Shown one piece after another: positions 1 through 64,000 of a stretch of DNA of 64,000 nucleotides (positions are counted from its first letter, which is position 1; each line of letters opens with the position of its first letter). The notes under the pieces were generated by a model. The model was not told the DNA's origin. It made no database searches and saw only the letters and a list, made by a program, of their open reading frames with translations. This DNA comes from Cetorhinus maximus (lineage: Eukaryota). The stretch spans positions 24,614,001 to 24,678,000 of the forward strand of contig NC_135901.1 in NCBI RefSeq assembly GCF_964194155.1, in the 5' to 3' direction. A program made the translations under genes and the position numbers.

Positions 1-556
1 GTTGGAGTTGTATAGAAACTTGGTGAGGCCACAGCTGGAGTACTGTATGCAGTTCTGGTCGCCAAATTATAGGAAGGATATGATTGCATTGGTGGGGGTG
101 CAGAGGAGATTCACCAGGATGTTGCCTGGGATGAAATATTTAAGTTATGAAGAGAGGTTGGATAGACTTGGGTTGTTTTCATTGGAGCAGAGAAGACTGA
201 GGGGTGACCTGATCGAGGTGTACAAGATTATGAAGGGCATGGACAGGGTGGATAGGGAGCTGCTGTTCCCCTTAGTTGAAAACAAGTTCAAGGTGAGAGG
301 CAGGAGGTTTAGGGGGGATGTGAGGAAAACCTTTTTACCCAGGGGGTGGTGACGGTCTGAAATGCACTGCCTGGGAGGATGGTGGAGGTGGGTTGTCTCA
401 CATCCTTTAAAAAGTACTTGGATGAGCACTTGGCATGTCATAACATTGGGCCAAGTGCTGGTAGATGGGATTAGGTAGGTAGGTCAGATGTTTCTCACGT
501 GTCGGTGCAGACTCGATGGGTCGAAGGGCCTTTTCTGCACTGTGTGATTTTGTGAC
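1..556 (+). mobile_element. CR1 (HER1-like) LINE 3' end, decayed
   Basis: ORF 2-352 LVRPQLEYCMQFWSP...LEQRRLRGDLIEVYKIM is the CR1 ORF2 C-terminus, followed by a typical 3' tail. Confidence 0.9.
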
Positions 557-599
557 ATGTGAAGTAAGAGGCAATGTCCACTGGACCTGTTAAAGCCAC

Positions 600-2170
600 A
601 TTACTGTTAAACTCATTGGGGTTTATGTGGACTGTATCAGAATGGTGCTGTGTCTTTGTTTCCCCATGAGAGCTGTAACATCCTTTTGAAATACCCACCA
701 CAATATTTAGCCCAGAAATCTGAGGTAATTGTGATCACAGCCATTCAAACCATTGCAGACAGAATCTCCAACTATTCTGAAAGATCTTTTGGTTATAACT
801 CGCTCAGGGAAAACCAACCACTCTGGCAAAACACAGCTTCTCTACAGCAGAAAGGAAGCCACTCATCCTCCAATTCAAACGCCACAGGAGTTAGTGAAGA
901 GGATGATAGTAATAACCAAGCAGACTGATTCAGCAGGAAAGCTGCTCCAGAGGGGATTCCATGGGATCTACCCAAAACTCCATCATTGGCACCAGTATGA
1001 CAGACTCCAGTTAAGGCTGATGTAAAAACTTGTCAGGACCATGACCTGTTGTGACTCTGGTCAAAGAGGCTGTACACCATAGGAAAGTCTTTCCCTCATC
1101 CCTCGCAGCAAGTAATGATTTACCCATCCTATATCATAAGGTTTTCTACCACAAGGATGGCTCTAATTTGATTTGAATCACATCTCAATACCTTAGAATT
1201 TTGTTCATGGATCAAATTAGGCGAGTGTTTCTCTGTTTCAAGTCCTCGATTTGTTACATAATTACTAATGGTGGCCGAGGATGCACCATGATGTCCATCA
1301 CCACCCGAACCTGCGTCTCATCTGTGTCCAAATTAAGCCAGCTTCTGCTACACGAAAGGTCCCATTAACATGTCCCATCTTAATGATGTCCCTAGAAACA
1401 TTGCAGATTGATTATACAGTCCCACAACCCACAGTAAAAGGTGACTGGTATATTCTGGTAGTTATAGATATGTTTACATGGTGGATTGAAGTTTTCACTG
1501 TCTGTAAAATTGATGCAGTCACTACAGTTGAAATCCTGGAACAGATCTTAATCAGATGGGACTTTCTGAAAAGGATAGAGGGTGATAATGGTTCTCATTT
1601 CACAGCAGACATCATGTAGCAGCTCTTTCATCTTGTGGCTGTGGAACAACATTTCCACATCCCCAACCACCCAGAATCCAGTGGAATGGTCGAGAGCTTT
1701 AATCACTCTGTAGAAACAACACTGATAAAGCTATCATGAAGGGAGCTGATGGTCTGGTCAAGCTCAATGACTGGGTCACTGTCTTGCCTCTTGCCTGGCA
1801 TCTTAATGACCCTTCACTCCACTCCTGTTCACTCCCCTGGTCACAGACCATTTCAGCTCATGACAGGTCTGCAAATCCAGATTGTGAATCCCCCCGGGGT
1901 CCCACTCCCCACTACTACTCGACAGACTCACAAACAGTTTATCTGCTAGAGGCAGAGAAGAAGATGGTGCTGTCCATCTCAAAACTCCAGGGAGAACCAC
2001 CCCACCCGTTACATTAACTGTTCAATGGGAGATAAATTCATGTTAAAAACATTGCTAAAATGGGGTGGGGCTGGGAAACCAATTGGGGAGGTCTACATGA
2101 TGTTCTGAATAATTGAGGGAATCAAATCTTATATTCGGTAATTGGAAACAAGGAAAGGAAACACAATATC
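600..2170 (+). mobile_element. Decayed retroviral/LTR-element pol fragment (RNase H + integrase)
   Basis: RNase H-like motifs VYVD (~622), AQKSEVIVI and NNQAD. Integrase core LQIDY / ILVVIDMF / EGDNGSHF / HFHIPNHPESSGMVE (1400-1700) and a GPY/F-like tail. Contains stops and frameshifts. Confidence 0.8.
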
Positions 2171-2273
2171 TATATTGCCAAGGAGATCAGTGTAAACAGT
2201 GCAAAATGAAAAGTCAGATAACCAGATAAAGAATAAATGCTTTGTTTGATTTTATCCAACAGGAACAAGATGT

Positions 2274-2482
2274 CATAAAAGCAAAATAGTGCAGATGCCG
2301 GAAATCTGAAACAAAAACAGAACATGCTGGAAAAACTCAACAGGTCTGACAGCATCTGTGGAGAGAGAAGCAGAGTTAACATTTAGAGTCTGTATGACTC
2401 TTTCAGAGCTAAAGGGAAGTAGAAATGTGATTAAATTTATACTGTTTAAGGGGGGGTGGAGCAGGTGAAGCTGAATAGAAGG
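2274..2482 (-). mobile_element. Penelope-like element terminal (pLTR) fragment with degenerate hammerhead
   Basis: Reverse complement of GATGCTGTCAGACCTGTTGAGTTTTTCCAGC tail. TSD ACAAGATGT at 2265-2273 and 2483-2491. Confidence 0.75.
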
Positions 2483-2659
2483 ACAAGATGTGGATGGTCA
2501 TCATGCCCCTGGACTGTGTTGAGACTGAAGAGTTATTCCTGCCGTATGATCCTCCCCCCAGATTGTGGTGCGTTGTGATGTCCTGAGGTTGTGAACAGCG
2601 TTATATCAATGCAAGTCTTTTTGCCAAGTTGCTGACAACGTGCACTCTCCTGATGTTGA

Positions 2660-2990
2660 TGTCTGGAGATTTTAATTTTTGCCCCATATATCCAAACCCA
2701 GGTCATTTCTCTATACTGGGGAGAGCAATGGTCCCAACACTGACCCTGGGAGACACCAGTGTTTACATCCCTCCAGTCTGAAGAACATCCATTAACCACT
2801 GCTCTCTGTTTTCTGTCATTTCCCAAATTCCTACTCATGCTGCCCCACTCCCTTTAATACCGTGAGCTTTAACTTTATCAACAGGCCTCCTGTCCGGCTC
2901 CTTATCAAACACCTTCTGACAACATCCACTGGATTTCCTTGCTCACTGCACTGTGTTATTCCCTCAGATAATTCCTGCTGTTTGTCCTGA
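2660..2990 (-). mobile_element. Old CR1 RT fragment
   Basis: RKQRAVVNGCSSDWRDVNTGVSQG in ORF 2533-2838. Confidence 0.7.
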
Positions 2991-3447
2991 ATGAATCCAT
3001 CTCATTAACAAATGTTGAGATTCAGGGACAGACTCAGTGCTCCAGTCCTTTTCCCTTATTCCTGTTGGTCTGAAGCTCACCTCAGTCCCCAGGGCCGGGT
3101 TCATGGTGAAACGGATGGTCCTGAGCTGCCTTTAGAAAATAACCAGCAATTCAACTCATAAGTTACAATATTTAATCGAACAAAATTGATCAAAGATTCT
3201 GATAAAATATTCTCCAAAGTTTTCTAACATGGCGCTGAGATTGTTCGTGATGATTTCATCATGGTCACCATTACCTGGTGTAGCCCGGGTTTATTTTATA
3301 CCCGTTCCCTGAGGCACTTTACCCCCACCCAAAATCCCCATCCTTTGGAGAAAACTCAGTCACTGATCTGAGATTAGGGATTTAAATGGTGGCTCTAACA
3401 ACCCAGCATTCACCAAGAGGCAGAATCCACCCTATCTCATAAACACC

Positions 3448-3622
3448 AGAGCCCAAAATAAAACAGGGAACATTATCCCCCAGACCCGAATATAAAACAG
3501 CGAACATTATCCCAAGACCCAAATATAAAACAGTGAATATTATCCCCAGACACGAATATAAAACAGTGAACATTATTCTCCCCCCCAGACCCGAATATAA
3601 AACAGTGAACATTATCCCCCAG
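3448..3622. repeat. Minisatellite, ~33-bp unit x5
   Basis: Unit CAGACCCGAATATAAAACAGTGAACATTATCCCC repeated with small variants. Confidence 0.9.
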
Positions 3623-4145
3623 ATCTGGGAGCTGCCCTGAGACTGTGACATTCCAATGTTCCAGATGTGCTCATTCCAGGAACAGGATATAAGGACCCGA
3701 TTATTGGAGACCAGGGACACCCCCCTTCAAACTTGCCTCATGTGAGGAACTACACCAGTGAGGTTCAGGAATGATGCAACCAGAGTCACATGACCACCAG
3801 GTGCATCATCGAGCAAAGCATCACAATGTTGAAGATGTGTTTCAGGTGTCTGGATAGGTCTGGAGGTGACCTTCAGTACTCGACAGCCAGGGACTCCAGA
3901 ATAATAGTGATGTGCTGCACCCTCACAACATTGCATAGCAGAGGAGGAGGAGGAAGGGACAGACTGAGCTAGTGGGAGGTGAGGCAGCCTGTCAGGTACT
4001 GCCTGGGAGTGGCGGGTGAGGCCAGTTAAAAGGTCAGAAGTGAGAACGCTTTGAGTGGAGTTCCCACTTGCATGTCTCCTTTCTCCATCATCCCTCTCCC
4101 AGACCAGCGTCACATCATTTCTCCTACTCTGCTGCAGACCAGCTG
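3623..4145 (+). mobile_element. PIF/Harbinger transposon remnant (DDE transposase C-terminus plus probable convergent ORF2 fragment)
   Basis: LLGDQGHPLQT...SHMTTRCIIEQSITMLKMCFRCLDRSGGDLQY..IIVMCCTL resembles HARBI1-type transposase. 4060-4143 also matches 25560-25645. Confidence 0.8.
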
Positions 4146-4860
4146 GAATCATCCTGGTCAATTTTCTCTGCACCCTCCAGTTTCTCTATATCCTTTTCAT
4201 AATATGGTGGCCGGAATCATATGCAGTACTCTAAGTGTGGTCTCACCAAGGCTTGATACAGATTCAGCTTAACTTCCATACATTTCAATTTTATCCCTCT
4301 AGAAATAAATCCTAGTGCTTGGTTTGCTGTTTTATTGCCCTGCTAACCTGGGGCACTGCTTTTATTGTTTAGGATGTTTGTCCTCTGAGATCCCTTTGTT
4401 CCTCTACTCCACCCAGACTCACACCTTTTCCTACCACGGATGTGAAGCTGACTGGTCTATAATTCCCTGGGCATATTCTGTCTACCATTTTAAATATAGG
4501 AGTTACATTAGCTATTTGCCAGTCTTCAAGCACTACACCTTTTTAATGATTAAATCTGTGTAGTGAGGCTCCTGCTATCTTTTCCCTAGTTTTAAAAAAA
4601 TCTGTGGTTGCAATCCATTCGGATCCGAGACTTTTTTTTTAAGTTTGATTTGTTTCTTTAATACAGCCCCTTTCTGGACTTTAAATTGACTTATCTCATG
4701 ACTCATCTCATCATTCAATGTCACATCTCCCTGTTCTATCTCCCTGGTAAGTACTGAAACACAATAATTATTGAATATTTCTGTCATCTCTCTATTGTTC
4801 CCTGTGGTATTATCCTGCCTAATCCCTTAATGATCCTATTCCCATTCCAGCCTTCCTCTT
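4145..4860 (-). mobile_element. Old CR1 fragments
   Basis: EIFNNYCVSVLTRE and DPNGLQPQIFLK-like CR1 ORF2 remnants. Confidence 0.55.
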
Positions 4861-4869
4861 ACTGATGTT

Positions 4870-6220
4870 GTCAACATCCTTCCAACTACATAAGTTGGTG
4901 GACGTGCAGCAAATCAAACTGTTGGGGATGGGGGAGCTTCATATGGTTCACTTTTATTGATGGCTGAAGAGACCAATCCGTGAGAGGCAAGTTCTGCCAC
5001 ATATGGCACATATGAAATAGTTCTCAGGTGCAGTTGTGGGTTGCTGTTTTCAGTGTTGGCACCTGTTGCCAAGCCACTGTAATGACCATCCTCCATCCTG
5101 TGAACATACCCGAACCAGTGAAGTCACCTCTGCTTGATGAGAGCCAGCATACTTGGGAGATTTGTCTTTGAGAGGACTGCCGCATTCTTGATTCTGTCCC
5201 TGAGACGCCCAGAATGTGCCGCAAACAGCGAAGGTGAAAGTTGTTGAGCTTCCTTTCCTGATCACTGTAAATCGTCCATGTTTCACAGGCAGACAACAAG
5301 GTGCTGAGGACACAGGCCTCATAAACCAGCATCTTGGTGCTGAGAGGCAGCTTGATGTTATTCCATGGACGATTCGTGAGTCAGCCAGAAGTGGAACTGC
5401 TTTCCCTACGCGTGTATCGAGCTCTGCATTGAGAAACAGATTGTCTGTCACTGTGGACCCAAGGTCATAGATTTCACTGACCACTTCCAGCGGGGTGTTA
5501 TTTACTGTGATATTTAGGGTGGAGATGTGACACCATGTCCCCAAACCACAGTTTTCTTGATGTTTACATTAAGGTAGAACAAGGTACAGACATGGGAGAG
5601 ACAGTGCATGAGTCTTTGTAGCTGAGTTTCTGTGTGAGTCACTAGTATGGCATTATCACTGTAGCAGAGGTCTGTGATCGAGACAGGCTGTATTTTTTTG
5701 ACTTCACTTTCAGACTGGACAGGTTGTAGAGTTTGCCATCTGATCGAGTATGCAGGGAAACTCCTTCCATATCTGCAGGGAAGGCCAAGGTCAGGAACAT
5801 GGAGAAGAAAATACCAAACAAAGTGGGGGCTAAGACACAGCCCTGTTTCACTCCATTCTTCACCCTGAAACTGTCAGAAGTGGAGCCATCAAACTGTACA
5901 GTACAGGGTGTGTTGTTACGAAAGGAGTGGATGAGACTGAGGAGCTTTGATGGACAAAGCTCTTGCTGCAATCTCCTCTGTCACCTTTGTTTTTGTATAC
6001 GGTGATGATTTTTGTGTCACTCATGTCCTATGGAATGGATCCTACCTTCCAACAGAGAAGAAAGAAATCATGAAGATATAGCAGTAAACAGGACTTGCTG
6101 TGCTTGAGAATTTTGGCTGCAATTCCATCCTTGTCGGCTGTCTTTCAGTTTGTCCAACTCAACCATGACAGGAAGCTGCGGGAAATAGTTAAATGGAGAT
6201 TGAGAGATGTCTGTCTCATG
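4870..6220 (-). mobile_element. RTE (BovB-like) LINE RT fragment
   Basis: VKNGVKQGCVLAPTLFGIFFS and VYEACVLSTLLSACETWTIY...LNNFHLRCLRHILG. Paralogous to 49004-49935. Confidence 0.85.
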
Positions 6221-6620
6221 AGAGTTCCTTGATAATTTAATTTCAGAATGAAGTTGTCACTGTATGTAATGTGCAAGAAAGTCAGAATTGTCAGCAAGGA
6301 TTAATCAGCATTTTCTGTTTAGAGATGTTAATCAGTGGAACCTTCCAGACACTGAATTGTTGAGTTTGCACCAAAGATTAATTTCGGATTGAAGTAAAAG
6401 TTCATAATTTTATTGTTAATAGTTCCTGGTGAGAGTTCTTGAGTTAAAGGGAAAGATCACTGACAGTGCTTTTAAAAAGGGACATTGTAACCCTGAAAAT
6501 CAGTGACATCTCCAGATTATTAAAGTCCAGCCAGTGATAGGGATTGTTAACATCAGCAGAAACAAACCCAGTCTATCAATCCAGGATGTGATTAACAGCA
6601 GCAAAATCCAACTCCTGCAG

Positions 6621-7559
6621 TCACTTATGAAGTCGCTCGTGTGTCACTAGACTGCAGGAGCGAGTGAATCCCTTCCCACACACAGAGCAGGTGAACGGTC
6701 TCTCTCCAGTGTGAACTCGCTGGTGTGCAGAGAGAGCAGATGAACATCTGAACCTCTTTCCACAGTCAGTGCAGCTGAATGGCTTCTCATCAGTGTGAAT
6801 TTGCTGGTGTGACTTAAGGGTGGATGATACAGTGAATCTCTTTCCACACAGAGAGCAGGTGAATGGTCTCTCCCCAGTGTGAACTCGCTGGTGTTCAACA
6901 AGGGCGTATGACTGCTTGAAACTCTTCCTGCAGAAAGTGCAGCTGAATGGCCTCTCCCCAGTGTGAACTCGCTGATGACTCACCAGGCTTGATGACTGAG
7001 TAAATCCCTGCCCACACACTGAGCAGGTGAATGGCTTCTCCCCAGTGTGAACTCACTGGTGTTCTTCGAGGGCGGATGAATACCTGAACCTCTTTCCACA
7101 GGAAGTGCAGCTGAATGGCTTTTCCTCAGAGTGAATTCGCTGGTGAGTAACCAGGTTGGATGACTTTGTGAATCCCTTCCCACACATGGAGCAGGTGAAC
7201 GGTCTCTCCCCAGTGTGAACTCGCTGATGTTGATTGAGGTCAGATGAAGACCTGAACCTCTTTCCACAGGAAATGCAGCTGAATGGCCTCTCCTCAGTGT
7301 GAATTCGCCGGTGCAACATTAGGCAGGTAGGCTGAGTAAATCCCTTGCCACACACGGAACAGATGAACGGCCTCTCCCCAGTGTGACTGCGTCGATGGTT
7401 TTCCAGCAGGGATGGATAATCGAAACCTTTACCACAGTCCTCGCATTTCCATTGTTTTTCCACGGTGCCGGCCCAGGTGTGACTGCGTCGATGATATTCC
7501 AGCCGGGATCTATAACTGAATCCTTTACCACAGTCCTCGCATTTCCACGGTTTCTCCAT
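6621..7559 (-). pseudogene. C2H2 zinc-finger gene, 11 finger units, single in-frame TGA in finger 6 (truncated gene or recent pseudogene)
   Basis: ATG 7559 MEKPWKC. ORFs 7053-7595 and 6621-7019 are in the same frame, separated only by HQ*VH (TGA 7053-7055). TGERPF linkers. Acceptor TTTTACAG at 7934. Confidence 0.85.
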
Positions 7560-8280
7560 GGTACCAGTATCCTTGTGTCTCTCCAGGTTGGACAATCAGT
7601 TGAAGCCTCATCCACACATAGAACACGTGTACAGTTTCTCCCCACTGGAAATGGTGTGATGTTTGTTCAGGCTGTGTAACTTGCTAAAACCCCTTCCACA
7701 GTCACTGCACTGTAATGCTGTCACACAGGGGGTCAGGGGGTGGGGGGTGTCTTGGTGCTTTTCCAGTCACACTGATGTTTGAAATCTTCTCCCACAGACA
7801 GAACAGAGAAACGTTTCATATTCCACATTCAAAGGCCGATGATATTCAGGTCCTGGTGAACTGACTGACTGTCAGTTCTTGACATGAAGCTTGATTTGAG
7901 TTTCCCATCTGTAAATCCTCTCCTAATATTATCCTGTAAAAGGAGATTACACAAGTCATCACTTTAAATCCAAGGCAGAAATTGGGAACAGACAATTCTA
8001 GTTTCTGTGGAACATTTTTTCCCCTCTTGTTCCCCCAAAGCTGTAAATCCCTGTCCCACACACTCTCCCTCCTCCCTGGGCTGAAATCCAAACCCATCTC
8101 ACCATCTCCACCATTTCTTTCCTCCACTCCCAGTTTTCTCCCTCCATCTCCTCTGCCTGGGTTCAGTTCTCCAGCTCTTGTCTGCAGACTGTCAATAAAA
8201 TCAATGAGTCTTATTGGGGTTTGGGGCCTCCAGCGGGTGTTTCTGAATCCTCCCCGCCCACCTCCCAGGGTTTCCTTCCT

Positions 8281-8507
8281 TCCCACAGATCAGATTCCTC
8301 ATTGATTTGAGCCCAAAGTGTAACCTCTTATTTATTGTCCCCCCCTCCCCCATCCTCTGATGTGAACCATCCTCCACTCGCTGACCCAGGATGGCGGCCG
8401 TTAACCTGGGCCTGTTCCCGGGAGGGAGAAGCCCCGCAGCTGCAAACCAGGAGCTGACAATTATTCCTCAGGGTTTGCGGATCCACAAAGTGTTTCCAAA
8501 TCCTCCC
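8281..8507 (-). promoter_or_regulatory. Conserved first-exon/5' block of ZNF paralogs with YY1-like GCCGCCATC
   Basis: Near-identical copies at 38359-38469 plus 39458-39571, 46669-46894, 51707-51931 and partially 56233-56316. Confidence 0.7.
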
Positions 8508-8539
8508 ACTCACCGCCTCGCTCTGACTCCGCTTCTCCG

Positions 8540-8900
8540 GGACAAACAAGCGCTTCTTCTCGCAAGGCCATCAATCGCAATGCGCATGCTCCAAGCTCTT
8601 CGACACTGCACCTGCGCACTGGTGTCCCGCTGTACGGCGCATGCCCCAGCTCACGGGACTCGCCTGATAGACAGATGTTCTGGACCAATAGAGGCTGGGG
8701 GCGGGGCTGGAGGACAGGGCGCGAGACGCTGGTTCTTCAACCAATCGGAGCGAATGAGGGGCGGGACTGAGCCCGTATCTCCCTCATTAGCTGAAACTGC
8801 ATCATTTCAAAAACTGATTTATTGCAAACTCCAGGAGAAAACTGGACCTTTCTGTTTGTGGCTTTAAACAGATGAAACCCTGTGGGTGTGGAGTAAACAT
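8540..8900 (-). promoter_or_regulatory. CpG-rich ZNF promoter (type A)
   Basis: NRF1-like TGCGCATGCTC at 8581, CCAAT at 8685 and 8741, GC boxes at ~8697 and ~8758. Locally CpG-rich. Confidence 0.7.
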
Positions 8901-9043
8901 TTCAATATTTGTTAGTGAATGATGAAACAATGTACAAACAATTTAAGGGCTGACTTCAAGAGCAACTGGGCAGATCGGGAATGTCATCATTTGAATAAGG
9001 AGATCCCCTGGTTTCAATAAATGAAGTGACAGGGCTAGGACAG

Positions 9044-10320
9044 AAACGTAGAAACTAGGAGCAGGAGTAGGCCATTCAGCCCTTCAAGCCTGCTTTGCCA
9101 TTCATCACGATCATGGTTGATTATCCAACTCAATAGCCTGATCCCGCTTTCTCCCCATATCCTTTGATCCTTTTAGCTCCAAGAGCTATATCTAACTTCT
9201 TCTTGAAAACATACAATGTTTTGGTCTCAACTACTTTCTGTGGTGGTGAAATCCACAGGCTCACCACTCTCTGGGTGAAGAAATTTCTCCTCATCTCAGT
9301 CCTAAGTGGTTACCCCGTATCCTCAGACTGTGACCCCTGGAACTGGACTTCCCCACCATCAGGAACATCCTTCCTGCATCTACGCTGTCTAGTCCTGTTA
9401 GAATTTTATAGGTTTCTATGAGATCCCCCCTCATTCTTCTGCATTCCAGCGAATATAATCCTATCCAACTCAATCTCTCCTCATATGTCAGTCCCGCCAT
9501 TCCAGGAATCAGTCTGGTAAACCTTCGCTGCTTCTTCTATCGCATGAACATTTTTCCTCAGATAAGGAGACCAAAACTGCACACAATATTCCAGGTGTGG
9601 TCTCACCAAGGGTCTGTATAATTGCAGCAAGGCATCCCTGTTCCTGTACTTGAATCCTCTGGCTATGAAGGCCAACACACCATTAGCCTTCTTTACCGCC
9701 TGTTGCACATGCATGCTTACCTGCAGCGACTTCTGCATGAGGACACCCAGGTTTCTTGCACATTCCCCTCTCTCAATTTATAGCCATTCAGATAATAATC
9801 TGCCTTCCTGTTTTTGCCACCAAAGTGGATAACCTCACATTTATCCACATTGTACTGCATCTGCCATGCATTTGCCCACTCATTCAGCTTGTCCAAATCA
9901 CACTGAAGCATCTCTGCATCCGCCTTACAGGTCACCCTCCCACCCAGCTTTGTGTAATCTGCAAATTTGGAGATATTACATTTAGTTCCCTCATCTAAAT
10001 CATTAATATATATTGTGAATAGCTGGGGTCCCAGCACCGATCCCTGTGGTACCCCACTAGTCACTGCCTGCCATTCGGAAAAAGACTCATTTATTCCTAC
10101 TCTTTGTTTCCTGTCTGCCAACCAGTTTTCTATCCATCTCAATACACTACCCCCAATCCCAATTTTACACGCTAATCTCTTATGTGGGACTTTGTCCTAA
10201 GCCTTCTGAAAGTCCAAATAAACCACATCCACTGGCTCCCCCTCATCAACTCTATTAGTTACATCCTCGAAAAATTCCAGTAGATTTGTCAAGCTTGATT
10301 TCCCTTTCGTAAATCCATGC
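9044..10320 (-). mobile_element. CR1 LINE, 5'-truncated (RT plus 3' tail)
   Basis: WIENWLADRKQRVGIN...SGVPQGSVLGPQLFTIYINDL...KFADYTK and [10 protein letters not shown]. Confidence 0.92.
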
Positions 10321-10340
10321 AGGTTAGGGAGAAAGTTAAT

Positions 10341-10731
10341 GAAGTTCAGCTCTTCTCTCTGACGGGATTTCCGTTTGTCCCTTTCACCATGTTCACCTTA
10401 ATTGTTTTCCATTTTCCTCCTGGTGTTTGTCAAGGTGTTTACCAAAACTCAGACACTACCATTAACACTCCCGCTGTCTTGTGTCTTGTCAAATTTCTCC
10501 TTGACTCCCACCTATCCTGACCTTCTATTTTGCTTCACCTGCTTCACCCCTTCTAAAACAGTATAAAATCCATCACATTTCTATTCCTCTTTAGCTCTGA
10601 AGAAGGGTTCTACAGACTCAAAATGTTCACTCCGTTTCTCTCTCCACAGATGATGCCAGACCTGCTGAGTTTTTCCAGCATTTTCTGGTTTCATTTTAGA
10701 TTTCCAGCATCTGCAGTATTTTGCTTTTGTC
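10341..10731 (+). mobile_element. Penelope-like element 3' fragment (older subfamily) with degenerate hammerhead
   Basis: CTGAAGA-AGGGTT-CTACA-GACTC-AAAA at ~10596-10623, followed by the tail. TSD TTAGGGAGAA(A/G)GTTAAT at 10324-10340 and 10732-10748. Confidence 0.75.
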
Positions 10732-11823
10732 TTAGGGAGAAGGTTAATACTGTCATCATCCAGAGCAGCACAGACTATAAAGGAATGACTGATCTCAAAG
10801 ACAATCTCTTGTAGTTTGTGTGGAGCAGATGTGCTGAATCAGTTTTAAAGAAGTTAAATTATCTATGTTTTCCAGATTGGACAATCACGTTAAAATGTGG
10901 AACTCAGATGGGATATCAATTGGTGTGTTGTGGGAAGATCTGGATCCAAGTGATGAGGTTTCAGAACTGATTCTTGTTATAACAGCAATTCCATGGCTAT
11001 CTGATGGAAGTATTTAAAGTGGAGAACATAGATGTGTTGGAGGATGATGTACACAACAAATTTGTGAACAATCTGAGGAAAATAGCGAGGGGAAAGAAAG
11101 GGATCTTCAAAACAGCAGAGACTTCATGTTGTTCCAGAAGAAGTGGGGCCTGGATGTGTATATGTCAGATTTTACACAGTACACGGTCAGCCTGTGGTTT
11201 CACTCTGGATGAAGAATCTTTGAATGGTACCATTCAAATCACTCAATGAGATTCTCAGAGAACCAACATCGTCTGCTCAGACAGAGGAAGGTTTGTGTTA
11301 CAGCTAATGAGAAGCAGCACACACACTTACAGACACCTATGAACACACAACCACATTCTCATACACAGAGAACCACATTCACACACTCACACAGGAATAC
11401 TTCCTGTCCCATCAGGTGGACAAGAGCAGACTGCCTCATACTGCGGATAAAGTATCAGTGTCTGTAAGGACCACAACGTTAGAGGAACTCAAGTAAACAT
11501 TATTCTCCAGTGACTATGAGTGGTTTTGTTCATGCAATTCCACTGTTTTCTCTGAACCTTAAATCAACATTAAATAACATTTGGGACATAGGAAACAACA
11601 GATAATAACATTGAACATTCTATTGTCATGCTGGGTGATCATCCCCAGTGGGAGATAGTGTAAAATACAAAACAACATCCTGAGATTGTCATAGCATCTG
11701 CTTTCCTCCTGGTTTGCTTGATGGAGAGAATGCTAAAACAGATTACAATGACAAAGAATATAATTGAAATGCAAATAGTCATTCGGCAGTACAGAACTTG
11801 AGTATTGCTGAAGAAAGACCAAG

Positions 11824-11857
11824 TGTCGAAGCTTTTCATCTTGTATTCATCAGGACA
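11824..11857 (-). ncRNA. Minimal type I hammerhead ribozyme
   Basis: Minus strand TGTC-CTGATGA-ATACAAGAT-GAAA-AGCTTC-GACA: stem I TGTC/GACA, intact CUGAUGA and GAAA, palindromic stem III AAGCTT, UUC cleavage triplet. Confidence 0.8.
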
Positions 11858-11904
11858 ATTCGCAAAAGTGCCAAATGTAAAAGGAACAACAATTTATACT
11901 TCAT

Positions 11905-12625
11905 AGAGTCTTAGTGTTTTACAGCACAGAAAGAGGCACTTCGGCCCATCATGTCCATGCCAGCCATCAAGTCCCTATCTACTCTAATCCCATTTTCCAG
12001 CACTTGGCCCATAGTCTTGTATGCTATGGCGTTTCAAGTGGTCATCTAAATACTTCTTAATTGTTGCGAAGGTTCCCGCCTCTACCACCCCCTCAGGCAG
12101 AGTTTCAGATACTCCACACCCTCTGGGTGAAAAAAAAATCCTCAAATCCCCTCTAAACCTCCTGCCCCTTACCTTAAATCTATGCCCACTGGTTATTGGC
12201 CCCTCCGCTAAGGGGAAAGGTTTCTTCCTATCTATCCACCTCATAATTTTGTACACCTCAATCAGGCTTCTCTGCTCTAAGGAAAACAACCTCAGCCTAT
12301 CCAATCTCTCGTCATAGCTGAAATGCTCCAGCCCAGGCAACATCTTGGTGAATCTCCTCTGCACCCTCTCTAGTGCAATCACATCCTTCCAATTGTGTGG
12401 CGACCAGAGCTCCACTCCAGCTGTGGCCTAACTAACATTTTATACAGCTCCAACATAACCTCCCTGCTCTTGTATTCAATACCTTGACTAATAAAGGCAA
12501 GTATCCCCCATGCCTTCTTAACCACCTTATAGACCTGTCCTGCTGCCTTCAAGGATCTATGGACATGGACACCAAGGTCCCTCTCATCCTCTGTAATTCT
12601 TAGGGTCCTACTATTCAACTCCATT
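11905..12625 (-). mobile_element. CR1 LINE 3' fragment
   Basis: ERDLGVHVHRSLK...LERVQRRFTKMLPGL followed by the tail. Confidence 0.9.
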
Positions 12626-12629
12626 CCTC

Positions 12630-13110
12630 AATACCCTGTCTGACTCAGTCTCAGTGCTACCACGATCCACAGTGAAAGTGAAAAAGCCATTCAACAGCTG
12701 AGAAATGACACAGCCTGTGGAGCAGATGGAATTTCTGCTGAAATTCTGAAACACGGCGGTGTTACGCTCCTGGCCTAGCTCCACAACCTCATATTCCTGC
12801 TCTGGGAAGAAAGATGCATGTCAGGGGATCTCTGGGACACTCTGGTTGTGAATATATTCAAGAAGGGAGACAAGTCCGAATACAGTAATTACAGAGGAGA
12901 CTCTCTGCTGCCTGCCACTGGGAAGATCATTGCAAGGAATCTCCTCAATCACCTTCTCTTAGTGGCCAAAGAGTTCCTTCCAGAGTAACAGTGCGGTTCT
13001 CCCCCATTGAGAAGCACCACAGACATAATCTTCACTGTGCGGCAAACCCCCCAAAAATTCAAGGAACAGCATCAACCACTGTACTTGGCCTTTTTGTCCT
13101 CACAGAAGAC
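12630..13110 (+). mobile_element. RTE LINE RT fragment
   Basis: KAIQQLRN..ACGADGISAEILKHGG...KKGDKSEYSNYRG..LLPATGKIIAR. Confidence 0.8.
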
Positions 13111-13114
13111 ATTT

Positions 13115-15850
13115 TCTTTATTCATTCACGGGATATGGGCTTCACTGGCTGGGTCAGCATTTATTGCCCATCCCTAATTGCCCTTGAGAAGGGGGTGGTG
13201 AGCTGCCTTCTTGAACCGCTGCAGTTTATGTGGTGTAGGTACACCCACAATGCTGTTAGGAAGGGAGTTCCAGGATTTTGACCCAGTGACAGTGAAGGAA
13301 CGGCCTATATATTTCCAAGTCAGGATAGTGAGTGGATTGGAGGAAAACTTCCAGATGGCGGTGTTCCCATCTATGTTACCCTTGTCCTTCTAGATGGTAA
13401 TGGTAATGGGTTTGAAAGGTGCTGTCAAATGACCCTTGCTGAATTCCTGCTGTGCATCTTGTAGATGGTACACACTGCTGCTACTGTGCATTGGTGGTGG
13501 AGGGAGTGAATGTTCGTGGATGTGGTGCCAAACAAGGGGGCTGCTTTGTCCTCAGCGGCGTCAAGCTTCTTGGGTGTTCTGGGAGCTGCACTCATCCAGT
13601 CAAGTGGGGAGTATTCCATAGCACTCCTGACTTGTGCCTTGTAGACAGTGGACAGGCTTTGGGGAGTCAGGAGGTGAGTTACTCGTCACTGGATTCCTAG
13701 CCTCTAACATTCTCTCACAGCCACATTATTTATATGGCTAGTCCAGTTCAATTTCCGGTCAATGGAAACCTCCAGGATGTTTATAATGGGAGATTCAGCG
13801 ATGGTAATACCATTGAACATCCAGGGGTGATGGTTATATTCACTCTTGTTGGAGATGGTCATTGCTTGATACTTGTGTGGTGCAAATGTTACTTACCACT
13901 TGTTACTTACCACCTTAGCCTGGGTATTGTCCAGGTCTTGCTGCATTTGGAAATGGTCTGCTTCTATATCTGAGGAGTCATGAATGGTGCTGAACATTAT
14001 GCAATCATCAGTGAAAATTCCCACTTCTGACCTTATGATGGAAGGTCATTGATGAAGCAGCTAAGATGGTTGGGCCAAGGTCACTACTCTGAGGAACTCA
14101 TGCAGTCATGTCCTGGAGTTGTGATGACTGACCTCCAACAACCACAACCATCTTCCTTTGTGCTAGGCATGACTCCACCCAGTGGAGAGTTTTCCCCCTG
14201 ATTCCCATTGACTCCAATTTTTCTAGGGCTCCTTGATGCCACATTCATGCAAATGCGGCCTTGATACCAAGGGCAGTCATTCTCACCTCACCTTGGGGAT
14301 TCAGCTGTTTTGTCCATGTTTGAACCAAGGCTGTAATGAAGTCAGGAGCTGAGTGGCCCTGGCAGAACCCAAACTGGGCATCAGTGAGCTGGTTATTGCT
14401 AAGCAAGTGCCACCTGATAGCATTGTTGATGACCCCTTCCACTACTTTACTGACGATCAAGGGTAGACTGATGGGGCGTTTTTTTGTACAGGACATGTGG
14501 GCAATTTTCCACATAGCCGGGTAGATGCCAGTGTTGTAGCTGTACTGGAGCAGCTTGGCTATGGGTGCGGCAAGATCTGGAGCACAAGTCTTCAGTACTA
14601 TTGCCGGAATATTATCAGGGCCCACAGCCTTTGCATTATCCAGTGCCTTCAGCCATTCCGTGATATCACATGGAGTGAATCAAATTGGCTGAAGACTGGC
14701 ATCTGTGATGCTGGGGACCTCTGAAGGAGGCCAAGGTGGATCATCCACTCAGCTGGATTCACGGATTATAAATAACTTACACTGTTATGTGGAGTTCACT
14801 TCTCCCAAAGAATTCAATATTTTATCAGATGATTAATAATTCCCTGTCCTCCTCGTGGTGCAATACACTCACTTCTGGCTGAAGAGTGTAGAAAATTTTT
14901 CAGCCTTACCTTTTGCACTGATGTGCTGGGTTCCCCCATCATTGAGGGTGGGGATATTTGAGGAGCCTCCTCCTCCAGTGAGTTGTTTAATTGTCCACCA
15001 CCATTCATGACTGGATGTGGCAGGACTGCCGAGCTTAGATCTGATCTGTTGGTTGTGGGATCGCTTAGCCCTGTCATCACTTGCTGCTTATGCTGTTGGC
15101 ACACAAGTAATCCAGTGTTACAGCTTCACTAGGTTGACACCTCATTTTTAGGTATGCCTGGTGCTGCTCCTGGCACGCCCTCCTGCATTCTTCATTGAAC
15201 CAGCTTTGATCCCCTGGCTTGATAGTAATGGTGGAGTGGGGGATATGCCGGGCCATGAGGTCACATTGTAAAAACAAAAATACCTGGAAAAACTCAGCAG
15301 GTCTGGCAGCATCTGTGGAGAGGAACACAGTTAACATTTCGAGTCTGCACGACTCTTCAACAGAGTTTGTTGAAGAGTCGTGCAGACTCGAAATGTTAAC
15401 TGTGCTCCTCTCCACAGATGCTGCCAGACCTGCTGAGTTTTTCCAGGTATTTTTGTTTTTGTTTTGGATTTCCAGCATCCGCAGTTTTTGCTTTTATCTT
15501 AGGTCACAGATTGTGTTCGAGTACATTTCAGCTGCTGCTGATGGCCCACAGCGCCTCATGGATATCCAGTTTTGAGTTGCTATATCTGTTTGAAATCTAT
15601 CCCATTTAGCGCAGTGATAATGCCACACAACATGACCAAGGGTATCCTCAATGTGAAGGCCGGACTTTGCCTCCACAACGACTGTGCAGTGGTCACTCCA
15701 ACTGATACTGTGATGGACAGATGCATCTGCAGCAGACAGGTTGATGAGGGTGAGGTCAAGTATGTTTTGCCCTCTTGTTGGTTCTCTCAGCACCTGCCAC
15801 AGACCCAGCCTAGCAGTTTAGTCCTTTAGGATTCAGCCAGCTCGGTCACT
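13115..15850 (-). mobile_element. CR1-group LINE (second family; EN-RT ORF2, decayed)
   Basis: GPDNIPAIVLKTCAP...DAQFGFCQGHS and EPTRGQNILDL..ISWSDH. Same family as 26595-28885. Confidence 0.85.
15266..15500. mobile_element. Inverted pair of Penelope pLTR tails forming a 93-bp-arm palindrome
   Basis: Arms 15270-15362 and 15368-15460 (1 mismatch), loop GAGTT. TSD AGGTCACA at 15258-15265 and 15501-15508. Confidence 0.85.
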
Positions 15851-15854
15851 AATG

Positions 15855-16198
15855 GTGCCACCTATTGAGGCCATGAAAGTAATAATTCAATGAAATTTTG
15901 CGCTGCCCATCCAACCTCACCAAGCGACCTTTGGAGTTTTTTAGGAAACCACATCCACGGGTGGGGTGAGGTTTCCAACAGCAAATAAAAACTAAATAAA
16001 AACTTTAAAATTTCATTAATAACATGTCTCTACTCCTGACAGAGTCACATGAGGGGACATGTTCTTAACATTTGCATAAGTTTTAAATTGTTAATTTTAA
16101 AAATCTTCCTCAAATCCCGATCACGGGCGGCGGGCGGCTTCCCGACTGCTCCTGGACCCGCCCACCGAGCCTGCCCGACCACTGGAAAGTCCTGGCCC
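15855..16198 (-). mobile_element. Probable non-autonomous DNA transposon (Harbinger-type) end
   Basis: GC-rich end reading GGGCCAGGACTTTCC on the minus strand, abutting the L2 fragment. The other end was not found. Confidence 0.4.
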
Positions 16199-16740
16199 AT
16201 GTTTGAATCGCTCCAATCAGGTTTCCACCCCTGCCTCAGGACTGAACCAGCTCTTATCAAAGTCACAATGACATCCTATGTGACTGTGACAAGGATAAAC
16301 TCTCCCTTCTCCTCCTCGACCTGTCTGCAGCTTTTGACAATGTTGACCACATCATTCTACTCCTTCACCTCTCCCCTGTCGTCCAGCTGGGTGGGGCTGC
16401 TCTCTCCTGGTTCCATCCTTCTCTATCTAATTATAGTCAGAGAATCACTTGTAATGTCTTTCCTTCCCAATCCCACAGTTACCTCTGGTGTCCCCAAAGG
16501 ATCCAGCCTTGGTCTTCTCTTATTTCTCATCAACCTGCTCCACAGAATAACATCGTCTGAAAACACTGTCACTTATCACAATTACACTGACAGCTCCCAG
16601 CTCTGCCTCACCACCACCTCTCTCGACTTCCCCACTTTTGGTCAATTATCAGACTGTTTGTCTGACATCCAGTGGTGGATGTGCAAAAATTTCCCCCAAT
16701 TAAATATTGGGAAGAGTGAAGTTGTTTTCATTGTTTGAAT
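16199..16740 (+). mobile_element. L2 LINE RT fragment
   Basis: FESLQSGFHPCLRTEPALIKVT, LDLSAAFD-like motif, GVPKGSSLG, CLSDIQWWM..NFPQLNIGKSE. Confidence 0.85.
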
Positions 16741-16939
16741 GACTGGTAGAAGCAGATTCAATAGTAACTTTCAAAAGTGATTTGGACTTTCATTTAATAA
16801 AGAATGATTTGGTGGGCAATCGGAAAAGAGCAGGGGAGTGGGTAACATTTTCAGGGACAGTACAGGCACAATGGGCTGAATGGTCACCATCCGTGCTCTA
16901 TGATTCTATCAAATGATGTTTACTATGAATCATTGTATC

Positions 16940-17660
16940 ATAAATCATAGAATCTCTTAATAGTACAGCAGAGAAGGAGGCCATTTGGCCTATTGAATCT
17001 GTGCTGGTAACTTTCAAAGAACTATCCAGTTAGTCCCACTACCCCATTATCCCATCCCTGCATCATTTCGCCTTCAAGTATTTCTCCAATTCCCTTTTGA
17101 AGATCACTCTTGATCCATCGCCCCATCAGACAGTGCATTCCAAATCCTAACCACTTGTTACTGAAAAGATTTCCTCCTGATGCCTCTGGTTCTTTTGCCA
17201 ATCACCTTAAATCAGTGTCCTCTGGCTATTGATCCATTGGTCATAGGAAATATTTTCTCCTTATTCACTAAACCCTTCATGATTTCTCCTCTTCGCTTTC
17301 TCTGTTCCAAGGAGAACAGCCCCAGGTTCCCTCATTGATCTGTGAACCTGTGATCCACCAACGCTGGAATCATTGGTGTCAATCTCCTCTGTGCCTTCTC
17401 CAAAGCTTTCATGTCCTCTCTAAAATGTGATGCTCAGAATTGGACACAATCCTCCAGCCAGGGCAGAACTAATGTTTTTTATAGTGAGACTTCCTGACCT
17501 TTGTACTCTCTGTCTCTACTTATAAAGCCCAGCATCCCGTCTGTTTCAGTGACTGTTTGTTAACCTGTCCTCACACCTTCAAAGATTTGTGCACAAACAA
17601 ACCTAAGTCTGTCCTTCTCTGCATCGTCTTCAAAATTGTACCATTTGGTCTGTGTTGTTT
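16940..17660 (-). mobile_element. Old CR1 3' fragment
   Basis: Tail ATCATAGAATC...GGCCATTTGGCC and reverse-strand QFWASHFR-like region. Confidence 0.65.
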
Positions 17661-17664
17661 CTCC

Positions 17665-18110
17665 TCAGAACAGTGGGATCAGATGAAGACTCCTGTACCC
17701 AGACCATTAGATTTGAGCATCGTCATCACCAGGACTGGTTCAATGAAAATGATGCTCAAAACATGACCTCCTGGAACAAAAATGAACAACCTTCGTTGCC
17801 CTGCAGAACAACCAGAGGTCGCAAGAAGGCAGAGTTCCAACAGCCCAAAGCTGACAGCCAAAGACAATAAAGTACAAGTGGTGGGAGGAGCAAGCCCGAG
17901 ATATCCAACAATACGCTGACCATCATGACAAGCAAAGCTTTTTGAAGCCACCAGGGCCATGAACAGACCAAGATAAATGGACAAAATCCCCTTCACTCAC
18001 AGGATGGTGTTTCTCTCCTCAGGGATGACAATGTCATCCATCATCACAGGAAAGAACATTTTCAACTACTCCTCAACCGTGAATCCAGTGGCAGCAGATA
18101 CTGTCCAGGC
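17665..18110 (+). mobile_element. RTE LINE linker fragment
   Basis: HRHHQDWFNEND, an RTE-BovB linker motif. Confidence 0.55.
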
Positions 18111-18415
18111 GATTTCCCCTGTACTTTGGGCAAGGTGGATGGTCAGCAGCTTAGTGGGAATAGGGTCGAGGGACTAGGAGGTGAATAAGATGAGCTCTGA
18201 CAGGGCATAACGGGAGATAGGAGAGAAACTGGAGAAAGATGTATGTTCAGGGCTCAGACAAGGGGGAACTTTAGAGACAGTTTGGCCTTGTGGGCTCATG
18301 GAAGGGATGGAAGCAGCTGATCAAATTGTCTCAATCTTAGTGACAAAGAAGCTCCATGAGTTCTTTGCACTTGTTGTTGGAGGTGAGGATGGAGACAGGG
18401 GTGATGGAGAGCACT

Positions 18416-18825
18416 TTTTTTATTCTCTCACAGGATGTGGGCGTCACTGGCTAGGCCAGCATCTATTGCCCTTCCCTAGCTGCCCTTGAGAAGGTGGTGG
18501 TGAGCTGCCTTCTTGAGCCGCTGCAGTCTATGTGGTGTAGGTATACCTACAGTGCTGTTAGGGAGGGAGTTCCAGGAGTTTGACCCAGTGACAGTGAAGG
18601 AACGGGATATATTTCCAGTCAGGTTGGTGATTAGCTTGGAGGGGAACTTGGTGGTGCTCCCATCTATCTGCTCCCTTGTCCTTTGGTAGAGGTTGCTGGA
18701 AGGAGCTGTTGAAGAAGCCTTGGTGAGTTGTTGTAGTGCATCTTGTAGATGGTACACATTGCTGCCACTGTGTGTCGGTGATGGAAGGAGTGAATGTTTA
18801 CAGTGGTGGATTGGGTGCCAATCAA
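18416..18825 (-). mobile_element. CR1-group LINE 3' end
   Basis: SFTVTGSNSWNSLPNSTVG...KKAAHHHLLKG followed by the tail. Confidence 0.8.
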
Positions 18826-18869
18826 GGAATTAACCTGTGTTAGAAATATTAAAATGACTCATCACCCGA

Positions 18870-19050
18870 TGTGTTTATAAAGCTGATTTATTTGACTTTT
18901 ATCCAGATATTAACATCTATAACTCGGCTGGGACTTAATAACATCAACAGAAAAAGACCCCAATGAACATGGCTCCATCCTGGATGTGATTTACAGCAAA
19001 ATCCAACTCCTGCAGCCACCTGTAAACTCGCTGGTGTCTCTGCAGGTGGG
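18870..19050 (-). pseudogene. Orphan 3' end of a ZNF gene (last half-finger plus 3' UTR)
   Basis: Minus strand HLQRHQRVY followed by the family 3' UTR motif GCAGGAGTTGGATTTTGCTG..AATCACATCCAGG and AATAAA. Cut by CR1 at ~19052. Confidence 0.65.
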
Positions 19051-19051
19051 A

Positions 19052-20335
19052 TTTAGATTCTCAGACTCACAGACGTTTACAGCACAGAAGGAGGCCATTC
19101 GGCCCATCATGCCTGCACCAATCAACAAAGATCTGACTACACAAATCCCATTTTCCAGCACTTGGCCCATAGCCCTGGAGGCTATGGCAACCCAAGTGAA
19201 TATCTAAATACTTATTTAACGTTACAAGAATTTCTGACTCAACCACATTTTCAGGCAATGAGTTCCAGATTCCCACCACTCTGAGTGAAAAAATTTCATC
19301 TCAACTCTCCTTGTAGCCTCCTATCTCTTACCTTAAATCTCTGCCCCCTGGTTATTGACCCCTCTACTAATGGAAAAAAGTGCCTTCCTATCCACCCTAT
19401 CTCTGCCCCTCATAATCTTATACACCTCTATTAGGTCTCCTCTCAACGTTCGCTTCTCCAAGGAAAACAACCCCAGCCTATCCAATCTTTCCTCATAGCT
19501 CAGACTCTCCAGCCCAGGCAGCATCCTGGTAAATCTCTTCTGCACCCTCTCCAGTGCAATCACATCCTTCCTGTAATGTGGTGACCAGAACTGCACGCAG
19601 CACTCCAGCTGTGGCCCAACCAGCGTTTTATACAGTACCGGCATAACCTCCCTGATCTTGTATTCTACGCCTTAGATAATAAAGGCAAGTATCCCATATG
19701 CCTTCTTAACCACCTTGTCTACCTGCCCTGCTACCTTCAGGGATCTGTGGATATGCACACCAAGGTCCCTCTGATCTTCAGTACTTCCCATGGTCCTGCC
19801 ATTCATTGTGTAATCCCTTGCCTTGTTAGCCCTCCCCAAGTGCATTACCTCACACTTTTCTAGGTTGAATTCCATTTGCCACTGTTCTGCCCACCTGACC
19901 AGTCCATTGATACCCTCCTGCAGTTACGGCAATCCTCCTCACTATTTATCACCCTGCTCCACTTTTCGTGTCATCCGTGAACTTCTTGATCATACTCCCT
20001 ACATTTAAGTCCAAATCATTTATGTACACCATAAACAGCAAGGGCCCCAGCACCGAGCTCTGCGGAGCCCACTGAAAACAGACTTCCAGTCATAGAAACA
20101 TCCCTCTACCATCACCCTCTGCTTCCTGCCTCTCAGCCAGTTTTGGATCCAATATGCCACTTTGCCTTGGGTCCCATGGGCTCTTACTTTCTTGACCAGT
20201 CTGCCATGAGCAACCTTATCAAAAGCCTTGCTAAAGTCCACGTAGACCACATCAAAGGCATTACCCTCATCAACATTCCTGGTTACCTCCTCAAAAAATT
20301 CAATCGAATTTGTCAAACGTGACCTTCCCAAAACA
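19052..20335 (-). mobile_element. CR1 LINE, 5'-truncated
   Basis: DVVYVDFSKAFDKVAHGRL, FNLEKCEVMHLG, LECCVQFWSP. Confidence 0.92.
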
Positions 20336-20339
20336 AACT

Positions 20340-21205
20340 TTAATAAATCGGTATTTCTGCACAGGATAGAGCTCTATGAGATTAGCTCAACAGCATTGAT
20401 TTTCTCCCTCTGGAAAGGCAATTTCTAAACAGGCAACAACACAAAACATTCCCTGGAAACGGCAAGGTCACTTGGTTCAGGCTGACATGTTAACATTCCT
20501 AAGTTGGTAGGATGGCGTCTTGTGTACCCCCTTATCCATGCAAGTGTTTAGAAAAGGCCAGGAAATGACGCTCAGCTTATCGAAAACTAAAAAACTGACC
20601 TGGAGCACGGCGACGAACAGGGGAGGAGTTAACCACCCTGACATTTTGGGTACCTGTCCTGTTTCCATTGGACAGAGGGGTCTGAATAGATGATTGACAC
20701 AGGGTAAGCCACCAGGAAAAGGGTAAATCAACAAGTGCTCAGGGACAGGGCTGTTGAGGTGGCAGTGCTCATCAGGCAGCCGCCTTCTCCAGATGGAAGA
20801 GGAGTTGGAGGAAGACCAAAGGAAGAGTTCCCTAACACTTCTGTTAGAGAGCAGAATGCTGTTATTACAAACTACTGAGATCAACGCTCTCTGTGTCAAC
20901 CGTCCGTTTGTCCTCTGGGGTCAGTAAACTGCTCTCAACTGTCACAGGTCATATACCTTTTCTGTCTAATTAGCTCGTGCATCGGGTCTAAACTGTTTTT
21001 TATTAATAAGCTATCTTAAAATTAATTACAAATAGTCGACTGCCTTTCTAAGGTATTTGTGGCTCCCAAATCAAAAATATTACACTTTCCTGGATCCCAA
21101 GGTTAGGAGAGACACTCTGGAAGGCACAAGGAGCTGGGACTTGTCCATGAGAGTAATCGAGGGTATGAGAACTGAAATAATCTAGAGTTAGAAAGGAGAA
21201 AAGGT
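20340..21205 (+). mobile_element. LTR-like element plus downstream segment, related to 43013-43991
   Basis: Shares CTGTCACAGGTCA, TTAATAAGCTA and GAGACACTCTGGAAGG...GTTAGAAAGGAGAAAAGG with the 43-44 kb element. Confidence 0.55.
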
Positions 21206-22717
21206 TCAGCCCTGGACGTGATTCTCAGCAGCAAAAACGAGAAAATCCAATGTTGCCGGTGACCTGTGAACTCGCTGGTGTCTCAGCAGGTGGTGTGAAC
21301 AAGTAAATCCCTTCCCACACTCAGAGCAGGTGTACGGCCTCTCCCCAGTGTGAATTCGCTGGTGCAAAGTGAGTTGAGATGATTTCCTGAACCCAGTCCT
21401 GCAGTGAGAGCACCTGAACGGTCTCTTCTCAGTGTGAACACGTTGATGGTACATCAGTTCTCCGGAAGTTTTATAGCACTTCCCGCAGTCCGAGCATTTA
21501 AAAGGTCTCTCCTCAGTGTGAACTCGCTGGTGTCTCAACAGGTTGGCTAACCGGCTGAATACCTTCCCACACTCAGAGCAGAGAAACGGTCTCTCCCTAG
21601 TGTGAACTCGTTGGTGTATCCACAAGTTGGCTGACTGAGTGAATCCTTTCCCACACTCGGAGCAGGTGAATGGTCTCTCCCCAGTGTGAACCCGCTGGTG
21701 TGTCAGCAGGTGGGACGAGCGAGTAAATGTCTTCCCACACTCAGAGCAGGTGAACGGTCTCTCCCCGGTGTGAATTCGCTGGTGTTTCACCAGATCAGAT
21801 GAATGAGCAAATCTCTTCCCACAGTCGGAGCAGAGGAACGGCTTCTCCCCAGTGTGAGTGCGCTGGTGCTCCACCAGATTAGATGACCGATTGAATCTCT
21901 TCCCACACTCAGTGCAGAAGAACGGCCTCTCCCCAGTGTGAATGCGCTGGTGTATCAGCAGGTCATTGCTTCTTTTAAAGGTCTTCTCACATTCAGAACA
22001 TTTAAAAGTTCTCTTATCAGAGTGAACGTGTTTGTGTTCAGTGTCTTGGGAGGATTCAGAAACTCTCTTGTCACACACGGAATAGGTGGACGACCTCTCC
22101 CCAGTGTGAACACCCTCGTGCTTCAGAAGTTGAACTGAACGGGTGAAGCTCTTCCCACACACGGAGCAAGTGAATGGCCTCTCGCTGGTGTGAGTGCGTT
22201 GGTGTCTCAGCAGTTCTCTGCATCTTTTAAAGGTCTTTTCACATTCTGAGCATTTAAAAGGTCTCTTTTCTGAGTGAACCAATTGGTGCTCAGTGTAATG
22301 GGAGGACTGAGCGAATCTCTTCCCACACTGGGGGCAGCTAAATGGCCTGTCCTTGGTGTGAACTCGCTGGTGCTCAGTGAGATGCACTGACTCACTGAAC
22401 GACTCCCCACAGTGAGAGCAACTGAACGGTCTCTCGTGTGTGTGAAGGAGCTGGTGCTCCGCGAGGCGGGAGGACAGCCTAAACCTCTTCCCGCAGTGGG
22501 AGCAACTGAATGGTCTCTCATCAGTGTGAACTTGGTGGTGTTGGACCAGTTCCTCAGAGGTTTCAAAGCTTTCCCCAGTGTTAGGGCACTGAAGAGGTTT
22601 CTCATCAAAGTGATCGAGCTGGTGTGCCAGCAGGTTGGATGAACACATGAATTTCTTCCCACACACGGAGCAGGTGAACGGACTCTCACTATTGCGAGTT
22701 TGCTGACGTGTCAGCAT
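21206..22717 (-). CDS. C2H2 zinc-finger protein, 17 finger units (15 canonical), no KRAB/SCAN visible
   Basis: Uninterrupted ORF from ATG 22717 (~503 aa). Acceptor ATTTTACAG at ~22906. The family stop TGA is changed to TCA, giving a short C-terminal extension. Confidence 0.88.
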   Translation of the reverse strand: MLTRQQTRNSESPFTCSVCGKKFMCSSNLLAHQLDHFDEKPLQCPNTGESFETSEELVQHHQVHTDERPFSCSHCGKRFRLSSRLAEHQLLHTHERPFSCSHCGESFSESVHLTEHQRVHTKDRPFSCPQCGKRFAQSSHYTEHQLVHSEKRPFKCSECEKTFKRCRELLRHQRTHTSERPFTCSVCGKSFTRSVQLLKHEGVHTGERSSTYSVCDKRVSESSQDTEHKHVHSDKRTFKCSECEKTFKRSNDLLIHQRIHTGERPFFCTECGKRFNRSSNLVEHQRTHTGEKPFLCSDCGKRFAHSSDLVKHQRIHTGERPFTCSECGKTFTRSSHLLTHQRVHTGERPFTCSECGKGFTQSANLWIHQRVHTRERPFLCSECGKVFSRLANLLRHQRVHTEERPFKCSDCGKCYKTSGELMYHQRVHTEKRPFRCSHCRTGFRKSSQLTLHQRIHTGERPYTCSECGKGFTCSHHLLRHQRVHRSPATLDFLVFAAENHVQG

Positions 22718-23429
22718 GTTTACCAGCTTTTTAATTCCTTCCAACAGGAGGAGCAGGTGAACAGCCTCTCACTAGTTTCCAGCTGAGACGGTCAATTAAA
22801 TCCCTTCAGATGTACAAATCTTCAGATCCCAATGAACCGACTGACTCTGTCAGGCGTGAGGTTTGGTTTGATTTTCCTGACCGTTAAATATCCTCTTCCA
22901 TTACCCTGTAAAATAAGTTTACAAAGAATTACATGGAATATACATTATACAAACAGGCCATTCAGTCTATCTAGTCTGTACTGGAGTTTCTACTCCACAC
23001 GAGTCTCCACCTATTCTGCTGACCTCAGCTCAGTCTTTCAGCACATCTTTCTAATACCTTTTCTCTCATGTTCTCATCTAGTTTCTTTTTGAAAGAGTCT
23101 CAGGTATTTCTCTCAACCACTTCCTGCAGTCGTGATTTCCACATTCTAATTACTGCCTGAGGAAAGATATATCTCCAGTTTTCCTGTTGGATTTATTTGT
23201 AACTATTGTGTAAACACGGCCCCCAGTATTGGGCAGACCAACAAGTGAAAACATTCTGTCCACATCGACATGCCCATCCTAATGAGGATTTTAAAGACCT
23301 ATACCAGAAGAGACAAATATTTCTCTTGGTTTGAGTTTGCCGTGTGTAAATCCTCCCCTTCTATCCCCCTCTAAAAGGAGTTTCCAAAGTCCATCCCTAT
23401 CAGTCCAGGATAGAAATGCACAACATTCT

Positions 23430-23900
23430 GTCCTCCTGCTGACAGGGACAGGGATGACCGCGCATGCGCCCTGCTGCACACTGTCCCTGTAAAGATGGCG
23501 GCTGCGCATGCGCTCTGCTGCACTTTGGATCCTGGAACGATGGGGCCGCTAACTCCGGCTTCTGACTGAGAACCGCGGCCCACAGCCGCCCTCCCGTCCG
23601 TTTGCTGCAACCACGGGACCATTAGCTCCTTATTCGGGCGTTGAAGCCTCTGGTGAATGTTTATAAAGCCTCGCTGCCCACTCTGCCGCCTCCAATCCTC
23701 AGCATCTACCGGCTCCGAACTTACTCGCCTGCACTCGGCTCCTACGACCAATTCCTCGTGTAGCCGCTACTGCGCATGCTCTGCAAACCGCCACAAGGCG
23801 CATGCTCGAGTCATACCTGGTAATGCGCATGCGTAAGGTCTTCCTGCAGCGAGGATAGAGCACATTCTGCCCCGCCGCGAATGTTGGGTAAGCCCTCGGC
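23430..23900 (-). promoter_or_regulatory. CpG island / promoter and first exon of the 17-finger gene
   Basis: NRF1 GCGCATGCGC at 23460 and 23504, plus three near-sites at 23771-23833. YY1 AAGATGGCGGC at 23492-23502. Confidence 0.75.
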
Positions 23901-24159
23901 CATTGAAAGACGATATTGTTGAATCGAAAATTATGTTTCGTGACCAGTCATTGGGTCAAGATATAAAATTATCACATCAATTGATACAGCAACCAAAGTG
24001 TATGGGCCCTCCACCATAGTTCTATCCTGAGTGTGTAATTAATAGAAATCAATACCTCAACAGTTAGATGCAAACTCACTGGAGACTCAGTACGTGGGAT
24101 AAGCAAGCAATTTCATTTTTTCCAACCCACAAAGAAAAAGGGTGGTACTGGCAAATGTA

Positions 24160-24592
24160 GAGCCCTCTGGTTAACCAGAAGCATTTCGGCCAAGATAAAG
24201 CAGAAAAGGGAAGCTTATGACAATCACAAAAGACTTAATACTGTAAAACCTAGAGGAGAGCAGAAAGTACAGGGTGAAGTAAAAATGGGAATTAGGAAAG
24301 CAAAGAGAGGATACAAAAAACATTGTTAGGTAAAATCAAAGAAAATGCTAAGATCTTTTACCAGTACATTAAGAGCAAGTGAATAACTAAGGAGAAAGTA
24401 GGGCCTATCAGAGGTGTACATGGCAACTTGTGCGTTGATGCAGAAGTTGGGGGCAGGGTTCTCAATAAGCACTTTGTCTCTGTCTTCACTGAGGAGCAGG
24501 ATGATGCAGACATTCGAGTGAAAGAGGAAGAGTGTGAAATATTAAATACAATAAGCATTGTGAGACAGGAAGTACTGGAGGGACTTGCATCC
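24160..24592 (+). mobile_element. CR1 ORF2 linker fragment
   Basis: KENAKIFYQYIKSK and VLNKHFVSVFTEE. Confidence 0.7.
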
Positions 24593-24825
24593 TTTTTTTA
24601 TCATTCATTCATGGGATCTGGGCGTCGCTGGCTAGGTTAGCATTTATTGCCCAACCCTAATTGCTCTTGTTCAGAGGGCACTTAAGAGTCAACCACATTG
24701 CTGTGGGTCTGGAGTCACAAGTAGGCCAGATCTGGTAAGGATGGCAGATTTCCATCCCTAAAGGGCATTAGGGAACCAGATCGGTTTTTATGACAATTGG
24801 CAATGGTTTCATGGTAGTCACTGTA
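24593..24825 (-). mobile_element. SacSINE1/Deu-type SINE 3' part
   Basis: Reverse of GTGACTCCAGACCCACAGCAATGTGGTTGACTCTTAA and tail GGGCAATAAATGC. Confidence 0.75.
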
Positions 24826-25304
24826 CTCATGGAGATTGACTTTAAAGAACTTCAAACCCTCTGGATTTCAGTGTTACAACAAAAATGTTTTAATTAAAAA
24901 TATATATATATATGAATCCTGGAAAACTAAATGAACAAAAAGAACAATACACAGCAGCTCAATCATTTCAAAATGATAAATGAATGGTCGCTGTTTTAGG
25001 TGGAACTCCTTCGGAATGAACACTTCCCACCAGCAGCACCAACCCACCCCCTCCCCCTCCCTGTTCACTGAACATTCCTTCACCCACTCATCCACCCATT
25101 GCACATCCACCCAATGGTTCCCAACCCGGATTGACATTCAGCACGAACCCAGTGAGAGGGTGAGCTGGCCCTCGGGATGTCAGAATGGACAAGAGCTGGT
25201 TCCAATCAATAAATTTTCTGTGTCATTATTTAAAAAGGGAATTAATATTTTGTCATACGCCCCTGTGCACCCTTGGTGAATTACAATTTTTGGCCCAGAC
25301 CCTA

Positions 25305-25860
25305 ACTATTGCTTCTACATGGTGCATTCTGCGTGATTTCAGCAGAGGGAGAGACAGGCTGCTCACATCCCTGCTCCCATTGCCAAGAGTCTTGTGTTCT
25401 CCACCCTCTGGGTTTGAGCACCCCTGAGGGTCCTGGCAACGACTGATCCACCTTTATTTGTGTGGGAGAAAACTCACCTGGTGGGAGACGGGGCAGCATG
25501 ACAAGGGAGATGGGGGCTGGGTGGGGCAATGGGTGAGAAGTGGGAGCGCTTTGATCCAAGTTCCCACTTCCATGTCTCCTTTCTCCATCATCCCTCTCCT
25601 GGACCAGCGTCACATCATTCCTCCCACTCTGCTGCAGACCAGCTTGGTGGAGATCAGTGACGTGTTGTAAGGTCACAGATACAGTGTCTGTCATCCTGTT
25701 TAAGGCAGCAGACATCTCCTACATGGCCGTGGTCATGAACTGCATGGACCCATTTCAGAGCCGTGTTTGAAGGTCCATGGAGGCAGCCACTCTCTCCATG
25801 ACAGATAGTCTCTGGAACCTCCTCCAGCCCTATGACCTTCCGAGCTTCCTGCACTCCTCC
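25305..25860 (-). mobile_element. Harbinger-associated ORF2-like remnant
   Basis: LQQSGRNDVTLVQERDDGERRH is shared with 3980-4145, which lies next to the Harbinger transposase. Confidence 0.5.
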
Positions 25861-25864
25861 AAGT

Positions 25865-26240
25865 AGGGGGCAAGGTGGTGTAGTTTTAATTTTACTGAAC
25901 CAGTAATCCAGATCCCCAGGCTAATGCTCTGGGGACATGGGTTCAAATCCTGACAGCTGGCGGATTTTAAGTTCAATTAATAGATCTGGAATGTAAAGCT
26001 AGTCTCAATAATGGTGGCCATGATCCTATTCTTGTTGTAAAAACGCATCTGGAAAGGAAATAGGAAGGATAGGGAAGGAAATCTGCCATCCTTACCCAAT
26101 CTGGCCTACATGTGACTCCAGATCCACGGCAATGTAGTTGACACTAGTGCCCAGCAAGCCACTCACTTCAAGGGCAATTAGGGATGGGTAACAAGTACTC
26201 GCCTTTCCAGTGACCCCCCCACATCCCATGAAAGAATGAA
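25865..26240 (+). mobile_element. tRNA-derived SINE (SacSINE1/Deu-type)
   Basis: A-box GGTGGTGTAGT, B-box GGTTCAAATCC, central GTGACTCCAGA, tail CAAGGGCAATTAGGGATGGG. Confidence 0.8.
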
Positions 26241-26594
26241 ACTAAAATTCTAACCCTTTCAGCTTCCCCCACCCACATCACTCCACCATTGGGAAAGGCG
26301 CTTTCGCCTGCTGAGGTCCTAAGGGCTGGAATTCCCTCACTAAACCTGTCTCCTTCTTACCTTTTCGATCCAGCTTTTGATCCTCTGTGAAGGGTCTCGG
26401 GACATTTTAATCTGTTCAAGGGTAAATCCAAGGCATTGTTGTCACTGCCTTACATTGGGAGACTCCAGAATGTCACATAAACACTCGGAAACTTTCAGAC
26501 TGGAAACTTCACTTTCAGTCAGGAACAGATCACAGTTTTACACACATCTCTGAATGGACAGCATGTTTTCTGAAATATCACCATCTAATAATCT

Positions 26595-28885
26595 TTTTTT
26601 AAATTCATTCCTGGGATGTGGGCTTCACTGGCTGGGCCAGCATTTATTGCCCATCCCTAGTTGCCCTTCAGAAGGTGGTGGTGAGCTGCCTTCTTAAACC
26701 ACTGCAGTCCATGTGGTGGAGGTACACCCACAGTGCTGTTTGGGAGAGAGTTCCAGGATTTTGACCCAGCGACAGTGAAGGAACAGCCAATATATTTCCA
26801 AGTCAGGATGGTGAGTGGCTTGGAGGGGAACTTCCAGGCAGCGGTGTTCCCATCTATCTGCTGTCCTTGTCCTTCCAGATGGTAGTGGTCGTGGGTTGGG
26901 AGGTGCTGTTCAAGGAACCTTGGTGTATTCCTGCAATGCATCTTGTAGATGGGACACACTACTGCCACTCTGTGTCTGTGGTGGAGTGAGTGAATATTTA
27001 TGAATGTGGTGCTAATCAAGCAGGCTGCTTTGTCCTGGACGGTGTCAAGTTTCTTGGGTGTTGGGGAGCTGCACTCATCCAGGCAAATGGGGAGTATTCC
27101 ATCACACTCCTGACTTGTGCCTTGTAGATGGTGGACAGACTTTGGAGATTCAGGAGGTGGTTACTTGTTGCATGATTCCTAGCCTCTGACCTGCTCTTGT
27201 AGCCACAGTATTTATATGGCTAGTCCAGTTCAGTTTCTGATCAATGATAACCCCCATGATGTTGATAGTGGGGGATTCAGTTAAGGTAATGCCATTGAAC
27301 ATCAAGGGGCAATGGTTGGATTCTCTCTTGTTGGAGATGGTCATTGCCTGACACTTGGGTGGCATGAATGTTACTTGCCACTTGTCAGCCCAAGCCTGGA
27401 TATTGTCCAGGTCTTGCTGCATTTGGACATGGACTGCTTCAGTATCTGAGGAGTCGCGAATGGTGATGAACATCGTGCAATCATCCCCACTTCTGACGTT
27501 ATGATGGAACAAAGGTCGTTGATGAAGCAGCTGAAGGTGGTTGGACCTTGGACACTATCCTGAGGAACTCCGGCAGTGATGTCCTGGAGCTGAGATGACT
27601 GACCTCCAACAACCACAACCTTCTTCCTTTGTGCTAGGTATGACTCCGACCAGTGGAGAGTTTTCCCCCTGATTCCCATTGACTCCAGGTTTGCTAGGGC
27701 TCCTTGATGCCACACTCTGGCAAGTGCGGCCTTGATGTCAAGGGCCTTTCACCTCACCTCTGGAGTTCAGCTCCTTTGTCCATGTTTGAACCAAGGCTGT
27801 AATGAGGTCAGGAGCTGAGTGGCCCTGGTGGAACCCAAACTGGGCATCAACGAGCAGGTTATTGCTAAGCAAGCGCCGCTTGATAGCACTGTTGATGACC
27901 CCTTCCATTTCTTTACTGATGATGGAGAGCAGACTGATGGGGCAGTAATTGGCCGGGTTGGATTTGCCTTGCTTTTTGTGTACAGGATATACCTGGGCAA
28001 TTTTCCACATAGCCGGGGTAGATGCTAGTGTTGTAGCTGTACTGGAACAGCTTGGCTAGCAGCGCGGCAAGTTCTGGAGCACAAGTCTTCAGTATTATTG
28101 CTGGAATATTGACGTGGCCCAAAGCCTTTGCAGTATCCAGTGCCTTTAGCCATTTCTTGATGTCACATGGAGTGAATCGAGTTCGCTGGAGATGGGCATC
28201 TGTGGTGCTGGGGACCTCCGGAAGAGGCCAAGATGGATCATCCACTTCTGGCTGAAGGTAACAGCAAATGTTTCAGCCTTATTTTATGCAGTGATACGTT
28301 GGGCTCCTCCATCATTGAGGATGGGGATATTTGTGGAGCCTCCTCCTCCAGTGAGTTGTTTAATTGTCCACCACCATTCATGGCTGGATATGGCAGGACG
28401 TCAGAGATTAGATCTGATCCATTGGTTGTGGTTTCACTTAGCTCTATCTATCACTTGCTGCTTATGCTGTTTGGCATGCAAATAGTCTTGTGTTATAGCT
28501 TCACCAGGTTGACACCTCATTTTAAGGTTTGCCTGGTGCTGCTCCTGGCATGCCCTCCTGCACTCTTCACTGAACCAGGGTTGATCCCCTGGCTTGATGG
28601 TAATGGTAGAGTGGAGGATATGCCAGGCCATGAGGTTACAGAGTGTGCTCAAGTACCATTCTGTTGATGGCCCACAGCACCTCATGGATGCCCAGTCTTG
28701 AGTTGCTAGGTCTGTTCGAAATCTATCCCATTTAGCACGGCGATAGTGCTACATGACATGATAGAGGGTATCCTCAATGTGAAGGCGAGACTTTGTCTCC
28801 ACAACAACTGTGCGGTGGTCACTCCGATCGATACTGTCATGGACAGATGCATCTGCGGCAGGCAGGTTGATGAGGTCAAGTATGT
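26595..28885 (-). mobile_element. CR1-group LINE ORF2 (EN end, RT, 3' tail)
   Basis: WKIAQVYPVHKK..NPANYCPISLLS, AGVPQDSVQGP, DDCTMF, KKAAHHHLLKGN. Confidence 0.9.
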
Positions 28886-29244
28886 CAAGGATCAGTAAAC
28901 CATTCTCAGCTGTTATGGGTCGTGTGTCTTTTCTGAATATTTAACTGATGTATCATATCTAAACTGTTGCCTCTTAATAAAATTCTGAAAAATCATCTAT
29001 GACTTCAACTCCCGTTTTGGGTAATCTGTAAATCTCAGACTAAAATCTTTGTTTCCAGCATTCATCGTTAATCTTACTGGCTCTAAACGCAGTTGTAAAG
29101 GAGCTTTCTTTTCTGTGTCTAGGATCTCTGAACCATGGAAGAGAGCAGCTGGGATACATTTCTTACACACGTCAGGATTAACCCACATGTTCAGTCCAGG
29201 ATGTGATTAACAGCAGAAAAAACAGCAGAATCCAAATCCTGCAG

Positions 29245-29919
29245 TCACTCATGAACTCGCTGGTGTCTCAGCAGATCATTGCTGCTTTTAAAGCTCTCCT
29301 CAGGGTCAGAACATTTAAAGGGTTTCATATCAGAGTGAATACGCTGGTGTTTCAGCAGGTTGTATGACTGAGTGAATCCCTTCCCACATGCAGAGCAGGT
29401 GAACGGCCTCTGCCCAGTGTGAATTCGCTGGTGTACAGTGAGTTCAGATGATCGCCTGAACCCAGTCCCGCAGTGAGAGCATCTGAACGGTCTCTCGTCT
29501 GTGTGAATACGTTGATGGCATGTCACTTCCCCAGAACTTTTAAAGCGTTTCCCACAGTCTGGACATTTAAAAGGTCTTTCATCAGTGTGAACTCTCTGGT
29601 GTTTCTGCAGGTTAGATGCAGCAGTAAATCCCTTCCCACAGATGGAGCAGGTGAATGACTTCTCCCCACTGTGAATGTGATGGTGTCTCAGCAGATACTT
29701 TTTGCTTTTAAATTTCTTCTCACAGTCAGAACATTCAAAAGGTCTCTGATCCGTGTGAACATACTGGTGTGTTAACAGGCTGGATGACTGAGTGAATCCC
29801 TTCCCACAAGTGGAGCAGGTAAATGGTCTCTCCCCAGTGTGAGTGCGGCGATGAATTTCCAGCTCAGAAGGGTAACTGAAACCCTTCCCACAGTCCCCAC
29901 ATTTCCACGGTTTCTCCAT
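29245..29919 (-). CDS. C2H2 zinc-finger protein, 224 aa, 8 units (last degenerate)
   Basis: Intact [17 protein letters not shown]...HQRVHE. Acceptor TTTTACAG at ~30279. Confidence 0.88.
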   Translation of the reverse strand: MEKPWKCGDCGKGFSYPSELEIHRRTHTGERPFTCSTCGKGFTQSSSLLTHQYVHTDQRPFECSDCEKKFKSKKYLLRHHHIHSGEKSFTCSICGKGFTAASNLQKHQRVHTDERPFKCPDCGKRFKSSGEVTCHQRIHTDERPFRCSHCGTGFRRSSELTVHQRIHTGQRPFTCSACGKGFTQSYNLLKHQRIHSDMKPFKCSDPEESFKSSNDLLRHQRVHE

Positions 29920-30699
29920 GGTGCGGGTGTCTTTGTATCTCTCCAGATTGGATGATCAGTTGAAGCCTCATCCACTGACAGAATACATGTGTGATTTCTC
30001 TCCACTGTGAATGGGCTAATGTTTTACAGATTGTTTAACTGGTTAAGACTCTTTCCACAGTCAGTTCATTGGAACACGCTCACTCGGGTTTGTTTGTCTC
30101 AGTGATTTTCCAGTCACACTAATGCTTGAAATCTTTTCCCACAGATAGAACAGACAAACATTTCTCCTTCTACATTCAAAGGTGGATAATATTCAGGTCC
30201 TGATGAAACAAGTGACTGTCAGATCTTGATGCGATGTTTGGTTTAAGCTTTTATTTGTAATCCTCCCTTTCTAATACCCTGTAAAAGGAGTTTACAAAAG
30301 TACCACTGTCAGTAAAGAACAGAAATTCAGAGCAGACAATTCTAGTTTCTACGCAGCATTTTTTCCTCTCTCCCAACACACCTGTCCCAAACACTCCCCC
30401 TCCTGGTCTCTGGGGTGCTGAAATACCACCAAATCTCTGTTCCCCTACAAGATGGCCATAAATACACTCAGCTCGCTGAAGCAGCCCCACCTTCATAAGA
30501 TCATAAGAAATAGGTGCAACAGAGGCCAGTTGGCCCATCGAGCCTGCTCAATAAGATCATGGCTGATCTGATTCTGGTCTTCACTCCACTTTTCTCCCTG
30601 CAGCCATAACCCATGGCTGCCTTGTGGGTCAAAAATCAGTGCAGCTAACTCAGCCTTGAATATGTGCAATAGGGAAATGAATTCCTTCTGACAATGCTG

Positions 30700-31137
30700 C
30701 ACAGACTGGTGGGTCCCTGAAGCCCCGCCCACTGCCTCTTCCCTCACTAAGATGGCTTCCTATGCGCCACGCTCCCGAAACAAGCCCCGCCTTCCCCTCC
30801 CAAGGTGGTGGCCTGGGTAACCCGGGCCGGTCACCGGGAGGAAGCCCCGCCCCCTTGATTCGCATCGAATCCCACTCGCAAGATGGCGGCCAATGAGCCC
30901 TCTTCAACCGGGCCTGTCACTGCGGGGTAAACACGGGGCCTGTGGCCTCTTATTCGGGTCCTCAGGCCTACCCCAGAAGTTGATCCAGTTCCCAATCCAG
31001 CCGCGGTTTCTATTCCTACCATGTGTTTACAATCTCCTCCCGAACCGTCCGCTCCTCCTCACACTGTCACCATGACTGACACTGAGCATGCTCAGAGCAC
31101 AGACCCACACTGCACCTGCGCACTGGACTCCTATAGT
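30700..31137 (-). promoter_or_regulatory. CpG-rich promoter / first exon (type B)
   Basis: YY1 CAAGATGGCGGC at ~30879, GC boxes, GAGCATGCTC, TGCGCA. Inverted homolog at 55980-56200. Confidence 0.7.
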
Positions 31138-31145
31138 CCTATAGT

Positions 31146-31929
31146 CACGGTCTCCTCTACATTGGAGAGACCAAACGCAAACTGGGCGACCGTTTTGCGG
31201 AACACCTGCGGTCTGTCCGCAAGAAAGACCCAAACCTCCCTGTCGCTTGCCATTTTAACACTCCACCCTGTTCTCTTGCCCACATGTCTGTCCTTGGCTT
31301 GCTGCATTGTTCCAGTGAAGCCCAACGCAAACTGGAGGAACAGCACCTCATCTTCCGACTAGGCACTTTACAGCCTTCCGGGCTGAATATTGAATTCAAC
31401 AACTTTAGATCTTAAACTCCCCATCCCCACCCCGTTTCTCCGCTCCCCCCCCCCCTTTTTTTTCAATAATTTATATAGATTCTTCTTTCCCCACCTATTT
31501 CCATTATTTTTAAATCTAAAACTAAAACCTTGTTAGTCTGTCCACCCCATCCCCACTAGAGCTGTACTTTGAGTATCCTGTCTTCCATTCTTAATTAGCG
31601 CTTTTCTTAGACAAATATCACCACCTTCAACACCTCTTTGATCCTTTTGTCTGTGACATTTTTGATTATCTGCTCCTATCACTGCTTGCTTATCTCCACA
31701 ATCACCACACCCTCAACTTCTCTCTTCCCCCCCCCCCCCACCTTAAACCAGTTTATATTTCTCCCTTCTCCTAACTATGCTTCAGTTCTGCCGAAGGGCC
31801 ATGAAGGCTCGAAACGTTAACTGATTTCTTCTCCGCCGATGCTGCCAGACCTGCTGAGTTTTTCCAGGTAATTCTGTTTTTGTTTTGGATTTCCAGCATC
31901 CGCAGTAGCTTTTAGCTTTTTGTTTTTAT
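31146..31929 (+). mobile_element. Penelope-like element, 5'-truncated (GIY-YIG C-terminus, hammerhead, tail)
   Basis: LLYIGETKRKLGDRFAEHLRS..PVACHFN...LGTLQPSGLNIEF. TSD CCTATAGT at 31138-31145 and 31930-31937. Confidence 0.88.
31782..31824 (+). ncRNA. Hammerhead-like ribozyme, variant core CUGCCGA
   Basis: TCAGTT-CTGCCGA-A-GGGCC-ATGAA-GGCTC-GAAA-CGTT-AACTGA: 6-bp stem I, 5-bp stem II, palindromic stem III. Confidence 0.7.
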
Positions 31930-32104
31930 CCTATAGTTATTGATAGGGGACTTTCTGCAGCGCGGGGTGTTGTGGGTACACTAACCACCATAGAGATGAG
32001 TGAGTAATCAAGAAATGTTTTTTCCCCCGGTTGGCAAAATAGAAGATCTACGGATGAGGAGCATACTGGACGTGAAGCATAATAATTGGGTGCTGACACA
32101 GTTT

Positions 32105-34080
32105 ATTTTTGGAAAAGTATATTTTATTCATAAAATATCTAAAAGAACACTATAAACCATTTTAAAATGGCCACTTTGACAGTGCAATGATACTCAAACA
32201 TTCTACATAGATCATTTTGCAGTCTGACATGCTACAATACAATTGTGATACATGTAATATTTACTGTATACATCCAGTGTGACTCACTAATTTTTTTTGG
32301 AAAAATATACTTTATTCATTAAATATTTGAAAGAACATTATAAAACATTTCAAACTGGCCATCACAAAAATTGCAATCATATTCAAGTTATCCACATAGA
32401 TCATGAAGTGCTTGAATACAATAAATGAACATTACAGATATTTCAACATGGTCATTATAGACAGTGCCATGGTATTTAAGTTATCTACATGGATCATGCT
32501 GTACTCTGAGGTGCTTCAATACAATTGTGACACATGTAGTATTCGGTGTGAGTCATATAGCCTGAGGGGTCAATACAATTCCCAGCCCTTCTGTGCACTA
32601 TGACTGAAAGGTACTAGACATCGACCTTTCCCCATTGCACCTTTGCGGCGGCTTCCCCAAGCTTTAGTGCATCTCTCAGCACATATTCCTAGACCTTGGA
32701 ATGTGCCAGTCTGCAGCACTCGGTCAGGGAGAACTCTTTGCACTGGAAAACCAACAAGTTTTGGGCAGATCAAAGAGCGCCTTTCATCGAGTTGATGATC
32801 CTCCAGCTGCAGTTGATGTTTGTCTCAGTGTGTGTCCCTTGGAACAGCCCGTAGAGCAGAGTCCAGTGTCAAAGAACTGCTTGGGATGAACCTCGACAAA
32901 AACCACTACATTTCTCTCCAGACCTTCTTTGCAAAGGCACATTCCACAAGGAGGTGAACAACCACCTAAAGGGCAATGTGCGGAGGGGGTGAGACTCCTG
33001 CCATGTTGGAAGGATCTAATGGGGAGGGTCTTTCTCACCACCAGCCAAACTATGCCTTGGGTTGGAAAAGTTATGGAAATGAGGCTTTCTGCCAAATAAT
33101 TTTGACAGTCTGTTCGGGGAACCATCCAAGAGGATCTACCATCTCCTTTTCCCACAGGGCCTCTAGGACATTATGTGCTGACCACTGCCTGATGGACTTG
33201 TGTTCAACGGTTTTTTTTTAAATATTCGTTCATGGGATGGGATGGGCCAGCACTTATTGCCCACCACTAATTGCCCTTGTTTAGCGGGCATTTGAGGGTC
33301 AACCACATTGCAGTGGGCCTGGAGTCACACGTAAGCCAGACCAGGTAAGGACATCAAATTTCCTTCCCTAAAGGACATTAGTGAACCAGATGGGCTTTAA
33401 CAACAAACATCAATGTTTTTCAGAAATTCCAGATTTTTTTTTATTGAATTCAAATTCCACCACCTGCCATGGTGGGATTCGAACCCACGTCCCCAGTGCA
33501 TTACCCTGGGCCTCAGGATTACCAATCCAGTGACAATACCACTATGCCTCCACGTCCCCTAAAGGTGCTTCTCTGCATAATTTTTTCCACGAGGGGTAGG
33601 TGATATGGCATGGGTCTAACTCCTTTGAGTGTTCTGTGGAAGCGTGGCCCCCCCATCCTTCACAATACTGGGGACAGGTAGAACCTCAGCACGTAGTGAA
33701 ACTTGGTGTTTGCGTACCGAGGGTCTGCACACAGCTTGATGCAGCCACACACAAAGGTGGCCATCAGGATGAGAGCGATGTTGGTCACGTTTTTCTCCCT
33801 TCATCTAGAGATTTGTACATCATGTCCCTGTGAACACGATCCATTTTCGACCACCAGATAAAGTGAAAGATAGCTTGGCTGGTCGCCACAGCACAGGAGT
33901 GAGCCAGACCTGTATCATGTACAGCAACACCGAGAGTGCCTTACATCTGATGACCAAGTTCTTAGCCACAATGGAGAGGGACCGTCGCTCCAACATACCC
34001 AGTTTTCTTTTCACCATGGCCACTTGCTCCTTCCAGTTTCTAATGTACGCCCTGGTCCCTCCGAATCATATCCCCAGCAC
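32105..34080 (-). mobile_element. Tx1/L1-clade LINE 3' part with duplicated 3' end
   Basis: KLGMLERRSLSIVAKNLVIRC..LSVLLY and WLVVRKTLPIRSF..CPLGGC. A ~190-bp duplicated AT-rich end at 32105-32480. Confidence 0.7.
33210..33560 (-). mobile_element. tRNA-derived SINE nested in the Tx1 LINE
   Basis: Reverse B-box GGTTCGAATCCC, Deu-like core and tail. Confidence 0.8.
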
Positions 34081-34179
34081 TGAAATACAGAAGTACATTT
34101 CACTGATAGAATTAAACACGTACAGCAAGCAGAGTGGAACCTCCTGAGAGCCCACCATCTTTACAGTTAGTACGTGCAG

Positions 34180-34990
34180 AACCACAGAATGTTATAATGC
34201 AGAAGGAGTCCATTCAGCCCATCATGTCTGCACCAGTTCTCCAAATGAGGATTATGACTTAGTGCCATTCTTCTGCCTTTTCCCCGTGCTCTTGTGCATT
34301 GTTTTTATTCAAATAGTCATCTAATGCCCTCTTGAATGCCTCGATTGAATGTGCCTCCACCACATTTCCAGGCAGTGCATTCCAGACTCGAACCACTCAC
34401 TGTGTGAAAAAATTTCTCCCAATGTCAAACATACGAACAGAGATCAGGAGGAGGCTATTCGGCCTCTAGAGTCTGCTCTGCCATTTAATAAGATCATGTC
34501 TGATCTGATAGTAACCTCAAATCTGCATCCTACCTACCCCCAATAACGTATCACCCCCGTGCTTGCCAAGAATCTATCCACCTCTGCCTTAAATATATTC
34601 AAAGACTCCGCTTCCACTACCTTTTCAGGAAGAAAGTTCCAAAAACTCACAACCCTCTGAGAGAAAAAAAAAATCGCCTCATCTCCGTTTTAAATGGCGG
34701 CCCCTTATTTTTAAACAGTGACCCCTAGTTCTAGATTCTCCTGCATGAGGAAACACCCTTTCCACATGCACCCTGTCAAGAACCCTCAGGATCTTATATG
34801 TTTCAATCAAGTTGCCTCCTACTCTTCTAAACTCCAGCGGATACAAGCCTAGCCCGTCCAACCTTTCCTCATAAGACAACCCGCCCATTCCAGGTATTAA
34901 CCTGGTAAACCTTCTATGAAATGCTTCCAACGAATTTATATCCTTCCTTAAATAAGGTGACCAATATTGTAAACAGTACTCCAGATGTAC
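34180..34990 (-). mobile_element. Two CR1 3' fragments
   Basis: RRFTRLIPGMGGLSYEERL..GNLIETYKIL and two tails. Confidence 0.85.
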
Positions 34991-36599
34991 TCACTAGTGC
35001 TCATTTCACATTAGCTTATTTTGCAAATCACTTTAAATCTGAGCAAAGACTTGGAAAACCATCTCATTAAAATAAGTGATATATATGGTTACTGTTTATA
35101 ATTGTGACTGGGGTCACATTCGAGGTACATGCAGCTGGCACCTCCCAGGTTTATTAACAAACGCCCTCCAGGCCTATTTCATCCCAAGAATCTTGACCTC
35201 TGCCTCAACCTTTACCATCCCTGTATGCTCAGCTCACACTGCCCAACAACCAACCACTCCTGCACTGGGGACAGGGTTTCAATTATATCAAGATGGAACA
35301 ATCAGCCTCTCCAACACTGGGGAACTGCATTTCCTTCATATCATAGAATCATGCAATGGTTAAAGCACAGAAGACAAGCATTTGACAAATCATGTCTGTG
35401 CCAACTCTGCAAGAGTAGCTCATCTTTGGCCAGTAGAATTGCAAATGTTTTCTCTTCAGATAATTGTCCAATTCTCTATTGAACCTGGCTCCACCGCATT
35501 CTCAGGCAGTGCATTCCAGGTCCCATCCACAACATAAAACAATGTTTCCTCATGTCACCAATGCTTCTTTTTCAATCACCTTAAATGAGTGCCCTCTGGT
35601 CCGATTTTTATCTCAAATATGACTTGCTAGAACAAACCTCTATTGCAGATCCATAGTGCAAATGTGGTAAATGCCTTTACTATTAAGAAATGTTTACTAA
35701 ACTTATTAGAGTTATTTGTGATATTTGTGTCTTCCATCTGGCTTCTCCCTGTCAACATTCTCCACCTCAGATCTCAGGAACCTTCTTCCTTTGGTAGCTT
35801 CAAATATTATCTCCTGATCAGTGCAAACGTTCCCATTCTATTTTTGTCTTCTTATAATCTGTCTTGGAATTCTCTTAAGCAAGCAGATCATCAATATAAG
35901 GTGAATTGGCATCATCTGTAATACTAGCAGGAAAGTAGTGGCTGCAATTATTCAAGGATGTTGTCCTGTATTGTAGACTATCTCCCACCAGGGCTGATCA
36001 CCAGGGTGGCAATAGACTGTTCAATGTTATTGTTTTGTTTTTGTTTCTCTCCCAGACTTTGTTCAATATGAATTTAAGGTTAAAATAATGGGGATTGGAT
36101 GGTCAAAACTGTTTGCAGTCCCTGCAGGGTAATATTCACTTGACATTCTGAAGCATTGTGGCCCTTCTCCCCAGTATCAGTCGAGTTTGTTGGTATGAGG
36201 ACAAATGTTGTCGACCTGATTGGACAGGAAGTATGTCCCCATGTATGTGGGTGCGCGCGTGTGTGTCTGTGTGTGTGAGTGCTGCGTAAAACCTGACATA
36301 CAGGTTTTGATATCATTGTTCAATATAGAAAACATAGGTCGTTTAAAAACTTTAATACTTATTCACCTTATCTCATCAATACAAGAGATCGTATTTGAGA
36401 TCAATTGTTTCTTTATAGTTGTTCTGAATGATGAGAGTATAACTTTCTCCCTAACCTATCCTAACCCTCCTGCCAGTTCATTTATTGAAACCAGGGACTC
36501 TTCTTGTTCTAATGGTGACATTCCCTGTCTGCCCAGTTATCCCTTGAAGTCAGTCCTTGAATTGTGTGTCCATTGTTTCATCATGTTCCCAATTTTCAC

Positions 36600-38350
36600 G
36601 AACAAATGTTGAAATGTTTGCTCCACACCCACAGGGTTTCATCTGTTTAAAGCCACAAACAGAAAGCTCCAGTTTTCTCCTGGAGTTTGAGACAAATCAG
36701 CTTTCAAAATGATGCAGAGTTTCAGCCAATGAGGGAGATCTGGGTTCAGCCTCGCCCCTCACTCACTCCGATTGGATGGAGGACCAGCCGCTCACTTGGT
36801 CCTCCAGTGTCATCCCTTTTTCCTATTGGTCTGGAACTGCCGTCAATCAGCTGGGCATTGTGAGCTGGAGCATGCTCATATAAATATAAAAACAAAAAAC
36901 TACTGCGGATGCTGGAAATCCAAAACAAAAACGCATCCGCCCTCACGCCTTCTCCTCCCTCCCAGAAACATGATAGGGTCCCCCTTGTCCTCACTTATCA
37001 CCCCACCAGCCTCCGCATTCAAAGGATCATCCTCCGCCATTTCCGCCAACTCCAGCATTATGCCACCACCAAACACATCTTCCCTTCACCCCCCCTGGTG
37101 GCATTCCATAGGGATCATTCTCTCCGGGACACCCTGGTCCACTCCTCCATCAGCCCCTACTCCTCAACCCCCACCTATGGCACCTCCCCATGCAAATGCA
37201 AAATATGCAACACCTGCCCCTTCACTTCCTCTCTCCTCACCGTCCAAGGGCCCAAACACTCCTTTCAAGTGAAGCAGCATTTCATTTGCATTTCCCCCAA
37301 CTTAGTCTACTGCATTCATTGCTCCCAATGCGGTCTCCTCTACATTGGAGAGACCAAACGTAAACTGGGCAACCGCTTTGCAGAATACCAGCGGTCTGTC
37401 CGCAAGAAAGACCCAAACCTCCCTGTCGCTTGCCATTTTAACACTCCACCCTGTTCTCTTGCCCACATGTCTGTCCTTGGCTTGCTGCATTGTTCCAGTG
37501 AAGCCCAACGCAAACTGGAGGAACAGCACCTCATCTTCTGACTAGGCACTTTACAGCCTTCTGGACTGAATATTGAATTCAACAACTTTAGATCTTGAAC
37601 TCCCTCGTCCATCCCCACCCCTTTCCGTTTCTTCCCCCTCCCTTTTGTTTTTTCTAATAATTTACATAGATTTTTCTTTTCCCACCTATTTCCATTATTT
37701 TTAAATCTATACCTGTAATGCCCTGTCAGTCTTTCCACCCCACCCCCACTACAGCTGTACCTTGAGTGTCCTGCCATCCATTCTTAATTAGCACATTCTC
37801 TTAGATAATATCACCACCTTCAACACCTCTTTGTTCCTGTATCTGTGATATCTTTTGATTATCTGCTCCTATCACTGTTCGCTTGTGCCTACAACCCCGC
37901 CCCCCAACTTCTCTCTCTTACCCCGCCACCCCCTCTTAAACCAGCTTATATTTCACCCCTCTCCTAATTTTACTCAGTTCTGTTGAAGGGTCATGAGGAC
38001 TCGAAACGTCAAATCTTTTCTTCTCCGCCGATGCTGCCAGACCTGCTGAGTTTTTCAAGGTAATTCTGTTTTTGTTTTGGAGCAATGAGGGAGTTCCGGG
38101 TTCAGCCCCGCCCCTCACTCACTCCGATTGGATGGAGGACCATCCGCGCCCACTTGGTCCTCCAGTGTCATCCCTTTTTCCTATTGGTCTGGAATTGCCG
38201 TCAATCAGCCGGGCATTGTGAGCTGGAGCATGCTCAGCAGGAATGCTGCTGCGTACCGGTGCGCAGGCGCCGCGCTGAAAGTGTCTGGTGCATGCGCAGT
38301 CCGAGTGGTGTCTTGTTTGCGGAGATTTTTTTTCGATTCTGGAGGCGGCG
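36600..38350 (+). promoter_or_regulatory. Type A ZNF promoter, split and partly duplicated by a Penelope insertion
   Basis: GC box and two ATTGG boxes occur at both 36727-36878 and 38083-38236. NRF1-like sites at 38260-38298. Inverse of 52000-52320. Confidence 0.7.
36879..38082 (+). mobile_element. Penelope-like element with short inverted tail at its 5' side
   Basis: ORF 36909-37541 RVPLVLTYHP...CKICNTC..VYCIHCSQCGLLYIGETKRKL (GIY-YIG with CCHH insert). Hammerhead at 37975-38013. Inverted tail at 36879-36930. Confidence 0.9.
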
Positions 38351-38469
38351 GCTGGACGGGGAGGATTTGGAAACACTTTGTGGATCCGCAAACCCTGAGG
38401 AATAATTCTCAGCTCCTGGTTTGCAGCTGCGGGGCTTCTCCCTCCCGGGAACAGGCCCAGGTTAACGGC

Positions 38470-39444
38470 AACAAAAACAGAATTACCTGGAAAAACTCAG
38501 CAGGTCTGGCAGCATCGGTGGAGAAGAAATCAGTTAACGTTTCGAGTCCTCAAGACCCTTCAGCAGAACTGAGTATAGTTAGAAGAAAGGTGAAATATAA
38601 GCTGGTCTAAGGTGGGGGGCGGGGGGGGGGGAGAGAGAAGTTGAGGGTGGGGTGATTGTGGGGATAAGCAAGCAGTGATAGGAGCAGATAATCAAAAGAT
38701 GTCACAGACAAAAGGATCAAAGAGGTGTTGAAGGTGGTGATATTATCTAAGAAAAGTGCTAATTAAGAATGGAAGGCAGGATACTCAAGGTACAGCTCTA
38801 GTGGGGGTGGGGTGGAAAGACTAACAAAGTTTTAGTTTTAGATTTAAAAATAATGGAAATAGGTGGGAAAAGAAGAATCTATATAAATTATTGAAAAAAA
38901 AGGGGGGGAGGGGAGAGAAACGGGGTGGGGATGGGGGGAGGGGGAGTTTACAATCTAAAGTTGTTGAATTCAATATTCAGCCCGGAAGGCTGTAAAGTGC
39001 CTAGTCGGAAGATGAGGTGCTGTTCCTCCAGTTTGCGCTGGGCTTCACTGGAACAATGCAGCAAGCCAAGGACAGACATGTGGGCAAGAGAACAGGGTGG
39101 AGTGTTAAAATGGCAAGCGACAGGGAGGTTTGGGTCTTTCTTGTGGACAGACCGCAGGTGTTCTGCAAAGCGGTCGCCCAGTTTGCATTTGGTCTCTCCA
39201 ATGTAGAGGAGACCGCATTGGGAGCAACAAATGAAGTAGACTGAGTTAGGGGAAATGCAAGTGAAATGCTGTTTCACCTCTCTCCTAACTATACTCAGTT
39301 CTGCCGAAGGGTCGTGAGGACTCGAAACATTAACTGATTTCTTCTCCACCGATGCTGCCAGACCTGCTGAGTTTTTCCAGGTAATTCTGTTTTTGTTTTG
39401 GATTTCCAGCATCCGCAGTAGCTTTTAGCTTTTTGTTTTTATCT
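38470..39444 (-). mobile_element. Penelope-like element with inverted pLTR, inserted in ZNF exon 1
   Basis: GIY-YIG ORF 38948-39270. Inverted repeats 38470-38595 and 39272-39396. TSD CCAGGTTAACGGC at 38457-38469 and 39445-39457. Hammerheads at 38530-38572(-) and 39295-39337(+). Confidence 0.9.
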
Positions 39445-39850
39445 CCAGGTTAACGGCCGCCATCCTGGGTCAGCGAGTGGAGGATGGTTCACATCAGAGG
39501 ATGGGGGAGGGGGACAATAAATAAGAGGTTACACTTTGGGCTCAAATCAATTTGGAATCTGAACTGTGGGAAGGAAGGAAACCCTGGGAGGTGGGCGGGG
39601 AGGATTCAGAAACACCCGCTGGAGGCCCCAAACCCCCAATAAGACTCATTGATTTTATTGTCAGTCTGCAGACAGGAGCTGGAGAACTGAACCCAGGCAG
39701 AGGAGAGGGAGGGAGAAAACTGGGAGTGGAGGAAAGAAATGGTGAGATGGGTTTGGATTTCAGGCCAGGGAGGAGGGAGAGTGTGTAGGATGGGGATGTA
39801 CAGCTTTCTGTACAGCTCTCTCACTTTTTTTCTGTTTTAAATCAATTTAA

Positions 39851-40354
<504 letters not shown>

Positions 40355-40409
40355 ACCATGATCATTCTGATCATTTAGGTTTGTTTCTGCTGATGTTTGA
40401 TGTTATTCA

Positions 40410-40764
40410 GGGAAGATGGTGGCGTAGTGGTAATGTCAGTAGACTAATAATCCAGAGGTTCAGGCTAATCCTCTGGGAACATGGGTTCAAATCCCGCCAC
40501 AACAGCTGGAGGAATTTAAAATCAATTAATAAATCTGGAATATAAAGCTAGTCTCAGGAATGGTCACCATGAAACCATCATCAGTTGTTGTAAAAACCCA
40601 TCTGGTTCACTAATATCCTTTAAGGAAATCTGCCATCCTAACTGGTCTGGCTGCATTGTGACTCCAGACCGACAGCAATGTGCTTTTCTCTTAACTGCCC
40701 TCTGCAATGGCTCTGCAAGGCACTCAGTTCAAGGACAATTAAAGATGGGCAACAAATGCTCAAA
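40410..40764 (+). mobile_element. tRNA-derived SINE in ZNF 3' UTR
   Basis: GGTGGCGTAGTGGT and GGTTCAAATCCC. Probable TSD ATGTT(A/G)TTCA at ~40400 and ~42273. Confidence 0.8.
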
Positions 40765-42249
40765 CAGACATGTCCAAGGCCCAGCTGGTTGTGGCCCCTG
40801 AGGCATTTTCATCCGGCCTGCCACATCGTTGGAGTCAACCGTCCAAGACTTCCCAGACTGAATTTTGACAAATGCTCAGAGAATCTGCTCATCCAATCAT
40901 AAACGTTTTTCTCCATGCAATGGCTGTTGATAGGCTCACCAGTGGCTGGCTATGTGGGGCGGGAACGGCCTGTGATTGGTCAAGCATTATGTCATCATTT
41001 GCCATGAAAGTTTTTAAAATAGCTATTTCTGGCCGGGGTACTCAGAGCAACAGGTAAGTTCACCAGGGGGTGGGTGCTTGGAGCCAGGGGGGAGGGCAGT
41101 GGCAGTGCTCAGAGCGGGGGGTGATCAGAGCTGGGGGCAGGGTCTTTGAGCTATGGGAGCCAGGGTGCTTGGAGCTATGGGGGCCGGGGTGCTCAGAGCT
41201 GGGGCGAGGGGCGGAGGTGCTCGGAGCCGGGGGGGCGTTGGGTGGGGGGGTGGGGGGTGGCGGGAGGATGGTGCTCAGAGCTGGGGTAGGGTTAAATCTT
41301 GGAGGGGTGGTGCTTGGAGCTAGCAGACTGGGGGAGGGTGTGCCTCGGCCCCAGCCTCCAACTCGGTCCTGAACACCACCCTGACCCCACCCCCACCCCA
41401 CCCGGACCCCCACCTCGGCCCAACCCCAGCCTCCAGAGCCCGGGACCTCATGAGGCCTCGGCGACCTAAATTTCAATTTGCTCAGAGCTGGCAGGATTGG
41501 GGGGGTGGGGGGGTGGTTCTTGGGGTTGGGGCGGCGTGTGCTCAGAGCTGGTGGGCTCAAGGAGTTGGGAGCTTGGAGCTGGCGGGATCAGCGGGGTGTC
41601 GGTGCTTGGAGCTGGCGGGCTCGGGGGGTGGTTGGGTGCTTGGAGCTGGCGGGCTCGGGAGAGGGAGTTTGGGTGCTTGGAGCTGGCGGGCTCGATGGGT
41701 GGTTGGGTGCTTGGAGCTGGCGGGCTCGGGGGAGGGAGTTTGGGTGCTTGGAGCTTGCGGGCTCGGGTGGGGGGTGACCTCTGTTTCGACCTTGACAGCC
41801 ACCGACTTCTGGCGGCCTCAACTTTAATTTTCACCGGTGGGGGCAGGGTGCTCGGAGGTGGTAGCGCCGGACACTTGAGGTGGCCCCCATTTTATTTTCA
41901 CCCGTTCCCGGAGCGGGTGGAGCCGGCCCTCAGGTGGCCTCACCGTGAATTTGAGCAGGGCTGAGCTGGGCCCTGTTACCCCTTGTGGAGGGAAGGGCAG
42001 AGCAGGGCAACAGGGCAGTACTAAACGGGGTGAGCTCCAGGGGAGGGGGTGGTGGGTGGTACAAAGGCAGGCATTGAGTTCCTGTGCATGGGGAAAACAT
42101 GGGCAGAGACCTCACTGAATCAGTGCTGAATGGGCGGAGCAGAGAGCGCTGTAAGGCCTAAAACATGCACTTCAGCCCCCGCCCCCCAACCCCGAGGGAG
42201 AGAAAATCTGAAACGTGGGCCTCCGAGCGAAAAAGGTTGGACAAGCCTG
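40765..42249. mobile_element. Non-autonomous hAT-like element with internal G-rich minisatellite
   Basis: TIRs CAGACATGTCCAA / TTGGACAAGCCTG, 8-bp flanks TGCTCAAA/TTCTAAAA, and GGGTGCTTGGAGCTGGCGGGCTCGG repeats at 41070-41770. Confidence 0.65.
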
Positions 42250-42826
42250 TTCTAAAAGAATAAAGAAAAATAATGTTGTTCATCCTTACAACTGGGCTGG
42301 AGCTTAATATTCTGGATTGACAGCTGATTGTGTTCTCGGGGCTGCAGTGTCCCTTTGAGAATCATTGTCTTGGGACATCTCCAATTGGAAAATGCTGATT
42401 AATTCTTCCTGACAATTCTTACTGACTTGCACATTACACAGAGTGACACCTCCATTATCCACTAGAATGAAGGGGAATAGGAATTGGTGGAGAACCGAGA
42501 GTCCCCAAATGTTACCCCTCCCGCCTGGTACAGAAATCCCCTCGTCATGGGAATGGAGACAAGTCCAACTGAAGTAACCAGACATTGCGTCTGTTTCAGC
42601 TAAACAGAATAAGTGACAGCCATTCACTGACTCATTTCTCAGGGCAATGCCCTGACCAATCAGTGTCAAGCTGCCTGGTTTAAATTTCAAACAATGCTTG
42701 GCAATTAACTGTCAGTCACCATCAGCGGTGCATTCTCCATGGCAACGCCACTTGCCAACCAATTAATACTCTCTTCATATATATAGTAAATTGTTGTTTT
42801 CTCCCTTATGTTGGTATTCTTGCGAG

Positions 42827-42860
42827 TGTCCTGATGAGTGCAAGACAAAAAACGTAGACA
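42827..42860 (+). ncRNA. Degenerate minimal hammerhead (same family as 11824-11857)
   Basis: TGTC-CTGATGA-GTGCAAGAC-AAAA-AACGTA-GACA, with G12 lost. Flanks are homologous to 11800-11900. Confidence 0.6.
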
Positions 42861-43012
42861 TCTCTTTTTTTCAGCAATAGCTTCAGTATGTTATGCACAG
42901 TATGTAATCAAAAAATTAGGGGAATGAGCTCTCGTGTAGAAATAACTAGTTTAACTAGAAAGCAGAATTGTGAGAAATGAATAAAGATATTTCCTTCTCA
43001 AAGAAGGGGGGC

Positions 43013-43651
43013 TGTAAGAAATGGTACCTTTAAGACTATTACAGAATTATTATCGAATCAGCAGAGATTACATGAGACTGTCTGACACAAGGTTGTTACT
43101 TTTCTCTCTCTCACTTTGAAAAAATAGTTCTTAACAGCCAGAGCCAGGGAAAAACAAAGATAACAGCCAAGGAGAATCTCGACAAGTGTCTGGCAGGAGT
43201 TAACAGATGGCACCAAGCACGAGATAAGCTGCAAAATGACCTTGAGGTAAAGTGATGGACAGGGGGAGGTGACACCATGGTTACCTTGCCTCTGGTCACT
43301 GGCCAGATAGGGATTGAACAAGTGATTGACATGGGATAAACTACCAGCCCCTAGAAATAAAGTATATTAACGGGTGCTCAGAGGGAAAGAGGGCAGTCCT
43401 CATCGCCAGAAACATTCCTAACTTCCTAACCCCTCGGTCAGTTCGAGAAGACAGAACAAAAGAGAAAGCAGCTACAAACATCGAACAAGAGACTGCTGTC
43501 AAAACCACTCTCACCTGTCACAGGTCAGATGTAATTTTATGTCCATGTAGTTTGTGCATCATATTTAATCTATGATTCTTCTTAATAAGCTACTTAATAA
43601 TTAATAAACAATGTTTTGGATAATCTGCAACTTCCGAACCTTAATCTTACA
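43013..43651 (+). mobile_element. LTR
   Basis: TGTAAGA...TCTTACA termini, purine tract AAGAAGGGGGG immediately upstream, TATA-like motif at ~43363, AATAAA at 43603. Confidence 0.65.
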
Positions 43652-44190
43652 GAGGTGAGGATTAAGGAGACTAGGGGGGTGGGGGGAAGGGAGAGCACTT
43701 CAAAAGGAAGTAAATTTGTGTTGGAGATGTTTAAAAGACTCGACACACTCCGTGTTTAACAGAAAACTGATTTATTTGACTTTTGCTGCGGGACACACAG
43801 TAAGTCCAGTGTCTGAAAGTGATTAACAGGCTGGGTTTTGTGTTTATCCATCCCGGCTGTGTGACCAATACCTTCTCTGGACCCCAAGGCTCGGCGAGAC
43901 ACTCTGGAAGGTATGGGGAGCTGGGACTTGTTCATGAGAGTAACCGAAGGTATGAGAACTAAAATCATTGAAAGTTAGAAAGGAGAAAAGGCCCAAAAAG
44001 CAGTCAGTGGAGAATTTAAGGACCCAACGCTCTGTGTTTCAAACAACATTAATATCTTGAGATCTGTCAAATGAATTAAACTTCAGCCCAGCTACAGGGC
44101 TATTAACATCAGCCCAACTGTCAGGATGAACCTGCTTCAGTCCTGGATGTGATTAACAGCTGTGATAACAGCAGAATCCAACCCCTGCAT

Positions 44191-45280
44191 TCAGTTGTGA
44201 ACACGCTGGTGTCTCATTAAGTGGGATGAATGAGTGAATCCATTCCCACACATGGAGCAGGTGAAAGGCCTCTCCTCAGTGTGAATTCGCTGGTGTCTCA
44301 GCAGAACACCTGGGGTTTTAAAAGTCTTCTCACATTCTGAACATTTGAAAGGTCTGTTATCAGTGTGAACAAGTTGATGTGAATTGAGGTGAGCTCGCCG
44401 AGTGAATCCTTTCATGCACACAGAGCAGGTGAACAACCTTTCCCCATTGTGAACCTGCTGGTGTGTCAGTAGGTGGGATGAACGGGTCAATCCCTTCCCA
44501 CATACGGAGCAAGTGAATGGCCTCTCCCCTGCGTGAATGCGCTGGTGCATCAGCAGATCCCTTGTGGTTTTAAAGTTCTTCTCATAGTCAGAACATTGGA
44601 AAGGTTTCCGATCAGAGTGAACTCACTGGTGCAGGTTGAGGTTGGTCAAACAAATAAATCCCTTCTGGCAGATGGAATAGATAAACGGCCTCTCCTCAGT
44701 GTGAACTCGCCGGTGTCTCAGCAGGTTACCTGTGGTTTTAAAGCTCTTCCCACATTCAGAACATTGGAAAGGTCTGATATCAGTGTGAACAAGTTGGTGT
44801 GAACTGAGGTGAGATAGTCGAGTGAATCCCTTCCCACACACGGGGAAGGTGAGTGCCCTCTCCCTGGTGTGAACTTGTTGGTGTTTTATGAGGTTCAGTG
44901 ATTGTCTAAACACTTTCCCGCAATGAGAACAACTGAACTGTCTCAGTGTGAACAAACTGGTGCTTGACCAGGTCGTCTCATCTTTTAAAGCTCTTCTCAC
45001 AATCAGAGCAGTTAAACAGCCTCTCATCAATGTGCACCAGCTGGTGTCTCAGCAGCTGGGACAGAAAATTGAATCTCTTCCCACACACAGAGCAGGTTAA
45101 CGGGTTCTTCCCGGTGTGAGTCCTCTGGTGTATATGTAAGCTGGAAGATAATGTGAATCCCTCCCCACACACCGAGCAGGTGAACGGCCTCTCCCCGGTG
45201 TGACTGCGTCGATGAATCTCCAGCTGCGATGGGTAATTGAATCCCTTCCCGCAGTCCTCACATTTCCATAGTTTCTCCAC
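44191..45280 (-). pseudogene. C2H2 ZNF pseudogene, ~13 finger units
   Basis: GTG start (VEKLWKC), TGA at 44978 and 44623, frameshift at ~44942, several Cys losses. Confidence 0.88.
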
Positions 45281-46668
45281 AGTGTCCGTGTCCTTAAGTC
45301 TTTCCAGGATGGACAATCAGTTGAAGCCTCATTCACACACAGAACACGTGTACGGCTTCTCCACACTGCGAATGGTTCTGTTTGTGTTTAGGCTGTGTAA
45401 CTGGTTAAAGCTCATTCCACAATCAGTGCACTGGAACACTCTCACTCGGGTGTGTGTGTGTGTGTCTCGGTGATTCTCCCAGTTGTTTCCAATCTTTCCC
45501 TACAGTCAGAACAGACAAACATTTCTCCTTCCACATTCAAAAGCCGATGATGTTCAGGTCTTGATGAAATGAGTCATTCTGTCAGATCCTGATGTGATTT
45601 TTGGTTTGAGTTACCGATCTGCAAATCCTCCCCTTCTAAAGCCCTGTAAAAGGAGATTACAATAATCATCACTGTCAGTCCAGGACAGAAATTCACAACT
45701 GACAATTCTAGTTCCTATGGAACATTTTTTTCTCCCTTATTCCCCCAAAGCTGTAAATCCCCATCCCACATACTCTCCCTTCTTCCAGGGCTAAAATCTA
45801 AATAAAATGTTGGATAATTCTTTCTGTATTCTTTTAACAATTCCGATAGAGACAGCAACATGTTCGATAATTCACATCATTCATGACTCGTGACAAAACA
45901 TTACGCAATCAAACATCTGAATGTGTGTTCCCTTGCTAAAATGTGGGAAAAACGCTGTCTGGACTTCAGTAGAAAACACCAGAATCCCACCTCCCATTCA
46001 CATGGAAGTAAATGCAATGGAGTGCAGGAGAAAAGATACCATTCTGCAAATAAGCTATGGGACAAATACACTACAAGACAGCCCAATCACCTACTGTATA
46101 AAACTCAAATAGGATGTAAATGATTGAGAATTTAATGAATTCAAGCTGACAACATTTAATCAAAGGACTTTAATAGAAAATGCAGTAAACCTTTCATTTC
46201 TATTCTATAGATTAAGGAGTCCTCCATTTTGTAACATATTGAAATGACTTGTATGCTGAAATCATAATTGTGCAATCCTTAGATTGATTTGTATTTTAAT
46301 ATTGTCTATAACTATGTCATGAATGATGATTACTTGTTTTATTTGTATCATCATCACAATTCAATGCCTGGCACTGTGATGACTTTTCTATAAACCAATT
46401 ATCTATCGAACCAAATCAATTATCTATTAATCTGAATCACCCTGACCGACCACACAGAATAACAGACGTTAACCTTGTGTCTAGAACTTACTGTGTTGAG
46501 ATTTAATAAGGTGGTTTCTCCACACCTCCCAGGGTTTCCATCCTTCTTTCTCTCTCTCTGTCTAACTAAGTTAAACTCAGTCTTTTGTCCCATTTTGGTT
46601 TCTGGTTTTTTTCATGCCCAATGTCACCTTGAGGGCATGTTTTACAAGGAGCCATTTCTTAATAGTTT

Positions 46669-47090
46669 CCACAGATCAGAGTCCTCATTTGATTTGAGCC
46701 CAAAGTGTAACCTCTTATTTATTGTCCCCCCCTTCCCCATCCTCTGATGTGAACCATCCTCCACTCGCTGACCCAGGATGGCGGCCATTAACCTGGGCCT
46801 GTTCCCGGGAGGGAGAAGCCCCGCAGCTGCAAGCCAGGAGCTGACAATTATTCCTCAGGGTTTGTGGATCCACAAAGTGTTTCCAAATCCTCCCCATCCA
46901 GCCGCCGGCTCCATCTCTCCCTCAGCCGGCTGCAGAAGCGACAAACAAGTGGCTCTCCGTGGTCATGAATGACGCTGCACATGCTCCAAATGTGGGGGGG
47001 GGGGGGGCACTGAGCCTGCGCACTGGTCTCCTGTGGTGTGGATAGGGGACATTCTCTACCTCAAGGAATGTTGGGTAAAAGCCCCACCAT
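46669..47090 (-). promoter_or_regulatory. Conserved first-exon block plus promoter of the 44-45 kb gene
   Basis: Block at 46669-46894. Upstream GGATAG..ACATTCT..GAATGTTGGGTAA resembles 23853-23891. Confidence 0.65.
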
Positions 47091-47608
47091 TATGATTCAC
47101 AATTCAGGTTGTGATTATTTTGTGGGAATAAGGTGGAGACTGACCATAGCGCCAATCAATAAAGTCAGGAACTCGACGTTGTGTAACCTACAAGGTTACA
47201 GACGAAGAACTGGATAGTGGGATTGGGCTGGCACAGATATGATGGGCCATATGGCCTCCTTCTGTCCTGTAAAGTTTCATTTTCAGTTTCCATCGCTGAA
47301 GATGTTGAAGACTGAGATTTAGACAGACAGGATTTTGGTCTCTCAGGGAATTGAGGATCATGGTGGAACAGGCAGGAAAGTGGAATTGATGCTGAAATCG
47401 GCCATGATCGTGTTGAATGGCGGAGCAGGCAGGACAGGTCGTCTAGTCTAATCCTGCTCCTCGCCCTTATGTTCTTACAGCAGCACTGTCTGCTTTCATC
47501 TAAACTCATTGACAGACATCCAGAATATTAAACTCCAGCCCAGTTACAGGGGTTACTAACAGCAACAGAAACAAAGGAATCATTAACAGCAGAACCCAAC
47601 CTCTGCAG

Positions 47609-48199
47609 TCACTTGTGAACTCACTGGTGTGTCAGCAAGTGAGACGATCGAGCAAATCTCTTCCCACACACAGAGCAGGTGAATGGCCTCTCCCTAGTGT
47701 GAACTTGCTGGTGTCTCAGCAGGTTTGATGACTGAGAAAACCCCTTCCCACACACACAGCAGGCGAATATCTTCTCCCCTGTGTGAACCCGTTGATGTGT
47801 CACCAGGTTGGACGATGAAGTGAATCCCTTCCCACACACGGAGCAGGTGTATGGCCTCTCCCCGGTGTGAACTCGCTGGTGTTGAATGAGGTGAGACGAC
47901 TGTCTGAATTTCTTCTCACATTGAGAACAACTGAATGGTCTCTCGTCAGTGTGAACAAGCTGGTGTTTAATTAGATCCGGTGAGATTTTAAAGCATTTCT
48001 CACAGTCAGAGCATTTAAAAGGCCTCTCGTCAGTGTGAACTCGCTGGTGTAACTGAAGGCTGGACATCAGAGTGAATCCCTTCCCACACATGGAACAGAT
48101 GTACGGTCTCTCCCCAGTGTGAGTGCGTCGATGAGCTTCCAGCTGGGATGGGCAAATGAATCCCTTCCCACAGTCCCCACATTTCCACGGTTTCTTTGT
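47609..48199 (-). pseudogene. C2H2 ZNF, 7 fingers, start codon lost and TGA in last finger
   Basis: ACA AAG instead of ATG GAG (TKKPWKC), HQ*VHK* at 47621. An internal ATG at 48091 could give 156 aa. Confidence 0.75.
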
Positions 48200-48902
48200 G
48201 GTCTCAGTGTCCTTGTATCTCTCCAGGTTGGATGATCAGTTGAAGCCTCATCCACACACAGAACACATGTACAGTCTCTCCCCGCTGTGAATGGTGTGAT
48301 GTTTTCTCAGGCTGTGTAACTGGTTAAAGCTCTATGCACAGTCAGTGCACTGGAACACTCTCACTCGGGTGTGTGTGTCTTGGTGCTTTTCCAGTTACAC
48401 TGATGCTTGAAATCTTTTCCCACAATTAGAACAAACATTTCTCTTTCAACATTCAAAGGCCAATGATATTCAGGTCCTGATGAACCGAGTGACTCTGTCA
48501 GATCTTGATGAGATGTTTGGTTTGAGTTTCCCATCTTCAAATCATCTTCTAATATCCTGTAAACAAAGATTTCAAAAGTCATCACTGTCAGTCCAGGATA
48601 GAAATTCAGAACAGACAATTCTAGTTTCTATAGAACATACTTTCTTCTCTTGTTCTCTCAAACATGTTGTGCAATTAAACTAAAAGAGCCCAAAATCAGT
48701 ATCAAAGCCCCAACTAGAGCGAAGACAACCTTCCTAACTAAACCAGAATGTTGTTTCCAGTGTATCTGAGACATTCTGTACCCTGAGGTACCCACCGGTG
48801 GTGGAAGGCATCAACCGTACGGGTGGACACCACATGCTCCCTCTCCAGAGCCACCCAGACATGGACAAGACCATGGAAGAGAGGCCAGCAGTCTCTTATG
48901 GG

Positions 48903-49003
48903 GTAGAAACAGAAAATTCTGGAAAAACTCAGCAGGTCTGGCAGCGTCTGTGGAGAAAGAAACAGTGTTAACGTTTCAAGACTGATATGACTCTGCTTCA
49001 GAG
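48903..49003 (-). mobile_element. Penelope pLTR tail fragment
   Basis: Reverse of CTGAAGCAGAGTC..GAAACGTTAAC..GCTGCCAGACCTGCTGAGTTTTTCCAG. Confidence 0.7.
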
Positions 49004-49935
49004 CCAGTGAAGTCACCTCTGCTTGATGAGAGCCAGCATACTAGGGAGATTTGTCTTTGAGAGGACTGCCATATTCCTGATTCAGTCCCTGAGATGCCCA
49101 GAATGTGCCGCAAACATTGAAGGTGAAAGTTGTTGAGCTTCCTTTCCTGATCACTGTAAATCGTCCATGTTTCACAGGCAGACAACAAGGTGCTGAGGAC
49201 ACAGGCTTCATAAACCAGCATCTTGGTGCTGAGAGGCAGCTTGATGTTATTCCATGGACGATTCGTGAGTCAGCCAAAGGTGGACCTGCTTTCCCTACAT
49301 GTGCATCGAATTCTCTATCAAGGGACAGATTGTCTGTCACTGTGGACCCAAAGTCACAGAATTAACTGACCACTTCCAGCGGGATGTTATTTACTGTGAT
49401 CAAGCACAGAGATGTGACAACCAGTGTCCAAACCACAGTTTTCTTGATCTTTACAGTAAGGGAGAACAAGTTACAGACATGGGAGAGACAGTCCATGAGT
49501 CTTTGTAGCTGAGTTTCTGTTTGAGTCACAAGCATGACATCAGTGTTGAGGAAGTCTGATTGAGACAGGCTGTGTTTTGTCTTCACTTCAGTCTGGACAG
49601 ATTGTGGAGTTTGCCATCTGACTGAGTATGCAGGGAAAATCCTTCCATATCTGCAGGGAAGGCCAAGGTCAGGAACATGGAGAAGAAAATACCAAACAAA
49701 TTGGGGACTTGGACACAGCCCTATTTCACACCATTCTTCACCCTGAAACTGTCAGAAGTGGAGCCATCAAACTGTACAGCACAGGGCATGTTGTCATGAA
49801 AGGAGTGGATGAGAATGAGGACCTTTGGTGGACAAAATTTTTGTTGCAATCTCCTCTGTTCCCTTTGTTTTTGTAAATTGTGATTATTGTTGTGTCATGC
49901 ACGTCCTGTGGAACAGAACCAACCTTCCAGCAGAG
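49004..49935 (-). mobile_element. RTE LINE fragment (duplicate of 5110-6060)
   Basis: VYEACVLSTLLSACETWTIY. Same position downstream of the paralogous ZNF. Confidence 0.85.
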
Positions 49936-50139
49936 TTCATGAATTAAGGGGAATGATCACAGATGGTGCTTTTAAAAAGGGACACTGCAGCCCCGAATAT
50001 CAGTGACACCTCCAGAATATTAAACTCCAGCCAATTATAGGGGTTGTTAACATCAGCAGAATCAAACCTGACATTTGTCAGACTATCAATTCTGGATGTG
50101 ATTAACAGCAGTGATAACAGCAGAATCCCACCCCTGCAG

Positions 50140-50814
50140 TCACTTATGAACTCGCTCATGTGTCACTGGGTTGAAGGACCGAGTGAATCTCTTCCCACAC
50201 ACGGAGCAGGTGAATGGTCTCTCTCCAGTGTGAACTCTCTGATGTGCCAGGAGAGCAGATGAACATCTGAAACTCTTTCCACAGTCCGTGCAGCTGAATG
50301 GCTTCTCCTCAGTGTAAATTTGCTGGTGCGACTCGAGGGCGGTTGATACAGTGAAACCCTTCCCACACACGGAGCAAGTGAACGGTCTCTCCCCAGTGTG
50401 AACTCGCTGGTGTGCAATGAGGGTGGATGACTGCCTGAAACTTTTTCCACAGGAAGTGCAGCTAAATGGCTTCTCCCCGTTGTGAACTCGCTGGTGTGAC
50501 CTAAGGCCGGATGAATGAGTGAATCCCTTCCCACACACAGGGCAAGTGAATGGCTTCTGCCCAGTGTGAAATCGCTGGTGTATATTAAGGTCAGATGAAG
50601 ACCTGAACCTCTTTTCACAGTGAGTGCAGCTGAATGGCCTCTCCTCAGTGTGAATTCGCTGGTGTGACATGAATTTGGTTGTCTGAGTGAATCCCTTCCC
50701 ACAGACGGAACAGATGAACGGCTTCTCCCCGGTGTGAATGCGTCGATGGATTTCCAGCTGAGATGGATAATTGAATCCTTTACCACAATCCTTACATTTC
50801 CATGGTTTTACCAT
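50140..50814 (-). CDS. C2H2 zinc-finger protein, 224 aa, 8 units (sixth has H to Y)
   Basis: Intact [13 protein letters not shown]...VTHERVHK. Closest paralog of 6621-7559. Acceptor TTTTATAG at ~51179. Confidence 0.88.
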
Positions 50815-51706
50815 GGTGCCAGAGTTCTTATGTCTCTCCAGGTTGAATAATCAGTTAAAGTCTTGTCCACACAGAAAACACGTGTACGGTCTCTCCCTGC
50901 TGTGAATGGTATGATGTTTTTTCAGGCTATGTAACTGGTGAAAGCTCTTTCCACAGTCAGTGCACTGAACACTCTCACTCGGGTGTGTGTGTGCCTCAGT
51001 GTTTTTCCAGTCACGCTGATGCTTGAAATCTTTTCCCACAGACAGAACAGACAAGCATTTCTCCTTCCACATTCAATTGCCGATGATATTCAGGTCCTGA
51101 TGAATCGAGTGACGGTTTTAAATCTTGATGTGAAGTTTGATTTGAGCTTCCCTCTGTAAATCTTCACCTTCTAATATCCTATAAAAGGAGTTCACAAAAC
51201 TCTTAACTGTCAGCACAGCATAGAAATTCAGAACAGACAATTCTAGTTTCTATGGACTATTTCTTCCTCTCGTTTCCCCAAAGCTGTAAATGCCCGTCCC
51301 ACACACTCTCCCTCCCCCGGGCTGAAATCCAAACCCATCTCACCATCTCCACCATTTCTTTCCTCCACTCCCAGTTTTCTCCCTCCCTCTCCTCTGCCTG
51401 GGTGCAGTTCTCCAGCTCCTGTCTGCAGAGTGGGAAGAAAATTAATGAGTCAATCATTTTCTCTCCTGGTCACTGGGACTGTGACTCGCTTCAGCACCAC
51501 AAAGAGCACCATTTACAGCAGGGAGAAACCATACACGTGTTCTGCATGTAGTCAAGGTTTCAACTGATCATCTCTCTTGTTAAATAACAAGTGCAATCAC
51601 ACTGGGATAAACTGTGTCAATCACAGAATGCGTCTTATTGGGGATTTGGGGCCTCCAGCGGGTGTTTCTGAATCCTCCCCGCCCACCTCCCAGGGTTTCC
51701 TTCCTT

Positions 51707-52320
51707 CCCACAGATCAGATTCCTCATTGATTTGAGCCCAAAGTGTAACCTCTTATTTACTGTCCCCCCTCCCCCATCCTCTGATGTGAACCATCCTCCA
51801 CTCGCTGACCCAGGATGGCGGCCGTTAACCTGGAGCTGTTCCCAGGAGGGAGAAGCCCCGCAGCTGCAAACCTGGAGGTGACAATTATTCCTCAGGGTTT
51901 GCGGATCCACAAAGTGTTTCCAAATCCTCCCACCCACCGCCTCGCTCTGACTCTGCTTCTCCGGGACAAACAGGCGCCTCTTTCCGCAAGGACATCAATC
52001 GCACTGCGCATGTACCAGACTCTTTGACACTGCGCCTGCGTAATGTTGGCCAGCTTCGTCAGCCACACTGCCCGACTGATTGACGGCAGTTCCAGACCAA
52101 TAGGAAGAGGGGCAGGTTTGGAGGTCCGAGAGGGAGCAGCTGCTGCTCCAACCAATCGGAGTGAATGAGGGGCGGGGCTGATCCCGGATCTACCTCATTG
52201 GCTGAAACTCTGCATCATTTTGAAAGCTGATTTGTCTCAGACTCCAGGAGAAAACTGGACCTTTCTGTTTGTGGCTTTAAACAGATGAAACCCTGTGGGT
52301 GTGGAGCAAACATTTCAACA
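51707..52320 (-). promoter_or_regulatory. Conserved first-exon block and type A promoter
   Basis: Block at 51707-51931, TGCGCATG at 52005, CCAAT at ~52097 and ~52152, GGGGCGGGGC at ~52169. Confidence 0.72.
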
Positions 52321-52492
52321 TATTTAAGTGAAATGTGGCAACATGATGAAACAATGCACAAACAATTTAAGGCCTGACTTCAAGGCATCACAGGGCAGAC
52401 AGTGAATGTCACCATTAGAACAAGGCGAGTCCTTGGTTTCAATAAATAAACCGGCAGAAGGGTTAGGACAGGTTAGGGAGAAGTTTAATACT

Positions 52493-52883
52493 TCTTGTGA
52501 CCACCCTTGTGACCACCCAAGGGTGCCACCCTTGTGAACAGCTCCGGTGAGAGATAGTATACAATGCAGGACAATATCCTTGGATAATTGCAGCCACTAT
52601 TTTCCTCCTGATATTACAGATGATGTTAATTCTCCTTATATTGATGTTCTGCTTGATGAAGATAATTATTAGATAGGTTACAAGGAGAAAGAATATCATG
52701 GAAATGTTTGCACTGACAAAGAAATAATCTTCGAAGTTACAAAATGAAGAATATATTTCAGCCCCGAGGTGGAGAATGTAGACAGAGAGAAGGGTCATGA
52801 GGACTCGAAACGTCAACTGTTTTCTTCTCCACCGATGCTGCCAGACCTGCTGAGTTTTTCCAGGTAATTCTGTTCTTGTTTTT
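52493..52883 (+). mobile_element. Composite insertion: 269 bp of copied local DNA plus Penelope tail
   Basis: 52524-52792 matches 54394-54662 (2 mismatches). Tail at 52789-52883. TSD GAAG(T/C)TTAATACT at 52480-52492 and 52884-52896. Confidence 0.8.
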
Positions 52884-53069
52884 GAAGCTTAATACTGTTA
52901 TCATTCGGAACAACACAGATTATAAAGAAAATACTGATCTCAAAGACAATGTCTTGTACTATGTTGTGCTGAATCAGGTTTAAAGGGCTAAATGATGTAC
53001 GTTTTCTATCTTGAAAAATTATTTTAAAATCTGGAACTTAGATAGTGATTAGGTGGGCATGTTTGGATC

Positions 53070-53862
53070 AGTGACGAAGTGCCACATCAAAGGTTAATGC
53101 AGAAAATAAAAGCTCATGGTGCAGGAGGTAATATATTGGTATGGATAGAAGATTGGCTGGCTAACTGGAAGCAGAGAGTTGGCATAAATGGGTCTTTTTC
53201 CGGTTGGCAGGATGTGATAACTGGTGTGCCACAGGGATCAGCGCTGGAGTCTCAACTTTTTACAAGTTATATAAATGACTTGGATGAAGGGACCGTCGGA
53301 ATGGTTGCTAAATTTGCTGATGACACAAAGGTAGGTAGGAAAGGAAATTGTGAAGAGGATGTAAGAAGGCAACAAAGGACATTGATGGGTTAAGTGAGTG
53401 GGCAAAGATCTGGCAAATGGAGTATGACATGGGCAAATGTCAAATCGTTCGTTTTGGCAGGAAGAATAAAAAAAGCATATTATCTAAAATGGTGAGAGAT
53501 TGAGCAGCTCTAAAATTCTGCGGGATCTGATGTCCCAGTGCATGAATCACAAAAGGTTAGTATGCAGGTAATTAGGAAAGCTAATAGAATGTTAAGACAG
53601 AGATGAGGAGAATTTTTTTCCCTCAGGGGGTTGTGGGTCTTTGGAACTCTCTTCCTCAAAAGGCAGTGAAAGCAGAGTCTTTGAATATTTTTAAGGCAGA
53701 GCTAGATAGATTCTTGATGAACAATGGGGTGAAAGGTTATCGGGAGTAGGCAGGAATGTGGAGTTGAGGCTACAATCAGATCAGCCATGATCTTATTAAA
53801 TGGCGGAGCAGGCTCGATGGGCCGAGTGGCCTACTTCTGCTCCTAATTCATATGCTCGTATG
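53070..53862 (+). mobile_element. CR1 RT fragment plus tail (internally deleted)
   Basis: WIEDWLANWKQRVGING..GVPQGS..YINDLD..KFADDTK. Confidence 0.88.
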
Positions 53863-54699
53863 TACTCCAGGAAGCCTTAAAATCAGATTGACAATATTTC
53901 AGAACTGATTCCCTATGACAGCAGCAATCTCATTGCTCTCTGTTGGTATGATCGATTGAAGTATTTGAAATGGAGAACATGGACATATTGATGGATGACG
54001 TACACAAGGAATTTGTGAACTGAGGATAATAGTGAAGGGAAAGGAAGGACCTGGAAAGCAGTAGACTCTTCGTGTTGTTCCAGGAGAAGTGGGGTCTGCG
54101 TGTGTATATGTGAGGTTTAAGCAGCAGTCACATACACAGACACACACACTCAAAGACATACATGGGGACACTTCCTGTCTGATCAGGTGGACAACATTTT
54201 GCCTCACAACAACCAACCTGAACAATACTGGGGATAAGAGCCACAATGTTTCAGAAATTCAAGTGAACTTTACCCTTCAGAGACTGCGAGCAGTTTTGGC
54301 TGTCCAATTCCACCGCTTTCTCTGAACCTTAAATCAATATTGAACAACATCTGGCAGAGAAGCAGCAAAAAAGAAAAACATTGAGAGCTCTATTGCCACC
54401 CTTGTGAACAGCTCCGGTGAGAGATAGTATACAATGCAGGACAATATCCTTGGATAATTGCAGCCACTATTTTCCTCCTGATATTACAGATGATGTTAAT
54501 TCTCCTTATATTGATGTTCTGCTTGATGAAGATAATTCTTAGATAGGTTACAAGGAGAAAGAATATCATGGAAATGTTTGCACTGACAAAGAAATAATCT
54601 TCGAAGCTACAAAATGAAGAATATATTTCAGCCCCGAGGTGGAGAATGTAGACAGAGAGAAGCCAGATATGCAAGACATAAATTTGAACAGGTGCATAC

Positions 54700-55030
54700 T
54701 GGAACGATGTTTCCACTTGTGGGAGGGACTAGAACCAGGGTATACAGTTTAAGAATAAGAGACCTCCATTTAAGACTGAGTTGAGGAGAAAGTTTTTCTC
54801 TTGAAGGGTTGCTGGAATGTGGAATTCTGTTCCCCAGAAAGCAGTGGGGGTTGGGTCATTGAATTTATTCAAGGCAGTGTTAGACAGATTTTTGATAGAC
54901 AAGGGAGTCAAGGGTTATGGAGGACACATGGCAAAGTGGAGTTGAGACACAACCAGCTCAGCCATGATCTTATTAAATGGTGGAGCAGGCTTGAAGGGCT
55001 GAATGGTCTACTCCTAAGTCCTATGTTCAT
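54700..55030 (+). mobile_element. CR1 3' tail
   Basis: GGACTAGAACCAGGG..TTTAAGACTGAG..CAGCCATGATCTTATTAAATGG. Confidence 0.75.
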
Positions 55031-55979
55031 AAATAATTCTAAAAACTGTATAAAGCATTTATGTATAATAAAGGCGCTTGCACACATTGAAACTAAAGAT
55101 CTGCAATAGAGGCTGTTCCTAGCAAGTCATATTTAAGAGTAGAACCAAAGGACACGAATTGAAGGTGACTGAAAAAAGAAGCAATTGTGAAATGAGGAAA
55201 AGGTTTCTATGTTGCAAGTGGGATCTGGAATGCACTGCCTGAGAATGTGGTAGAGGCAGATTCAATTGATATCTTCCAAAGAGAATTGGACAATTATCTG
55301 AAGTGGAAAAAAAGGCAGGGATATGTGCCAAAGATGGCGGGAGTGGGACTAGGTGAGTAACTCATGCAGAGAGCTGACACAGACACGATTTTTCGAATGC
55401 CTTCCTTCTGTGCTGCAATCATAGCATGACACTAGGATATAAGGGAAATGCAGTGCACCAATGCATGAGAGGCTGATTGTTCCTTGTGCCCCGGTGCAGG
55501 AGTGGCTACGTTTTGGGCAGTATGACGTGAGCATACAGAAAAAAGTCTGAGGCCAATGACAAGATTCTTGGGGGTAAAAGAATGCTGGAGGGAGTGGGCT
55601 TGAGGGAGGGAGGGAGTGGGAGTGGAAGCTGCAGGCTGCACGAACTTCGAATGTGACCCCAGTCGCAATAATAAGCAGTAAACAAATTTAGCTGATGAAA
55701 TGAGATGGTTTTGCATGTTGGAGTGCCTGTAAATACTCGCTGTAAAGGATGCGGACTCTCTGAAGGCTCCACATCACCGGCTGCTCGTGTGTAACTGATA
55801 TCTTTTCAGTGTAATGTGTATTTAATAAAGTGTTATAACCCCTCATTGTGCTTCGTGTCCAGTATCCTCCTCACCCATGGATCTTCTATTTTGTCTACTG
55901 CGAAAAAATCTTCCTGATCACTGCTCATCCCTATGGCGGCTTGTTTCCAGAACACCCCGTGCTGCAGAAAGTCCCCTAT

Positions 55980-56320
55980 CAATGACTATTGGAGTCCAGT
56001 GCGCAGGTGCAGTGTGGGTGTGCGCTCTGAGCATGCTCAGTGTCAGTCATGGTGACAGATTGAGGAGGAGCGGACGGTTCGGGAGGTGGGAGGAGATTGT
56101 GAGTACAGGGTAGGAATGGAAACCGCGGCTGGACTCGGAACTGGATCAACTTCTGGGGTAGGCCCCAGGTCCCGTGTTTACCCCACGGTGACAGGCCCGG
56201 GGGGAGGGAGCGATGGAGCCGGCGGCTGGACGGGGAGGATTTGGAAACACTTTGTGGATCCGCAAACCCTGAGGAATAATTGTCAGCTCCTGGTTTGCAG
56301 CTGCGGGGCTTCTCCCGGAG
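55980..56320 (+). promoter_or_regulatory. Type B promoter joined to partial conserved first-exon block
   Basis: 55980-56200 is the inverse of 30920-31137. 56233-56316 matches the block. Confidence 0.7.
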
Positions 56321-56424
56321 TTCAGAAGAATGAGGGAGGATCTCATAGAAACCCATGGAGGTGGGAGTGCGTGGAATGTGGATTTACAGTTTTGATGAAC
56401 AATATGAAAATATATTCTATCAGG

Positions 56425-56770
56425 GAAATGCGATGGCGCAGTGGTAATGTCACTGGACTAGTAATCCAGAGGTTCAAATCCCATAAATCTGGAATTAAAA
56501 ACTAGTCTCAGTAATGGTGACTATGAAACTACCATTGATTGGTGAACCAGATGGGTTTTTACAACAATGTCCTTTAGGAAATCTGTTCTTACCTGGTCTG
56601 ATCTACATGACTCCAGAGCCACAGCAATGTGGTTGCCTTTTAAATGCCCTCTGAAATGCAAGCTACTCAGCTACTGAGTAAGCTAGCAAGCCACTCAGTT
56701 CAAGGGTAATCAGGGATGGGCAACAAATGCTGGCAACATAGTGACGCCAACATCCAGAGAAAGAATAATT
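56425..56770 (+). mobile_element. tRNA-derived SINE in ZNF intron
   Basis: GATGGCGCAGTGGTAATGTCACTGGACTAG, GGTTCAAATCCC, tail. Confidence 0.8.
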
Positions 56771-57152
56771 TAAAAACTGGAATTGTCTATTCTGAATTTC
56801 TACACCCTGTACTTACAACGATAAATTTTGTAAACTCTTTTTGCATGTATTAGAAGGGAAGGATTTGTAGATGGGAAACTCTAAATAATCGTCTTGGTTT
56901 GAGTCACTTGATTATTCTGGACCTGAATATCATGAACCTTTGAATGTGGAAGAAGAAATGTTTGTCTGTTCTGTACGTGGAAAAGATTTCAAACATCGGT
57001 GTGTGACTGCAAAAGCACCGAGACACACACACCCAAGTGAGTGTGTTCTAGTGAACTGACTAGGGAAAGATCTTTAACCAGTTACACAGCCTGAAAAAAA
57101 TCACACCATTCACAGTGGGGAGAAACCGTACACATGTTCTGTGTGAGGATGA

Positions 57153-57875
<723 letters not shown>

Positions 57876-57934
57876 CTGCAGGGGTTGGATTCTGTTGTTA
57901 TTGCTGCTGTTAATCACATCCAGGATTGATAGTA

Positions 57935-58500
57935 TTATGGAATATTGTGCGCAGTTTTGGTCTCCTTACCTAAGAAAGGATATACTTGTCATAGAGGGAG
58001 TGCAGCGAAGGTTCACCAGACTGATTCCTGGGATTGCAGGATTGTCATGTGAGGAGAGATTGGGCTGACTAGTCCTGTATTCACTGGCATTTAAAAGAAT
58101 GAGAGGGGATCTGTTTGAAAGATATAAAATTCTTACAGAGTTGAACAGACTGGATGCAGGAATGATGTTTCCTCTGGCTGGGATGGGGAGGGGGGTGGTG
58201 TCCTGAACAAGGGATCTGTCTCAGGATACTGGGTAAAACGTTTAGGACTGAGATGAGGATAAACTTCTTCACTCAAAGGGTGGCGAACCTGTGGAATTCT
58301 CTGCCACAGAAGACTGGAGGCCGAGTTAAAGAATATATTTAAGAAGGAAATAGATCAGTTTCTGGACTCTGAAGGTATCGGGGGAATGCCGAGAGATTGG
58401 GAGGATGGCGTTGAGATAGAGGATCAGCCATGATCATACTGAATGGCAGAGCAGGTTCAAGGGCCGAATGACCTACTACTGCTCCTATTTTCTTTGTTTC
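57935..58500 (+). mobile_element. CR1 3' fragment in ZNF 3' UTR
   Basis: EYCAQFWSPYLRKDILVIEGVQRRFTRLIPG followed by the tail. Confidence 0.88.
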
Positions 58501-59146
58501 TTTCTCAGGTTTGTTCCTGCTTATGTTAACAACCCCGAGAACTGGATGGAGTCTGATATTCCTGAGATGTCACTGATTTTCGCAGCTGCAGTGTCCCTTT
58601 TTAAAAGCCCCATCTGTGATCTTTCCCCTCTCAACTGGAACTCATTTACAATAAAGTAATGAACTTTCACTTCAATCCCAAATTGGTCCTTGGTGCAAAA
58701 TCTACAATTCAGTGTCTGAAAGGTTCCACTGATTAACATCTCCAATTAGAAAGTGCTGATTAACCCTTGCTGACAATTCTTACTGACTTCCACATTCTTC
58801 ACAGTGACACCTCCGTTAAGAAATTAAATTATCAAAGAATCAAAATATATTTAAAATATAAAATATTTTTCAGGCACACCAATAAAAGCTTCATCGATCA
58901 ACATTGATATCGATGAAGCTTGGAAGTTGCTGAGTTCAATCATTTCTGACATAGGGGCAGCAAAATTTGGTAAAGGTGGAACCCACAACAACGACTATTT
59001 TGAGAACTAATCAGCAGACATGACAACTATTATATAAGTAAAAAGCAAAACCTACCTGATGCACAACATAGACCCAACAGCTAGAACCCTCCGTAACTTG
59101 AATGTAGGCAAGACAGTCGTGTAAAAGACAGGCAGATGCTGTTCAA

Positions 59147-59905
59147 TGTCATGAAGCTATTAATGTCTATAATATTTTGGAAAATATTTTTCTTTTAAAA
59201 TAGAGGCTTGGTCTGCGGGCATGTCTTAATTGGCTTAAAGCCAGTTAGTCTGGGTGCTTTGAAATGTGCTCATTCTGTTATGTAACAGATAGCATGAATT
59301 TGCATTTTTTCAATAGATCATTCAACAAGTGGGGAGAAAATTGACACTTTTCTAGCAGGTGCCAAGCAATATGTTCATATTACTCATAAGATTGGTCTTA
59401 TGAAAGGAGTTTCATTAGTAAAAGGTGAAGTTCAAAGAGATTGTTGATACAATGAGAATTAACATTCAATGGGGCTGGTAGGTATAATTTCTGTAGTTTT
59501 CAGGTGTGCAGGCAGAGGCAACGTAAGGTCAAAAGGCAGCTCCAAGCCTCCAACTGGCTCCAAGGTAAAAATAAGATCATTTTGAATTCGTGAGGTGAAA
59601 ATGCTTTGCCTGGTGTTTGGTTAAGTCTATGGTGTTGCCTTAATGGAGACTAGTTCGGGAATTTGTTAAAAACTATAACAGCAATAATTTGTAGCCATGT
59701 GTATATGTTTTAACCTGTGTAAATTAATAAATGTTTCAATTAGTTTAATGTAAAACCTCGAGAACTGATGGTCTGATCCCTGAATTTAAGGCCGCACCTC
59801 AAACATAACACTCAAAATTATAGGTTATGACAGTTGTTTAAAGTTTAAAGTTTCCCTCTGGGATTTTTAAATAACTATACTTCATCAACTGCATTGGTCA
59901 TAACA
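59147..59905 (+). mobile_element. Solo LTR (probably Gypsy-type)
   Basis: TGTCATGA...TCATAACA termini, flanks TCAA/ACAA, AATAAA at 59726. Confidence 0.6.
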
Positions 59906-60568
59906 ACAAATAAACACTGGATCGACCTGCATCAAGAAATTCAACCAGCCTGCGACATAGGAAATCTATATGCTATGTAGTGTGCTATTGGATGAACAGG
60001 GCACTTGGTTTGACCATCACCAAAGTTGACTCCCACTGAAATCTTATGGTGAAGTGCTCACCAACAGAAGTAATCAGATGTCCTGCTGGGTTGAACATTA
60101 CTGTGATCTGTACACCCATGAGATGGACATCTCCCAGTCTCTGTTTAACTCTCAAGTAACTTCCTGTCATGGTTAGTTGGACAAGGAACCCTCATCACTC
60201 GAGCTTGAAAAGGCAATTGATTATTCAGCAAACAGGAAGTCACCTGGCTTAATTGAATTCCAGCTGAACTGCTCAAGCACGGAAAGTCCCATCTATTGTT
60301 AGCACCCCCTTCTTTGTTGGGAGGTAGGAACCATTCCACATGCGTGACACAAAAATCATCATAATAACCAAAAACAAAAGGTGACAGAAGAGATTGTGAC
60401 TACAGGGCCAACTCACTCATTAGTGTCACTAGGAAGTCCTTCACTAGGGTCATGTTTTAAAGACTTTATCTTTTTGCAGACCGAGTCTATGGAGAAGCAC
60501 AGTCGTGTTTCTTGCTGGTAGTTCTACAGTGGACATGATCTTCTCCATACACCAGCTACAAAAGAAGT
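59906..60568 (+). mobile_element. RTE LINE fragments
   Basis: LEKAID..ANRKSPGL..IPAELLKHGK and STVDMIFSIHQLQKK. Confidence 0.65.
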
Positions 60569-60574
60569 TGGAAG

Positions 60575-63500
60575 AAGAAGAAAGGAAGAGCAATAGTGAT
60601 AGGGGATTCGTTAGTTAAGGGAACAGAGAGGTGTTTCTGCGGCTGTCGACATGACTCCAGGATGGTATGTTACCTTCCTGGTGCCAAGGTCAAGGATGTC
60701 ACCGAGTGGGTGCAGGATATTCTTCTGGGGGAGGGTGAACAGCCAGAGGTCGTGGTCCACGTTGGTACCAATCACTTAAGTAGGAAGAGGGATGTTGTCC
60801 TGCAGACAGAATTTAGGGAGCTAGGTAGAAAATTAGCAAGCAGGACCTCAAATGTATTATTCTCCATATTACTTCCAGTGTCATGTGCAAGTGAGTATAG
60901 AAATAGGAGGATAAGGCAGATGAATGTGTGGCTGGAAAGATGTTGCACGAGGGAGGGCTTTAGATTCCTGGGACTGGCTCTGAGGGAAGATGGCACCTGT
61001 ACAAGCCGGAAGTGTTGCAGGTGAACAGAGCCAGGACTGAGCTCTTTGAGGTGTGTCTTGTCCTGTTGGGGGGACAGGGTGGACGGGGGGGACGGGGGGG
61101 GGGGGGGGGGGGTGCGGGGGTGCTTCAAACTAATTCAGCAGGGCTGTGGGAACCAGGAGAAAATATTAGAGAGTAATACCAAGATGCACAAAATACTGGG
61201 AGAGACAGATAACACTAGAATAGCAAATAGGGAGTGAGGGAGAAAGTAACACACAAAATCAGGGTTATACTATATATATATATATATGTGAATGCACAGA
61301 GTATAGTAGATAAGATTGCTGAGTTACAGCCACAGATTGCCAGGTGGAAATATTATGTTGTGGCAATAACAGAGACCTGGCTCAGGGAAGGGCAGGACTG
61401 GGTGTTAAATATTCCTGGGTACAACGTGTTGAGGAAAGATCGGGCAAGAAGAAAAGCAGGATGGGTGGCTGTATTGATTAAGGAAAGCATTGCAGTACTG
61501 GAGAAAGAGGATGTTCCAGAGGCTTCAAGGACAGAATCAATTTGGCTAGAGCTAAGGAACAAAAAGGGTGCAATTACATTGCTCAGTGTAGCCTATAGAC
61601 CACCAACTCGTGGGAAGGATGTAGAGGAACAAATTTGCAGGGAAATAGCAGAAAGGTGCAAACATTATATAGTAGTTATAATGGTGGACTTTAATTTCCT
61701 GAATATAGACTGAGATAGTGGTAGTATAAAGAGTAGAGAGGAGCAAGAGTTCCTAGGGTGTGTTCAGGCAAATTTTTTACAGCATGTGTCCAGTCCAACA
61801 AGAAAGAAAGCACTGCTAGACCTGGTTCTTGGAAAAGATGTGAGCCAAGTAGATCAGGTGTCAGTGGGGGGATATTCAGGAGACAATGATCATTCTATCA
61901 TAAGGTTTAGGATGATGGTAGAAAAGGACAATGTGCAATCCAGAGTAAGAATAATTAACTGGGGGAGGGCCGACTTCAATAGAGCAAGAACAGAACTGGG
62001 CCGGATAGACTGGAACCAGAGGTTGGTGGGAAGATGTAGCTGAACAATGGGCTACCTTCAAAGAAGAAATGGTTCGAGGTATATTCCCTCAAAAGGGAAA
62101 GGTAGGGCAAACAATTCCAGAGCTCCCTGGATGAAAATTGAGATCGAAATTAAGATAAAGGAGAAAAAGTGTGCCGATGACAGGTGTCAGATAGAAAATA
62201 CAATTGGGAACCAATCAGACTACAGAAGGTTCAAAGGGGAGGTGAAAATGCAAATAAGAGAAGAAAAGAGGGGTCATGAGAAAAAAAAACTGGTAGCCAA
62301 CATAAAGGGGAATGCCAAAGTCTTCTATAGGTACATAAAAGGATGGTAAAAGGAGTAGGGTCGATTCGGGGCCAAAAGGGGGGATTACACATGGAGACAG
62401 GGTGAGGTGTTAAATGAATATTTTGCATTATATTTACCAAGGAAGCAGACGCTATACAGGCCACGGTGACAGAGGAGGAACCTCTGTCACTGGAAGGGTA
62501 CAACATTGATAGGGGGGAAGTGCTGGTTGAACTGTTGGTACTTAAAGTTGACAAGGCACCAGGACTGGATGAGATGCATCCAAGGATATTGAAAGAAGTG
62601 AGAGTGGAATTTGCAAGGGCACTTGCCATAATCGTTCAGTCTTCCTTTGACTCAGGGGAGGTGCCAGAGGACTGGAGAATTGCAAACATTACGCCCTTGC
62701 TCAAAAAATGTTGTAAGGATAAGCCCAACATTTACAGACCAGTCAGTTTAATGTCATTGGTGGGGAAGCTTCCAGAGGAAATTATGCGGGATAGAGTTAG
62801 TCCTCACATGGAAGAATGTGGGTTGATTAGGAAGAGCCAGCAATGATTTCTAAAGGGGAAATCGTGTTTAACAAACTTGCTAGAGTTCTTTGAAGAGGTA
62901 ACAGGGAAGTTTACTGAGGGGAATGCTCTTGATGTGTTTATGGATTTTCAAAAGGCATTCAATACAGTGCTGCACAACAGACATGTGAGAAAAGTTATAG
63001 TTCATGGAATAAAAAGGACAATAGCAACCTGAATACAGAATTGGCTGAGTAATAGGGAACAGAGAGTAATGGTCAATGGATATTTTTCTGGCTGAAGGAA
63101 GGTTTCTAGTGGAGATCCCCAGAGGTCGGTATTGGGACCCTTGCTTTTTGTGATCAATACTAATGATCTAGATCCTGGTGTGCAGGGGACAATTTCAAAG
63201 ATTGCGGATGATACTAAACTTGGAAGCACTGTAAACTGTGAGGCAGACAGCAGAGAGCTTCAAAAGGACATCGGCAAGTTGGTGGAGTGGGCAGACAGAT
63301 GGCAGATGAAGTTTAATGTGGAGAAGTGTGAGATGATGCATTTTGGTAGAAAGAACATGGAGTGGCAATATAAAATAAGGGGTACAATTCTTAAGAGGGT
63401 GCAGGAGCAGAGGGGCCTGGGTGTATATGTGCATAGATCATTGAAGGTGGCAGGACAGGTGAAGAGAGCCGTTAATAAAGCATACAATATTCTGGGCTTT

Positions 63501-64000
63501 TAATGGTGCATAGAGTACAAGAGCAGGGAGATTATGCTGAATTTATATCAGGCACTAGCTAGACCTCACCTGGAGTATTGTGTACAGTTCTGGGTGCCAC
63601 AGTATAGGAAGGATGTGATACATTGGAGAGAGTGAAGATGAGGTTTACAAGAATGGTTCCATGGATGAGAAACTTCAGTTATGAAAATAGATTGGAGAGG
63701 CTGGAACTGTTCTCCTTGGAGAGGAGATTTGATGGAGATGTTCAAAATCATGAGGGGGCTGGATAGAGTAGATGGGGGGAAAACTGTTCCTGCTCATAAA
63801 AGGATAGAGAACAAGAGGGCACTGATTTAAAGTGGTTTACAAAAGAAGCAAATGTGATGTGATAAAAAAAAATCACTCAGCGAGCGGTTCAAGTCTGGAA
63901 TGTACTGCCTGGAAGTGTGGTGGAGGCAAGCTCAATCGAGGCATTCGAGGGCATTGGATGATTATCTGAATAGAAACAATGTGCAAGGCTACACGGGAAA
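60575..64000 (+). mobile_element. Long decayed CR1 LINE: ORF1 SGNH esterase, APE endonuclease, RT
   Basis: IGDSLVKG..LPGAKV..HVGTN, YVNAQSI..VAITETWL, KAPGLDEMHPRILKE, KIADDTK. Many stops and frameshifts. Runs off the window. Confidence 0.92.

What the first reader, a model, noticed from the sequence alone, without database searches (positions are those of the whole stretch)
8281..8507. Near-invariant ~230-bp non-coding block shared by diverged ZNF genes with different promoters
Seen: GGGAGGATTTGGAAACACTTTGTGGATCCGCAAACCCTGAGGAATAATTGTCAGCTCC...GGCCGCCATCCTGGGTCAGCGAGTGGAGGATGG...GGGCTCAAATCAA. It occurs just downstream of five promoters (8.3, 38.4/39.5, 46.7, 51.7 and partially 56.2 kb), always sense to the ZNF, with only a handful of differences. 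The finger arrays and promoter cores are visibly more diverged, and the block is attached to three promoter types. It has a YY1-like site and a 7-bp stem CCATCCT/AGGATGG with a second competing AGGATGG. In three copies high identity continues ~250 bp into the intron. Inference: a family-wide regulatory DNA or RNA module kept by selection or spread by gene conversion, possibly co-regulating a KRAB-less ZNF repertoire.
Basis: partly seen in the sequence, partly recalled or inferred. Interest (0 to 1): 0.7.

Follow-up and report, generated by a model that had tools for sequence, protein, structure and literature searches.

The report
Homogenised intron starts of shark ZNFs
About 200 otherwise diverged zinc-finger genes on one chromosome of a shark-type genome share a nearly identical stretch just behind their promoters, likely the start of their first intron, which is likely kept alike by DNA copying between gene copies plus a push toward one version, and which likely lets these genes swap promoters.

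Summary
The block is real. About 200 copies lie almost only in the first 26.4 Mb of contig C24; 100 of 105 examined sit 0.3-4 kb upstream of a same-strand C2H2 array. It is not family-wide: 9 of 45 arrays carry it, against at least 2,570 family motifs. Copies differ by 2.6% while four-fold sites of their coding regions differ by 40%, and block distance does not track gene age. It is part of a 480-680-nt plateau over a predicted exon-1/intron-1 junction. In the youngest duplicates the block changes faster than its flanks, mostly by alleles shared with older lineages, which points to interlocus gene conversion. Neutral conversion at that rate is too weak (simulated diversity 0.13-0.19, observed 0.021), so selection or biased donors are also needed. 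There is no RNA-fold, coding or YY1-specific conservation signal. A sequence-unrelated module 3.3 Mb away shows the same positional plateau; the scan noted that module, and copying between ZNF front ends, earlier on other DNA of this genome. Function is untested and cross-species distance is uncalibrated. Verdict: new variant of promoter-region concerted evolution.

The parts
8281..8507 (-). Block core, copy A (positions 1-227); equals the majority sequence of 81 copies over the 205 positions compared
8207..8280 (-). Block positions 228-301: older donor-like module of which block 1-85 is a roughly 70% paralogue (score 70 against shuffle maximum 46)
8068..8206 (-). D1a, G-rich 3' part of the plateau; 97-99% identical also in some genes without the block
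8508..8547 (-). U1 tail: predicted end of non-coding exon 1 and donor GCG|GTGAGT (8513-8508); a GT donor-like site precedes the block in 20 of 20 U1 copies
   Evidence: splicing inferred, no joint shown
8548..8830 (-). U1 promoter-like region (CCAAT, GC-box and GCGCATGCGC-like motifs, labels recalled); 15-45% diverged among U1 genes
6621..7935 (-). Predicted acceptor (AG at 7935-7934) and exon 2 of ZNF gene A; finger array broken by an in-frame stop near 7053
38359..38469 (+). Copy B, positions 1-111
38470..39444 (.). Penelope-like insertion splitting copy B; TSD at 38457-38469 and 39445-39457
39445..39646 (+). Copy B, positions 99-301, followed by a shortened D1 and a degenerate finger array (about 39908-40340)
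46666..46894 (-). Copy C, positions 1-228, D2-type downstream; array at about 44189-45262
51632..51931 (-). Copy D, positions 1-300, U1 promoter; array at about 50138-50964
55997..56230 (+). U2 upstream module (236 nt, 97.9% to another U2 copy), head-to-head with copy D
56233..56316 (+). Copy E, truncated at position 84 like six other fetched copies; array at about 57303-57876

Best explanation
The block is the shared core of a 480-680-nt near-identical stretch behind the promoters of about 200 KRAB-less zinc-finger genes, likely the start of intron 1, and it is likely kept alike by short-tract gene conversion between paralogues acting together with a directional force that likely favours the majority sequence. 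Shown: location, identity plateau inside older homology on both sides, independence from gene age, excess of shared alleles in young duplicates, mosaic flanks. Inferred steps: (1) it arose by tandem duplication of the exon-1 donor module; (2) this promoter-proximal zone is open and break-prone in the germline; (3) breaks are repaired from paralogues, with conversion roughly 50-450 times the mutation rate; (4) weak selection for a promoter-proximal or splicing role, or biased donors, keeps copies within about 1% of one sequence; (5) occasional crossovers in the shared stretch swap promoter types among old finger arrays.
For: Block p = 0.026 against 0.395 at four-fold sites in 20 CDS-dereplicated genes; Mantel rho -0.14, p 0.82. 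Plateau of p 0-0.035 from +1 to +440 rising to 0.18-0.28 from +481, with graded edges, in 10 dereplicated D1 genes. Block distance is 0.8-1.0% where three flank clocks read 0.11-0.16% and saturates at about 2.3-2.5% on the exon-2 clock from 3% to 22%. In 7 recent-duplicate groups variant density is 24/4072 in the block against about 1.7 per 1000 in flanks. 15 of 23 segregating alleles also occur in older lineages, chance about 17%. Three common alleles (21, 17, 15 of 81) occur in all four-gamete combinations. L057, nested in its group by flank sites, has two private sites back at the majority state. U1/U2 occur with both D1 and D2; pairs such as L037/L049 are 0.1% apart upstream and 4.8% downstream. 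Tajima's D -2.3 and 72% singletons in 44 lineages; directional simulations give pi 0.033-0.042, neutral ones 0.13-0.19 at c/mu 100-300. Broken and intact genes carry equally clean blocks (2.3 against 2.1 differences, p 0.42; 44 and 30 copies). An unrelated module after a GTGAGT site shows the same positional plateau in 14 copies.
Against: 10 of the 15 shared alleles fall on three sites, so site-specific recurrent mutation or assembly chimerism could mimic conversion, and the binomial p (4e-7) treats non-independent events as independent. The conversion rate is my arithmetic from few events. The simulation is haploid, without gene birth and death, 1-3 replicates, and still overshoots the observed pi. 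No splice joint, TSS or function was shown (one search listed 15 of 336 joints, all among fingers and exon 2). The second module is not uniformly G-skewed, which weakens an R-loop cause. Contigs of two other organism labels carry the same majority sequence, which pure selection also predicts. A KRAB hit resembling PRDM9 (label recalled) means promoter-default hotspots cannot be assumed.
Confidence: 0.55

Rival explanations
1. Purifying selection alone preserves an inherited cis-regulatory module (working like MER57E3); shared alleles are recurrent mutations or assembly errors.
For: Star-like variation, D -2.3. Contigs of organisms A and B match the majority sequence: 0 substitutions in 271 nt, at most 1 in 358 nt. 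Six organism labels hold 79% or more of the sampled words. Carrier status is uniform within close subfamilies. Few CpG transitions, 3 of 50 against 61 of 212 in flanks, fit an unmethylated regulatory region.
Against: Block distance does not scale with age and exceeds flank distance in young duplicates. No motif-level cold spots. Broken genes are as clean as intact ones. Truncations at 34 and 84 nt and 7 distinct insertions in the plateau persist. About 80-90% of the family lacks the block.
Confidence: 0.2
2. A one-off recent sweep: a transient break hotspot (for example a PRDM9 allele) or a favoured haplotype overwrote the region in many old genes about 1% of divergence ago, and the block has since evolved neutrally with modest conversion.
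For: Star-like spectrum and uniform divergence of about 1.3% from the majority; no sign of constraint; a PRDM9-like KRAB exists (label recalled).
Against: It must overwrite all members of at least 14 deep lineages at once. A second module has a deeper plateau (3-8%), suggesting a recurring positional process rather than a single event.
Confidence: 0.15
3. A mobile element that targets ZNF promoters.
For: Sharp common 5' start and discrete 3' ends; one orphan fragment on C23 inside a Penelope-like repeat.
Against: No TSD, terminal repeat or poly-A tail visible at its ends; same nucleotide position in collinear old duplicates; near absence outside the ZNF territory; internal paralogy to the native donor module.
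Confidence: 0.05
4. The near-identity is an assembly or polishing artefact.
For: Multi-copy near-identical regions are prone to read mis-assignment (general knowledge); assembly method unknown.
Against: Independent public runs hold the same sequence. Young duplicates show few indels (27 events, 8 in homopolymers) and a CpG-rich, biological flank spectrum.
Confidence: 0.05

Closest known systems
Mouse V1R subfamily promoter 'peaks' (PMC1955453; passages read)
   Same: Long unbroken promoter-region homology among paralogues of a large clustered family; the authors speculate that gene conversion homogenises it so that genes compete equally for shared factors.
   Different: Here the plateau lies behind the promoter core, is shared across deep coding lineages and different promoter types, is 97-99% identical, and conversion-like events are visible in young duplicates.
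MER57E3 in the first intron of primate ZNF genes (PMC9122532, PMC12947407; passages read)
   Same: Repeat concentrated on a ZNF-rich chromosome, in intron 1 near the TSS, proposed to have spread with ZNF duplication; shown there to activate the host ZNF gene.
   Different: MER57E3 is an old, diverged ERV1 LTR with copies away from ZNFs. This block has no LTR features found, derives from the gene's own donor module, is near-invariant, and has no functional test.
Zebrafish chromosome 4 NLR-B30.2 and multi-finger gene territory (10.1101/027151; passages read)
   Same: Chromosome-scale territory of paralogues in which one segment (B30.2) is inferred to be converted across otherwise diverged groups.
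   Different: That segment is coding and diversified by selection; this one is non-coding and homogenised.
Cyprinid FiNZ-ZNF genes (PMC10547256; passages read)
   Same: Hundreds of KRAB-less two-exon ZNF genes sharing a conserved 5' part.
   Different: FiNZ is a 28-residue coding exon; the block shows no synonymous bias in any frame and has G-run length variation.

Membership tests
Concerted evolution by interlocus gene conversion | Segment identity among paralogues decoupled from the age of the duplication | tested here: met
Concerted evolution by interlocus gene conversion | Variants shared across lineages, incompatible with the flank tree | tested here: met
   15 of 23; four gametes; L057; recurrent mutation or assembly error not excluded
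Concerted evolution by interlocus gene conversion | Paralogues closer than orthologues between species | tested here: inconclusive
   Contigs collapse to one majority sequence identical in two other labels; species distances not calibrated
Concerted evolution by interlocus gene conversion | Neutral conversion rate sufficient for the observed identity | tested here: not met
   pi 0.13-0.19 simulated at c/mu 100-300 against 0.021 observed
Dispersed transposable element (SINE, LTR, MITE) | Genome-wide dispersal away from one gene family | tested here: not met
   96 of the first 100 listed of 117 exact hits on C24, none on C1-C23; 1 listed C23 hit among 181
Dispersed transposable element (SINE, LTR, MITE) | TSD, terminal repeats or poly-A tail | tested here: not met
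   read by eye from flanks; no repeat-library search was available
MER57E3-like first-intron activator | Position in intron 1 near the TSS of clustered ZNF genes | tested here: inconclusive
   Donor-like site in 20 of 20 U1 copies, acceptor-like site in 34 of 36 D1 genes; low putative-RNA depth; no splice joint shown
MER57E3-like first-intron activator | Deletion lowers host gene expression | not testable with these tools
   needs reporter or knock-out
Structured non-coding RNA | Rfam match, folding better than shuffles, covariation | tested here: not met
   0 Rfam hits at gathering score in the window; z 0.09; arms vary only by singletons
FiNZ/KRAB-type coding effector exon | Open frame with synonymous bias | tested here: not met
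   best frame 26 of 78 synonymous against 0.27 expected; G-run length varies; single KRAB hit on C34

The most novel reading that the evidence does not exclude
The first few hundred bases of intron 1 are a positional, directional gene-conversion hub of a whole ZNF chromosome: germline breaks just behind active promoters are repaired from paralogues in favour of one sequence per subfamily network, which equalises promoter-proximal regulation across hundreds of genes and lets promoters be exchanged among fast-evolving finger arrays, a non-coding molecular drive that shapes a KRAB-less ZNF repertoire.
Probability: 0.25. Interest if true: 0.78.

Novelty: new variant of a known kind. Interest (0 to 1): 0.5.

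Why it matters
How lineage-specific ZNF repertoires of thousands of genes acquire, keep and exchange working promoters is open. Homogenisation of promoter regions by conversion was proposed for V1R genes as speculation. Here about 200 copies with nested young duplicates make the process measurable: a conversion rate can be estimated, the neutral model can be tested and fails, and a second unrelated module gives a positional replicate. It also shows that near-invariant non-coding blocks among paralogues need not signal sequence-specific function.

Tried and rejected
Structured RNA: no Rfam hit, z 0.09. Coding exon: no synonymous bias in six frames. YY1 core as the conserved cause: not colder than the rest. 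Family-wide element: 9 of 45 arrays; none in 120 kb at 27.94-28.06 Mb or in four distal loci. Neutral conversion equilibrium: rejected by simulation. G-skew or R-loop as a general cause: fits this plateau but not the second module. A non-carrier pair checked for its own plateau showed only a weak dip (1-3 differences per 100 against 3-13). Splice joints from putative RNA contigs: none shown among 15 of 336 rows. Cross-species calibration: no single-copy neutral distance was obtained for organisms B-F; indirectly, one organism-A contig differs from the G000 members of the gene A subfamily at two or more sites plus indels in 146 nt, too little to decide. The printed p of 1e-6 for insertions used 7 of 9 including the query copy and one older element and overstates the case; 5 of 7 young insertions is the fair count. 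Carrier gain or loss on the exon-2 tree: 8 changes, only 2 forced by well-supported branches. Paper searches listed no paper on this element; PMC10463633 passages were not useful.

Full report
OBSERVATION. The block is present as described: copies at 8281-8507, 46669-46894, 51706-51931, 38359-38469 plus 39445-39571, and the first 84 nt at 56233-56316, at 96-100% identity. Copy B is split by a Penelope-like insert with a 13-bp target-site duplication. The window lies at C24:24,614,001-24,678,000 of a 3.99-Gb genome.

DISTRIBUTION. An exact 25-mer from the block start has 117 hits, control 0; of the 100 listed, 96 are on C24 between 0.45 and 26.4 Mb, none on C1-C23, and 4 on small contigs. A 3' 24-mer has 181 hits at up to one mismatch, one listed on C23. 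A central 29-mer has 196 hits at up to three mismatches, so there is no large pool of moderately diverged copies. I fetched 100 loci: 91 chosen by the exact 25-mer, which biases toward high identity, and 9 by the 3' pattern. With the five window copies, 100 of 105 have a same-strand C2H2 array within 5.5 kb downstream. The C23 copy is an orphan fragment inside a Penelope-like repeat. As a control for that bias I read 624 kb of contiguous DNA, window included: 9 of 45 arrays carry a copy at 93% or more, and the others show only short fragments, or longer ones at 69-87%. The family has at least 2,570 first-finger motifs and extends to 63 Mb of C24. So the block marks roughly a tenth of the family. 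One KRAB hit exists, on C34; it resembles PRDM9 by recall.

ANATOMY. In U1-type genes a GT donor-like site directly precedes the block in 20 of 20 copies, and an acceptor-like site lies at +500 to +640 in 34 of 36 D1-type genes. Putative RNA contigs cover the block thinly (about 30-230) compared with exon 2 (hundreds to many thousands, summed over paralogues) and not at all at 8600-8683. No splice joint was shown, so 'intron 1' is inferred. Block 1-85 is a roughly 70% paralogue of block 236-299 plus the D3 flank (score 70, shuffle maximum 46), suggesting origin by duplication of the gene's own donor module. Upstream types U1, U2 and rarer others combine with downstream types D1, D2, D3; copies end at 34, 84, 221-228 or 299-301. 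In 10 dereplicated D1 genes pairwise distance is 0-0.035 from +1 to +440, 0.09 at +441, and 0.18-0.28 through the acceptor and exon 2; upstream it stays low for 40 nt (U1) or 236 nt (U2) and then rises to 0.15-0.46. The finding is the common core of this plateau, which is G-skewed and purine-rich.

IDENTITY AGAINST AGE. For 20 genes more than 5% apart in coding sequence (from 63 of 105 with a full block and an in-register two-finger segment), block distance is 0.026 and four-fold-site distance 0.395 (1204 of 3045); the two are uncorrelated (Mantel rho -0.14, p 0.82). Second fingers may not be orthologous, but the non-finger part of exon 2 gives 0.17-0.35. With flanks as clocks over 74 genes, block distance is 0.8-1.0% when flanks differ by 0.11-0.16%, and about 2.3-2.5% when the exon-2 clock reads 3% to 22%; the two outer-flank clocks are noisier, 1.3-3.4%. 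Inherited sequence under purifying selection would not outrun its flanks in young pairs.

CONVERSION SIGNS. In seven groups of recent duplicates (24 loci) the block has 24 variant alleles in 4072 weighted sites against about 1.7 per 1000 in flanks. Of 23 segregating non-majority alleles in the first 205 positions, 15 occur in older lineages, chance about 17%; 10 of these are at three sites. Those three alleles (50G>A in 21, 173T>G in 17, 123G>C in 15 of 81 copies) occur in all four combinations. L057 is sister to L053 by eight shared sites, five of them outside the plateau, yet has two group-private sites back at the majority state. Some pairs are recombinant across the gene's 5' part, such as L037/L049 (0.1% upstream, 4.8% downstream). 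Flank differences are 29% CpG transitions (61 of 212) with few indels, which suggests an accurate assembly; plateau differences are 3 of 50. Recurrent mutation at three sites or assembly chimerism is not excluded.

NEUTRAL CONVERSION IS NOT ENOUGH. My arithmetic gives conversion at 50-450 times the mutation rate. A simple simulation leaves pi at 0.13-0.19 for ratios 100-300 and 0.044-0.051 for 1000-2000 with 44 copies; the observed value in 44 lineages is 0.021 with 72% singletons and Tajima's D -2.3. Conversion biased to one sequence gives 0.033-0.042 and 48-88% singletons (haploid, 1-3 replicates). So selection, biased donors or a recent sweep is required. Against strict selection: variation is not lower in the YY1-like core or stem arms, broken genes carry blocks as clean as intact ones, truncated forms have been duplicated, and seven distinct Penelope-like insertions sit in the plateau, including 5 of 7 young ones in 8.7% of the scanned length. 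For selection: contigs of organisms A and B carry the majority sequence (0 substitutions in 271 nt; at most 1 in 358 nt) and six organism labels hold 79% or more of the words in 19 of 24 listed runs. Their neutral distance from this genome is not known, and a family majority is expected to be shared by close relatives under every model.

POSITIONAL REPLICATE. An earlier scan note pointed to a leader 3.3 Mb away. It has no match to this block (local scores within shuffles), yet 14 copies show 0.03-0.08 distance over about 250 nt right after a GTGAGT site against 0.23-0.6 on both sides. D1a is also 97-99% identical in genes without the block. The plateau is thus tied to position rather than to this sequence. 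The second module is not uniformly G-skewed.

NOT RNA, NOT CODING. No Rfam hit, fold z 0.09, no synonymous bias in six frames.

COMPARISON. Closest are V1R promoter peaks, for which conversion was speculated (PMC1955453, passages); cross-group conversion of B30.2 on zebrafish chromosome 4 (10.1101/027151, passages); and, as a functional analogue, MER57E3 (PMC9122532 and PMC12947407, passages). It fails membership of transposons, structured RNAs and FiNZ-type exons (PMC10547256, passages; no occurrence of shark, cartilaginous or gene conversion in its main text). PRDM9 status in cartilaginous fish is partial or tentative in PMC5519329 (passages). PMC3924837 and PMC5865164 were seen only as search listings. 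Eight searches listed no description of this element; the library lacks most subscription papers.

VERDICT. A real, gene-restricted non-coding plateau, best read as promoter-proximal concerted evolution with a directional component (0.55). New variant of a known kind; interest 0.5, higher if read-level and cross-species tests confirm a positional conversion hub.

Noticed in passing
window 51931(-)/56233(+); C24 3.13, 4.65, 11.64, 16.71, 24.22 Mb: Head-to-head pairs of block-bearing genes 4.0-4.3 kb apart recur at six places on C24, indicating a duplicated bidirectional cassette.
   Followed up: no
L204-L215, C24 about 27.94-28.06 Mb: A second, unrelated near-invariant module of about 250 nt right after a GTGAGT site, 14 copies in 120 kb.
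   Followed up: partly
window 38470-39444; L085, L104, L105, L109, L114, L039: Young Penelope-like insertions cluster in the promoter-proximal plateau; some are short inverted-terminal forms with TSDs.
   Followed up: partly
L189, C34:9123034-9123144: The only KRAB hit in the genome; sequence resembles the PRDM9 KRAB by recall; neighbours not examined.
   Followed up: no
L194-L197, C24 46-57 Mb: Distal C24 holds a young ZNF subfamily about 1% diverged over 3 kb despite being megabases apart, without the block.
   Followed up: partly
L122, C23 about 43.448 Mb: Orphan fragment (block 42-299 plus a few D3 bases) inside a Penelope-like repeat, possibly captured by a retroelement.
   Followed up: partly
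window 6621-7595, 44137-45285, 39908-40340, 57100-57930: Most window ZNFs have stops or frameshifts; 44 of 74 scored carriers were broken by my criterion.
   Followed up: partly
L037, L044, L049, L053, L057, L069, L071 at block position 182: An AT-rich replacement of about 24 nt inside the block marks one lineage and appears to bound conversion tracts.
   Followed up: partly

Follow-up and report, generated by a model that had tools for sequence, protein, structure and literature searches.

The genome of Cetorhinus maximus carries an autonomous Penelope-like element (PLE) whose pseudo-LTRs contain a minimal type I hammerhead motif in which position 6 of the core, canonically an A, is a pyrimidine. 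This pyrimidine is a trait of the lineage; it is old, and it has not returned to A. We place the motif among the variants of PLE hammerheads, and not among proven hammerhead ribozymes, because position 6 departs from the canonical core and cleavage is only predicted.

Hammerhead-like sites in the window

The window that we analyzed is a stretch of 64,000 nt from C. maximus (GCF_964194155.1, NC_135901.1:24,614,001-24,678,000, forward strand). A sequence-only reading had described five hammerhead-like sites in it, with the cores CUGCCGA (31788 and 39301), CUGUUGA (37980, and 15363 on the minus strand) and CUGCUGA (38566, minus strand). Scanning both strands with the pattern CTGNNGA followed by stem II and GAAA returned six sites. 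Five are the named ones, each with the core claimed for it, the additional A and both described arms of a 5-bp stem II; the sixth, at 23178 on the minus strand, is unrelated. The stem I described as usual fails in two copies: the one at 15357-15363 lacks its own 5' arm, because it belongs to an inverted pair cut at the hammerhead 5' edge, and at 37980 the 3' arm reads AAAUCU. The older relative at 10596 does keep CUGAAGA, but the copy is decayed, with GAAA changed to AAAA.

The genome contains 23,407 matches to a 35-letter pattern in which the core is free to vary, and none to its reversed control, so the motif is not a product of chance. An Rfam search of the window (E<=5) returned no hammerhead match. 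For the motif at 31782-31824, the hammerhead fold is predicted at -12.6 kcal/mol, compared to -12.8 for the minimum-energy fold; for the 37980 copy, the two values are -2.4 and -8.0 kcal/mol.

The PLE copies of the window are listed in Table 1. The one that carries the motif at 31782-31824 clusters with the GGGCC/GGCUC subfamily. The copy at 36880-38081 contains a short inverted tail piece (36880-36932); it is flanked by a direct duplication of ~152 bp (36727-36878 and 38083-38236, 94% identical), a length unusual for target-site duplications. The inverted-pair insertion at 38470-39444 lies between two identical copies of a 13-bp duplication (38457-38469 and 39445-39457). Because the sites at 38566 and 39301 are the two arms of this one insertion, the difference between CUGCUGA and CUGCCGA within it is probably a later CpG change; CUGCUGA clades do occur elsewhere in the genome.

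The cluster that hosts these insertions is formed by tandem C2H2 zinc-finger reading frames with an 84-bp period (6600-7600, 21200-22800, 29200-30000, 39900-40400, 44200-45300, 47500-48300, 50100-50900 and 57100-57900). The window also holds a tRNA-like fragment (33471-33531, minus strand; weak Rfam match to the tmRNA clan) that is probably the head of a tRNA-derived SINE, and frame fragments at 9717-10196, 16040-16738 and 60539-61713 which we take to resemble a LINE reverse transcriptase, endonuclease and esterase-like ORF1.

Table 1 Hammerhead-like motifs and PLE copies in the window.
Feature	Position	Strand	Remarks
Type I minimal hammerhead-like motif, C6 at 31791	31782-31824	+	pattern scan, fold
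Stem I of this motif	31782-31787/31819-31824	+	
Core CUGCCGA	31788-31794	+	
Extra A	31795	+	
Stem II	31796-31800/31806-31810	+	
GAAA	31811-31814	+	
Palindromic ACGU	31814-31817	+	U17 = 31818
Predicted cut	between 31818 and 31819	+	
Downstream stem GAUGCUG/CAGCAUC	31838-31844/31894-31900	+	6/7 pairs invariant in 29 distinct copies
5'-truncated PLE copy	31148-31930	+	ORF 3' end ~31148-31421, pseudo-LTR, 3' tail
PLE copy	36880-38081	+	endonuclease-coding ORF end, pseudo-LTR, U6 hammerhead 37974-38016
Inverted-pair insertion	38470-39444		minus arm 38470-39277, plus arm 39272-39443
Hammerhead CUGCUGA, minus arm of this insertion	38530-38572	-	
Hammerhead CUGCCGA, plus arm of this insertion	39295-39337	+	
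Inverted pair, older U6 subfamily (GAGUC/GACUC)	15270-15503		both arms cut at hammerhead 5' edge
Young-lineage copy	52789-52885	+	truncated inside core (starts at G8-A9)
Old A6-family copy, decayed	10514-10728	+	CUGAAGA at 10596, G12 = A
Old A6-family copy, decayed	2277-2489	-	
Old A6-family copy, decayed	48903-49003	-	

The motif belongs to an autonomous Penelope-like element

The hammerhead lies ~360-400 nt 3' of a frame that ends in an endonuclease domain; in tandem copies, it is ~360 nt past the stop codon and ~155 nt before an open frame. Searching the genome with a piece of the protein gave 105,209 first-look candidates, of which 150 were scored; several of these sit in open frames of ~924 codons. 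We retrieved 20 of the loci with the longest ORFs for analysis of the element. They contain partial tandems (pseudo-LTR, ORF, pseudo-LTR) and head-to-head inverted pairs, which is the Penelope layout. The ORF, of ~917 aa, combines reverse transcriptase (RT) and GIY-YIG domains (Pfam RVT_1, E=2e-6; GIY-YIG, E=2e-4; both slightly below the curated cut-offs). The YIDD motif is found in 11 of 11 ORFs, and in L093 and L097 a C-X4-C-X2-C linker lies between the RT and the endonuclease. The predicted cut site in L097 is 153 nt before the ATG, leaving the hammerhead entirely upstream of the ORF.

Five ORFs of the youngest group (L091, L092, L095, L097 and L099) are 99.2-99.8% identical in DNA, and even the most distant pairs among the 11 ORFs compared are ~97% identical. 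The family is therefore autonomous and recently mobile, which bears out the mobility first read from the window. In 400 kb sampled at fixed intervals there are 28 profile matches to the broad family, about half of them from the lineage with a pyrimidine at position 6 (Y6). The 3' ends of copies fall into two clusters downstream of the predicted cut, +60 to +79 (60 of 115) and +100 to +119 (40 of 115); the first lies in the loop of the downstream GAUGCUG/CAGCAUC stem and the second beyond the stem.

A second ribozyme was not found in the element, either by pattern search in the 20 loci or by Rfam in the four elements scanned (4/4). A match to the HDV-like CPEB3 ribozyme family at L103:9223-9297 (28.5 bits, E=0.0011, under the gathering score) lies outside the PLE. 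We also considered a non-LTR retrozyme, a class of non-coding hammerhead tandem repeats, and rejected it: the ~917-aa ORF is intact, and copies are dispersed or in inverted pairs.

Position 6 is a fixed pyrimidine

The sequence-only reading had proposed that position 6 was already a pyrimidine in the young master elements when they transposed, and the genome agrees. Among 10,444 exact matches to one young pattern, 10,412 have C or U at this position and thus depart from the canonical CUGANGA; only 32 have a purine (24 A, 8 G). With the free-core pattern, a hand count of the first 100 of the 23,407 matches listed gave 73 C6, 27 U6 and 0 A6. For an intermediate family (9,233 matches), the first 100 listed comprise 72 U6, 25 A6, 2 G6 and 1 C6. 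By hand count, A6 is present in 84 of the 100 matches listed for an older PLE hammerhead family (716 matches) and in 85 of the 100 listed for a sister PLE family with a different stem II (237 matches).

Every element hammerhead found in the 20 long-ORF loci, in 5' and 3' pseudo-LTRs, is C6 or U6; none has the A6 that intact young copies might have been expected to show had the reading been wrong. The genome counts and the intact long-ORF loci rule out decay, in which Y6 hammerheads would be damaged copies of an A6 master. An alternative register that restores A6 is likewise ruled out by a gapless one-to-one alignment with the CUGAAGA and CUGAUGA relatives. In 65 copies from loci chosen by their protein alone, the core is CTGCCGA, CTGTTGA or CTGCTGA in 56; the remainder are two CTACCGA (both arms of L099), one CTGACGA, two other U6 cores and four old-family neighbours. 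In public assembled contigs, one contig from organism B reads CUGUUGA in an older-subfamily context, and the loose-end majorities in contigs from organisms A and B read CUGAUGA.

A single ladder of subfamilies

A FastTree tree of 105 of the 251 parsed copies, those that reach the ORF, forms one ladder: CUGAAGA on long branches, then CUGAUGA, then CUGUUGA, with CUGCUGA and CUGCCGA nested inside. The core thus passed from A6 to U6 to C6 in one master lineage. A6 revertants, which we sampled deliberately, appear as scattered, unamplified tips in the displayed part of the tree. Divergence at the ORF end is 0.074 among old U6 copies and 0.005 among the youngest copies; at third positions, the oldest U6 copies and the youngest differ by 0.17. 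A6 was therefore lost long ago, and its loss persisted through many rounds of amplification. The change had been placed in the young masters; these do have the pyrimidine, but it is older, began as U6 and spans many successive subfamilies.

The tree and the loci bear on the idea that Y6 RNA is only a substrate, cut in a mixed dimer by the A6 hammerhead of an older or sister family. Although the CUGAUGA subfamily would accommodate its ACGU stem III and the inner arms of stem I, we regard this as highly improbable: C6 or U6 stands in both hammerheads of intact tandem elements, the sampled A6 families look old and decayed on their long branches, and a pure substrate would need no CUG..GA or stem II of its own.

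Across subfamilies, the six letters from 16.2 to 1.3 around the cut read GUUAAC, GUCAAC, GUCGAC or GUUGAC and are often self-complementary. A1.1 changed to G twice, and the resulting U-G pair in stem I was kept both times.

The rest of the hammerhead core is retained

Among the first 100 free-core matches listed, with nine bases left free, 90 have all of the other free core bases intact. The ten exceptions are three G8A, five G12A, one G5A and one A13C, and eight are CpG transitions, so no large subfamily has lost another core base. The canonical core bases other than A6 (C3, U4, G5, G8, A9, G12, A13, A14, A15.1 and U16.1) are all in place. In 162 Y6 copies, H17 is U (102) or C (60) and never G; G10.1 is found in 161, C11.1 in 157 and the extra A in all 162, counts that are partly fixed by the search patterns. 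Most of these copies have ACGU (15.2 C in 156/162, 16.2 G in 153/162, U16.1 in 161/162). Loop 3 is absent, and the palindromic 15.1-16.1 would permit a dimer, as in minimal PLE hammerheads.

We scored change at the subfamily level from alleles common to the observed copies, in 92 copies of the lineage; two mis-assigned copies had been dropped from the tree set. In this sample, for part of which the search patterns fixed the core, none of the 12 core columns changed, compared to 13 of the remaining 30 hammerhead columns (Fisher p=0.008), and 0 of 10 core columns compared to 104 of 340 upstream pseudo-LTR columns (p=0.04); the comparison with third codon positions (0 of 10 versus 24 of 199) is not significant (p=0.61). 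The changes fell on the loop, N7, H17 and stem pairs, and the core bases other than position 6 are unchanged in every subfamily. The stretch immediately downstream, which is not part of the ribozyme, is about as conserved.

Pairing was analyzed in an alignment of 30 hand-picked Y6 copies, 29 of them distinct. Stem II is 99.3% paired in the distinct copies. It had been said to covary: its arms are as described, and there is one compensatory event by way of a U-G wobble (U-A in 18, C-G in 9, U-G in 2) together with one A-U/G-U switch. The covariation score was reached in 0 of 500 shuffles, yet the shuffles ignore relatedness and the signal is a single event inherited by many copies, so that it does not amount to independent statistical covariation. 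Changes in the inner stems preserve pairing (U-A to U-G to C-G; A-U/G-U; U-A to U-G at 2.1-1.1). In stem I, the inner four pairs hold in 115 of 116 cells, and the outer two are broken in some subfamilies. The downstream GAUGCUG/CAGCAUC stem, also noted as conserved, is present and invariant, but covariation does not support it because all but one of its pairs never vary.

Selection on the fold after the loss of A6 is supported by these patterns but not proven. Selection might instead have been relaxed when A6 was lost, the rest of the master-lineage hammerhead not yet having decayed. With a third-position divergence of only 0.17, it is not improbable that 10 core sites would show no change, as the p value of 0.61 indicates, and the broken outer pairs of stem I would fit. 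We nonetheless consider relaxation improbable, given that 14 of 43 hammerhead columns changed at the subfamily level with none among the 12 core columns, and that the compensatory change in stem II and a restored 6-bp stem I both came after A6 was lost.

A splice-donor-like CAG/GTA(A/T)TT lies at 31864-31873, 49 nt past the predicted cut, and is found in all Y6 subfamilies; nearly all Y6 copies have the GT, and 22 copies of the CUGAAGA family have CA (CCAGCA). At the 5' edge of stem I, an AG follows a pyrimidine-rich tract. The assembled contigs of 22 public runs, most of which are only presumed to be RNA, contained no spliced GT..AG joint.

Search for genomic traces of cleavage

The 5' ends of copies show no clear spike at the predicted cleavage site. 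Of 12 full-length copies with a start codon, seven run through an intact 5' hammerhead and five begin at +24 to +83. Patterns allowing four mismatches found 54 junctions at the cut site compared to 13 at +4 and 16 at -4, a raw excess of 3- to 4-fold. We inspected 12 of the 54: 11 are inverted, three of them through stem I microhomology. In the other eight inverted junctions, both arms end 0-7 nt from the cut site, a weak hint in favour of cleavage. A wider pattern gave a flat profile, in which -1 to +1 holds 13 of the 72 usable junctions, about the expected number (~13); the 72 are a by-eye tally of the 100 listed among 1,043 matches, 28 having been dropped as internal deletions, duplications or other families. 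A script applied to 30 of the wider-pattern loci placed one of 23 junctions at the site and two at -1.

Four independent tiny inverted insertions (L211, L212, L216 and L219) share the same junction, with arms that start at 0 and +2 relative to the predicted cut; one arm ends at each of the two 3' sites, and six of the 54 cut-site matches show this junction.

Both arms of L099 (6702-6830 and its inverted partner), an insertion with an intact ORF, have G5A; damage to the core therefore does not prevent insertion. Cofolding predicted a minimum-energy form that pairs stems I and II between molecules and not the ACGU dimer; for a stem of 4 bp, this speaks neither for nor against the dimer. Absence of ends at the cut site discriminates poorly, because the hammerhead of an anole PLE cleaves with the element protein and yet leaves no RNA-seq ends at its site (PMC11167929).

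Alternatively, there may be no useful cleavage, with the fold and most of the core recognized by the element's protein, or by the transcription or splicing machinery, as part of the 3' reverse-transcription signal. We see this as possible, though we doubt it. Downstream, an equally invariant stretch encloses both 3'-end clusters, cleavage has left no clear genomic trace, and L099 inserted with its damaged core; in the anole, hammerhead mutants insert unimpaired in vitro (PMC11167929), and Naiad PLEs reported without canonical hammerheads still amplify (PMC8557442). However, the positions that changed (N7, H17 as U or C, loop 2 and compatible stem pairs) are the ones that can vary in a catalytic hammerhead, and no subfamily-level change affects the catalytic G8 or G12. 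Moreover, the minimal RNA that the anole element requires for activity maps to the ORF's first 172 nt, for the most part past the hammerhead core (PMC11167929).

A possible attenuated ribozyme

We put the chances at about even that the motif is an attenuated ribozyme, assisted by dimer formation or by protein. What is observed is that the motif stands in both pseudo-LTRs of intact elements and that many inserted cDNAs run through an uncut hammerhead. A tandem transcript would bring two hammerheads together, and these would pair through the ACGU palindrome; the element's own protein would probably be needed and may assist folding, as in the anole. Cleavage would be slow or late, so that most RNA would still be intact at the onset of reverse transcription from two start sites, ~65 and ~115 nt downstream. 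The RNA behind every copy with a 3' hammerhead had not been cut at that hammerhead; fast cleavage would therefore destroy the template, and a slower core would cost little or even help. Such a core would be tolerated or mildly favoured, and an A6 revertant would gain nothing.

An attenuated ribozyme would explain why the pyrimidine was fixed while the remaining core bases were retained. Against it stand the comparison with third codon positions and the conservation of the downstream stretch, so that the constraint might reflect binding or a promoter function, as well as the missing wall of 5' ends at the cut site and the G5A in both arms of L099. In the one ribozyme examined, A6C costs >10,000-fold in Mg2+ relative to Mn2+ (PMC7151607), and minimal PLE hammerheads already have low activity (PMC4209133); we found no data in the literature on the activity of U6 hammerheads. 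A more specific version, which we hold to be unlikely, is that the protein or the dimer supplies the contacts of A6, such that, at physiological Mg2+, cleavage by U6 and C6 hammerheads takes place only in the element RNP. If true, a ribozyme core base would have been handed over to a protein, and a cleavage switch would be tied to the retrotransposition cycle.

Comparison with known systems

For PLE hammerheads, processing of precursor RNA, a non-catalytic function and hitch-hiking have all been proposed (PMC4209133, PMC8557442, PMC11167929). The shark lineage is a natural experiment on their role: a successful autonomous element kept a change that slows hammerheads, retained the rest of the core and did not revert. 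The series from A6 to U6 to C6, together with intact young elements, makes the question directly testable. Descriptors built on CUGANGA miss one of the commonest hammerhead-like motifs of this genome, with at least 23,407 exact matches in the younger subfamilies alone; some PLEs reported to be without canonical hammerheads may therefore deserve a second look. We found no report of a PLE lineage with a fixed U6 or C6 in the literature searched; a paper by Lunse, Weinberg and Breaker (RNA Biol 14:1499), which lay outside this search, reportedly concerns small PLE hammerhead variants and may bear on novelty.

The closest relatives are the minimal hammerheads of metazoan PLEs, for which an extra nucleotide, a loopless palindromic stem III, a dimer model and a U3-A8 variant were described by Cervera and De la Pena (2014, PMC4209133). 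The shark motif shares with them its presence in both pseudo-LTRs, the extra nucleotide between 9 and 10.1, G10.1-C11.1, the absence of loop 3, the palindromic 15.2-16.2, a short stem I, a presumed action as dimers and the massive dispersal of truncated copies. It differs at position 6: U3-A8 is the sole core variant that this survey describes, whereas here U6 and then C6 became fixed. All 56 representative motifs in its Fig. S3 (56/56) have A6; cartilaginous fish are not among their sources. The survey's descriptor demanded the core boxes, so C6 or U6 hammerheads would escape it.

A natural A6C hammerhead is known from phage Bcep176, with low activity in Mg2+ and a preference for Mn2+ (PMC3088659, PMC7151607); the rate given for the natural C6 hammerhead is 0.0041 per min at 1 mM Mg2+ (PMC7151607). 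It shares C at position 6 with the shark motif, and an engineered test core, CUGCUGA, is identical to that of one subfamily here. In contrast, Bcep176 has a single phage motif with measured activity, and the shark motif, whose activity is predicted, is of the minimal dimer type and is present in tens of thousands of copies.

In the anole Poseidon element PAc, the hammerhead cleaves only with the element protein, and uncut RNA is the main template for insertion (PMC11167929). PAc and the shark element both have a single ORF with RT and GIY-YIG domains, a hammerhead near the junction of pseudo-LTR and ORF and two internal 3'-end sites that define the tail, and we propose that uncut RNA is likewise the main template in the shark. 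Unlike that of PAc, the shark hammerhead lies wholly upstream of the ORF; the shark element also differs in its tail of ~50 nt and its Neptune-like C-X4-C-X2-C linker. PLEs of the Neptune clade have a CX2-5CxxC linker between RT and endonuclease (PMC8557442), a feature that the shark element shares.
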